DNA of 64,000 bases from Lingula anatina (Eukaryota > Animalia > Brachiopoda), in assembly GCA_051362555.1 (NCBI GenBank), contig CM120648.1, positions 3,654,587-3,718,586 of the forward strand, written 5' to 3'. This document shows positions 1 through 64,000 of the stretch, piece after piece. The stretch's first letter is position 1; each line of letters begins with the position of its first letter. The translations under genes were made by a program, and so were the position numbers. Under the pieces are notes generated by a model. That model searched no databases. It was not told the origin of the DNA and saw nothing but the letters and a program-made list of their open reading frames with translations.

Positions 1-8
1 GTCCACAG

Positions 9-3000
9 AATAATAACTGCGGCCCTGATAGAGGGTAGGCCAAACCGGGACGGTTTTAGCTTAAGCAAGCCTCTAAGAAGAGGTGATCATTAAAAACAAA
101 CCGTTCTAATGTGTAAAAGCTGGTGCGGTTCCCAATCTAGCAATCACTGACCTACACAAAATGTGACTTAAATTTGGTGCAATACAGTTAAGTACAGTAA
201 AAGCTGACTTAAGGCGTTTTGGATTCCATTTATAACCAAAACTGAACTCCTTCTGTTGAATTGCGTGGCCCAAAACTGGCAAGAGGGCTTCTGTTTTTCA
301 CTTTAATTGTTTTCATTTCATGTTTCAACAGCGTGTTTGATATCGACCCCGTCGCAATACGAGTACAAATTTGTTCGGGACGTTTCACGTGAAACCAATG
401 CCACATTTGAGGTGAAGGCGGCAGAAAATGCTCACATCATCCTGGCACCTGATTTGGCTTTGCAGACAGATACAAGCGGAAGGGTAGGTTATATTTCCCA
501 GTGAGTTCTCAAAAGTATCTCTATTTGTTTATAAATTTAAAAACCAAGGTCCGTTTCCGGTACAACTAAGCACATTGCCAGGAAGATTGCTTGTAATATA
601 TATTATCATTTTTATGTACAGACACAGATGTGTCTGTACATATAGCCGTCATCTGCGTCTGTCGTCGCCGTCGTCGCCGTCGTCGCCGTGCACTTTTACC
701 GATAACACGATAAGTGGAAAACTGTTTTTTCTTTTGGCTTGAAACTTACAGAACTGATGAATATTCATAATACGCAGGTCAAGTTCGAAAATCAGCATGA
801 TCGGGTCACTTATAGGGAATTTATGCTGTTTTTTCACTTTTTTCAGCATATATGCAGCACCGATAACACGATAAGTGGAAAACCGTTTTACCTTTTGGCT
901 TGAAACTTACAGAACTGATGAATATTTATAATACGCAGGTCAAGTTCGAAAAAAAGCACGATCGATAAGTGGAAGGCAGTTTTACTTTTTGGCTGTATAT
1001 TTACAGAGCTGATGAATATTCATAAAACGCAGGTCAAGTTCGAAAATCAGCATGCTCGGGCCATTATTGTAGAAGTTATGCTGTTTTTTCACTTTTCAGC
1101 ATATATGCAACACTGTAAACACATTTCAAGGAAAACTGATAGGCCTGTTGTCATGAAACTCACAGGAGTAATCAATCTTACTAAAACGCAGGTCAAGTTT
1201 GAAAATAGGCATGTTCGGGCCACTATTTTAGTAGTTATGCTTTTTTTCACTTTTCAGCATATATGCAACACTGTAAACACAATATAAGAAAAACAGATAG
1301 GCCAATTGTCATTAAACTCACAGGAGTGGTCATTCCTGCTAAAACACAGGTTGAGTTTAAAAATCAGCATAATCGGGCCATTTTTTTAAAGAAATGCCGT
1401 TTTTTCACATTTCCTCAGATTCAATTCTTAGGCATGTTAACAGTTTCATAATTTAATTAACAAGATACATAAAAGTGTTTGTTTGGCATTTCCTGCATCT
1501 TTACAACATTGTTAGTTGATTATGTAAAAATGATGGTAAACTTGTTATCGTGTATTGTGTAATTAAGTTTCAAAAATGGAAATAAACTCATATCATTGCA
1601 GTTTGACAGATTCAATCATTCACTATGTTCAGAATCTCAGAATGGAAGAAATTGGACATTTAACACTGCTCTATTGATGTTATTCCCATCTCATCAATTT
1701 TCCTAATTGATCATATAAAACGGCAGTAAACTATTAATTTTGTTTTATGTTAAAAATTGTTAAAAATGGGGAAAAAACATTTCAGAACAGTACTGTCTTG
1801 TTTACATTTTGGCATTTTCAAGTTGTGACTTTGAAGTTCCATGGGCCTGAAGACCTTTGCTTGTCACATTTTCTGAATATCCATAATACTAATATTTTAT
1901 TATTAAAATTGATGGTCATTATGCTGTTAAACATTATGTAATATTGCATCAAAATTTGAAAAAAAAAGCTATTTTGGGCACTGCTCCTTGATGACCATTT
2001 AAGAAAAAACATTCCACTTACTGTCCTCAAACTTACAGGAAAGAAACATGGGATTAAAATACAGCTTCAGTAGGCAATGCAGCCTGTTTGGCAATTCTTA
2101 CTGCCAGTTAAACAGTTTTTTTGTGAAAATTTAATTTTTCACATATTGGCATTTTCAAGGTGTGACCTTGAAGTTCCACAGGCTTGAAGACCCATGCTAG
2201 TCACATTTTCTGAAAATCCAAGATACGTATATTTTATTATTAAAAATTGACGGTCATTATGCTGTTAACCATTATGTAATATGGCATCAGAATAGAAGAA
2301 AACACAATTTTGGGTGCTGCTGCCATGATGACCATTATGGGAAAACCATGTTACTTATGATTGCCAAACTTTCAAAAAAGAAATACAGGACTAAAATGCA
2401 GCTGGAGTTGGAAAAGCAGTCTAATTGGCTTCCTTTTTCTGGAAGTTATACATTTTCAAAGTGTGAACTTGTTACACATTTTACTTACATTGATATTACC
2501 TGTTGAGCATAATTAAAATTTGATGTTGAATTTGCAGTTTAACATAATGTACTTTTGCATCAGAATTGACAGTACCCTATTTTGTGCATAGTTATTTCCT
2601 GTTTTTTGTCTGTACATTTGACAGCTTTGCTGCCTTGTTATTTGCTGCCTTTACAAACCTTTGTTTCCTTGGGTTTTGTCACTACCAGATTAAAACACAA
2701 TTACCCAACGAACTAGTTGTGGTAATTCTGGTTTCTTCGTGGTTTGTTTTGCAGACCGGGGCGCCTGGCTTTGAGATTGTCATTGGCGACAACAAGAACT
2801 CAGAATCATGTATTCGCAATGGAACCCAAGGCCCCTGCCTAGTGACTGTGAAGACCCCGAACATTCTTGACGGGAATGGCAAGCTTTCCTTTTGGGTATC
2901 GTGGGCAAAAGGTTAGCAAAGAGTCCCAGCAACAAGTCCTTCTTCTTTAATGGAAAATCGACACAGTTATTAACGACAAAAATATCCAATTTGAAAGTCT

Positions 3001-4753
3001 GTCAATCTAATGTGGCTAGTTCTATGTCACAGGGCAAAAATTACAGGCGTCAATGTAACTAAACCATTTAAGTGAAGTTTGTAACTTTTCTGTTTAGGAG
3101 TTATAAAAGTTGGGCGTGGCAAAGTTGTGGGCGTCGACACCTTCATGCAGTGGAAGTCCCCCGGCTCAGTCGACGTGCGTAAGATGTTTGTGGCAACCGG
3201 TTTTGGAGCCAAAGGCGAATGGCAGTTTCCAGTTTGCGACAAAGGTAACTAGAGAGAACTGCAACAATATTTGATCATTTGTATGTAATTGTTGTCTACG
3301 CAAATGATACAATGTTAAGAAGGTGATTTCGATTTTTAGGTGAAATGATATAATAAAAATCATTATTTACTAAGGGACTAAATATTATAATGTTATGCTG
3401 CAATTGTTCTTGTTTCACAATAAGTATACATTTTGGCAAAGCAGTGACTGCTGAAATTGAATAACCGGTAACATTAAAGGGATAACAACTCTTCGTTTAG
3501 GCCAAAAAATGAATTTTCCTGGAATAAACAACAATTTTCCATACTTACCAATGGTTAATGAATCCATTTTTACATTCAAAGTTAGTCCCTGGTTTTTTTC
3601 TAAAAAGTTTAGTTTTTTGTTAAAATCTCTGAAGAGATTTTAACAGAGTATAGCTATCAATGGAGGTCACGTGGTCCAAAGACAAGCTCAGATATCAGAA
3701 TAATAGCTATAACTGCCGTTTTTGTGGTAAAACAGAATATATTATATTTCTATGAGTTATTCACAATGTTTTTATTGTGGAATATAGATCTCATACGAAG
3801 AGTTATTATCCCTTTAAGTGGACATTGATATTAAGTTCGAAAAGCATTCTACTGGCTTGTGGTCCTTTTAAGCAAAAATACATGTAGTTAGATATATGTT
3901 TATATGCTTGGCTCTACTAAATTGACAATAGACATAGTCTGGTGACATATCGTAGCCCAATAAAATCACGGTTTGCTTTTTGGTTTGATTGAAAAAAGTA
4001 TTTAAGATTGCATTAGAAATGCAGTTTAGTTGGATACAATTCTAAGCAGTCAGTGCTTAGAACAAATGTGGAGTAGTCGATTTGTTAAACAGGGCGTTCA
4101 AGAATGCGAATGCGGCGATTGAAATAGTTGATTGTAGTATCCTTTACAGATGGGTAAGTTTTTGTAAGGTTCTTCAACCAAGATCTGTAGTTGCACCGCC
4201 CCTTCGCGAGGTACCTGTTCACGATGAGGCATGCGACATTTTCCAAAGTAAAGTTATATGTCTATTGGTCCGAAAAACTCTACTGAAGGAGTTTTTGATA
4301 GTTCCATTTTACCATCTTTCTGTACCAGCTTTCGCCTTTAAACTGTGTTGCTAACTGGTAAAAGAAATTGTATTTGTTGTACATTAACGAGTCTTCTTTT
4401 ACAGAGTGTGGCAAGGATGTCAATGCGGACGTTCTGTTCGTTATTGATGAATCGGGAAGCGTAGGGCGCGTCAATAATGAAAAATTGAAAAAGTTTTTAG
4501 CCGATTTGGTCCTTCAGCTACCCGTGGCGCAAGACAAGATCAGGGTTGGAGTTATCAGTTTTTCTACCCGTGTAAGACATCACTTTTCTTTGAACCAATT
4601 CGACAAACCACGTGACGTTGCAGACGCCATTATGAACATGAATTATTCTTCCGGTGGGACAAACACTGCGGACGCTTTGTGGTATGCTCAACGGGTAACG
4701 TATCAAGAATCCTTAACAACATTGCTTTGACGGATTTTGTTTATTCATTTCTC

Positions 4754-4794
<41 letters not shown>

Positions 4795-5906
4795 TCAGCC
4801 AAACTATGTAATAATTCAATTATGCTATTGACTCAGAAAGGTGTCTTATAAACAATATCTATAATTGAATAATGTCTATATGATAAATGTCTGTTATAGT
4901 TGACTAAAATACCGGAGTGTGTGTGTGCGTGTGAGTGTGCCACTCCAAGGTGAAATGAAAAAACAATTACTAACATGGCTCACTACAAAATTAATTGGAG
5001 AAACTAAAGTATATACCCTTTTTTCTTTACTAGACCTCTTTTTCCAAAGCTTCGGGGGACAGAAGCACAGCGCCTAATTTGTTGTTTCTGTTTACTGATG
5101 GGTACTCGGTGCAGAGCCCAGTATCTGCGGCAGGAAATGCCACCAAAGCTGGAATAGAGGTGCGTTTAAATTGCAAAGACGAATGCCCCCCCCCCCCCCC
5201 CTCCAACGAATCTTTGCTTGCCTCGTCCCTACACTTGGATTCGATGTTTTATTTCAGTTATTTATGTAATGGTTTACTTCCAAATGGCTGATCAGTCATT
5301 TAGAATACCATTTCGTCTTGTATATTTCAGAAGGTACCATCGACATCAGTAACTTTTCCTTTTTTATGAGGGGGGAATATAGTTTTTTAAGTCTGAATTG
5401 GGAGATTTAAGCAGCCTTGCGTGATATGTAGACATAGAAAAGATGCCTTTGGAAAATTGGCAAACGCGTACAGAGTACTAATAAATTTTGGCTCTCTTTT
5501 ACGAAAATACACCCCATAACCTTTTTGTTTTACTTCTAGATATTCACAATAGGCATTGGAAGAGGCGTGTCGATTCCGGAAATTACGCAGATTGCCAGCG
5601 AGCCAAAGATCGATCACGTGTTTACAGTGGCGGGATTTGACGCCCTGACAACCATTAAGAACACACTGGGAGCAAAGTTTTGCGCTGTTAAAGGTGGGTC
5701 AACCGCGAATCAAAAACCTTGAAATCGTGCAAGAATACTATCTCCAGCTTTGCCATCCCTCTTTAAGACCACAGGTTGATTTTCGGTACAGGGGTCCAGC
5801 TAGGCGACTAGCATGGAATTGACGCCATCACTCAGTTTGTCTGATCTGGGAGATCTATAGTGTCGCTCCTTACTTTGCGATGAGTTCAAAAAAGACACTG
5901 AAAACA

Positions 5907-5938
<32 letters not shown>

Positions 5939-8900
5939 TGTTTGTTGTTTCCAGTAAACTGCAGAGGCGTGTTGGTACTAGGTAGTAGAGATGTAGAGTT
6001 CCAGTGTTTTCTGAAACTCGGGGTGGCCAGCTGAGACACGAGAACACAATAGTCACATTTGAAAAGACGACTCGCTTATTTATATGAAAAAATGGTTGTA
6101 TTGTGCCTATATCGCAATGTTGTAGTATATTTTTGCAATGTGGTTTTGTTAATGTGTGTGCGTGCGTGACAGTAGTAGTTTTTAGTAGTGCTTTGTATCA
6201 TTTATTTCTTGACTCCAGTAAATCTTTTTTTTTTTTTTTTTTTTTTTTGGCAAAAGAAAAAAAACTGTCGTAGGTGAGGCGTAAGCAATTCTGCAGCTCA
6301 TTACGTGTTTTGCACTCTCTTCCTTAGACAACAGCTTCTGGAAGACAGGAGAGACCAAAAACGTGCTTAACATCATTCCTAAATCCAAAACTTGCAAGAG
6401 AGGCATACGGGCTTCCGTGGCCTTGGGGTCTCCCATGGGTAACGACGCCACCAGGACCATTGACGTCGACTTCCCGATGAATTTTACCGAAAAACCTTAT
6501 GTACAGGTAATGTAGAGATCGCATTCAGTGCGAATGTTGATGCTGTGTTTTGTCAAAAACTGTTAGATAAAGAATGTGTCGTATATAAAATATAATATTA
6601 TTAAACAAATGAAACACAGCCCTCAGTGAATTAGTCATGGGTACGTGCTCTATTTGATTTATTATCCCATCATCATTTGTTATTGTCCACCAAAGTATGA
6701 AGGAATGACAGCAATGATACAGGTAGTGTCAGCTAAATTTAGTCTCAGCTATGCTTACAGTAATTCTGCTAATCTCCTTAATATTTTAGTGAACCATGAA
6801 GTGAACCATGAGAAATTAATTTGAAATGTGACTCTGTAATGATATAATAATATAATGTAGGTTACTTCTTGGTATAGACGTCGTTGATATTATTGACTTA
6901 CCAAAATTTTCATGGGAAGTACTCAGTAAATCTGCTTGAAATTAACTTTTTTAGTAAAACGAGGTCTTGCAAAAGTGAATTGTAATAGTGTTTAGAAGTA
7001 AAACCCAGGCAAAATTTACAGAATAGGGTAATAATGTTCCTGACCCTTCAGAGGTCTAGCATTCTACAAGCGGTATAATAAATTGACATGTACCAGTATG
7101 TAGACATTGCACAAAGAGCTTGGAATAGTTTAACAATTTATATATGTAAAAAGTACATGCACTAGTATGACTCGTGGTTGTGCTCCAGGCCCACGTCAAA
7201 GGACACCAAACATACGAGGACAAGTGGGAAACGAAAATTGTCGATGTTACGCCTACTGGCTTCAAGGTGGAGGTGAAGAGGGTATTTAAAAAGAATGTAA
7301 ATTATCCTCCGAATCTCCCCAAGTCGAAATTGGACCCTCGCATGGAAACACCAACACTGGAATATGTGGCTTACTTAGGTTCGTCGTGTGTGTTTGTGTG
7401 TTTGGGCGCGTGTTTGTCGATCATTGCAACATAAATGATTGGCGTTTAATTGTGCTATTAATGTATCAATTGTTACCAGGAATTCGATAATGTTTGAGGA
7501 TGTTTTGGGAGTTTAGTTCTTCATCTATAAGCTGCATCTTGTGCTGAAAAGATGTTTATTTAGCATTTTAAGAAATACAAAGTTACTATCTACCTATCTG
7601 TTCTATTCTATTCTTCACCCCTTTGGTTATTTATTTATTTACAACAATTACGCGTAGATATCATGTTCAAAGTACTTTTAGTGTAATAGTGGACCTTCAT
7701 CACGTAATACGCAATTAAATGTTTTGTACAATGTAGCAACTTTGCTTAACTCAAGCATTACGGAGTGTTGCACGTTTTGCAAAAATTAGTCCAGTAATAA
7801 TTTATCACCCTCTGTACCGCAGGCCCAGTGTGTTTCCAAACTGATGTTGTTAATGTCGGTCCTAGTTCAACCCCCACCAAGGTCATCAAGGTCACGTTTC
7901 CAAACGCATTCACTATCCCACCATTAGTGAATTTTAAGGTCAAAGGCCAGGAGAGAGGATTTCTGGAACAATATAAAGGTATAGTGAGTGATGTCGTACA
8001 TTGCCGCGTGTGCTATCTAATGATGGCAATCAGTAGATCGTTTCTACGCAATATATTCAGAGATCGATATAATCTTGATTCGGTTATAGGGCAGTTTTGA
8101 TGAAACACGACAACTTCCTCTTGGTATGTATGTCAATGTATTGTACATTGCCCCCTACTACGAAATATGCCTTGAACGCCTCTCGCTGACTCTCGTTGAG
8201 TTCTGGCATATATCGTTCTTTTGACAGTGTACAATCTCACATTTAACACCTCACAAGCAAAAAAAAAAGTTTGGCGGATATCACATTTGCACGGAAAACG
8301 GCAGAGGGCGAAGAAGAAGTGGAATATTTCATCTAAGACAGATTAATTTTTTACCAGTATTAGAGTACATCTATGCCATCTCAGATGCCTCATTGTAAAT
8401 AAGCTCAGTGATTTGAGGAGAGTAATTATGAGAATGGAGATGTTCCATTATTATTATTAAGTATTACAGGTTTGCATTACCACGCTTTCAGACATACATG
8501 CTACTTTATAATGCCATAGTAACACGTATCATCATGGTAAGGCAGTTGCCCCTTCTCCCGGATGTTTTTGAAAAAAATCTGTACAAAGTGTTTTGTCCCT
8601 CGCTTTTCCTTCAGTTGACGGCTAGATGAGTAATCCAACTGAATGTATATGTAGACCTTGATCAACTTCCAACCATTAATTTTTCAGTGTACGGCCCTGA
8701 TGATAGAATCTGTGGGCAGTGTTGCCACTTACAACATCTTACTGGCACTTACATTTACAGAGGATACGTTTTCCGTCGTGTAGATCTGGGAAAGAAATAT
8801 GGAATTTTGTTATGTTTTCTACAGGTAAAATAATTAAAGTTACGAAGACTGGATTTGAAATTGAGGTCACCAAATCTGACAACAAACCATGGACCCAAGA

Positions 8901-11900
8901 AACGGTTGACCTAATTTGGGAGGCAGAACTCGGTAAGGCGTCTAAACGGCAATTCATTTACATATGCGGTGATTATCCACACGATATATAAGGTTTCAAT
9001 TCACAGAAGGAAGTGCAACATTACCACGTCACATATATTTTTAACTACCACATATATTTCTTATCGTCATTTTAACATTACCAAAAGCATTATAAACAAA
9101 AGAACAACTTGCATTAAGAAATATGAAGTTTACAATCCTTTGCACACGCAAAAACTATATACAAGGCATATTGGGATCCATTGTATACCGCACGGAGATG
9201 CAGTGGAGTACAGTATTTTAGATGCAGACTTTTATGTTATTTAATCCTGTTCACAATGCGGCGTTCTTTCAGGTCCGTGTACTTGTAGAGCCGTTGGTGA
9301 TCCCCATTTCCAAACCTGTGACGGGCAGCAGATCCATTTCCAGGTAAAAAAAAGGGAAATTAAAATTGCTCGGTAGAGCAAGGACTTGTGAACTATAATG
9401 AATTAATCTAGCATAAATAAAATAACATATCGTAAAAACAAAGGAACGATTTATAATGGCACTGAGTACAATATAAAATCTCTGACAATACGAGTGCGTT
9501 GGAAAGAAGAGGCCTGTTAGTCTGTTCGACCGACTGCATACATTGAGAGTCCCAGTGTAGTAGGCTACGCATATTACCTAGTTCGACAAAATGCATTGTG
9601 AACGGTCATCTAATTAGGTACGGCGTCCGTTTTATATACTCACATTTCATGTTTCACCTCAGGGCACGTGCACTTACGTCATGGCTGCCGTGTGTAGCTG
9701 TAATAGAAACCTGCCGCGTTTTGAGGTACGGGTTAAACCAGAGCGCCGGCACGGGAGCACTATGTCATGGACTCGTTATGTTGAAGCAAGCCTCGGGCCG
9801 GTGGTAGTGAGGCTGGGGCCGGGAAAGAATGTCACGGTAATATTTTTTATTGTTATTTCGACAGTTATTATTTATGAAACCCTTATTTCCATGGTGATAG
9901 ATTTCTTCAATAATGTAGACTGAATACAAGCAAATATGTTTAAACATATTTTTTTAAAATTTTGTTTTAAGATTAGCAATGCATGATGATAGTATGGTGT
10001 GCAGATAATTGTGCTAGTGATGGCATTATTGTTATATCTGTTTATCATTTTAATTTCATCCCCAAGGTCATAGAACTTAGTAAAGATCATTGTAAGTCAG
10101 TTAAAAATAGGAGGTAAACAGTGACAGACATTCTGTTGTCACAAATAGTTTGTTGATCAGTAGAAATCTTTATATTCAATTGGCCGTATGTGAACTAAAT
10201 AATCTGATACTTCTTGTTTTTCGAACAGCGTTTAAGTTCCAGTATTTCGAAGGTCTGTTTGATTATATTTTTAAGGCACAGAAGGCTCTAAGCGGCAGAA
10301 GCATCTTTAAGTATATGGACAATTGATTTTTTTTCATTCGTTCCCGATGTTTGGTGTGTTGCGCATCCCATGAAGGAACATTGCTTTCAACTGAATGAAA
10401 AGTACCAGAATAGTGGAGGAAAAAATCTCATTGTTATTTTAAAACTGTATTTTTATATTAAAAAAATTAAAAATAACGTATTTACACTGACTCCACAGGT
10501 CAACGGCCTGGCGAAGAAGGTTCCATTTTCGGCTGCCAGCGTCCCGTACTATAACTTCACCGTAGACTGGAACAATGAATTAGCACTGGTGACAGATTTT
10601 GGGCTGAAGTTAACATTCAATTACAGAACAGCCGGATTTAACTTGGAAATACCGATGGAGTACAGTAACCAACTGTGTGGGATATGTGGTAATTTTGACG
10701 GCAACAAGGGGAACGATCTGAGGTAATTATTCAACATGATTAACACGCCTCCTCTTGTTTCCAGAAAACTTGTAAAAACACCTTTTTTTATTCAACTCAA
10801 CGCCAGGAGAAGGCGTGTTAATCTATTAAACTGATAACATTCACTGTGAGTCCCTGCGGAGTTAGATCGATTTACGTAGACCGATAGTTTCAGTGGGAAT
10901 GTGCCCTTAATCATCTATACTATTTGAGTATGACTGAATGAACATTTTTGATTAAATTCTGTCAAAGGCGAAGGTAGTATTGTGGTGAAAAGATTCAAGG
11001 AACATCTCTTCTTCATGAGAACTCTTAACGTTTCTTAACACATGTAAATCCATGGTAATTGTTTCAGTTTTGATGAAGGGAGTTTTACATTTTGTCTTAA
11101 TTGAAACACAAGAGAAAACACTGGTCTTATAGTCCAAAATTTGGATACTATATAAAATGATTTAAATTGTTTTGGAAAAATCAGTGCTTTATTAACCCAG
11201 AAATATAAATTTCAATATTTTTTGTAATATTTTTTAATAATCAGTCTATCAAACATTCTCTAATAAAATTAGTATTAAATTTCAGAATGAAAAACGGCCA
11301 GGTTATTGAGACGCTGTCAGTCTCGACGCAAGATAAATACGACTTGGTCGGCAACAGCTGGGAGACGTACGATCAGTCAGGGGATCCAAGGTGAGTAGAA
11401 TGTTACCGGTGGTTGTCACGGGCGCATTTCCACAGACGTTGTGACCGCAAAGCTCATTGTATCTCCGCAAAGCATATTATCGTGGGGTTTTTTTTGTTTG
11501 TTTGTTTGTTTGTTTTTTTAACATAATCGTTTTGGTACGATTTTAGCCGTTATGATAGACATTGTGCGTTTACAAGCTTTTACACCAGAAAGTTGCAAGT
11601 TGAACCCCTGAGGATAACAAGGGGAAATGCGTAACAGTAATCTACTGACTTATTGCCAATTTCAGGTGTAACAAGGTGAGCAGTCAGAGACCTGCTTTGA
11701 TATGTCAGCCACCACCGATAATCACTACAACTACAACAACAACCCCCACGCCCACACCCACAATCACAACTACAACTCCCACAATCACAACCACAACTAC
11801 AACTCCCACAATCACAACCACAACTACAACTCCCACAATCACAACTACAACTTCAACTACAACTACAACTACGACTCCCACGCCTGTAACTACAACTACA

Positions 11901-14900
11901 ACCACAACTACGACTACCACCCTTTCTCCCCCTACATACTGCTCAAACTCTAAGTATTACGCCACTATCAAAGACATTTGCGGCTTCACGGATACGACAA
12001 CCAAGTGGAAAACGCTGGAGAAATGCGTGTCATATGGTAACAAAATAGACATCAGCCTGTATAAGGTGTCATGCGAGTCTGACGCATGCGCAGCTATGCC
12101 GGATACAACGACAGCGAAGGAGTACGCGTGTGATATTCTCGAGTTCCTTGCGCAGGAGTGTGAGAACAAGGTTGGAATACCTGTATTCTCGTATGGATGG
12201 AGGAACGAAACAAACTGCCGTAATTATTTTTTCTCTAAATTTTTAATTAACAGATACAGATAGTTAAATGTAATCAAATTCAAAGTTAAATTGATTATAG
12301 GCCTACATGGGTTATCGCAGATTGGTATACAAGTAGATATTTCACAGACACCTTAAAATGCATTTAATTATGTATTTTTTATTGGCAAACTGGGGCACAA
12401 AATTGATCTCCAAAACAGTAACATCAAGTAAAAAGTTCTGTGTTTGGCGTAAATATATAAATATATATCTAACATGTGATATGTTTGGAATGTTTGCCCC
12501 TCCACAGCGAAAAAATGTGACTCCGACAAAGAATATCAGACTAACGTCACTGAGTGTCAACCGGCGTGTCCCGGAGCCCCTCAGAACTGCGGCGACCCGA
12601 CTAAGATGGTGCCAGAATCTTGTGTGTGTAAACCGGGCACAATTCTGGACGGCACTGATTGCATTCAGCCAGCTAACTGTGTGCCTAAATGCTGGGATAA
12701 CGGGAATACGTATCAGGTAGGTTCCCTTATGTTGGATGATTTTGGATTAAACTTCCTACGAAAATAATACGATTTTCCAGTTAATAGCAGTGTAACATTT
12801 GCTACAAATTCAAAGTAATATGATGTTTGCAGTGGTGGACCTCTTGGTTAAATAGTCCTTGTGAGATAGCCAGTGCTAACTGAAATCCGCGGCACAATTG
12901 GCTTGCGCTTCAGCGGTCTACTTAATGTCTTCTCTAGCTGTTACAGTAATTATTTGTATTTAATAAGACCCCAGATAGAGGGAACTGAGGCCCTTGGTAC
13001 CCTCTGACACGATTCATGACTGTCGAACCCACTGTGCTCTTGGGGTATGATCATTTTAATCGATTTTTTTTTCTTTTTGTTTAGGATTATATGAAAACCA
13101 AATGGTTTGTAAAGGTGTCTTGGCCATTGGAAAGTCTTTGTTTACCAGTGACGCTTATTCCTAACATCCTTTCTTTTTCTTATATACAAGAGAAAGTACA
13201 AAAAAACTATTTCACCGAATGTAAAGTACATTCATTTATTCAAAGGTTGGGGACCAGCTTTTAATATGAAAACCAAATGGTTTGTAAAGGTGTCTTGGCC
13301 ATTGGAAAGTCTTTGTTTACCAGTGACGCTTATTCCTAACATCCTTTCTTTTTCTTATATACAAGAGAAAGTACAAAAAACCTATTTCACGGAATGTAAA
13401 GTACATTCATTTATTCAAAGGTTGGGGACCAGCTTTTAATCGACAACTGCAAGACAGAGATAACCTGCAATCTGGTCAACGGGAAGGCTTCTCTCTCCAA
13501 GAAAGCCGTGTCTTGCTCACCACCGCCATCTGCCGAGTGTAAGACCGCCAATGGGACCAGACAGTGTGTGTGCTTGCCAGGTTATACCGGCGATGGATAC
13601 AGCTGTTTACGTAAGCATCTTATTTTTTTTTTAACTTTAATAGCTGGCTTGCTCGTAATTTGCTGTCTAGGTCAGTTCTGTATGTAAAGCGGCCCTAAAC
13701 TGGCATATACCTGGGCTAGATCAAAACTGAAAGGCAGCAGTTACTTGCACTGAATCAGTGATGGTACATTTAGGCCCTATATTCCAAGTCAAGGCTGTAT
13801 ACATGCAGAAATATATATGAGCATAGGCCCCCTGTTGTATAGCTTTTAATTTTTCTTGTATAGCTTTATTTTAATTAATAGAAACGTCACCTATTTATTT
13901 AATTGTACTTTTTCCTGTTCCGATACAATAATTCCCGTTTTGTTCCTTCTAATGCCAATGTTACGTTGTCCGTAGATGCGATGTTAACTTTTTAAAATGT
14001 AATTGTTACTCATAGTTGTGTGAACATTGTTGCTATTTTAGCCAAGAAGACTGACCCGTGCAAGTCATATCCGTGTCAAAACAACGGGACGTGTCGTCCC
14101 ATGGGTGGGCCCGACTTCGCGTGTATCTGTGCTCCGGGTTAGTTGACATTTTTATTCATCCCACGTGATGTCTCAACTAACACAGTTTTAACATTTTACG
14201 CGCAGTCACATCAAACACAATGTCAAACACAATTTGCTGTCATATATACAACTAACACAGTGTCACCCTAAGCACGATCGCTTCCTATGACACTCGCTTA
14301 TATAGTTTAATGTATTTTTATTGTAGACCTTCTTTAATGATGATCTGTAACAAATTGCATAACATCACACTTAACTAAACAGTTTCTCGACAAATAATAG
14401 AAAAGTAGGTTTTTTTATGTAGCCCCAGATTCTTTTGTTCATTTATTTTCGCGGAAGCCCTTGCGAAAATTATGTTCTCATAACTATGATTAAAGGTATA
14501 TGTGGTATTTTTTATGATTACATTACTGTTTTTTTTTATTCATTAGTTTGTTTATTCATTCATTAATTTTTTGTTTTGTTATCAGGATACTCTGGTGAGT
14601 TCTGCCACAAGCTAAATCCGTGTGCCACCAATCCGTGCAAAAATGGCGGCATTTGCAAAGAAGACGCCACCAATTCCAAGTAAGAACTTCCATTAGTTAT
14701 AAACAGTATAGCCAGTTCGAAGTTGACAAAAGTACAAAGTTAATTTTTCTGAAAAAAAGAGTTGGAATGAGTTACGCATTTATAAACCAGAGGTCATTTT
14801 AACATTAGCAGGTGAAACAGAATTTGGTACACAATATTTCATCTCCTCGAAAGATGTTATAAGATACTTAGCCAAAATGGGACTTACGTCGACCAATAGT

Positions 14901-16216
14901 TACGTCATTCTGTATTAGACGCTATACAAAATCTTTCAGCTGAATTCAAATTTAGACAAATCTAGAACTCTCTTTCTTTGAACATTTTTATCTTATTTTT
15001 ATAGTCTACCTATTATATGTGATCACGGTTTTATATAATTTTCATTAAAACCCCAGGGGATTTTCTTGTGAGTGTAAGCCGCACGAACCCTGGACCGGAG
15101 AACTGTGTGAAGTAGACAGGTGCGTCAGCGAGGGCTTCACCTGCAAAAATGGAGGCTCGTGCAAGTGGAACGGCAACGATGGATTCATTTGCAAATGCGG
15201 GCCAGGTATGTGGTTCTGAATACAACATATAAGAAATCTGATGTTTTTGTGATATATTGATTAAATTCATATGCGTTACTGGCGACGCCATTTGAAATAT
15301 TTTCCAATCCGAAAAGGCCCATAGTGGCTGATGGACTAATTCTGTTAGTCTTATATATATTGGCTTGTAATGTCTATTGGCAGTTTTCTGAGATAACACC
15401 GAGGAGTTCGGCATTGACATATTACATCAGTGAATAGGCTTGCTATCGGCCGAGTTGAACTATTTGGGACAGCTAAAACTAGTGCACTTAAATATGGACA
15501 TGTGAAACTTGAAACCTCCACATCAGTAGATTCGAGCGTGAAATTAGCGATTTTCAATAGTGACGCATTTTACAATTAAGAAATAATTAAATTTAACCAT
15601 TCCTGTAGAGGTTGACGGTATTGGGGAGTATAATTGTGGTAGCTGAGATCCAACAGAATACGTACGATAACTGAAAAAAGAAAAGTTTGGTTAATGGACT
15701 AAAACGAGTTTTTTATTCATATTTTGTATTTGAAAGTATGTAATTCTAGGGATTCAACTAACACTAATTGCCTACAGTCAAAATTTAAACGTTATTCAAA
15801 CTTTTTTAAGTCCTTAAACATTCTCTATAAAAAGCATCATAGGGCGATGTGGAAGATACGTCTTATTTGAAGTTTCACTCTCTTTGAATAGTTTCTGGTC
15901 TTAATTTTTATTATAATTATTATGATAGTTTGCAAGTTTGATTGCGTTAGTCATTGTCTTTGTTCCTGATTTATTTATTTGTAGCATGGCAGCTCATTCA
16001 GTTTACTCACGCACAGGGTCGTCATTGTGTAATACTGTAACATCATAAACCTCGCTGTGTTCTTCAGGGTACCAAGGCAAGGACTGCAGCGTGGACATTA
16101 ACGAGTGTGATAGCTGGCCTTGTTGGGACGGCGTTTGCGTCGACCTGGTCAACGGATACAGGTGTGACTGCGACCCTGGATTCACCGGCGTGAACTGTGA
16201 ACAAAGAGGACCTTAA
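9..16216 (+). CDS. Secreted multidomain adhesive/mucin-like protein (FAMeT-like - VWA - 2x H-type lectin - VWD - Thr-rich - C8 - TIL - EGF repeats), 5' incomplete
   Basis: Exons with GT-AG sites and consistent phases: 9-34, 332-483, 2755-2911, 3098-3244 (Methyltransf_FA-like: FEVKAAENAHI, FEIVIG, FWVSW, TGFGAKGEW); 4405-4694, 5034-5159, 5540-5693 (VWA, MIDAS DESGS, FTDG); 6328-6506, 7189-7378, 7823-7978, 8825-8932 (H-lectin-like: F..P.V, VTPTGF, VTKTGF, W.A); 9273-9343, 9663-9836, 10499-10722, 11286-11390 (VWD: CRAVGDPHF, LCGICGNFDG); 11666-12219 (Thr-rich + C8); 12508-12716 (TIL); 13421-13610, 14042-14137, 14586-14679, 15057-15205, 16068-16216 (EGF, last one Ca-binding DINEC; stop TAA). About 1230 codons, open throughout, no TM segment seen. 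Confidence 0.88.
609..2640. mobile_element. Helentron-associated (HINE/pearl-like) non-autonomous element with internal tandem repeats, in an intron
   Basis: Hairpin TGTACAGACAC...GTGTCTGTACA at 615-640, then a (GTCGTCGCC)n microsatellite and degenerate ~130-165 bp tandem units (AAAACGCAGGTCAAGTTCGAAAA...). Subterminal TGTCTGTACA and short hairpin CAGCTTTGCTG near 2607-2640. Confidence 0.65.
3478..3813. mobile_element. Kolobok-like MITE (TTAA target site duplication)
   Basis: TIRs AGGGATAACAACTCTTCG / CGAAGAGTTATTATCCCT, flanked by TTAA at 3474-3477 and 3814-3817. A second copy lies in reverse orientation at 38922-39258. Confidence 0.8.
11720..11925 (+). repeat. Coding Thr/Pro-rich mucin-like tandem repeat (PTITTTTTT units)
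   Basis: Repeats of ACAACTACAACT / CCCACAATCACAACC within exon 11666-12219. Confidence 0.9.
13089..13440. repeat. 175-bp tandem duplication that copies a splice acceptor
   Basis: ATATGAAAACCAAATGG...TCAAAGGTTGGGGACCAGCTTTTAAT occurs at 13089 and 13264. The paralog has a single copy near 37897. Confidence 0.9.
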
Positions 16217-16838
16217 GAGTTTAACTGGTGGCCTTAAGACGCAACATTGAAATGATTCGTTATTTGCTCTCCCTTCGAGAATCGATCTGTAGTATAGGGT
16301 ACGCGCTTCGTGATGTGCTTTTTAAAAAATCGTGATATTTTTCCTCTACGTGTTGAAATTTATCTGCAGCAAAAAAAGGTTTTATATTGGAACAAATTTG
16401 GGGTTTTCTTTTAATTTTTGTCCATTTTCTACGTCTTACTTGAATATTCCAATTCCGTAATAAACCAGATGATTTGCACTGACCTTTTTACGCTATTTGT
16501 TTCGCTGGCTTTAGAATTAAGTTCTTATTTCAACAATCAGAATCAAAACTGCGTTTCGTGATTTAGAATGAAACTAATATGGAATTTATCTCGAAAATTA
16601 CACCGGAAAATGCTCATTTGTTTGATTGATTATATATTTTTCACGAAAAGAACTTTCTTCAATATATTTGTTTTATATGGTTACACCAAATACTATTGTT
16701 TTCAAAGAAGTATGTTGCTAAACATATTGTACTCAAGGAATACGCTTCAATTTTGCTATGAACTAAATAAACCATTGCCCACGGAAACACTTTTTATTGA
16801 TGTTCATTTCATTTTTATTTCTGTTCGAACTCCAGTGA

Positions 16839-16869
<31 letters not shown>

Positions 16870-16897
16870 TTCACACACACACACACACACACATGCA

Positions 16898-17070
16898 ACA
16901 GGCCAGTAGCCAGCAATTGCAAAAGGCAAATGGGGGTTCTTTTTCAGAAAATGTGGACCTTTTTTCATGAAACCTTAGTTTATCTACATCAAATTTACCC
17001 AGAATAGACCTTTTCCCAGCAAAAAGGGGGGCTCCTGTGAACTCCCCCCACTCCACTGGCTACGGGCCTG
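16898..17070. mobile_element. Short MITE (CAGGCC.GTAGCCAG...CTGGCTACGGGCCTG)
   Basis: Terminal inverted repeats. A paralogous copy lies at about 41958-42117. Confidence 0.6.
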
Positions 17071-17516
17071 TGCGGACACGTGTACAAACGCTAGGGCCCT
17101 CCATTACACCTCTTTTAGCACCACTAAGCACCTTGCTAACACAAGTATTGAATACCACCCAAACACAAACATTATGCCGTCGTTCACAAATATTGATTAT
17201 TGTGATTCCTAATTTATCCAACCATTGTGTCACCCGCCTTAAGTAGACTTTTAACAGCACAACCGTGACAAACTCTGGACAATACATGCATCTCTTGTAA
17301 AACATTTAATAATGTGGCCCGGAATGTGGACAATTGACTCCATTTTGTACCGCAAAGGCAATTTTTTTTACCGAACTGGGGGCGTGAAAACCGCACAATA
17401 CATGACCGTGTTTTCAGTGCATTTCTTTGCGGCCCGAACCATGGATCTTTACTCTTGTTGATGAATGGACCAACAGCCCGTTGACCTCGCTGAATCTTTT
17501 GCCACTTGGAAAAGAT

Positions 17517-18485
17517 CAGGCCTTCCCAACTACCAGACTCGGCACCTACGGGTCCAGTATAAACCGGTTTATCAGACCACACTACCCGTTTTCAAGGTGT
17601 GTGTCAGATCGCATTACAGGGTATCAGCCACCACACCGATTTTGCCTGGTGCGCGATGTGATAGCAATGATCCTAAGCGGGGTTGGAAAGTAGTGCATCT
17701 CATCTAGATTCATGCGCTGCTGCAATTTTCTCTGTTTATACTAAAATCTGACAGTACCGCAATTTTTAACATAAAATTTAGGTTCGGACATAGCCAATGA
17801 TGTTTTGTAAATAAGAACTTGCAAACTTATATATTAATTTAGAAAAGTAGACTTAATTTTGATAGCAGAAGCATATTCTGTCGGGGGTTAAATTATTTTC
17901 ATGACTACCGGGATGGACGAGATTGAGGGCAGGGGTAATCCTAGAGAGGGGTGAGAAACGTCTATTGTTCTCGTCAGCGAGGCTGTCCTTTTTCAGGGTT
18001 TGTATGCACGGACAGAAAACTTAAGTATTGGACGTGGGAACGTTACTAATGAAGCCACTGGTAGTACTAGTAGATATCAGCCTGTAGTCTTGAACAAGCG
18101 CCTCGATGACGAGTGAACAGTCGTCAAAAACAAAAGACCCAGGTGTGGTAGTTCAACTACTGTTCATGCGTGCCGCAACGACCAAACCTAATTGCTCCTC
18201 AAGGTCACAAAACAATAACCGGTACTGACGGCTAGGCTCGTCTTAATCATATAAGTAGCGCGTTTCCACCCCCTGATTGAGGGAGTCGTCTGTTGTATTC
18301 ATACGACTCCTACCTGACGAAAACGAGGCGCGATACCCGGATGACAGGTAGGCTTACAGAATTTGTGAAAGGGTATGATACTCTTTTATGCGATCTGACA
18401 CACACCTTGAAAACGGGTAGTGTGGTCAGATATACCGGTTTATTCTGGACCCGTAGGTGCCGAGTCTGGTAGTTGGGAAGGCCTG
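17517..18485. mobile_element. Non-autonomous hAT-like DNA transposon with ~100-bp TIRs and 5-bp TSD
   Basis: CAGGCCTTCCCAACTACCAGACTCGG... / ...CCGAGTCTGGTAGTTGGGAAGGCCTG, flanked by AAGAT at 17512-17516 and 18486-18490. The empty site GGAAAAGATGGGCC is present in the paralog at about 42556-42569. No transposase ORF. Confidence 0.85.
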
Positions 18486-18941
18486 AAGATGGGCCAATAC
18501 AAATAACCTAATCGCCGTCTTAATAGCCATAGAAGATTGCAACCAAACTGGTGGATACACAGCATGTTTTCCAGGTGATACACCTCCGATTGGTCCTGTT
18601 AAGACAGGCTTGCCATACACGATTATATACATTATACTATTACACTGAATTCCGTTATACGGCCGACAGATCAATGGAATGCTGAACTATCAATACTTGC
18701 GACAGGTAAATGAACCGATCGATCGAGTCTGAGGATTTACCTGAGCGGAGGAATGTGAACGATTAATCACTTCCTGAACAAGTTAGCGTTGTGGGCGTGC
18801 CCAGTCGGTATCAAATTTATCGTAAACACAGTTGGTTAAAATGACTCTTTGTATGTGATTGGATCTTGTCCAACAAAGCGGTTTCTGATTGGGTTTTGTC
18901 CTTGATAAATACTGTCGGTAAAAGCAAGTGTTTCATAAGTG

Positions 18942-19436
18942 ATGGACGACAGTGAAGTATTCGAGGACTGTGCTCCCGATGACAAGCCTTTCTTTTTTCA
19001 AGTACCTTTTTGTAAGGAAGAAGAGAGGATTCTTAGTTTTCTTAACTGGCCTGGTAAACTTCTCATCAACCCTATACCTTTAGCCATAAGCGGGTTTTAT
19101 AGGGACCCCAATGCATCAAGTACAGACGACACTGTCAATTGTTTCAACTGTCGGGTCAGCCTAAAGAATTGGGATCCACTGAGGGATGCTGCTGATAAAG
19201 AGCATGAAGACCACAGTCCGCAGTGTACTATGAATACCGTTGAAAGGAGACTTACGAATCCAATAAACGTCCCTCTCAAACCCGAAAAGCGCCACGAATT
19301 TGTGCAGCTGTTTGTCGCCAACGAAAAAAAATCTAACTACACAGGCAGTACGGTGAAAACACTGTTGAACATAAACTTTGATGAAGTGGACAGAAATTCT
19401 GGGATATCTTCTCAAAAAACGTACAGACTCTTTTAA
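18942..19436 (+). CDS. BIR-domain (inhibitor-of-apoptosis-like) protein carried by the Maverick
   Basis: RILSFLNWP...LAISGFY...DTVNCFNC...WDP...EHEDHSPQC is a CX2C-X17-H-X6-C zinc-binding BIR signature, followed by NVPL. Intronless, ATG at 18942, CCAAT/TATA-like motifs upstream. No RING domain. Confidence 0.8.
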   Translation: MDDSEVFEDCAPDDKPFFFQVPFCKEEERILSFLNWPGKLLINPIPLAISGFYRDPNASSTDDTVNCFNCRVSLKNWDPLRDAADKEHEDHSPQCTMNTVERRLTNPINVPLKPEKRHEFVQLFVANEKKSNYTGSTVKTLLNINFDEVDRNSGISSQKTYRLF

Positions 19437-19492
19437 AGATATTTATTTAAACACATACTTTAGCCTTCTTGGAAACAGTTGAAAAAAGTAAG

Positions 19493-20608
19493 ATGAAGAG
19501 AAAACAAACAAGCAGTAATAGTAAGAAACAGATAGATGAATATTTAAGGACATTATATTACAGGTACGACCCTTCCAACCCTGCTAGTTTTGGTAGTGCA
19601 TTGAAATTATATGAAGCGGCGAGAAAAGCTAAAAAGAAGATCACCCGTATGCAAATCGAAGAGTTCTTGACGAAACAAGATACATATACTCTACACGCTA
19701 ACGTCAGAAAAAGATTCCATACCAATCGTGTTGTTGTTGGTCGTACAGATCAGCAATGGCAAGCAGATTTAGCTGACCTCAGCAAGTTATCAAAATACAA
19801 TAAAGGAATGAAATATTTATTAACTGTGATTGATGTTTTTTCAAAGTACGCATGGGCTGTGGCCATCAAATAAAAAACTGCTGATAGTGTGTTGGAAGCG
19901 TTTAATAATATTTTAGCAGAAGGCCGAAAACCGGCAATTTTACAAACCGATGCAGGAACAGAATTTATAAATAAAAAATTTCAGGCATACCTGAAGGAAC
20001 AAGGAATAGCCTTTTTCACAACAAAGTCGGAACGAAAAAGTTCGATAGTCGAAAGGTTTAACAGAACGTTAAAATCTCGCATGTACAAATATTTCACCGC
20101 CAACAGTACACTTACATATTTATACGCACTCGACCAACTTTTGAAGGGATACAATGCAGCTAAACACAGGAGCATTGGTATGTCACCAACAGAAGCGTCA
20201 AAAGAAAACAACTCAGACGTGGTATGGAAAAACCTTTACGGGGATACAATATTCGAAAAAGCAAAATTTAAATTCAACACTGGAGACACTGTTAGGTTGA
20301 GCAAGTATAGAACTCCATTTGCCAAAGGCTACGAACAGGGTTGGACACAGGAGTTGTTTACAATAACGCAGCGTTTAAACAGGTCACCGCCCGTCTACAA
20401 GGTGGAAGATTACGAAGGAGAAGAGATAGAGGGTGTCTTCTATGAACCTGAAATGATTCGTGTTGTGAAGAAAGACGACGTGTACATAGTCGAAAAAATT
20501 TTAAAATCAAGAGGCAAGGGTAAATCGAGGGAACATTTTGTAAAATGGCGAGGTTATCCAGAAAAATTTAACAGTTGGATCAAGGCATCAGACGTTAAAA
20601 CGGTATAA
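19493..20608 (+). pseudogene. Maverick retroviral-type (rve) integrase with C-terminal chromodomain, one in-frame stop
   Basis: Motifs YTLH...RF, QWQADLAD, IDVFSKYAW, LQTDAGTEF, IVERFNRTLK; chromodomain VEKIL...VKWRGYPEKFNSW. In-frame TAA at 19871-19873 (ATC AAA TAA AAA ACT) splits the two ORFs. Confidence 0.9.
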
Positions 20609-20645
20609 ATGATATTTCGTTTTCCCCGGAGCTCCAGTTGAAGCG

Positions 20646-21377
20646 ATGGCCTCGTCTTTTCATGTTATCTTACCTTCTAACAGCAGCTTTAAGTATTTTC
20701 CAAAGAATAAAGCTGAGTCATTTCAAACAAAGTTGTCGTCAACCTTATATTTAGATGGTGACTACGAAGTTGCCTTAGTGGAACTTCAATATCCAAAAAC
20801 ATGGAAAAATCTAAAAGATAGTGCTCTGATGTATTATGATGGACTGACGACAAATACATTGTCTATCCCTGCTGGATACTATCGAACCATCAATGACCTC
20901 ATAACTACAATCCACGATGACCTATCAACTGTTGGAAAAACAAACATCACACTAGGATATAATATTATATCGAGACGAGTTACAGTTCATTTACGTTCCG
21001 GTGCAAGTATCAATTTTACCGGTGATGTAGGAAAGATGTTAGGTTGGGTAACGGACACGAGGGTAACTTCAGACGTGATGGCTCCTAACCCTCCCAACAT
21101 GACTCTAGGCTTTAATTCGCTATATGTATACGCGGATATCATACAAAATCAGTTGGTGGGGGATGCGTCTGCAAATTTACTGAAGATCGTTGGTGTCAAT
21201 GGTAAACGTGAGGAAGTTGTTACCAAAACATTTGATTCGCCTATTTACATCCCTTTGAATCAACATCACATCGATACCATTCGAATAGATATATGTCGCG
21301 ACACGGGTGAACTTGTGCATTTCGATAGTGGGAAGACGATTGCGACGTTACATTTTCGCCGAAAAAGTTTACTGTAA
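20646..21377 (+). CDS. Maverick minor capsid (penton) protein
   Basis: F.VILPSNSS..YFP.N....F, YEVALVEL.YP, LYVYADII....VGD, YIPL, LHFRR motifs typical of Polinton single jelly-roll penton. TATAAA at about 20605. Confidence 0.85.
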   Translation: MASSFHVILPSNSSFKYFPKNKAESFQTKLSSTLYLDGDYEVALVELQYPKTWKNLKDSALMYYDGLTTNTLSIPAGYYRTINDLITTIHDDLSTVGKTNITLGYNIISRRVTVHLRSGASINFTGDVGKMLGWVTDTRVTSDVMAPNPPNMTLGFNSLYVYADIIQNQLVGDASANLLKIVGVNGKREEVVTKTFDSPIYIPLNQHHIDTIRIDICRDTGELVHFDSGKTIATLHFRRKSLL

Positions 21378-21379
21378 CA

Positions 21380-21733
21380 ATGGATCCTGTTTATCAAGCC
21401 CTAGTTAAAAGATACGAGACACAGGCGGGTGGTGGCTCTATACACAAGTTCCATGGTACAAGGATTCAACGGGGTGGTGGTAGGTTACATCCACCTCGAC
21501 GTGCTGAAATATTGCAAGTGCATAAAACTGTTGCTTCAAAAAAGAACATGGCTGTGAAAAGAAAACCTAAAAAGAGAGGTGCACCTGACCTGTACGTGGA
21601 TGGTGACGTCATAAGAAAAGCTTTAAACTCCATGACTATAAAGAAGAACAGATCACCTCAAGTGGTCAAAAGTCCAAAAGTTCGCAAGACACATCGGTCA
21701 CCTGCAGTCAAGACACGAGATACAAATTTTTAG
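21380..21733 (+). CDS. Basic core-like (pVII-like) virion protein
   Basis: Sits between penton and MCP. QAGGG and QRGGG resemble adenain cleavage sites. K/R-rich C-terminus ending in DTNF. Confidence 0.6.
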   Translation: MDPVYQALVKRYETQAGGGSIHKFHGTRIQRGGGRLHPPRRAEILQVHKTVASKKNMAVKRKPKKRGAPDLYVDGDVIRKALNSMTIKKNRSPQVVKSPKVRKTHRSPAVKTRDTNF

Positions 21734-21735
21734 AC

Positions 21736-23043
21736 ATGAACGACCCAATTGTAAAAACAGAACTTGATTTATTTACCAATATTAGGGATCATTATCAAAC
21801 GGATATTGAAAGCACTGTAGATGAGGAAATTCGACCAACGACTGCTGTGTCACAGGTCAGCAATGTCTTTGAGTTTGTCATCAAAGGCACACCTGACGAA
21901 TATATCGACCCCACTCAAATTAACTTGTATGTAGAGGGACAGCTCAGTAAGGCTGACTTGAGCAGTTTAGACATTGGTCAAAACACATCGGTCGTGAACA
22001 ACACGCTTCACTCATTATTTGCATCAGTGGACGTTGAGCTTAACGACAATTTGATAACCCTTGGTCAAAATTATGCTTACCGAGCCTACCTTGAAAACCT
22101 ATTGAACTACGGAAAAAGTGCAAAAGATACATGGCTTACTAGCGAAATGTGGTATAAAGACACCGCCGGTCAAATGAACAGTACAAATGTTAGTGGCGAC
22201 CCTGGAAACAAGAGGTTACAAGATCGCGACTTTTGGTTTCAGCGTAGTAGGAAAGTGGAGAAGTATGGTCGACTGAAAATCGATTTGGCAAATCAAGAAA
22301 AACTACTTTTGAACAACGTAGACGTGCGAATCAGGCTAAGAAGAACACCCGATGTATTCTGTTTGATGTCAGAAACCAAAGACAAAAATGAAAAATTTTT
22401 GATCAACAACATCTCTCTTTTTGTGAGGAGAGTCAAAGTATCCGATCGGCTGAAATCGGCCCACGACAGTATATTGACCAAACATGTAGCCTGCTATCCT
22501 CTTACAAGAAAAGAAGTAAAGGTTATAAATTTGCCTAACGGAGTCAGAAATGCTAATCTTGATAATATTTACATAGGGACTATGCCGAAACGTATCATTT
22601 TTGGAATTGTTGACGATAATGCCTTTTCGGGAGTCTATGACAAAAGCCCTTTCTTATTTAACCATAATGATTTAAAGCATTTGCGACTAACGGTGGCAGG
22701 GGAGCAAATTCCATTCAAGCCTTATAATTTTGATTTTTCCGTCAACGAAGGTTTGAACTATATAAGAGCTTATTACGACCTTCTTTTGTCAGTTGGCGCT
22801 GCTGGTGGCGAGAGTGATATAGATCTGTCTAGACTTGATTACCTGTATGGAAACACGCTTTTTGGCTTCGATCTGACAGCAGACAAAAACTTTGAAAACT
22901 ATATTTCACCAACAAGACAAGGTACACTCAACATTAATCTAGAATTTGATAAAGCCACCAACAACAGCGTCTTGGTTGTTTTGGCAGAATTTGATTCTGT
23001 TATAAAGATTGATCAACGTCGCAGTGTTTACATTGAGTATTGA
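21736..23043 (+). CDS. Maverick major capsid protein (double jelly-roll)
   Basis: ELDLF, FEFVI.G..DEYID, VNNTLHSLF, YAYRAYLE.LLNY, PKRIIFG.V...AF.G....PF.F, LFGFDLT.D, EFD..I.ID. 435 aa, intact. Confidence 0.9.
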   Translation: MNDPIVKTELDLFTNIRDHYQTDIESTVDEEIRPTTAVSQVSNVFEFVIKGTPDEYIDPTQINLYVEGQLSKADLSSLDIGQNTSVVNNTLHSLFASVDVELNDNLITLGQNYAYRAYLENLLNYGKSAKDTWLTSEMWYKDTAGQMNSTNVSGDPGNKRLQDRDFWFQRSRKVEKYGRLKIDLANQEKLLLNNVDVRIRLRRTPDVFCLMSETKDKNEKFLINNISLFVRRVKVSDRLKSAHDSILTKHVACYPLTRKEVKVINLPNGVRNANLDNIYIGTMPKRIIFGIVDDNAFSGVYDKSPFLFNHNDLKHLRLTVAGEQIPFKPYNFDFSVNEGLNYIRAYYDLLLSVGAAGGESDIDLSRLDYLYGNTLFGFDLTADKNFENYISPTRQGTLNINLEFDKATNNSVLVVLAEFDSVIKIDQRRSVYIEY

Positions 23044-23573
23044 TGATGGATACTCGACAATTGGACTGCATACTAAAAGCTGATCCTTTTACGAGTGCCT
23101 GTTTTCAAGGAGTATACGCATCTGACACGTTGCCTAAGGAAATTCAGATATTTCCCGCCTGTTTTGTGTCAAATACAGATAAACATACGGGTCCTGGCAG
23201 ACACTGGGTCGCTTTTCACTTCAACGAAAATGGGGTTGGAGAATTTTTTGACTCTTACGGGCAACCTCCTGATTATTATGATGAAATGTTCGAAAGTTTT
23301 CTAGATGAAAACTCTACAACTGCATGGACGTGTAATTCTAGAGCACTACAGAGCATTTACACTAAAGTGTGTGGTCAATACTGTATATATTATTTAATGA
23401 ACCGTTCTCGTGGGAAACCTTTAGCACAAATACTTAGAAGTTTTACAAAAGATAAACAATTTAATGATATGTTAGTGTATGATTATGTTAATAAGCGTTG
23501 CATTATACCCAGCTTTGTAAATATGAATTGTCAAACTTGTAAATCAAAAAAATATTTAGGATTCATGTATTAG
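23043..23573 (+). CDS. Adenain-like cysteine protease (virion maturation)
   Basis: F.GVYASD.LP, NTD....PG.HWVA (His), EFFDSYG (Asp), LQ.....VCGQYC (Gln, Cys). Confidence 0.9.
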   Translation: MMDTRQLDCILKADPFTSACFQGVYASDTLPKEIQIFPACFVSNTDKHTGPGRHWVAFHFNENGVGEFFDSYGQPPDYYDEMFESFLDENSTTAWTCNSRALQSIYTKVCGQYCIYYLMNRSRGKPLAQILRSFTKDKQFNDMLVYDYVNKRCIIPSFVNMNCQTCKSKKYLGFMY

Positions 23574-23578
23574 ATACG

Positions 23579-23597
23579 TTTATTCAATTAAAATAAA
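23579..23597. terminator. Back-to-back polyadenylation signals at the convergence of the two Maverick gene arrays
   Basis: TTTATT (AATAAA on the minus strand) at 23579-23584 and AATAAA at 23592-23597, between the converging stops at 23573 and 23631. Confidence 0.6.
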
Positions 23598-23630
23598 GAA
23601 TGGTTTACATGTACAACAGTGTGTGTTGCT

Positions 23631-24325
23631 TCAATATATGTTGAATGATGCCAACTTTAGAAAATTCCCAGAACCTATCTGACTTTTGGCAGAGGAAGTG
23701 TCTCCATCCGCAATCTGGTGCCGTCGCTTTATGTTCGAAATAGTATTTAAAGGTACATTTAGACGTTTCAAACCCTGAAGAAAGACAGAAAGCCCAGCTG
23801 GCGTATACTTTTTACGTGACACGAAAAGATCATTCATCAAATCTACAATGTTGGTGCCTTCTATAACATTCCCATCGTATTTTAATAACCCTTGTTCATT
23901 ATAGGACAATACATTAGGGTTGTTAGACATGTATCTAAGCACTATCCTAGCCTTTTTTTGCATCCTTTGTGGGATGGAATCCAATATTTCTTGGTTGAAA
24001 TATGTTTTTTTAGGGAAGTCTTCTGTTTTAATGGGTGGACTGTCCATTGTTGCTGATGCGGTTGTAGGGGAGGGGCTGGTGTATTCTGAATAACTACAGC
24101 AACCGGCTCCTTTTTTCGGGCAATCTTCAAATATTGAACTTGCAAATCGTTGTACATTTTCATTTTCTCGTCAAAAGATATATCTGTTCTTTGCATAGTC
24201 TTTGTCATTTCATTTTGCAATCGTAGCGTCTCTTCTTGTAAGGGAGAGTAATATCTGTTGACTTGTTGTTTCAAGGCGTTCAGTTCAGATTCACTTATCA
24301 AGACCATTTTCTGAAAGCTTGACAT
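23631..24325 (-). pseudogene. Conserved Maverick accessory protein, frameshifted
   Basis: The N-half (KMVLI...EM.......DEK...Y) and C-half (IL.SIP...G..IEGTNIVDL.ND...P.G...F...L...NVP) lie in overlapping frames. From recollection these motifs form a single ORF in related elements. Confidence 0.6.
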
Positions 24326-24632
24326 TTCTTGATATCGGATTTAAAATTGCTTTGACCACAGGAGGGTGTCGTAACAAAAGTTTTTTCTTGGACTGTATGG
24401 AGACTTTTTTATCAGCCAGTTGTACAACGACGTGTTTAACTCTGCGTAGTGCCGATTTTTCTGTTAAATTCAGCTTGATATCCTTGTTATACAGTATATT
24501 AGCAGCAAAGTTGCACAGGATTCGAATCAGATCATAGGGAGAGTTTAGTATTATACCATGTATCAATTTCTTATCGGCTACTGAGAGCAATTTGACATGA
24601 AAATGAAATAACTTTTCGGTCCCGGATTTCAT
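24291..24632 (-). CDS. Small basic helical Maverick accessory protein (PW-like)
   Basis: LI.IL....ANIL.....L...EK..L......QLA.KKVS...KKKLL pattern typical of small Polinton ORFs. TATAAA upstream on the minus strand at about 24670. Confidence 0.55.
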   Translation of the reverse strand: MKSGTEKLFHFHVKLLSVADKKLIHGIILNSPYDLIRILCNFAANILYNKDIKLNLTEKSALRRVKHVVVQLADKKVSIQSKKKLLLRHPPVVKAILNPISRNVKLSENGLDK

Positions 24633-24806
24633 GTTACAATTAAGTCAAGATAGAGGCTGCACAAGCATTTATAGTCAATGACTTAACTTCCAGATATATG
24701 TATTGTGACTATTTCGAGGTCCATCAACAAAATAGCTGTGCATGTTTAAAAGAAAATATTTATACACACCAATTGTTTATTTGCGTAAAGAAACAAAGAA
24801 AAATCT

Positions 24807-25507
24807 TCATTTACATTTAAAGGTTCTTTCAAATACCCCCTCTATGGCAAATTTCCCTTTATCTGTCAAAGCACGAGTGCCAATTCCTGCAAAATGACGC
24901 GTGAGTTCTGGCACATCTGGATATAATTTGAACATTTTTCTTACAAAATCAAACTTGTACCATTGACATGACCCTTCTTCCATCCCAGTCCTTTCGTTTT
25001 TAAAAGAGTCAAACACATAGACGGGTTTATTCTTGTCTACTGCCATTTGCACTGCCCACCCTGACCGTCAACCATCTTGTTCATGATATTTTTTCCAACA
25101 GCAAAAACAACATCGGAATTTTTCACCTGATACCAGTTACGTTGAAGTAAACTGTCGACAAAAGTCTTGCCCGTGGGAAACTTTCTGTGCAGTGACTTGT
25201 TGGCTTTAAGCAAATGCTCATTAGCATCTTTTAGTTCTTTTTTATTCAAAACTTTTCTGTAAGGATTGCTTGTAGCGTGGCCTGAGAATGAATACACAAC
25301 TGTCTTGACATTATACCTTTCACTCGTTTTTTGCCAATATATATCACTCCCGGTGGCACCACCAGAATGGTTGGTATACAAAGCTGGAGTTCGATGCTGA
25401 TTAAAAGTAGTTTGACTCAATTCTAATCTGACTGGAGATGACCCTGGTTCTTCTGCAGCTCTAAGTAGTTTACTGTAATTGACAAATTCACCTCCTAAAC
25501 TAAACAT
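24807..25507 (-). pseudogene. Phage-type SLOG (DprA/YpsA-like) nucleotide-binding protein, frameshifted
   Basis: HSGGATGSD, LLQRNWYQV.NSD.VFAVG, then a frameshift at about 25065 where G(GT)GWAVQMAVD.NKPVYVFD is restored in the next frame, then W, P, FAGIGTR. Confidence 0.7.
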
Positions 25508-25657
25508 CTTTCTTTTTCTTGTCACCAACAGCAAAGAAAATGTGAACAAAGTATATGACTATTCCAATGTCAATCAAGCAATTAACTGTGCATACATGAA
25601 AAGTAAAAAGATATACACATATTTGTGTCAAGCACGCAGGAAGGCAACTTGCGTCTC

Positions 25658-26288
25658 TCACGGAAATACACTACTTCTCAAACGAATCTCGTCTGGGCAA
25701 TCTTGGGTTAAATCGATCAGTAGATAACCGTTTGGTTTTTCTGTTGCCTGTTTGAACACGCCAAGAAAGCCGCTTGCTTCCCCGTACATTTGTGTGGCTA
25801 AGGTTCGTACTTGGAGAATATCTCTTGGGTTTTTAAAAAGCACGATATAGTGGCTATTCAAAGAGATTGTTCTGGCTTGCTTTTCCTTTGGAAATAATGT
25901 TTGCATTATAAATATTACGCTGACGTTCAAATGATGAGAGCCTTTGGTAAACAAATCGCGTATTCTAATGTCACCCCCCGTTTCTGCGAATAAGTCATCA
26001 AAAATGACCAGATTGCTTAGATTTGCATCAAAAAAAGTGCTCAGGTTGAAAGTCAACAGGTATGCCTTTTACAAATTTTATGTTGTTAATGGTGTCTTCC
26101 ATTTCAGCAAAAACGGGTTGCCAGATCGAATAGAAATAGAATATTTTATCAGGCGGCGGAGATACCATTTCACCGGCGTTTAGCAAAAGACGTTTCACCC
26201 AAGCAGTTTTCCCGCATTTTGTCGGTCCAGAAACAATCATCGTACTAGGCGATTTAAACCTCACGTCACCCATGGTGATTACTGACAT
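25658..26288 (-). pseudogene. A32/FtsK-like genome-packaging ATPase, +1 frameshift in a T7 run
   Basis: Walker A SGPTKCGKT, Walker B LVIFDD, FTKGSHH.N.SV.FI.Q, RTISLN.HY.VLFKNPRD, GYLLIDL, RLRS. One extra T at about 26030-26036 (CAC TTT TTT TGA). Confidence 0.88.
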
Positions 26289-26904
26289 TTGCAAAGCAAA
26301 ACGCGACACTTTATAATAGTTTTCTATCACGTGTTTGTTCTCACCTTTGTTTTTTAGCGCTCTGTTCAGAAGACTCAGCCAGCTCACCATCGCTTATAGT
26401 TTGGTGTTCAAAGCCTTGCCGTCTTTCGTATTTTTCTAAATGTGCAACCATTTCACTGTCAGAAATACAGCTCTGCCATAATTCTGAGTGATCCATGTCT
26501 ACACAGTTGCCTACAGGAGTCCCTTACATCTCGGACTTTTTATTATATACAGCGAAACAAAATGAGTCGGCATTTTCTCCATCTTAGTGTGACTTATCAA
26601 AACAGAATATTCTAGTTTCGTGACTAAGACTTTTCCAGAAGAAAAAATATTATGTAATAAAATGTTCCAGGCGTGAATATCAGATTAGAGAGAGAATATC
26701 CCAAAACCGGTGAAATCCGGCCATGATAGGAAAATTCCAGTTCTATCTTAATACCATGTAACAGAATGTGTCTGATGGATTACAAAAGTAGCTAATCAAA
26801 TAGATATTATATCACAGAATGTTTCAGTTCCGTGACTCAGCGATTTTCTTCCTGTATATATAGGCCAAAAAACCCACAGATGTGCATAGACTGATCCGAA
26901 AGCC

Positions 26905-27666
26905 ATGGCCACATTTCTACCCTTCGGTGCATCATTTTGCGCAACAGTCTGCCATAACCGACATGGCGAGTTACTGGTGGTGTTGACGGACAAGGCGAAA
27001 TGCAAAATACGATTTAGCTCGATCGTATGGGGCCAGTTCAAAACACACGCAGCAGAACTTGAAGAGGCCTTGCTGAAAGAGCAAGTTTCAACAATTCCTT
27101 TCTGCGATGGCTATAACTTGTCTTCAGATGGTTCCGGATCCCCGATTAAGATTAGCTACGCGCTGGGTGATGCCACCCCCACGGTCATTGAAATGGCGTA
27201 TGCAGATTGGTCGGCGTTTATGCGACTGTTCCGAGAAATCGATGCAAACTTAGATAAGAAGAAAGAAAAAGATGATGCCTCGACGAGCACTTCCGTCATT
27301 CGCCTGATTTACGCCTATTTTCTCACGAGGAAAATAGTGCAACTGCGTAGTCAAAATTGTAATGGCTGCGAGATCGAACACCCTAGCCAGCGCCAACATG
27401 CCTGCCTTGAACCGGTGTGGTCGATTTCAGTGTATCAGTTTATTGATGATGCATTTCAACATATCCAAAACAGCGTCATACTGCGAGCATACGAGCTGTA
27501 TTGTTCTACTAAAGGGGTAGCAGATGATCCATACATTTTCGCCATTATTGAGCGCGTTGCTCAAAACCGCGAACAACTTGTACATGAAGTGATTGCAGCA
27601 GCTGATGGCTTCCAATGTGCTGAAAACACCTTGAAAAATTGCTATAATCGTATCTATGAACTGTAA
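26905..27666 (+). CDS. Maverick accessory protein: tandem PC4-like repeats plus Cys/His motif
   Basis: Two similar segments (I.F....W..F.....ELEEAL / I.M....W..F.....EIDANL) and CNGCEIEHPSQRQHACL. TATATA at about 26855. AATAAA at about 27777. Confidence 0.65.
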   Translation: MATFLPFGASFCATVCHNRHGELLVVLTDKAKCKIRFSSIVWGQFKTHAAELEEALLKEQVSTIPFCDGYNLSSDGSGSPIKISYALGDATPTVIEMAYADWSAFMRLFREIDANLDKKKEKDDASTSTSVIRLIYAYFLTRKIVQLRSQNCNGCEIEHPSQRQHACLEPVWSISVYQFIDDAFQHIQNSVILRAYELYCSTKGVADDPYIFAIIERVAQNREQLVHEVIAAADGFQCAENTLKNCYNRIYEL

Positions 27667-27922
27667 AGTAAATGTATTTAATTGTCATATTCAATGCATT
27701 ATTCAGACTTTACGTGTTAAATCATCCATATATATACTTTAGTGAACCAATATGATTTGGACATTCTTTTTATATTAATAAAGTCATATAAGACACGGAG
27801 TATAACAATGAATCAACATAATCATACGTTGCTCGCAACGCCTCACCAAAGACTTTGATAAATAAAAAAAGAAACACTTTTTATGATAAATATTTGTGTT
27901 GCTTACTTTACCGCGTCACAAT

Positions 27923-28425
27923 ACAAACCTTTGATAACCAGGGTAATGTTTCCACATGCCTAACTGATATACAGTGCTTGTCAAATATTTGATAATGCTT
28001 AACACATGCTAGGTCTCGCGCTTGCAAATCCCCTATTATGATAAGACCGCAGACACCCTGTGCGGTCAGCTTGAGTGCGTGGCTGCTTACACCTCATTTT
28101 GTACCTCTTTTTTGTGCCATATAGTTACATTGAAATTTTCAGAAAAAGTTGGTTGAACGGTGCATAACATACACAAACCTTTGATAACCAGGGTAATGTT
28201 TCCCCATGCCTAACTGATATACAGTGCTTGTCAAATATTTGATAATGCTTAACACATGCTAGGTCTCGCGCTTGCAAATCCCCTATTCTGATAAGAACGC
28301 AGACACTCTGTGCGGGCAACTAAGTCAGCTCGCGCATGCAAATCCCCTATTCTGATAAGACCGCAGACACCCTGTGCGGTCAGCTTGAGTGCGTGGCTGC
28401 TTACACCTGAATACACCTCATTTTG
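27923..28425. repeat. Direct repeats (250-bp period) with internal hairpins at the right flank of the Maverick
   Basis: ACAAACCTTTGATAACCAGGGTAATG... at 27923 and 28173. Three copies of GCAAATCCCCTATT.TGATAAGA.CGCAGACAC. Hairpin GACCGCA-N9-TGCGGTC. Confidence 0.85.
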
Positions 28426-28854
28426 TGGGATAACATGCAAAACAAATTTTTGAACTGTCTTCAACGCGTAGGAATTTTTACCGAAATTTTCACCAATGTA
28501 TAATATATAATGACGTAATCATGCCGATGTCTTCAGCCTAGAATATGCGTACATGTAGTAAATGTAATGTTACTGGCCATGGTGAGTACTTTTATCCTCG
28601 TCTGTTCCTTGTATTTTAACTATCACTAAAACTTATCACTAAATCACTAAAACTGCGCATGTATTCTATGATAATATGTGACATGTCCCCGAAACATTGG
28701 TGAAATCAAATAGAAAAATATCAGCTATAGTAAACATTGGTGAACGCAAACGGAACCAAATATAGAAAAATATCAGCTAAAATAAACGTTCTCGACCTGC
28801 CCCTTAGACGTATCGTTAAAAGGACACGTTAGTTTGCTTTGATGTCACGATCTA

Positions 28855-29110
28855 GACTGGGTTCCCATACCTAGATTGATCTAACAGTATCGATCCATCT
28901 CCAAGGTGTTTCTCGCTAAATTGCTTTCAGCTTAAGTGGCTTTGATGTCTGGCACGTTTACTGAAGCTGCTAAACGATAATTAATTACCCCCTAACAGCT
29001 TCAGTAGGCGTGACAGACATTTAAGCTGCTGAAGTTTATTGCAATTTAGCAAGAATCCCCTTGGAGATAGATCGGTCTAGTTATAGTTCGATAGGGTCTG
29101 GGAACGGTCG
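28855..29110. mobile_element. Palindromic MITE upstream of gene 2
   Basis: Imperfect palindrome centred on AATTAATT (about 28979). Reverse complement of 41041-41271. Confidence 0.7.
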
Positions 29111-29287
29111 CCAAAATTACAAGGCCTGGAAATAAATCCAGCCCAGAAATAGACCTGGCTGTCTGCGGGATTTAGTGAAAGAAGATTGAAGTTATTTCCA
29201 ACAGAAACTAGACCGAGTTTTATTTTTGTTTTTGTAGACGTTTGGCGACGTGATTTTTGTCGATTTCCGTCATCTCGACGTGAAAAT

Positions 29288-32200
29288 ATGGGTCGCTTGT
29301 GGAGATTGGCTGTGCTGGGCCTTGCCTTCGTAATGCTCGATGAATTAGGATACGGTTTGTTCATATGCAAATGCTTCCTACAACAGATATTGATCTTATA
29401 TATAATTTTTTAACGACATTTGTAATGTTCATATAATGTACCTTTGAAAGACCTGAGTACGTTATCTGATCCATTATTTCATTTTTGACGAATCGCCCGG
29501 AGGAAGATAGATCGAAACAAATTCTTCCTTTAGTTGGTTATATCTGGGCAACAAAGATCATTAATTCGGTTATGAAATAATTAAATTCACGCATTTGCAA
29601 TCTGAATATCTGATTCAGGAAAATGCAATGCTGCCTTAGACAGAGACACTTATGCAGAAGTCGTTTGTGGGATAACAGATAAAGGGATTGTTTGGAGGAG
29701 CTTCCATAGTTGTGCGGCAGCAGGCATGGGCGTGCCTACAGTTAGCACATTTTTTAGGTAAGCTCGGATGTCTGTATTCTCTGATATAACAGGGGTCTCT
29801 AGTAAAGCCTGTTCGAAATTGAAAATTCTCGTAAAAGACCAGTAGGGGCCCCTGCGGTAAGAGAATAGGATGTCTGTGTATTTTGGCGGCAAGGGGAGGT
29901 GCGTGGCCACAGTTGCTTGACAGCTGGGAAGGGCGTGGCTTAGTTTTCAATGACAGCTGGCATGGGTGTTCCTCAATAAGTTGTGAGTGTGAGGTGACAT
30001 TTTGTATTGGTGTCTACCAAGATTTCTCGACCGTGTTACGGAAAGTTTCAACAAACCCGTCTTGTGCTTGGAACAGCTGTTCAATAACAACGAGAGCTTT
30101 TTGGTGTAATATCAATACAGATTGATTCAAAGTCACTTTCTTTAGTAACGAATGGCTACAAACTTTTGTTTTAAACTTCAGAAATGGTTGCAAGGATTTG
30201 GTGATAAAGTCCCTACCAGACGTAGCTAAAGCTAAACACCTAGCGTGTAAAATCCTGGAGAAAATGGCCAACGAGTGTGTCAGTCTGTACGGGGCGAATG
30301 TCTCGGATTGGCGGGTTGAAACCGGATGCACTCTGACCACGCCCCCTTTAACCACGCCCAAGACAGCCACACCCACGCCTATTAGTACTACCATAAAAGC
30401 TTTGTCTACCGCTAAACCAAGTGGTAAGTCTGACGATATTTGTATATTTTAAGATGAAAGTAAGTATTAGTCCTTTTGTCGAATGCCCTAGACCAGTAAT
30501 GTAAGCATTCCTACTCAGCCTGCTAAAACTAGAACTATCAGCCATTTTTGACCTGATGATACTCATGCGACTATTTATTTGTTTATTTTACTTCTCAATT
30601 ACCAAACATTAATTGTTCGTGCTTTATTATTTAGTCATGTAACGCATTTCTTTCCATATTTCAAAGATAAACATCGTTTTTATCTAGTAAGGAAGCCAAT
30701 GTTTTACCTAAAAAGAAGTAACCTGCCGTTCATATCTTCCTAGTAATAAATAATTATTTGTTTATGCGCTTTGTCAATTCATTCGGGGAGTGAAAATATG
30801 TTAAGTAACACTTTTGAGTTGCTTGGCAATTAATGACAGGCGATATCTTTCTTGATGTTAGCTGAAACTAATGAGCATCTCCACATTGTATGTATACTCT
30901 GTAAACCTAAAAGCCATTTGTGTAGTAGTATCGAAGTAGCAAAAAAGCATTAACGCAGTAGTGGTGTGGAGCATATTTGCAGTAGAAATGCAGCTTAGCC
31001 TACTGCAATTCTACTCCAGGTTTGTACAGAGAGGAGCATTAATGCAGTAGATTAGCAGCATGATAGAAGCATGTTTCAAATATGCTAATTAGCTCCCAAA
31101 TCGAAGCAAATTTGAAGCATGTTTGCAGTATGATTGCAGTAGTCTACTGCGCTGGAGTATCTACTGCGTTTTCTTGCGGGGACTTAGGCATCTGTAGTAA
31201 AGTTACTGCCAACATATTCATCTGGTTCATCTAAAAGTAAAATAAAATAGGTAAAATATATTGCTCCAAAATGATTTTAAACAATATATCGCGCTAAAAA
31301 TTAAATATGTTGTGGTGGGCGCTGGTGCCCATGTCAAAATGGATACAGATTACAGTAAAACTTCCCCATACATGCATTAACTACGGAGCTACAAGAGACT
31401 ATAGCAATAAATGCATTGTGTAATTAATTGTTTAATTTACTATAAAATTTAATAAATAAACCAATATTCGTGTTTATTACAGTGGACTTGCATGATAAAA
31501 ACATCAACCGCATTAATTGCAGTCACTAAAGTAAAACGAATGTATAAAAAAACAACATACGTGTACTCTTGCCCTCCTTTGAAACCCTTCCAGTCTGCGT
31601 CTTCTCTCAGACAGCCTACTACGCGTGCCAAATACGCGGGGTTGTCCATGTATTCTTTGCTTTGCTTTACAATGTTTTTTTTTCCGAGAAGAAAGCGGAA
31701 AAAATTCCAGAGAAATAAAAATGTAGCTATTGCCGCCATGTTTCGTACTGCTCGATGCAGCGCATGCGCAATTGCCTAAGCAGGAAGTTGCACCTGGATT
31801 TTGGCTTTGCCGATGCGGATTCCACTTTACAGTGTGAACGCAAAACCGAATCGGATTTCCCACGAAAAAACCGGTTTATAGAAATGCGCATTTTTTGGAA
31901 CTGTAGTGTGAACGGGGTATAAGTGGATATTGCGATAAAGTTCTAAAAGCGTGTGGCATGTGGTTCCCTTAAGAAAAAGTGCATGCATTCAAATACATGT
32001 TTATATGCTTGGCTTTTCTAAATTGGCAATTGACATAATCTGGTGAAATATTGTAGTCAATACAGTCACGGTTTGCCTTTTGGTTTTATTGAAAAAAGTA
32101 TATGGTATTTAAGATTTCTTTCGAAATGCAGTTTAGTTGGTTACAATTCTAAGCAGTCTGTGCTTAGAACGAATGTGGACTAGAAAAGCACTCCAAGAGC

Positions 32201-35200
32201 GCAGACCTCCGCCAAGGCAGCAATTTTTTTATTATTATTCATTATTGATTGATTATTGATCCAGATCACCACCAAAAACTAATCATCTGTTCTTTGGCCC
32301 ACTTCCGACAGTTCCTGAAAATTTTAACATAACATAACTTTTTGAGTTATGATGATGACAGACAAACAAGCAGGGGTGAAAACTACCTCCTTGGCGGAGG
32401 TAATTAGTCGTTTTGTTAAACAGGGCGTTAAGGGATGCGAATGCGGCGGAATAGTTGATTGTGGTGTCCTATACAGATCGTGAATTTTTTGTAAGACTCT
32501 TCAACATAGATATGTAGTTACACCGCCCGTTCGCTAGGCACCTGTTTGCGATGAGGCATACCAGATGATTGTATTCCAAAGTGAAGTTATGTGTCTATTG
32601 GACCGAAAGACTCGACTGAAGGAGTTTTTGAGAGTTCCATTCTATCATCTTTCTGTACCAGCTTTCGCCTTTAAACTGTGTTGCTAACTGGTAAAAGAAA
32701 TTGTATTTGTTGTACCTTTACGATTCTTCTTTTACAGAATGTGGGAAGGATGTCAAAGCGGACGTTCTGTTCGTCATTGATGAATCGAGAAGCGTAGGGC
32801 CTATCAATTTTGAAAAAGTGAAGAAGTTTTTAGCAGATTTGGTTCTTCAGTTACCCGTGGCGCAAGACAAGATCAGGGTTGGAGTTCTCAGTTTTACCCA
32901 AATTGTACACCCTCGTATTTCCTTGAACGAATTCGACAAACCACGTGACGTTGCAGACGCCATTTTGAACATGAGTTATCATGGCCGCCGGACAAACATT
33001 GCGGCGGCTTTGTGGTATGCTCAACAGGTAACGTATCAAAATTCCTGAGCAACCGGAACAACTTTGTCTTAACGGGTTTCATTTATTCATTTTATTATTA
33101 TTATTATTATTATTATTAATAATAATAATTCATCTGCCAAATTATGTAATAATTCAATTATGCTATTGATATGACGAAGCAAGTTACCTAATAAACAATA
33201 TCTATAATTGGATAATCTTTAATTGACAAATGACTGTTATTGTTGACTAAAATGCTGAAAAAATGTTTGTGTGTGAGTATGTGAATGCCAATCTGAGATG
33301 AAAAGTTATACAATTACTTATATGGCTCACTACAAAATTGATTGGAGAAACTAAAGTACATACCTTTTTTTCTTTACTAGACCTCTTTTTCCAAAGCTTC
33401 AGGGGACAGAAGCACAGCGCCTAATTTGTTGTTCCTGTTTACCGATGGGAGGTCGAGACAGCGCCAAATATCTGCGGCAGCAAATGCCACCAAAGCTGGA
33501 ATAGAGGTGCGTTTAAATTGCAAAGGCGAATGAGCCCCCCCCCCCCCCCCCAACCCCGGGGTGGGGGTGCTTTGTCTTCTCAATCGTGTCAACTATGAGC
33601 ACAGAAAGCAGGAGGTCAGCCCCCAGAGTTAAATTTTGTTTTCTTCACACCTGAAATAAAACATGTATTATGAATAAAGAAACACACCCAAATTTCATAC
33701 TGGAGACTTATGTACAGTGTCTCAACATTCCGTCTACGTGTATCTTGTAGACTTCAACAGGAAACCAAGATAACAGTCATGGTATAGAGGTGCGTTTTAA
33801 TTGCAAAGGCGTATGACCCCTCTTCTCAATCTTGTCATCCATGAGCACAGAAAGCAAGGAGTTTAAAGAGGATACACATACAATCATCGTCACTGTTTTT
33901 TTTTTCTTCTGTAAGATCAGCCCCCAATTAAAATTTTGTTTTCTTCACACCTGAAATAGAACATGTACTATGAATAAAGAAAGACACCTAAATCTCATAC
34001 TGGAGACTTATGTACGGTGTAGGTCATATATTTCAACATTCCGTCTACCTGTGTCTAGTAGACTTCAACAGGAAACCAAGATAATGGTCACTGTTGTACC
34101 TAATAAACCCCATAACCAACATTTAAAAAAGAATAGCGCCTGAAACGAATGACACTTTTACTTCCAGATATATTCCATAGGCATTGGTAGGAGTACAGAG
34201 TGCCTTTAAATTTTGGCACTCATTTAAGAGAATACACCCCATAATGAATACTTAAAAAAGAATAACGTCTGAAACATATTGCACTTTCAGATATTTACTA
34301 TAGGCATTGGAAGTAACGTGTCGATTCCGCAAATTACACAGCTTGCTAGCGAACCAAAGATCGACCACGTGTTTACAGTGGCGGGATTTGACGCTCTGAC
34401 GACAATTAAGAGCACACTGGGAGCAAAGTTTTGCGCTGTTAAAGGTGGGTCAACCGAGATATTCCAAAATAGTAACATAAAATGAACGGTTCCGTCTTTG
34501 GTGTAAATATATAAAATTTTATCTCATATGTGATATGTTTGGAATATTTTCCTCACTCCACAGCGAAAAAATGTAACTCCGACAAAGAATATCAGACTAA
34601 CGTCACTGAGTGTCAACCCACGTGTCCGGGAGCCCCTCAGAACTGCGGCGACCCGACTAAGATGGTGCCAGAATCTTGTGTGTGTAAACCGGGCACAATT
34701 CTGGACGGCACTGATTGCATTAAGCCAGCTAGCTGTGTGCCTAAATGCTGGGATAACGGGAATGCGTATCAGGTAGGTTCCCTTTTAGTACAATGTTTGT
34801 TTTGGTTTAAATCTCCTCCGAAAATAATACAATTTTCCAATTACGTTGCAGTGTAACATTTGCTACATTTTCAAAGTAATATGATGTTTGCGCATGCAAT
34901 CAAGGGTGGGCCTTTTGGTTTATTTTAGGTCGCATTGGGGCCATTCAGAATAGATGATCCGAGGACTAACTGATCCGCTGGCTAAATATGGCCTTTAAAT
35001 GCGATACCGCTAACTCCATGATGGTCTCCCCGCCTCTAGACGCGCCGTCCATGCTGGAGCCTAGCAATTAAACCTCAGAGCCAACATTTAATCCGTTTAA
35101 TGGCGTGTGTTGAGGAGAGGACACTATCATGGAATTATTCTGCGGCGTAATTACTGGCAGCGCGAGCCAGTTACTATAAGTTACTTTAAGTAACTGGTGT

Positions 35201-37694
35201 AGAGCCGCATTTTGCAACCGACCGCATTTTGCAACCGGTTGCAAAATGCGTTCAGTTGCAAAATGCGGTCCTACTAAGTAGAGCCGCATTTTGCAACTGA
35301 ACGCATTTTGCAACTGCAACGCATTTTGCAACCAAAGAAAATCGTGAAAACGCATTTTGCAACTGCAACGCATTTTGCAACCAGGATTTTTTTCTAAGTC
35401 CCTGAAACAGCTTGAAGTACGAGACAGGTAGAATTGGAGTGGGGACGGGTTTGCTTCAACTATGTAAGCTGAAACTGGCCAGGCTGCCCCTGGGGTGGAC
35501 GAAAATATAAAACTAATTGCACATTGTAATTTCCTAAACCATTAGAGTTAGGAACTCTAAACGTCAATAAACATTTTGTAAGGCATGTGCATGGGACTTC
35601 GGATTTTTTGTTTTTGTTTTTTTTTTTAAATTGGGGGTGTGGCCGTCCCTAGGGGTGGTTGATTGTACTTTTTACTTCGTATTTTTCTCCTATCTACCCT
35701 TATATCTTCAGAATTGGGAAATAGAAACGTTGGGGATTAATACACTATCGTAAGAAATGTGCATGGGCACTTCGGAAATTTATTGTGACATGGGTGTGGT
35801 TGTCCCTGGGGATGGTTGAGTCTAATTTTACAACGTATTTTCTGCTATCTGCCCATTGTATCGGCCATTTGAGTTAAAGCAAGAAACGTAGCTACAGCAT
35901 AATTTGGGACGTTGAATGGCATTTAATTTTTTTGACTGAGGGTGTGGTCCTGGGGGTGGTTGAATACAATTAGACGTTGTATTTTCTGCTATCTACCTTT
36001 AGACCATATAATTCAGGAACGGAAGGCTATGGGAATTGAAAACATGTCTTTAGGGATATGGATCCTTCTGGGGTATTGATGGGTGTGGCCGTCCCTGGGG
36101 GTGTTTGATTCTATTTTTTGCACCGTTACTTCTACTATCTACCCTTAGAGTTAGGAACATGATTGATAATGAATGTACATGGGTCTTTGAGGAATGTAGA
36201 GAACAGCAGCGGCGCACATAGCACTAAACGGACTTACAGTCGTAGGCATGAATATAGGTCAAGGAATCCAGTTAAAGCTGTCCTTTCGACCCATGCCAAC
36301 CATAAGGCCCTACACACTCAGAAACCCTGGCGTTCAATTAGCCGTTGTGTCTTAATACAAAACAAATATGTTAATTAATCATAAATAGTAATTAGCATGT
36401 GTGTTGCTCTACAGAGGCTATGCCTGAAAGTATGGGGTCTTGCATGGGTTTTTAATTAACTTGACCTATATTCAAGCATACCGCTGAAGGTCTGTTATTA
36501 AGTGCCGTCTGCTGCGTTCTTTGCATTCCCCTTCTTCTTAACTCGAAGGCAGCTTTCAGATTCATACATCCTACTAGCTGGGTCGGTCCAACTCTGCAGG
36601 GGATCTCACTTAAGTGGAATCAGTGGAATCAGCTTAATTGTCTGACATACCACCAATCACCCCATCCCCTGAGGGACAATCACACCCAAAGTCACACTAA
36701 AATTCCCCTGTACCCATGCACCAAAGACTCCTGCTCCTAACTCGAATGGTCGAGAAGGAGATGAAAGAAATTACGGTGAAAATATTACAGTCAAGTAACT
36801 ATCCCCAGGGACGGCCACTCCACAAGTGACCAAAAAGTCCGATGTGCCCAAGCACATCTCTAACGATCTCAACCACCCCCAGGGACAACTACACCCCAAG
36901 TCACAAAAAATCTGGAGTGCCTACGCACATTTCTTACGATGGTATTAATCCCCAACGCTTTTATTTCCTAATTCTAAAGATATAAGGGTAGATAACAGAA
37001 AATACAATGTAAAATTACAATCAACCACCCCTAGGGACGGCCACACCCCTATGTGCATGCCTAACAATATCTTTATTATTCCCTGACGTTTCAACCTCCT
37101 AACTCTAATGGTTTAGGAAATTACAATGTGAAATAAGTTTTATATTATCGTCCTCCCCAGGGGCAGCCTGGCCAGTTTCAGCATACATAGTCGAAGCAAA
37201 CCGTCCCCACTCCAATTATACCGTAGCCTACCTGTCTCGTACTTCAAGCTGTTTCAGGGACTTAGAAAAAAATCCTGGTTGCAAAATGCGTTGCAGTTGC
37301 AAAATGCGTTTTCACGATTTTCTTTGGTTGCAAAATGCGTTGCAGTTGCAAAATGCGTTCAGTTGCAAAATGCGGATCTACTAAGTAGGACCGCATTTTG
37401 CAACTGAACGCATTTTGCAACCGGTTGCAAAATGCGGTCGGTTGCAAAATGCGGCTCTACACTGGTTCGCGCTGCCAGTAATTACGCCGCGGAATATTCA
37501 GGGCACAGACCATGATCATAAGATACCGCGAATAGAAAATAGATTTTTAGAAAATAGACTTTCCATGTGAACGAAGCCTAAAAGTGCCCCAAGACCCCTG
37601 GTAAAGGGAACTGAAGCCTTTGATACATGTACCCTCTTACACGATTCATGACTTTCGGACCCGCATGTGTTCTTGGGGGCGATTAGTTTCATCG

Positions 37695-37734
<40 letters not shown>

Positions 37735-40700
37735 TCTGTTTGTTTACTGTAAAGGACATGAATACCAAGTGGTTTCTTAAGGGACTTCACTTGTTTCTTA
37801 ACCAATGAGACGTCTTTCTTTACTTTATTTTTAGTATACAAAAGACAGTTAAAGAAACTATTTCGACTAATGTAAAGTATGTTCATTTATTCAAAGGTTG
37901 GGGACCAGCTTTTAATCGACAACTGCAAGACAGAAATAACCTGCAATCTGGTCAACGGGAAGGCTTCTCTCTCCAAGAAAGCCGTGTCTTGCTCACCACC
38001 GCCATCTGCCGAGTGTAAGACCGCCAATGGGACCAGACAGTGTGTGTGCTTGCCAGGTTATACCGGCGATGGATACAGCTGTTTACGTAAGCATCTTAAT
38101 GTTTTTTTTTTTTTGTTTTTTTTTGCTTTAATAGCTGGCTTGCTCGTAATTTGCTGTCTAGGTCAGTTCTATATGTAAAGCGGCCCAAACTGGCATATAC
38201 CTGGGCTAGATCAAAAATGAAAGGCAGCAGTTACTTGCACTGAATCAGTCATGATACATTTAGGCCCTATATTCCAAGCCAATGCTGTATACATGCAGAA
38301 ATATATATAATATGAGCATAGGCCCCCTGTTGTATAGCTTTTAATTGTTCTTGTATAGCTTTATTTTAATTAATAGAAACGTCACCAATTTATTTAATTG
38401 TACTTTTTCCTGTTCCGATACAATAATTTTCGTTTTGTTCCGTCCAATGTCAATGTTACGTTGTCCGTAGATGTGGTGTAAACTTTTTCAAGTTCAATTG
38501 TCGCTCTTATTACTATTCTAGCCAAGAAAACTGACCCGTGCAAGTCGTATCCATGTCAGAACAACGGGACTTGTCGTCCCATGGGCGGGCCCGACTTTGC
38601 GTGTATTTGTGCTCCGGGTTAGTTGACATTTTTATTCATCCCACGTGATGTCTCAACTAACACAGTTTTAACATTTGACGCGCAGTCACACCTAACACAA
38701 TATCAAACACAATGCGCTTTCACATCTAATACAATGTTAAATACAATGCGCTATCTTACCTAACACAATGTCAAATACAATTTTCTGTCATATATACAAC
38801 TAACACAGTGTCACCCTAAGCACGATCGCTTTATATGACATTCGCTTATATAGTTTAATGTATTTTATTATAGACCTTCTTTAATGATGATCTGTAACAA
38901 ATTGCGTAACATCACACTTAAAGGGATAATAACTCTTCTTACGAGGTCTATATTTCACAATAAAAACATTGTGAATAACTCACAGAAATATAATATATTC
39001 TGTTCTACGACAAAAAACAGCAGTTATAGCTATTATTCTGATATCTGAGCGTCTTTAGACCACATGACCTCCATTGATGGCTATACTCTGTTATGATCTC
39101 TTAAGAGATTTAAACAAAAAATCCAAACTTTTTAGAAAAAAACCAGGGACTAACTTTGAATGTAAAAATGGATTCATTAACCATTGGTAAGAATGGGAAA
39201 ATTGTTGTTTACTCCAGGAAAATTCATTTTTTGGCCTAAACGAAGAGTTATTATCCTTTTAACAGAAGCAGTTTTTCGACAAATGATATGATTAAAGATA
39301 TATGTGGTATTTTTTATGATTGTATGACTGTTTTTTATATATTCGTTTGTTTCTTCATTTATTAATTTTTTGGTTTGTTATCAGGATACTCTGGCAAGTT
39401 CTGCCACAAGCGAAATCCGTGTCCCACCAATCCCTGTAAAAATGGCGGAATTTGCAAAGAGGACGCCACCAAATCCAAGTAAGAACTTATATTAGTTATA
39501 AACAGTATAACCAGTTCGAATTCGACGAAAGTGCAAAGTTTGTTTTTTTTTTTTTTTTGAAAAAATTTTTTTGAAAATTTTTTTAGACTGAGTTATGCAT
39601 TTGAAAACCAAAACGGCATTTGAACATTAGCAGGTGAAGCAGAATTTAGAAAAAAATATTCGAAAAATATTAAAAGATGCTTAGCCAAAATATGAATTTT
39701 GTCGATTAATAGTTACGTCATTCTGTATTAGCCGCTTTACAAAATCTTTCAGATGAATTCAAATTTGAAAAAATCTACAACTCTCTGTCTTTGAACATTT
39801 TTATCTTATTTTTATAGTCTAGCGATTATGTGATCATGGTTTCATATGGTTTTCATTGAAATTCCAGGGGATTTTCTTGTGAGTGTAAGCCTCACGAACC
39901 CTGGACCGGGGAACTCTGTGACGTAGACAAGTGCGTCAGCATGGGCTTCACCTGCAAAAATGGAGGCTCGTGCATGTGGAACGGCGGCAATGGATTTATT
40001 TGTAAATGTGGGCCAGGTATGTAGTTCTGAATACAACATATAAGAAATCTGATGTTTTTGTGATATATTGATTAAATTCATATGCGACGTCATTTTAAAT
40101 GCTATTTTCCATTCAGAAAAGGCCCATAGTGGCTGATAGACTAATTCTGTTTGTCTTGTATGTGCCTTGTAATGTCATTTGCAGTGTTCTGAGAAAACAC
40201 AGAGAAGTTAGGCATTCACATATTACATCAGTGAATAGGCTTGCTATCGGCAGAGTTGAACTATTTGGAACAGCTAAAACTCGTGCAATTAAATATGGAC
40301 ATGTAAAACTTGAAACCTCCATATCTGTAGATTCGAGCGTGAAATTAACGATTTTCAATAGTGACGCATTTTACAATTAAGAAATAATTAAATTTAACCA
40401 TTCCTGTAGAGATGGGCGGTATTGGGGAGTATAATTGTAGTAGCTGAGATCCAACAGAATATGTACGACAACTGAAAAAAAGCTTGGTTAATGGACTTAA
40501 ACGATTTGAATTCATATTTTGTATTTGAAGTTATGTAATTTAGGAATTCAACTAACAATATAAATAGCCTTCAATCAAAGTTGGAATGTTATTCAACCTT
40601 AAATGTTTTGATCCTTAAACATTCCATATAAAAGGCATCATAGAGCGATGTGGAAGATGGGTGTTATTTGAAAATTCACTCTCTTTGAAAAGTTTCTGGT

Positions 40701-41041
40701 CATACGTTTTATTATAATTATTATTATAGTTTGAAAGTTTGATTTCGTTAGTCACTGTTTTTGTTCTTGTTTTATTTATTTATTTATTCATTCATTTATT
40801 GTAGCATTGCAGCCCATTCAAATAAAACACTTATGCACAGGGTCGTCATTGTGTAATACTGTACGTAACATCATAAACCTCCCCGTGTTCTTCAGGGTAC
40901 CAAGGCAGGGACTGCGGCGTGGACATTAACGAGTGTGATAGCTGGCCTTGTTGGAACGGCGTCTGCGTCGACCTGGTCAACGGATACAAGTGCAACTGCG
41001 ACCCTGGGTACACCGGCGTGAACTGTGACCAAGGTCCTTAG
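29288..41041 (+). CDS. Chimeric paralog: signal peptide - C8 - Thr/Pro linker - VWA - TIL - EGF repeats (about 633 aa)
   Basis: Exons 29288-29354 (MGRLWRLAVLGLAFVML), 29619-29757, 30182-30423 (C8: VCG...C...C...AC.ILE..A.EC...WR.ETGC), 32738-33027, 33381-33506, 34291-34444 (VWA DESRS), 34564-34772 (TIL), 37897-38086, 38522-38617, 39385-39478, 39868-40016, 40896-41041 (EGF, stop TAG). Total 1902 nt, all phases compatible. Confidence 0.82.
30920..31180. mobile_element. Fragment of a CACTA/EnSpm-like non-autonomous element
   Basis: Dense GCAGTAG/CTACTGC subrepeats ending in TTTTCTTGCGGG. The partner end was not found. Confidence 0.35.
31450..31919 (-). mobile_element. One end of a Harbinger-like element
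   Basis: Ends GTGTGAACGGGGTA followed by TAA, with an internal GTGTGAAC repeat. The other end is not visible. Confidence 0.4.
32180..32404. mobile_element. Helentron-associated (HINE) element
   Basis: ACCTCCGCCAAGG subterminal repeat, GACAGACAAAC microsatellite, terminal hairpin ACCTCCTTGGCGGAGGT. Absent at the paralogous site (about 4072). Confidence 0.75.
33497..34090. repeat. Degenerate intronic tandem duplication including a copy of a splice donor
   Basis: GG.ATAGAGGTGCGTTT.AATTGCAAAGGCG...CTTCAACAGGAAACCAAGATAA repeated at about 33497 and 33781. Confidence 0.7.
35198..37461. mobile_element. Foldback non-autonomous element, TGT...ACA termini with 4-bp TSD (Ginger-like)
   Basis: TGTAGAGCCGCATTTTGCAACC... 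/ ...GGTTGCAAAATGCGGCTCTACA, flanked by CTGG at 35194-35197 and 37462-37465. Arms hundreds of bp long with GCATTTTGCAA subrepeats and internal GGGTGTGGCCGTCCCT.GGGG units. No ORF. Confidence 0.8.
38922..39258. mobile_element. Kolobok-like MITE, second copy
   Basis: Reverse complement of 3478-3813. TTAA at 38918-38921 and 39259-39262. The paralogous intron has the empty site CACACTTAAC (about 14366-14375). Confidence 0.85.
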
Positions 41042-41271
41042 GGACCAGACCCTAACGTACTAGCCATGGAACGATCTAACTCCTAAGGGATTCTACCTAA
41101 ATTGCAATCAACTTAAGCGGCTTAGATGTCTGTCACGCCTACTGAAGCTGCTAGAGGGTAATTAATTAGCGTTTAGCAGCCTCAGTAGGCGTGCCAGACA
41201 ACTAAGCCGCTTAAGCTGAAAGCAATTTAACGAGAAACCTCTCGGAGATGGATCAAACTTGGAACCTAGTC
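41041..41271. mobile_element. Palindromic MITE inserted at the stop codon of gene 2
   Basis: Absent after the gene 1 stop (CCTTAAGAGTTT). Flanked by a short TTA/CTTAG repeat. Same family as 28855-29110. Confidence 0.75.
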
Positions 41272-43168
41272 TTAGAGTTTAAGTAGTGGCTTTAAGACGC
41301 AACATTGAAATGATTCGTTATTTGCTCTCCCTTCGAGAATCGATCTGTAGTATAGGGTAGATGATTCGTGATGTGCTTTTTAAAAATCGTTATATTTTTC
41401 CGCTACGTGTTGAAATTGATCTGCAGCAAAAAAAAAAAAGATTTTATAGTGGAACAAATTTGGCTTTTTCTTTTAATTTTTTTGTTCATTTTCTACGTCT
41501 TACTTGAAAATCCAATTCCGTAACGAACCAAATGATGTACACTGACCTTTTTCGCCATTTGCTTCACTGGATTTAGAATTAAGTTCTTATTTCAACAATT
41601 AGAATCAAAACTGCGTTTCATGATTTAGAATGAAACTAATATGGAATTTATCTAGAAAATTACACCGGGAAATGCCATTTGTTCGATTGTTTATACATCT
41701 TTCACAAAAAATACTGTTTTCAATATATTTGTTTTACATGGTTACACCAAATGCTAATGTTTTTAATGAAGTAGCTCGTAAACATATTGTACTCAAGCAA
41801 TACGCTTCAATTTTGCAATGAACTATCAATAAACCAGTGCCCACGGAAACACTTCTTATTGGTGTTAATTTCATTTTTATTTCTGTTCGAACTCCAGTGA
41901 CCTCTCTCTCTCTCTCTCTCTCTCACCCCCCCCCCACACACACACACACAGATGCACCAGGCCGTAGCCAGCAATTGCAACAGGTAAAGGGGGGTTTCAA
42001 AAAATGTGCCCCCCTTTTTTCATGAAACCTTAGTTTACCCAGAGTAGACCTTTGACCAGCGAAAAAGGGGGATTTTTTCAAACCCCTAGACCCCCCCCCC
42101 TCCCGGCCACGAGCCTGTGCGCACACGTGTACAAACGCCGGGGCCCTCTATTACACCTCTTTTAGCACCACTAAGCACCTCGCTAACACAAGTATTGAAT
42201 ACCGACCAAACACAAACATTACGCCGTCGTTCACAAATATTGATTATTGTGATTCCTAATTTATCCAACCATTGTGTCACCCGCCTTAAGTAGACTTTTA
42301 ACAGCACAACCGTGACATAAACTCCGGACAATACATACGTCTATTGTACAACATTGATAAGCGTGGCCCGAAATGTGGACAATCGATTCCATTTTATACC
42401 GTAAAGGCAATTTTTTTACTGAACTGGGGGCGTGAAAACCGCACAATACATGACCGTGTTTTCAGTGCATTTCTTTGCGGCCCGAACCATGGATCTTTAC
42501 TCATGTTGATGAATGGACCAACAGCCCATTGACCTCGCTGAGTCTTTTTCTACTTGGAAAAGATGGGCCAATTCAATTAACCTGATCGCCGTCTTAATAA
42601 TAACCATAGAAGATTGCAACCAAACTGGCGGATACACAGCATGTTATCCTGGTGATACACCTCCGATTGGTCCTGTTTAGAAAGGCTTGCCATACACGGT
42701 TTTATATACATTATGCTAATGCTTTTGCAGTGAATTCCGTTATGCGGCCAACAAATCAATGGAATGCTGAACTATCAATACTTGCGACAGGTAAGTGAAC
42801 CGATCGATCGAGTCTGAGGATTTACCTGAGCGGAGGAATGTGAACGATTAATCACTTCCTGAACAAGTTAGCGTTGTGGGCGTGCCCAGTCGGTATCAAA
42901 TTTACCGTACATTGTAACAGTCAGTTAAGTCCGGTGTCACGAAGGGAGTATGTAATTCTCACCCCTGCTTGAAATTACGGCTAATTAGGGCCTTGACTAT
43001 TAAGTTCATTAAGGAACCTTTACAGGGGCAGTTTCATGGTGGGAGAGAGGTGAGTACACGTTTGTTTTTACAGTGTGTCGTATGTCCCTTGGTCAATACA
43101 ATGTATGTCTTTATTTATATATAAATGCCCGACAGAGAGAGAGAGAGGGGGGGGGAGATAGGTAAGAG

Positions 43169-43211
<43 letters not shown>

Positions 43212-43926
43212 AGAGAGAGATTCACACGGTAATGTAACAAATGAATATTCCGTCGTAACTGCCGGAGAGCTGAAGGCGTATTCGCCTCACACTCAGTTTA
43301 TGAGATTGTATCAAAATAAACGACAGCACTATCGCTGTGAGTTAAAAGATTCAACGCTTAGAAGCTACATTCATATAAAAGACGCCAACAGCATTGCTAA
43401 AGGGATCTGAGACTCAAAACATATCACTGTTCACAGGATTAGATATTGTTTTATCTGGGTATTAGCACCCAGTTTAACAGAATAACTTGACATAAATACT
43501 GCAAGTGGTATTAGTTAGTTTATTTAAGGGGTTGTATTCAAAATAAACTCTCTGTTTTTTAAGGGGCTGTTTTTTCATTGGCAAGAATTGTTTTAATAAA
43601 TATAATTTTAGATCTGTGCTACACACCTTTTTTTCCAAACCATCTCATGTGCCGTCGTGTCATAACAGGAGTCGTTATCCAGCTTTCTCTGTAACTCAGG
43701 GTGTCTGGACCCAACCTGCCCAGACTGAGACTGCCTCTGTGGTGACGTGCTTCAGACCGATTTCCGTTCCAAAATAGCCCTCGTGTGAACGCGGCTTCAG
43801 TCACCTCAGATAAAATTTATATTGTTCTGGGTGGCTGCACGTCAACGGGTTGATAGCTGCAACAGTTGTTTGATCAGGCATTTGTCACACAACTTGCCAC
43901 AGTTTTGATTGAAAGGTTATATGGGT

Positions 43927-43961
<35 letters not shown>

Positions 43962-44682
43962 TTCGGTAAAGGTACATCATTTACAGGACTATGCCTTTAC
44001 AATATACAAATACTAGTATTCTATAACTGAAGTACTGAAACTAACAAATTATAAAATATGTAAGCACAAAGGTTGGTGCAACGAATACTCACAAAAAAAA
44101 TATTGTGGTGTTGTCCTTTAAAAGGCCTTTGATATTTTAAGGATCCATGCAGGTGTCTAATGCTGTCCTCTGGCGTTTTTTAAAAAGTCATTTTAATCAA
44201 TTATATGACATTGAATTAGTCCAATGGATTAAATTACTGTGTGTCATCGCATACCAGCTGTCATAAAACTCCCTGCCATTTCAAACAGATCGAGTTAACT
44301 AATTCAATGGCATGCCAGCATTCTACTTCGTTGTATAATTAATCACTGATTAGTTAATAGCGCACAAACAAGCTGGTGCAATAAGCTTAATTGGTCATCC
44401 ACAAACTAGACTCTGAATGTCACTCTCACACACACCTTTTTCTAGTGGTCCTGCATAAGGACATAAAATAAGCGTTAAATCTTGGTATAGCAAATAAATT
44501 TCCCCTTGATTGCCAAGGTACGCCCTATCCAAATCCGTTGAGATTACAGCATGTACCCGTTTTTGAGGTACAATATTTACCGTCTGTTCAAGTGCACCAC
44601 ACTTTCTAAGCATATTTCGTCATTATTTTATGTTACAGGTCTTTCACGCGGACACCCGAAGTTATTTCGGACTTAATAATCA

Positions 44683-45324
44683 CATTCCGGAAATGAGCAA
44701 AAGATGACCGGAGGCGGGTCATGTCCTGCAGCCACTAAAACGAGACCCTGCGGCGTCCACCTTGTAACTATGAATGTACAGGTGAGATAGCATCAGTAGA
44801 AAGTTGACAGGAAAACAGCGATCGGGTGATAAAGGTGACAATATACACAGTCGCGTTGACGCGTGGAGCTGGAATCTATATTAAAAGCACATCTGACAGG
44901 TAGATCAAACTCCCACCCCTGCTTGTGGTGACCACTGCCCAATGTCCGTCATACGCGTCCACTTAAAACAGGTACTCATTCAGGTGTGATTTGTGCGGGT
45001 TTCCATTCCGGAAATGAGCAAAAGATGACCGGAGGCGGGTCATGTCCTGCAGCCACTAAAACGAGACCCTGCGGCGTCCACCTTGTAACTATGAATGTAC
45101 AGGTGAGATAGCATCAGTAGAAAGTTGACAGGAAAACAGCGATCGGGTGATAAAGGTGACAATATACACAGTCGCGTTGACGCGTGGAGCTGGAATCTAT
45201 ATTAAAAGCACATCTGACAGGTAGATCAAACTCCCACCCCTGCTTGTGGTGACCACTGCCCAATGTCCGTCATACGCGTCCACTTAAAACAGGTACTCAT
45301 TCAGGTGTGATTTGTGCGGGTTTC
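44683..45324. repeat. Apparently exact 321-bp tandem duplication upstream of the NHL gene
   Basis: CATTCCGGAAATGAGC...TTGTGCGGGTTTC at 44683-45003 and 45004-45324. Confidence 0.92.
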
Positions 45325-45952
45325 TGTGTCATACGTGACTCACTTGTTGAGACACTACAGAGAATTGAGAGCTCGCAGGATCAAATAGCAAGGTAACTAG
45401 AATTTACATTGTTTGGATGCTGTAATAAACAGCTTGATTTTAGTGACGTCAGGGAGTCGACAGCACAGCGAGTTAATTGATCTTCTGATTTCCAACTTGT
45501 GCAGTAACACAAGGCTGGATTAGAGGTGCGTTTCTCTGGGGATGAAAGACTGTGAATTTGGAGCATTCGACGTACAACTTATATTGTATTGAAAAGGCAC
45601 AGGCAAAGTCATATTTGTAGGATCCAGTAAAAACATCACAGGCATTCGATAAATGCTTATTTCACAGGATTATACGCCTTGACATAACTGTGACGACAGA
45701 ACCACAATTTACTATATTACGTGATTTGTGTTGCAATGAACGAAGTTTCTGTGGACGTTTGTAATGAAAAGAGGTTTAGAACAATTCTAATTGTGTGCAC
45801 GTGATCAAAGAAGAAATGGACACCGAGTCTCTTTTTTGATTTGAGAGAAATGATATATATCGTCTCAAGTGTTTTTATAGATCTGAGCAAGCACAGTATT
45901 TCTTAGTAATATTAATCAATCTTACCAACACGTGCCGCGTGTCTCTGCCACC

Positions 45953-46810
45953 ATGTGGACAGGATCAAAAAAGATCAAAATTCTTCATAAATTTCACGCC
46001 AGCTGTGACAGCGACATTGCAGAGCCATACATCACCGACTGTGTGGTCAACCCAGAAAATGGCGAACTGGCCGTAGTTGACCAACGCAACAAAGTAGTCA
46101 AGCTGTACGCCCTAAAAACTGGACAGCACGTTGGGTCCTTCGGCCACGACGCGTATCCGAGATTTAAAGCACCATGGTCCATATCAGCCTTTGATGACGG
46201 TCGTTACGCTGTAACTGACGTGCGTACTTCCAGCGTGAAAATATTCTCCCACGATGGACGTTTTGAGCGTAACATCAGCCATGGACGTCTTTCCCATCCC
46301 AGAGGCATCGCCTTCAGTTTACGTGGGTATTTCGCCATCACGGATTCCCCGCCTCTAGCCGAGAAACAGCGCGTGCATATCTTTGACAGAGACGGCGTTC
46401 TCCTACAGACAATTCCAGGCCCTGAAATACGTAATAGCACGTTCCAGCGGCCCCTTCACGTCGCCATAGACGAACGTCACAATACCGTCGCCGTTCTGGA
46501 TGCGCTGGAATCGTGTGTAAAAGCGTACGACCTCAACGGGAGACCAATATTTCAATATGGCAGTTACGGGAGTGATGAGCAACAATTAGCCAGCCCCGCT
46601 GGGATTTGTTCTGATAAAAGCGGAAACTTTTTTGTCGCCGATTTTGCAAATCATCGGGTCCATGTTGTGCGAGCTGGAATACACATTGACTATGCTGCGG
46701 GAAAGGCGGACGGGGTGAGATATCCCGCGGCGGTGACGACGTCACGTGATTATAATCTCGTGATTTGTGATCAAGGGGGCGTGGTTAGGGTGTTTGAAAT
46801 GCGACGGTGA
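45953..46810 (+). CDS. Stand-alone NHL-repeat beta-propeller protein (TRIM-NHL C-terminus-like), 285 aa
   Basis: Kozak GCCACCATG. NHL blades: FKAPWSI...AVTD, LSHPRGIA, FQRPLHVAID, GSYGS...QLASPAGIC.D..GNFFVADFANHRV, RYPAAV. Single coding exon. Confidence 0.85.
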   Translation: MWTGSKKIKILHKFHASCDSDIAEPYITDCVVNPENGELAVVDQRNKVVKLYALKTGQHVGSFGHDAYPRFKAPWSISAFDDGRYAVTDVRTSSVKIFSHDGRFERNISHGRLSHPRGIAFSLRGYFAITDSPPLAEKQRVHIFDRDGVLLQTIPGPEIRNSTFQRPLHVAIDERHNTVAVLDALESCVKAYDLNGRPIFQYGSYGSDEQQLASPAGICSDKSGNFFVADFANHRVHVVRAGIHIDYAAGKADGVRYPAAVTTSRDYNLVICDQGGVVRVFEMRR

Positions 46811-48215
46811 CGTCGTAGTGCTATACAGTAGGCCTACAAAAATAAATTCCACGGATTCTGTATGGAAATTTACATTTTGATCTAGGTTTGTGGATAATAC
46901 TTGTAGATTTAACAAACCTCTTTCTATCTCATGTTGATAAATTCAGAGAATTTGTACCAGTACGCATTTCATACCGGGTACAGAAGCAACGCTTAATTTC
47001 CGATTCCAATTTCAATTAACTGTAACTCATTGACGTTAAAGACCAAAGCATATGGAAATAACGCGTTTATGGTTATCATTTTGATTTTATCGTATTTTTA
47101 TCAAACACACCAATCCAAAGGTATGTTAAAATTTTTATCTTAGTATTCATGTGTGGTTGGTTAATGTTTCCTGTGAAGTGTTTGATATATGTCTATCTTC
47201 ATCAGAATCATGTACAAATATTGTTAGCACTGATCAATTTTACATGTCATTTTTACATCTTTATTCATTTGTGTAAATAATTGCAATTGCAAAACATTAT
47301 AAACATGACAATTCTGTATAAACATCCATATGAAAATATACCTGAATAGGTTTTCTTTGAATATTTATAAAGCTAAATGCTAATATAAAGCTAAAAGTAA
47401 ATGTTAATCGCAAACATCATCAAAATGCGACAACAAAAAGGAAGCGCTTGGTTTAGAAGATATAACAGTTAGAGGGGAAATTGCGTTTATATCTGTGTTA
47501 AATGTACTTATTAAATTATTGAATTTCTCAACATACATAGGTTTTAGTTGCCTTTAAAAACACTTTTAGACAAAATAAAAATGTGATCCACTGGCATCTG
47601 TTAACATCGATGTCCTTTGGTCAAATGATTTCCCTTGCTGAATGGTATCCTGTAGTAAAATAATAAAAACAAATCAACATGGTAGTTATGAAATGGGCAG
47701 TTAATACCGCAACACTCCTTCCCAATACGGTCCCCTTTACAACATGGCTACACATGCTAAATATTCTAAATAGCTACAAGTGTTATTTACAAAACGGTTC
47801 TTTGCAGTATTTAATAAACAACGTGTGTTTTGAGAAGTGTAATGTTGGCTAAGCCACTTCTCCCACCCCTTTACTCAATATTTTAACCATGCCTGTCTTA
47901 AGCTCACGTACATGTATACTTAAATAAATGATCTACATATCTCGTACTAGGGTAAACCCCAGACAACCGATGTCCAATTATAGTACTAAATGTCTGCCGT
48001 TATCCCCTCTCCCTGTCTGTATTTTTCCCAATTCAACGTTTACCCCCCCCCCCCCCCTCCACCAGTTGCTCTATATTCAATCAACAAGGCAATTGTGTTA
48101 GTTGAGATGCGCCCTTAGCCATAAGCTGTGCGTTCAATGATTTAATGCGTGGTGTCCCTATCGCCAAGAAGGTTCCATAACATACCTTCATTTTGGAACG
48201 ATTTCTCCAAAAAAG

Positions 48216-51200
48216 TCAAAATTCCAATTCATCGCTACAAAAGATAAAAATAAGAAAAACTGTTTATTCATATAAAGTATGAATTCTCTTAGCCATCTTT
48301 ACCAAAATAAAACTTTTGCCTGCAATCAGAACAGGAGTAACAGATACGCGGATCAAATATGGCTGACCCACATAAAAGCAATGCTGACTAGTCCCCTGAT
48401 GGTCTCCCCGCCTCCACACGCGCCATCCCTTCAGGGGCCTGGCAAGTAAACCTCAGAGCCGAGATTTAATCCGTTTTGTCACGTGTGAAGGCGGGGTGAT
48501 GGTCAGAGGATTAGGCGGCTTGCTTTTAAGTGGGGTCGGCCTCATTTAGTCCGCGGATCATCCGTTCTGAATGCGCTCTTTAGCTTCTTAAAAGCGATCA
48601 TGAAATTTACGAGCTATAAAAAAATTATAAAACACGAAGAAACAAAATAAAAGTTACTGAATTTAAGAAACATATTGCGTCTTACTCTTCTACATCAATC
48701 AGCTTCATGATGTCCTGGTCTAACTTCCGGAGTGCGTGCGCACCTCGTTCGACATGTTGCACTTTTGTCGCCTCCTTTGCCGCCTCAGGCCGGTGCCACT
48801 CGAATGTCAACGGTTCTTCTTTCTCCTTCAATGGCTGAGCAAGAGGCGCAACTGGGGATCGACGCGGTGACTTGGGTCCTTTGGGCTTATGCTTTCCTTT
48901 CTCTTTGGGTTTCGAGTATTTTTCGTGCGCCGGGACAACAAGCCTCTTCGTGTCAACTTGTTCGTCGACCTCGTTTGGTTCGGCACCCCCAATGGCCTCG
49001 TCTGCCAAGTCCTGCACGGAAAATGATAGCAATTTTAGTACAAACAATTTGGTAATTTTACGTTATTACTTCTAAAGAAATTTATGGTTAATATAACTAT
49101 ATAAAACTTTTAAAATATAATTGGACAGCTTTAGTTTCCAAGAATACTCAAGGATCGCTGAAGGTCGATCGCTGAAGGAAGATTGCTTGTTTTTCTCTGA
49201 ACAGTGAAAAATTAGAAATAAGAAAGAGAAAACCGACATTATAAATAGGCCTACATTTTTATCACTCGTTATCTTATCGTTATCTATTATGATCTGATTA
49301 ATTAAGTTGACAGGCCCTATAAAATCCGTTAAATATAAAGCCTTTTGCACTTCTTCCAATGAACAGCTTATTTAGGCTCGCAGACAAATGTGACGGAAAA
49401 AACCGCCTGGAATAGGACTGTACTTCACTTGAAATCAGTCTTATTTGTGAAATAAATCTGAAGAAGATTCCGGGCGAAACAATTATGAAGTACAAGTATC
49501 TCAACCACTCTATGTTCTAGGACCCAGTCAAAAACTACATATTAGGCCTACATTTTGACGAAATACAGAAAAAAGTTGTTTCTTTTTTAAAATATATACC
49601 ACAGCACCTCATAAGATGACGTCACTTCCTCTTTATTGTCAACGGGGATGCTCTGACCATTGGTCTTTCCGGATATGATCACGCTGTTGACCTGACGCTG
49701 TAAGTTACGCCAGTGCGCTCTGTTTTGGCGATTCGGAATGTCTATGGCATTTATCACCTGAAAATTAGACCTAGATATATCGCACCTTAACCAAATTGAA
49801 ATGAAGATTTAACACACAGAACGCTGGTTCCATCTATAGCGTACTGCTTTGAGAGGACCAACGACACAACGGGGGCTTCACTCGCTTTCACAACCTTGTC
49901 GTGTTCTTAGAGTGCAAAGAAATGCCAGGGCGTCAGTGAGTAGAAATTAGTTGTCGGGTGAGTCGAGCTCCGGGACGTCGTTTAGGCGATTCTTATACAC
50001 AATAGCCGTGCTCAGCTGCCATCTCAAAACAGATCGCTTAAAATGGAAGGGTAATGACAGAACGTTCCCTGCGAAAAGGCCTTTACTAATAAAATATAGT
50101 TTATTTTTGTTGGCATTGCAATTGGTCTTCAACGTGACCCTTAGGCAAAAGTAGTGGTTTTAAGCTTATACAAGATATAAAACAACGAAAATTATAAGTA
50201 CCTTTTGTAAAGCCATTTTCATAACTTGCAGTCGAACTATTTCCTTTTCCATGATATCTGAGGCAATGTTCCCCATTTCCTGGGAAAATTAAAGAAAGAT
50301 AAGCATAAGAAGACAGTTTTGAAAATAATAGTTAAAAACTTCATTGTCGCTCTTATTCAATAGCATTGACCTTTTTGCAACAGTACAACATTCAAACCCA
50401 AGATGAAGCTTCAGGGAGTGAGATAGTATCGGTTGGATGAGAGAGAGGCGATGTATGATTTTCAATTCCATCACATCATTTTAAGTTGTCTAATACTCTT
50501 CAGAAATGTTCTGCATTAACGACTGTTTCAAGTTTAAATAGATAAATAGTCAATTCTAAGAAATTAAAAAATCACTGAAATATCCACCTTCAAAAACTCC
50601 ACCTGGAGCTCGTCGAGCGACTTCTGGCGGCTCTCGTATACACTAAATGCCACGTCCATCTTTGCCTCTCTGCCATGGAGTTGTTCTACGATGGCCTCCT
50701 CTTTGGCCGCGGGATAGGATCTTCGCATCCTCAGTTTACGAAGAGCCTCGCGGCAGTCTTCACATTTTGCATTCATTTTTATAAATTCCTGTAAAAAAAA
50801 AAGGAAATTGGTGCAAGATGGCGGTTGGTTGCAAGATGAGATTTGGATTGCAATTTATTTATCTATTTAGTTAGTTAGTTAGATATTTTGCTAGTAAGTT
50901 GGTCAGTTAGTTGGTTAGTTGTTTGGTAAGTTAAATAGTTTTTCTTCAATCAATATAAGGCGGCTTTTGTGAATGAGAATAACCTATGCATTTTTCAAAA
51001 AGTTCGATTTAGATTTATTGTTTTAAAAGAGGCCACACTTACCGTAGATGCGCACGGCGGCGAGGGAATTAATACCCCAAAGGAGATTCATTTTGATGCA
51101 TTGTTTTGAAGGATTCAAAATACGAAAGTTTACATCAGACATGAAGAGAATATGGTCGCAAAATGTTTTAATGCCGTGATTTCTCACCTCTTTCGCCTTT

Positions 51201-52852
51201 GTCACTTTTTTGATCATCTCTCTCTGCCTTCTGTTCAGTTGCTGTATCCGGGCCTTGAAATGGTCTTTGGTTTCTTTGGGATCTATGGCGGACAACGGGC
51301 GTCCATCACTCTGGTATGTGTCATTTTGAAAGCTTGACGAACGACAAAATAACATTAACGAGTAAAAATAGGGAGCAATTTTGAAGTACTTAAATTAATT
51401 TCTAGAAACCTTAAATTGATCATCCGCCCGTTACTAGAAGGTTACATTAAAACACAACATAAGATGTAACGTATTATGCTAATATACGTGAAATAGAGTG
51501 AACGTCAGAAATGTGGTCAGAGCCAAAACATAGTTGGGGTTGTCTTTGATTTATTTCAAGCCTGCATGGGACTTTCCATAGACGAAAATGTCATATTACT
51601 GATTCAACAAGTAGTTATGCATGGTAGGCTTATTATTACCTTTGACGATAGACGATAGACCTTTGACGCAATCACTTGCATATATTTTTTCCTGAATAAC
51701 TCACTTGTTCATAAAAGAAGCGCTGGGGCGCGCGCGCGCACGCACACACCCACACACACGCGCGCGCTCAATCGCACGAATGCACTCATGCAAACACGCA
51801 TACAGACACAGATACAAACGCATGCACACACATACACAAACACGTGAGAACACGCACACATGCAAACACACTTGTAAGCACGCGCAAACATTTAAACACC
51901 TATTTAAAAGGGACAGCGGAGACTTGTCCACCTCAGTGATCATCATATAGGCCCTGTAGTGGGCGTCCGACTGCTCTCTGGCCAGGTTGACCATCATGTC
52001 CACCGCGCGCTGATAGTCCTGGTCTGATTGGGACCCTGATTAAGATTTTAAAAAGGAAAATCTGTAACAGACTAACCAGAGGTTATTTTAATCTCGGTAT
52101 AGACTTGGTTAAATTCAGGGAAATATTGGTTTTCTTTTCAACTTTGAGTTGTACTAGACTGATACTTATTAATTGAGTTTCGACTTTCCAAAGATCGGGT
52201 TTCTGACTGAGCCGTAACTGTATTACGCCTATCATTTTTTGCTTTTTTTTTAAATTATTTTAATTCTGAATTTTTTATTGATATTTGATGTATTTAAAAT
52301 ATTTTCTTATTTAAATATTGATCCAAACCGTTTGTCAGTGGCACTCTGTGTAGTTCATAATAGGTGTTTTCAGCCCATCTCTGATACGTCTCCGAAACTG
52401 TCTTCTCTAGATACGCGCGGCTGCTCATTATTTTTGAGAACACCTTCAAAAACCTATGAAAAGTAATTGAATGACAACATGAATTCAAATGAATAAATTT
52501 ATGTCAATAAATCACTTGCACTGTAATCTTAAGACTTATTTGTTATCCCCATTATTTATTATTCATCATCTTCAATGGAAAACTTTAATCGATAATAAAG
52601 GTCACGAGTTTATAATGCATTAAATACTTATGTCGCATAACTGATCTTAAACAAATGCAGCATTTCTGTCAAAGTTGCACTTAGGACAAATAAAAAAAGT
52701 TCGGCCATGCTGGTAGTCTCGGCTCTGAAAAGTTAACTTTTCCCCTCTATTCAAAATTTATATATAATATAATAAAAATATGCTCACTGTTGTCCTGTCT
52801 CAAATTGACCAAACACTTCCCCCGGATTTGGCGCAGCTTCATTTTGCGCCAT
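48216..52852 (-). CDS. Coiled-coil protein, possibly divergent F-BAR (PACSIN-like), about 396 aa
   Basis: Exons 52852-52788, 52453-52329, 52035-51932, 51310-51188, 50788-50588, 50279-50202, 49757-49608, 49011-48686, 48234-48216. Phases compatible, 1191 nt. Long helical segments (KETKDHFK...KKVTKAKEEF...C) only weakly recall F-BAR. The 3' end is uncertain. Confidence 0.6.
48330..48590. mobile_element. Palindromic MITE, related to 34940-35130
   Basis: Shares TGATGGTCTCCCCGCCTC...AAACCTCAGAGCC..ATTTAATCCGTTT with 35019-35097. Inverted arms CGCGGATC/GTCCGCG. Confidence 0.5.
51720..51890. repeat. Purine-pyrimidine alternating (CG/CA) microsatellite
   Basis: GCGCGCGCGCGCACGCACACAC... in an intron. 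A further (GT)n tract is at 43171-43207. Confidence 0.8.
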
Positions 52853-53761
52853 GTCAGCAGTCGTTGGTCGGTTAGCATAACTTTTGAAGCAGCACCAAGT
52901 GTCGGACAGGGAGATCCATGCTTCAGGATGATGTTAAGCAGCGAAGACCCCGCGTGACTTGACACTATTATGACGTCACTCAATTACGCCATAATCGAAA
53001 GGAACTTTCAACGTCAAGACGTCGCTTCGTTATTGTGTCACAAGGGTATGACTTAGACAAATAAACAAAAAACACGCATGTTTTCTTGCATTGAATGAAA
53101 TCCTTTTGATTGATTGAAAGGTAGAATATTCTAAATGGTATAAAACGACAAGTTTATCATCTTATTTTTCCACTGGCCTATAGTAAGACCTATGATATAC
53201 ATCGACACAGGGCTAGTCATTTCTAGTGACGTCTTCTTGGTATTATGTCTCATTGTACATATTCATACGCCTTGATGAATCAACCGGAACGTCATCAGTT
53301 ATAATAATCACAAGTCCAGTATAAGATTTAATTAAACAAAATTATTCAGAAATGCCTTTAAAACTACCTCCGTTTACACGATTGACCTAAAGTACGTCTA
53401 ATTATAACTTAAATTACATAAAACCTTTTTACAACTTTATAAGGGAACTTTTTGCAATGATAAACAAGCATACTGCTTTCATTTTATTTCTTGGAAATTA
53501 CATTCTCTACTTATTTATAGATGGTTGCGCATTAAACCACTGCGCACGGCACTAAAACGCGTCCTTTTATTTTGCTCGTCTGAGCGTAAACGTCCCTTTG
53601 ACAACAATATGTAAACTACTATTCAATACCCAGGTCAATTTTACACGCTCTGATCGATTGTACAAAAGCAAAATGGCGTCAAACGGGACGATTAACTGAT
53701 ACAGGTACTGCGCCAAGCGATGAAATGACGGCATATTAAGAGGGATAACTTTTCCGCAAGC

Positions 53762-56700
53762 ATGGTTTCTTCACGGAACAAACATATCTCAATTCTCACG
53801 TTACTTCTGGTGCTGTTGTTACCATGCAGTGGTAAGTTTGGAGGGTGAATTTTGCTTCGAAAAGATGTCCTAATTAAAAGGGCACCAGGTAAAGTAGAGC
53901 TTTGGCCAGGATTGCGAAATCAGCATCTCACTAATCGCATTAAAATGCTTACTGGTGGTTAAGACCGTCATGTCATCACTTAAATTTACGGATATTATGT
54001 TCAAGAAGATGAAAATTGTGTACTTAACCGCAATATTTACTAAAATTTAGAAGAGAGAGAGAGAGGTGTTTTTGAGTGTGTTGGGGGGGGGGGGGGGAGC
54101 TCAACGCCGTCACGTGCAATTTAACCTTGCTAAGATCCGGCTCAGGTCTTTTAAAATGATTAATGATGTCATCGTCACTAAAATAAAATAGATAGAGATT
54201 TGAAAATAACTGATAAATGCTTATATATGTCAAGAGTCTTGGTACAATATCAGTGGCAGTAGGGATGGAGGGGGGTGCTGGGGATGGCACAGCGGGCGTG
54301 TTACCCTAATACCCCCCTCCCCCGCCCAAATGATATAAATATAAAAATACAGCGATTTTTTTACCCCTCGTGACCTACCGATACATAACATAGTTACTTA
54401 TTCTCCTCGTCTACTGTTTAAACTAAGCCTAAAGACCATGTTTGTGCTCCGGCCTCAATTAACAAAATCTTGGATCCATTGGCAGGGAAGATAGGGGGTG
54501 GGGGGGGGGGGGGGGTGCCGGGCAGCTGTAATGATTCTTTACCTTTATGGCAAAGATAAGACATTGTAGGATGCTGGTTAAATATTACTGGCAACCGTTC
54601 AGAAATCTGGTTAAAATAAATGCCGTTAGGGGTCGCGATCGTCCATTGTTACCATCATTTTCACAAGTCTACAGAGACATGACTTTTTCCAGCCCCCCCC
54701 CCCCCCCTCAAAAAAAAAAAAATAATAATAATAATATGGGTGATGTGGGTGATGGCCAAAAGCTCTCGGAAAAAAGCTTTCACTATTTGAGACTTGAGCA
54801 TGCATCATTTTAATTCTTTGAGATAGACAGAAAACTGTACGAATTTTTATTTTTATTATTAGCTTATGTCACATTTGTTGTGATATGCGTGGCACATACT
54901 GTATAATATATAATATGTCATTAGAAGTTACATATGAAGACTGTTTAGACGGGGTTTTAAGTATCGTGCAGTGAGACCAAAACGCGCGAGTCCAAGCCAT
55001 CAAGATAGATTTTAATAAATCACCTTTTATCTTACAATACAAGTCTGTTACCATATCAGTGGGCCTTGTCTAAAGAAGGAAGTATATACTTTCTTGATCT
55101 AATTTATCACCTCACTTTTCATTTTATAGACCCTACTATTAACTGTAGCCCACTTTAAACAACCTGCTCTCTTTAAACAAATTACCGTCTCGTTATCAAA
55201 GTGATAACGAAGACATGGATTTACGCGTGTTATAGTTTAAAATATTTAAAAGTTTGAATTAAAAGAATTCCTGAAAATAAAACGTCGTATCGGTCACATA
55301 TATAAGTTATTATACCTGACACCCTAGATGTGATATTTTAAAAAATATTTTTATAAATGTTTCCCCGCAATGAGCGCTATGTTTTAACGTACATTTCAGA
55401 CATCAGGTATTTTTATTGAGGGGTCTTATCGTTGTAAAGGTTTGAAATGGGAAAGATTAATAGCTTTTTAAGACCAGTGGACATAGAAAATATAAAAATA
55501 ATTAGAATATTTTCAAATGCGAAAAATATATATACCTTTAAAAGATAAAATAAAAAAAGCAACAAAATGAAAAGTTATGACCCTCACAGCTGGTATATCT
55601 GAAATTCGAAATGTGATGTTTTATTAAAAATTAATGAAAACGAATACAAGCAAAATAAATAAAAAAATAGAAAAACGCTAGATACATTAAAAATATTTTT
55701 GTGATATAGTTTAAATTGTAGATTTCAGTCAATGCTTATAACTGTATAGACTGCTAAAACACGAGATCAAAAACATTGCGACAATTGTTATATCTTTGAA
55801 TATCAATGACCCAGACGTTCTGTTTATAAATATTGTAGACCGTGGGGATACACGGGTAACAACGGTCGAGTATATGAACAAATGTAACCTCGTTTGATGC
55901 AGCATCCTAACATTGTGTGAAAGTGTCTATGAGCAGACGTTGAACTGCAAACAGCTCTGCGATGGCAAAACATGTTTCACAATAAAGAGTATTTGCTGTT
56001 TTTTTGGTTGATAATAGAAACAACCTACTGAAAAAATGACATAGACAATACGCATTGTGTTCGGCTATTGAAAACATGCGTGTAATACAGACCTTAACCT
56101 GGTCCAGTGGCATGGGGCTTAGAATACATCAAGTTTACTTTTTATTTTTATTTATTTATTTTTTTGTTATCTTTAAAATCACTGTTCGTTTGGGGGAAAA
56201 AAGTAAATTTTCTTGAGGTAATCGACGATTATCTCTTACTTAGCAATGGTTATGGAATACATTCCGACATTCAAAGTTAGTTCAATTTTTTTTAAAGATT
56301 ATTTGAAATAATCTATTTCAAGAGATTATTACAGAGGGAAGCTATAATGCATCTACTGAAGTCCATGTGGTCTAAGGGCAAGCACAGATTCCAGAATAAT
56401 TGATGTTTTGGTGGTAAAATGGTATTTGTTACCTTTCTATGGCTTGTTTATAATGTATTTATTGTTAAATATGAATCTCATGTAAACAGTTGTTATCCGT
56501 TTAACTTTTGCGCCGTCTCCGTGTTTGTCTCAAATAAAAGTTACTTCCTTTTTTACCCACAAAAGCCAGACAGAATGGTTGAGCTGGGTAACGAGAGGCA
56601 ACTGTCTGTAGACAAAAGTAACAAATGAATGAGAGCTAATAATGCAAGAAGCGTTCCACCTCCTTTTCTTTGAATGAACCTTGTTAAAACAGACAAACAT

Positions 56701-59700
56701 AAAGCAACTAAAATTCAGTGTCGGTCATTTGCTCTGTTGTTCTTTTGTTTATTATTAATTTTTGAATATATAAAAATATAGGTGAGCAAAATCTATTTTC
56801 CCCAAAATAAAGATTGATCTTGTACGTTAACTTCATGGAAAATTAACAGTTTTCTCTGGTTTTAAGTACTCCTGCTCAAATATTGGATGTTTACTAGAAG
56901 TGGCTTCAGCCAAGTGAATCAATAATGGCCTTCAACTTTTGTCAACAGGGAACTTTTGTGTTAAGATATCGATTGACATTTAGTTAGACCTAGTGAATTA
57001 GCATTTTTCTTCAAGACCTCTCAAACCGATACTTAAGCAGGGCGATAATCGTAATTTATGCTCACTATGCAACCTTTTTTCACATTCTTATTTATTGTGT
57101 TTATTTTATATCAGCTTTTGAAGTTTATTTCATTTTTGTTTCGATTTCAGAGCAGGCGACATTGCTCACGTGCAGCTTTGAATCCAGTAGCATCTGCGGT
57201 TTCACACAGTCGACTAGCGACGATTTTAATTGGAGCAGAGACTACGGGGGCACCCCCTCTTCCAGCACGGGCCCCTCAGCTGCATACAGCGGGTCGTATT
57301 ATATGTACATAGAAACATCAAGCCCGGTAAGTGTATAATTCGTTAATTCATTGATCGAAATTTTCTGTGTCAACGTTATCAAGAACAGAAAAATGTATGA
57401 ATGGATTGCATGAGCATAAAATAAGTTTTGGAATCATCTGTTGGTAATAGTCATATATTTGAAGGGATACCAACTGTTAATTTTGCCAAAATAAAAGAAG
57501 AATTTCCAGGGGTAAACAACAATTTCGCCATACTACTATATAAGCCTATACGAATGTTCACTTTCAGAGAATACAAGGCGACACTGCAGTTTTGTACACC
57601 CCCAGTTTGAACCTCGCTGGAGGGTGTGGCCGGCTGGTCTTCCGGTACAATGCCTATGGCGGCACCTTGGGCTACCTGAGGGTCAAGCTGTACAATGGTC
57701 AGTACATGACCCAGCAGCTTTGGGAATACACTGGTTATTCCAGCAGCTCATGGCAAGAAACTAGCGTGTATTTCGAACAAGGCGGGAACTTTCAGGTTAG
57801 TTGCCGAATGGGTAGGTGGTTGCCGGGGAGGGGGGGGGGGGGGGGGCGGTTGTGGGAGAGTCGGAGGGAACAGGCGATAAAAATGAGGGAAGGGGGGTGC
57901 TTTGCCTCAGTTTGTACCGCTGGTAAGGGTTCCGTGAGCTTGTAAGGCCGAAAACTGAAGCAAGGAGGTGCGTTGCAATAGTCTGAAGGTTCAATAATTC
58001 GAAGGTTCATTGGCCCAAATGTTCAATATAGAATAATGGAGATCATTTCCAATAATTGATTCTCAGAGTACATTTCACCTTGTTCCAGATTGCATTTGAA
58101 GGAGTGCGAGGCACAAGCTATACAGGAGATTTTGCGATAGACGTCGTGACAGTGTCCTCGGAAAACAGCTCCTACTGCGACTCACTGAATCGAGGTATGG
58201 AAAAAGCAGCCCTCGTCAAAGGTCGTTGATAAAAAGAGTTGATCTCACCCTTAATAAAATAAAACATATTGGATACTGATTAAACTCCAGTTGCTGAACA
58301 GTGAACTTCAGAATGATTTGATTTGTTCTCGCCAGCAACCCACTTATTTTGAGGATATGCCTCACCAATATAATGTTTCCCTCAGAGCATCTTAATACAG
58401 ATTTCCAATAACAGTTAAAGATTTAAACCATATTGGAACATTCTGAATTACCTCTTCGATCGATTGGTTTGAATAATAAGACAGTTGTCAGCCCAGAGAA
58501 AAAGTTCAATCTTTGGTCAAGTTAACAACAAGTTGATCCGTAGACTAACTAGACTAGAGACTGGACACTATATGCCAGGCACTTGAAAAATTAATGGATT
58601 CCTGCCACCTATGTTCGCTGTCTTATCAGGGGCAGAGCGATGAAATGTCGGCACCTGAGTCCACGGAACAACTGGTCGTGGATGCTGTATAAAAACACAA
58701 TGTCTGTACCAATTATAACCATTACTTACAAAAGAATATGCTAAAATCATTTATAACCATATACTTACAGAAGAGTGCATTAAAGGGCTTTGAGCTTAAT
58801 ATTCTAACAGTCAGAAAAAAGAAAAATATTAATTTTCGTGGTGTTGACTTGTAGGTTTGCTATACTGTGACTTTGAGAGGGCAGACACCACATGTGGGTT
58901 TACCCAGGGTCTTGGATCTGTCTTTGCATGGACGCGCAACAGTGGCTCCACCCCCTCCAGCAATACTGGGCCATCGTTTGACTACACCACAGGCTTAGCG
59001 GGAGTAGGCTACTACTATTACACAGAAGTGACTAGTGTGAGTATAATTTATTTACTGATATAGAGGAAGTACTCATAAGAAGGCATCTTGATGTTTACTT
59101 ACTTTTTGTTTACTTATACACTGTATGTGCTCTCATGGATGCTATAGGTTTCACTTTCATTTTTCGCCACTGGCCATTCCACAGTATTTTGAATCTACAT
59201 GTATGTCAGTAGTGTGTCTCACCCTCTAAATAATTTTGTAGGGAAAAAAAGATAGTTGGCAACTATAAATGTGATGAAATAAATTGGCAAGTAAAATTTT
59301 CCTGTAGAAAAGGGAAATTTTCTCTGCTGGACGTAGTTTGTGAGCGATCGTTGTTCATCGATCTTTACCTGCACTGATATTTGATGGTTTTAAGTATGTC
59401 CAATTCCAAAATGTAGTATTAACGTGTGGCTTTTTTAAAACACAGACAGCATACCTTTAGTTATTGGATGACCTACCAAACATGAATGATTGTAATTACA
59501 GCGCAATACTGGAGACACGGCCATTTTGGAAAGTTCCAACTTCGTTTTCCACGAGACGTGTGTTGAAGTGGCCTTTGCTTACCATGCATATGGGGGTGAT
59601 TTGGGCACATTGTCGGTGATCCTGGTCCACGTAAGCACATCAACACAAAATGTACTTTGGCACAGCAGCAGTGTCACTTCAAATAACAACTGGATTATGG

Positions 59701-62700
59701 AATCTGTTAGGTTGAATGATACCGTAGCTATTGTGGCTAATGTAAATTATAAGGTAAGTGGAATGTTCGGTTTATGGAAGTTTTTTTTAAATGAAACGGT
59801 CCAATATATACTGTAGTAAATTATACACACAACAGAACTCTACTAGTTTCACTTTCAGTTATATATGTACTAGTACGTTAACATAAATTTTTGACAAGGT
59901 ATTAATATATTGTATTAGTTAAAAGTTATGATGCTCCTTTGCACTTCTGACTGTCCGGTGAAAGAATTTTTTTCTTATGCCATCCCTTCAAACTCAGAAA
60001 ATAAATATTGTACATAATGGTTCTCTTACTAATTAAAATTCCCTTTTCTAGAAAGTTTGGCAGCTTTAACATTATTTCAGTTGGTAATATTATAATTAAT
60101 CAGTCAATTAATTAAATACTAGTAATATAATAGAATTGTCTTGGATAATCTTGAAGCACTGTTACACATGCAAGGCTTTAAAAGGGTAGTTAATAATTGC
60201 ATTTTTATGTGTGTATTTTTAATACTGTTCTTTTTACTTCAGCTGCAGTTTAAGGTCATCCGTGGTTCTGGCTACAGGGGGGATTTTGCTATTGATAATG
60301 TTAAAGTGTCATCAGGATGCTCTGTAAACAATGCTACAGGTGAGTTCTTACTTTACTGGCGTGACAGGAATGGTTAAAGTCTTCTAGAAACCATAGTCCA
60401 ATCTCCATTTGTACTGGCTAGTACAGGTGACATTTGTCTCATGTATTCACCCAAAAACTCCAGCTATATAACCTTAACCTGTACTGTGCTTGCTGTGCTG
60501 TTCTGCGAGTTGGTCACCATCATTACTGTTCTGTGGTGCTTGAATTCCGTGGCAAAGTGAGGATCAAACTATTAACTATGCCATTAGCTGAATGTTGTTA
60601 CATTAATTGCGCCTTAAGTAGCATCATTACATGTATATACATCAGAAAATTTAAGTATGTGTAACGAAAAGGCATGAAATGTCATGCTACTGTGCTGTAG
60701 TCATTATCGAAGACTAAGAAGTGTTTCCTTTTGCTTCAGATCCTCTCCTCATCAATGCCACAGAAGTCTGGGGAAGGCTTACTTCTCCAAACTTTCCAGC
60801 CTATTACTCAAACAATGTAGTTTACCAGCGGGATATTTACCCTGCACCATATACCAATGTTATATTCTACTTTGCCACTTTGTCTGTGGAAGGGGGATCC
60901 TACGACTACGTTCTGGTAAGTGGAGAAATTGTACCTGTTGTTTTAGCATTAAAACATGGAATTAAAAATGATTGCAGTAATTCTATACATGACAGGTATA
61001 ATTGCTGGAAAAAACTGAGATGCCTATACTCTTAACCATTTTGGGATATTTGACTATATGTGCCCATCTCTTCAATATAGTGACATTAGAAAGGAATTAA
61101 TTGCCATTTTAAATTAGTTATTGCTATCAAAATGTTCTATGTTAGCTGGGCCAAATATCAGACTCCAGTGCCAGCAGTTTGAACTCATATTAACCTTTTT
61201 TTACCTCCTCCAAGGAGGTATTGTTTTCCTTAATGTTTGTTTGTTTGTCAGTTTGTCTGTCTGTCAGCAGCTATAGGCAAAAAAGTAGAGATCGAACAGA
61301 TTTTAATGACATTTTTAAGCAGGATAGTTCACAAATGGGTCAAGGCAGAAATGGTTAGATTTTGGTTATGACCCATATAATAATTTTTTGTTAATTATTA
61401 GTTTAGTTATCAAGTCAAAAAGTATTGAACGGATTTTGATGACATTTTCAGGATATTTAGGTCATAAGGTCACAATGGGCCAAGGAAGAAATAATTGGAT
61501 ATTTATGATCATCCATTATTGAATGATTAATTATTAATTTATTAATGTTAAATTTTAGTTAAATATTTGTCCTGGCAGAGGTCTTCACTTTCTGAGTACT
61601 CTTGTTTGTAGATTAATTCAATTTTTTTCTTTTTCCACTGAAAACACAATTAACCTTCTCAAATTTATCATTTCTTTTAGGTGAATAATATAAAATATGT
61701 CACTCGTCCCAGCAGCTCTTTTGTCGTGAGTGGGGTGGGGTCATATGTCAGGGTGTACTTCAGGAGTGACTCTTCACAAACACGCCAAGGGTTTGATCTT
61801 TACTACAAGGCCACCTCAGCTACAGGGTCCAGTTATGGTAAGCAGGAGGTTCATATATTAGATGACTGAAAACTCTGGTATATACGGTATAATGTACACC
61901 ATGTCACCTATGTTTTATTAATGTGTTAATTGATCATTTCTACGACCAATGATTATTATGAGCCAACAGAATCCTTTATTTCTTGCTCTTGGACAAAAGT
62001 GAAATATAATATAAAATATGCTTAGTTGATCATGCATTGGAGTTAAGCTGTCTAAACCAAGCCAGAAATATTTAACCTTCTAATGCATTTAATACATTGT
62101 GATCATCAAAATTAAACAGAAAAAAGAAGTTAAATAAAATGAAATACATGATTATTTGATTCCCATTCATTTTTTAGGAAAAATTGATGTGGATGATTAC
62201 AGCTCCACAGGAAGTGGCACCCTGACCTCTCCTTTGTACCCTAACAACCACTACGGCACCTACGACTACTGGTGGATAATAACTGCGCGCACGTCCTACC
62301 TCATTACCATCACCTTCACGTCCATAGACATGAGGGACACACAGGGATGCGTACAGGACTTTGTGAAGGTTTGTGCTGAGTTTTAAACTGGTGCACCAAG
62401 AATTAAGAAATATATATATAAAAATATATTTTTTATAAGTAGGTGGTCTTTTTACTGAATATATATTTATGGCATGATTATATTTATATTTATGAAATAT
62501 GATTCTTAAAATTCAACTTCCGGAATATGTACTCTGAGGCTCAGGTTTGATGTATACAAGCTTTTAAAATAAGTATTTGGTCTTTTTATTGACTATGTAT
62601 TTATTACTGTACAGTAGGTTTTTTTTTTAAATGAATGAACTCAGATCTGATTTATGCAAGATTAATTCTTTTCATCTATCCTCATCAGTATTTAAGGTAT

Positions 62701-64000
62701 TTCTCTGTGGAAATGTAAAGATAAATAAATAAAGAAGCAAACAAACAAATAAATACAGGATGGAGAAGAGGGAAAAAGTAGAGGTAGTAGACCTAATACT
62801 TAAGCTACAAGTATTTTATTTCAGGTATTTGATGGCAGGCCGGAAAAGGGGTTGCACACTGCCTCGGGTGTTGGCGCCACCTATGCTCTGATGGGCCGTT
62901 TCTGCGGATACGCAACACCATCTATGCTGACAACCACGCAGAATTCCAGCATGATTGTGTTTCAGACGAATGAGAATTCTGCGTGCTGTTATTCTGGTTT
63001 CAGCCTTAGTTATGCAGTGGTGGCTGCCTCTGCTGTGACTCTGGCGCCTGGTATGTAGATTGAATAATAATGAAATATTTTGAAAAAAGTCTTCAGTTAT
63101 TATAAAAGAGTTAAATAATGCTAAATGAAATAAATTGTCACAAGAGCCAGATGAAATTAGTTAAGTTATCCATGAACATGGATTTGAATTTGGGTTGATT
63201 TAAGCTTGTTAAAATTGCACTAGCTTCTGTACAAACTACTGAGAATTAGCCTCTGTTATAAATGATTTTTTAAATCTTTGGATGTATCTTCTGGTAAATC
63301 TTGCATATTCTATCAAAATTTACTTAATTGCATAACTGCAAGATGAAATCTTTCTGCTTAAAATGATTATGTCTTTTATCGATTTCATTCATTTTTTTTT
63401 TAATTAAAATTTTCAAATAAAGAAATAGTTTGCAATATTACCATTATAATTCCAGGTTCCACTAGTGTGTCTAATGTAGGATGGGGTCGACTGACGTCCC
63501 CCAATTACCCACTAACCTACCCTCACAACAGAGACACTACCTGGGTGCTGAACGCCTACCCATCCTCCTACATCCGCTTCAAGTTTGCAGATCTCAACTT
63601 AGAGACAAGCTATGATTATGTGAAAGTAAGTTTGTTAATACTGCTATAGACGAGAAGCAAATCTGGAAATGGTCTTTTTATAATAAGATTAAATAGTGAC
63701 CCCCCCCCAATCATTATGGACACTTCCACAACAGGCAGGGGTATGAGTATATGGTACATTGAAACGGTAGCTATGGTAGATCTACTGCCCCCTCTGTCCA
63801 AAACAAAGTAAAGATTTAGTCCACTGTGTTTAAATAATGGGAGAGGATATGTGTGTGTGTGTGTGTGAGGGAGAGAGAGAATGAGAGTGAGATTCAGGGC
63901 AAGAATAATTTGTTGACTATTTCAATATTAAAACATTTAAAATCTGATCCCTTCTATTCCAGGTTGATGGAGTCAGATATGACCAGCCCAGTGATGCCCC
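53762..64000 (+). CDS. Secreted/membrane MAM-MAM-CUB-CUB-CUB... protein, 3' incomplete
   Basis: Signal peptide exon 53762-53831 ([23 protein letters not shown]). MAM1 57151-57326, 57568-57795, 58089-58194 (CSFE...CGF...W....TPS..TGP, YMYIETS, GDFAID). MAM2 58855-59036, 59502-59753, 60243-60339. CUB exons 60740-60915, 61681-61837, 62178-62368, 62825-63050, 63456-63625, 63963-64000 (G.LTSPNFP..Y, YDYV, F.SD.S....GF). Confidence 0.88.
61195..61605. mobile_element. Helentron-associated (HINE) element, reverse orientation relative to 32180-32404
   Basis: Hairpin TACCTCCTCCAAGGAGGTA, GTTT/GTCT microsatellite, distal CCTGGCAGAGGT...TTCTGAGTACTCTTGTT. Confidence 0.65.

Follow-up and report, generated by a model that had tools for sequence, protein, structure and literature searches.

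How did a SLOG gene come to lie directly behind the packaging ATPase gene of an animal Maverick, and was it ever of use there? The locus in question is a stretch of 64,000 nucleotides from the brachiopod Lingula anatina (contig CM120648.1 of assembly GCA_051362555.1; hereinafter, the window), in which a preliminary description, made from the sequence alone, had noticed the gene and proposed that an animal integrating virus had acquired a bacteriophage module. The position of the SLOG gene behind the packaging ATPase is confirmed. Contigs of the DNA run X1, which may be the source of the window itself, bridge the gene to both neighbors, at 24290-24868 (1 difference) and 25358-26262 (5 differences).

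The broken gene and the element around it

From ATG to stop, the gene occupies 701 nucleotides (~233 codons) and, among the open reading frames of the window, is made up of two overlapping minus-strand frames (25037-25558 and 24807-25067; Table 1), in agreement with the earlier account of an intronless ORF of about 230 codons with one frameshift near 25065; the single frame switch is located near 25063-25067. Both pieces are collinear with P0001, an intact Lingula anatina protein of 243 amino acids (E 1.1e-61), and therefore no intron is present; in the core, the two pieces are identical to P0001 in 89 of 103 and 72 of 85 residues, respectively (~84-86%). The motifs HSGGATGSD, RNWYQV, GWAVQMA, KPVYVFD and FAGIGTR, listed in the preliminary description, were all found in the translations, except that the "GT" given there in brackets is missing from the sequence because, according to the alignment, the frame break falls inside the GGT motif. 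Outside the break, every family-invariant residue is kept in the aligned window copy. The 3' piece carries an insert that is common to the window copy, Lingula, horseshoe crabs and Glandiceps and is absent from the other proteins inspected. The other above-chance matches of the gene are phrog_768 (E 1.8e-7) and a crAss phage (tblastn E 1e-20), with no Pfam match for either piece. In four host DNA runs, contigs that do not share the window's version at the break account for 169 of 203, 296 of 345, 182 of 315 and 393 of 393 of the contig depth; these may be host paralogs rather than other elements.

Table 1. Window coordinates of the SLOG gene and of the surrounding element.
Feature	Coordinates	Strand	Basis or remarks
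BIR (IAP-type) accessory gene, left end	18939..19436	+	E 5e-13
Retroviral-type integrase with chromodomain	19451..20608	+	rve E 2e-4 to 5e-4; Chromo E 1e-8; in-frame stop
Putative minor capsid protein	20613..21377	+	position only; no library match
Basic ORF in pw position	21329..21733	+	position
Putative major capsid protein	21607..23043	+	size and position
Adenain-like cysteine protease	23037..23573	+	Peptidase_C5 E 0.055, under cut-off
Two overlapping ORFs in pz position	23631..24340	-	position only
117-aa ORF, positionally pm-like	24291..24644	-	no family match
SLOG gene, whole	24807..25507	-	intronless, frameshifted; ATG at 25507, stop at 24807
SLOG gene, 3' piece	24807..25067	-	insert, permuted GIGTR strand, last helix
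SLOG gene, frame break	25063..25067	-	inside GGT motif of SLOG family
SLOG gene, 5' piece	25067..25507	-	start codon, ~44-codon leader, SGG-x-G-x-D loop, RN motif
SLOG gene, leader	25376..25507	-	net charge 0
A32/IVa2-type packaging ATPase	25658..26288	-	frameshifted near 26030; Pfam E 0.011 and 5e-4
258-aa ORF with Cys/His motif	26890..27666	+	strand opposite ATPase module; no family match
Short direct repeats	27923..28408	.	possibly subterminal

Several Maverick features are recognizable around the gene, namely, a retroviral-type integrase with rve and Chromo matches, broken by a stop; a packaging ATPase and an adenain-like protease, for which the best Pfam matches are the expected families, under the cut-off (both ATPase matches fall below the curated values); and two convergent modules, one running on the plus strand from the integrase to the protease and the other, with the ATPase, on the minus strand. 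Among the window ORFs scanned, there was no long ORF or Pfam match for a protein-primed PolB, and no pair of terminal inverted repeats with AGTAGT ends was found in the window; therefore, the element is a truncated, decayed Maverick-like remnant, and the copy of the SLOG gene within it is now a pseudogene. The element spans from ~18820, where the host-duplicated DNA stops, to at least 27700, and probably includes the 258-aa ORF. The putative major capsid protein had no match in Pfam, NCBIfam, PDB sequences or IMG/VR, and IMG/VR scans with the capsid and integrase of the element found no relative; diverged relatives of the element genes occur in the host DNA runs. In GC and GC3, a non-discriminating comparison, the SLOG gene resembles the other element genes.

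The preliminary description placed the SLOG gene between the ATPase and a PW-like gene. A broken ATPase gene upstream and an ORF downstream are indeed there, but the PW label is doubtful, given that this 117-aa ORF sits in the pm position. We call it pm-like, by position, because in the map of vertebrate Mavericks atp and pz are separated by pm, whereas pw belongs to the capsid module (PMC8097293). Mavericks and adintoviruses carry host-type accessory genes such as IAP and Bcl2 (PMC8502044), as does the window element with its BIR gene; however, the accessory genes in the available text of that paper lie in flanking regions, with no SLOG named, whereas the window SLOG gene is inside the core module. 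That SLOG is outside the core Maverick gene set agrees with the absence of any mention in the Maverick papers searched. Our literature searches found no paper on a phage-type SLOG family in animals or Mavericks, although the SLOG clade definitions of Burroughs et al. 2015 could mention animal members. SLOG terms had no relevant match in the available parts of PMC11161782, PMC8097293, PMC13389597, 10.64898/2026.05.06.723128 and 10.1101/2025.04.19.649669; in those of PMC8502044 and 10.1101/2025.10.09.676808, SLOG occurs only inside "SLATT". One supplementary file of PMC8502044 gave 0 matches; the gene maps of that paper are figures. An unnamed "Adintoc" gene might still be a SLOG.

Outside the element, the window contains a host segmental duplication with ~80-92% identity (12409-18824 versus 34463-42909, and 3815-5708 versus 31920-34459), of which the first block ends at the element start; high-copy or inverted-repeat-bounded (MITE-like) insertions at 17516-18486, 28853-29101 and 35192-37467, the last one with 240-base arms; and host gene pieces at 10292-12263, 32695-33048, 45887-46810 and 56997-57945, with VWD and C8 (mucin-like), VWA, NHL repeats and MAM domains.

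A permuted SLOG family in phages, bacteria and animals

Structures were modeled from intact homologs, not from the broken window copy, namely, P0001 (pLDDT 84.4) and the coral-type protein P0312 (86.0), where "coral-type" is assigned by sequence likeness only. The best VIA match of both models is 3IMK (Z 13.1, rmsd 3.8, 142 aligned for P0001; Z 12.8, rmsd 3.5, 143 aligned for P0312), which we take to be the cpYpsA (PF12694) structure. The top 13 VIA rows for the P0001 model are SLOG-type entries, with family names that are partly our assumption, and DprA, YpsA, LOG and ShosA rank behind 3IMK, at Z 5-7. Residues 2-157 of 3IMK align to residues 47-241 of the P0001 model, that is, end to end, whereas the canonical SLOGs (1RCU, 2IZ5 and 2NX2) align only from residue 34-40, ending near model residue 208-213, without the first strand and helix; therefore, the modeled homologs are circularly permuted, the strand and helix that come first in canonical SLOGs being placed at the C-terminus. 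This fold match, along with the pocket motifs SGG-x-G-x-D, RN, GGT and G-I-G-T-R, which are kept in 18-19 of the 19 animal representatives (the window copy is broken in GGT), bears out the assignment to the SLOG superfamily.

With cpYpsA, the family shares the permuted fold over the whole domain, but at ~16% identity: the only Pfam match of P0001, to cpYpsA, is sub-threshold (11.9 vs 26.2 bits, E 0.19), and the animal proteins are set apart by an acidic leader and a basic core. The epithet "DprA-like" serves as an annotation label; the architecture is circularly permuted relative to DprA and lacks the N-terminal SAM domain of DprA and ShosA, having instead a ~50-residue leader with one helix and the permuted core. 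NCBIfam had no match for P0001 or P0312, and the PDB sequence search returned one chance match. Judged by the models, then, the window gene family is a permuted SLOG that belongs neither to DprA nor to LOG and stays below the cpYpsA score. LOG phosphoribohydrolases carry a glutamate-bearing PGG-x-GT-xx-E motif; this candidate was rejected, with no glutamate at the motif place in the alignments.

The preliminary description had considered the motif set typical of bacteriophages, and a phage-type subfamily is what the phrog_768 and crAss matches point to; the named non-animal relatives are phages. The P0001 searches yielded 1597 proteins, with 1785 representatives in a second set. Most of the nearest non-animal relatives come from phages or resemble phage proteins, with about 42-50% identity; for the best matches over the domain, the range is about 45-58%. 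Named phages account for 90 of 50,697 records, headed by the giant protein of crAss cr113_1 (45.6%), followed by the virion RNA polymerase of the N4-like phage Pylas and by jumbo phages, including Atu_ph07, in which the SLOG lies beside an NAD synthetase; all are of the same subfamily with the same motifs, identity to named phages being 34-46%. Many non-animal relatives are domains in proteins of 2,000-7,500 residues, and ART-PolyVal or NADAR is present in 3 of the 19 proteins scanned. A pattern-limited search of a 185,579-species genome collection returned 59 loci (best, 46%); plasmids had no match to the SLOG family.

For the analysis of genomic neighborhoods, 265 locus-derived domains were reduced to 82 representatives, 81 of these with neighbors, and 246 neighboring sequences were scanned. 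Macro, NADAR, DUF4326, NAD synthase, ART or Nudix was found within two ORFs or fused at 11 of the 81 prokaryotic or phage loci, a raw count with no background rate, and 70 loci had no ADP-ribose-type neighbor. WYL and dUTPase were each found at 6 of the 81 loci, and neither RecA nor ComF among the 246 sequences. In Flavobacteriaceae (L247, L251, L252, L255, L261 and L289), a gene for a WYL regulator comes next after the SLOG gene, a pairing that suggests a ligand-sensing defense unit. On a 429-kb viral contig, a major-vault-protein-like gene adjoins the SLOG gene (L091:8793-9992).

A profile of animal-type sequences detected 46 proteins above a score gap, among the best 120 of 2115. Twelve species in 4 phyla are represented among the named animal members, namely, Lingula, Limulus, Tachypleus, Glandiceps, Dendronephthya, Orbicella, Porites, two Montipora and three Acropora species. 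This animal family of phage-type SLOGs is a more interesting outcome than the window pseudogene.

Charge, candidate ligand and possible use as a decoy

The explanation that we prefer, if tentatively, is that a Maverick captured a phage-type permuted SLOG gene from its animal host. The predicted function of the intact protein is the binding or erasure of immune signals of the ADP-ribose type, and the element would accordingly have used it as a decoy against host defense.

The animal members differ from their relatives in charge. The mean net charge of the core is +12.1 in animals (n=19) vs +1.4 in stand-alone (n=156) and +1.9 in giant (n=54) non-animal proteins (p ~1e-12 and 7e-9, respectively, for rows that are related to each other), and is about +14 in the window copy. 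The leader, with a helix modeled at pLDDT 61-89, has a charge of -11 in P0001, -8 to -11 in most animal members and 0 in the window copy, in which the loss of acidity could be neutral decay. Under the preferred explanation, the pocket would accommodate a nucleotide of the ADP-ribose type (cADPR, ADPR or the terminus of a poly-ADP-ribose chain), a polyanionic ligand would suit the basic surface, and the acidic leader helix would dock on this surface as a brake; the Maverick copy, with the basic core kept and the acidity of the leader lost, would be unbraked, and the element would have used the protein as a decoy. The animal leaders are acidic and amphipathic (alignment A4), and their make-up presumably resembles that of the RPA70N-binding motifs of DNA-repair proteins.

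In our assessment, a function in binding or erasing ADP-ribose-type signals is plausible, although short of probable. We favor such a ligand, together with the acidic brake and the viral decoy role, because viral SLOGs are predicted to degrade cADPR-type signals (Iyer et al. 2022, PMC9503650), cADPR is the product of a Lingula TLR TIR (10.64898/2026.04.20.719644), and TRPM channels bind ADPR through another SLOG, MHR1-2 (LSDAT) (PMC13143021), that is, animals already use one SLOG as an ADPR sensor. The viral SLOGs in the available part of PMC9503650 are confined to caudoviruses and NCLDVs, whereas here the domain is found in a polinton-type element and in animal genomes. The TRPM and ThsA SLOGs bind ADPR or 3'cADPR and are fused to a channel and an NADase, respectively, whereas the window family is a different, phage-type subfamily that stands alone in most animal members. 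The cADPR-binding ThsA SLOG (7UXS) reaches Z 4.0 only, and 3IMK, the closest solved fold, has no ligand in its title.

Nucleic-acid binding would be equally compatible with the basic core. The same history could have involved another job, with the protein being a DprA/ShosA-like binder of single-stranded nucleic acids, perhaps serving as the antitoxin in an animal counterpart of ShosTA, which a Maverick would use for coating displaced strands during replication or neutralizing a host ShosT-like toxin. Counter-immunity through ADP-ribose and handling of ssDNA, both put forward in the preliminary description, are still the leading candidate functions. Binding of ssDNA is, in our assessment, less likely than not to be the function, and so is this reading as a whole; it is nevertheless a close second to the ADP-ribose reading on account of the basic core and the ShosT-like neighbor in one coral-type locus (L083), which lies head-to-head with the SLOG gene, ~150 bases away (PADLOC E 3.6e-31; second exon E 0.0096). 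DprA/Smf and ShosA (PMC11961720) share with the family the SLOG core (Z 6-7) and a basic surface, there are weak matches to the ShosA profile (P0003, E 8e-5), ShosA binds ssDNA (PMC11961720), and a jumbo-phage DprA has been proposed as an extra ssDNA binder (PMC7824862). However, the family is permuted and has no SAM domain, the phage members are near neutral in charge, and the ShosT link is found in 1 of 4 independent animal-type places, with none in the window, the prokaryotic loci or the other loci fetched. Furthermore, the ShosT-like gene of L083 may be disrupted, near 1634. This intron-split hydrolase-PRTase gene (L083:1055-4075, minus strand) has mostly bacterial clusters as Atlas neighbors, and its exon had no phage match and no match in the other loci.

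For the binding or removal of the cADPR that animal TIR domains make, the SLOG family of these animals is a small, intact candidate. A more elaborate version of the ADP-ribose reading, which we regard as quite a long shot, would have a stand-alone, phage-derived animal SLOG immune protein, gated by the acidic leader and partnered with a ShosT-like toxin in some corals, reading or erasing TIR-made cADPR, and Mavericks stealing it, stripping the brake and using it as a signal sponge. If true, this would be the first anti-cADPR counter-defense in an animal DNA virus and would name the missing receptor or eraser of animal TIR signals.

The animal clade and the route into the element

On the side of history, the preferred explanation posits that one phage gene would have been transferred into early animals and kept by corals, brachiopods, horseshoe crabs and hemichordates amid numerous losses, and that a Maverick would then have taken up the host coding sequence into the slot behind the ATPase. 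In a 98-row tree, the two window pieces were entered individually, next to 19 animal representatives and 77 other proteins picked by clustering from 560; all 21 animal-type rows form one clade (97/96), in an analysis in which the bootstrap had not settled. In a 38-row mixture-model tree, the 13 animal rows also form one clade (100/96), and in both trees the window copy and P0001 are sisters at 100/99. The animal clade is nested among mostly phage proteins, its sister phage group being resolved by neither tree. The mixture tree joins Glandiceps with cnidarians (96/93), against the host phylogeny, and bilaterian monophyly stays compatible (AU p 0.113, non-rejecting), the bilaterian members having the insert in common. 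These phylogenies fit one entry into animals and are compatible with vertical descent, without proving it. The likely transfer of the gene from phages to animals would either predate or span the divergence of cnidarians and bilaterians.

The preliminary description suggested checking whether animal homologs always lie in Mavericks; in the coral-type loci, they appear not to. Of 80 metagenome loci, 6 are animal-type, representing 4 independent places, and none of the 13 non-SLOG element ORFs had a match in 240 loci, these 6 included, at E 1e-3; the flanks of the coral-type copies extend over less than 1 to 10 kb, and distant Mavericks could have escaped detection. Where flanks are present, the DNA around the coral-type copies is host-like, with scattered urease pieces (Pfam E 5.6e-6), a zinc-finger-like ORF and the intron-split ShosT-like gene. 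We infer that the P0001, Limulus, Tachypleus and Glandiceps genes are non-Maverick as well. The possibility that the closest homologs are ordinary intron-containing host genes, entertained in the preliminary description, is borne out in so far as these are animal genes in one clade with host-like flanks in the coral-type loci, but not with respect to introns, which the homologs lack. Purifying selection on the coral-type copies is indicated by dN/dS of 0.08-0.13 in 4 of the 6 pairs; in the other 2, the value is ~0.5.

In four RNA runs from three studies of the host species, reads that are 80-95% alike to the window peak on the SLOG gene, with depths of 16-18 in X12, where no other element gene exceeds 0.8, and of 6.2 and 2.9 in X15, where none exceeds 0.74, and are in sense orientation in two runs that appear stranded. 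Their likeness ends at the SLOG coding boundaries, and the unmatched read ends correspond to P0001; none of the 133, 31, 202 and 77 aligned reads in the four runs is at least 99% alike to the window. Thus, a P0001-type paralog is transcribed in the host, and the Maverick genes are nearly silent. Because the reads peak on the SLOG gene and end at its coding boundaries, the simplest reading is an expressed host gene, the coding sequence of which was captured by the element; with a Lingula gene as the nearest relative and a transcribed look-alike in the same host, the element therefore likely copied a host gene. Mavericks, then, would sample a host nucleotide-binding gene into the core module.

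Alternatively, Mavericks could have been the vector: an early Maverick would have obtained the gene from a phage and spread it among marine animals, with several domestications, P0001 being domesticated or still element-borne. The members read on DNA are intronless, the distribution is patchy and many-copy (Montipora), the grouping of Glandiceps with cnidarians conflicts with the host phylogeny, and aquatic Mavericks switch hosts (PMC8097293). Nevertheless, we consider this scenario rather doubtful given the lack of Maverick genes near the coral-type copies, the long separate stems of corals, horseshoe crabs and Lingula, and an RNA likeness that is confined to the coding sequence next to nearly silent element genes.

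Accepting capture from the host, the copy might still be a neutral passenger, that is, a host coding sequence that got into one element copy by accident, plays no viral role and has decayed ever since. The SLOG copy is broken, as are the integrase and the ATPase, no RNA read in the four runs reaches at least 99% likeness, and 18 of the 40 listed nucleotide differences fall on codon positions 1 and 2. Conversely, the gene is in the orientation of its module, with spacers of ~150-160 bases and a polyadenylation-type hexamer ~25 bases behind the stop, and has no A-tail. The window copy and P0001 differ in 27 core residues; the window copy has the ancestral residue in 9 cases and P0001 in another 9, and the family-invariant residues outside the break are all kept. 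Third codon positions account for 22 of the 40 nucleotide differences (p 0.004), these 40 being the best supported of the 372 listed. In addition, one X2 contig joins the SLOG gene to the 258-aa ORF (25302 to 27079), hinting at a second, deleted element copy; the gene is firmly inside the element in the window copy only, and the second copy rests on this one contig joint. The module orientation, compact spacers, ancestral residues, third-position differences and X2 joint together favor a period of use, during which the captured lineage would have stayed coding for a time, and we deem a mere passenger improbable. If the window copy is one after all, the animal family is still unreported in the papers searched.

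Direct uptake of the module from a bacteriophage by a Maverick lineage is highly improbable, the trees having largely refuted it: phage-type proteins prevail among the top non-animal matches, but the closest homologs are animal, and the window copy is nested inside the animal clade beside the Lingula gene, with an insert absent from the other proteins inspected. Of the earlier interpretation, accordingly, the SLOG fold, the phage-type subfamily and the lack of mention in the Maverick literature searched remain, and the direct phage-to-Maverick transfer does not.

Two members of the animal family have unusual organization. The gene model of Glandiceps P0121 joins a Pre-SET/SET domain to the SLOG domain, either by fusion or as a merged prediction, and the P0330 and P0324 clusters consist of many near-identical Montipora paralogs on several chromosomes, which suggests a recent expansion.
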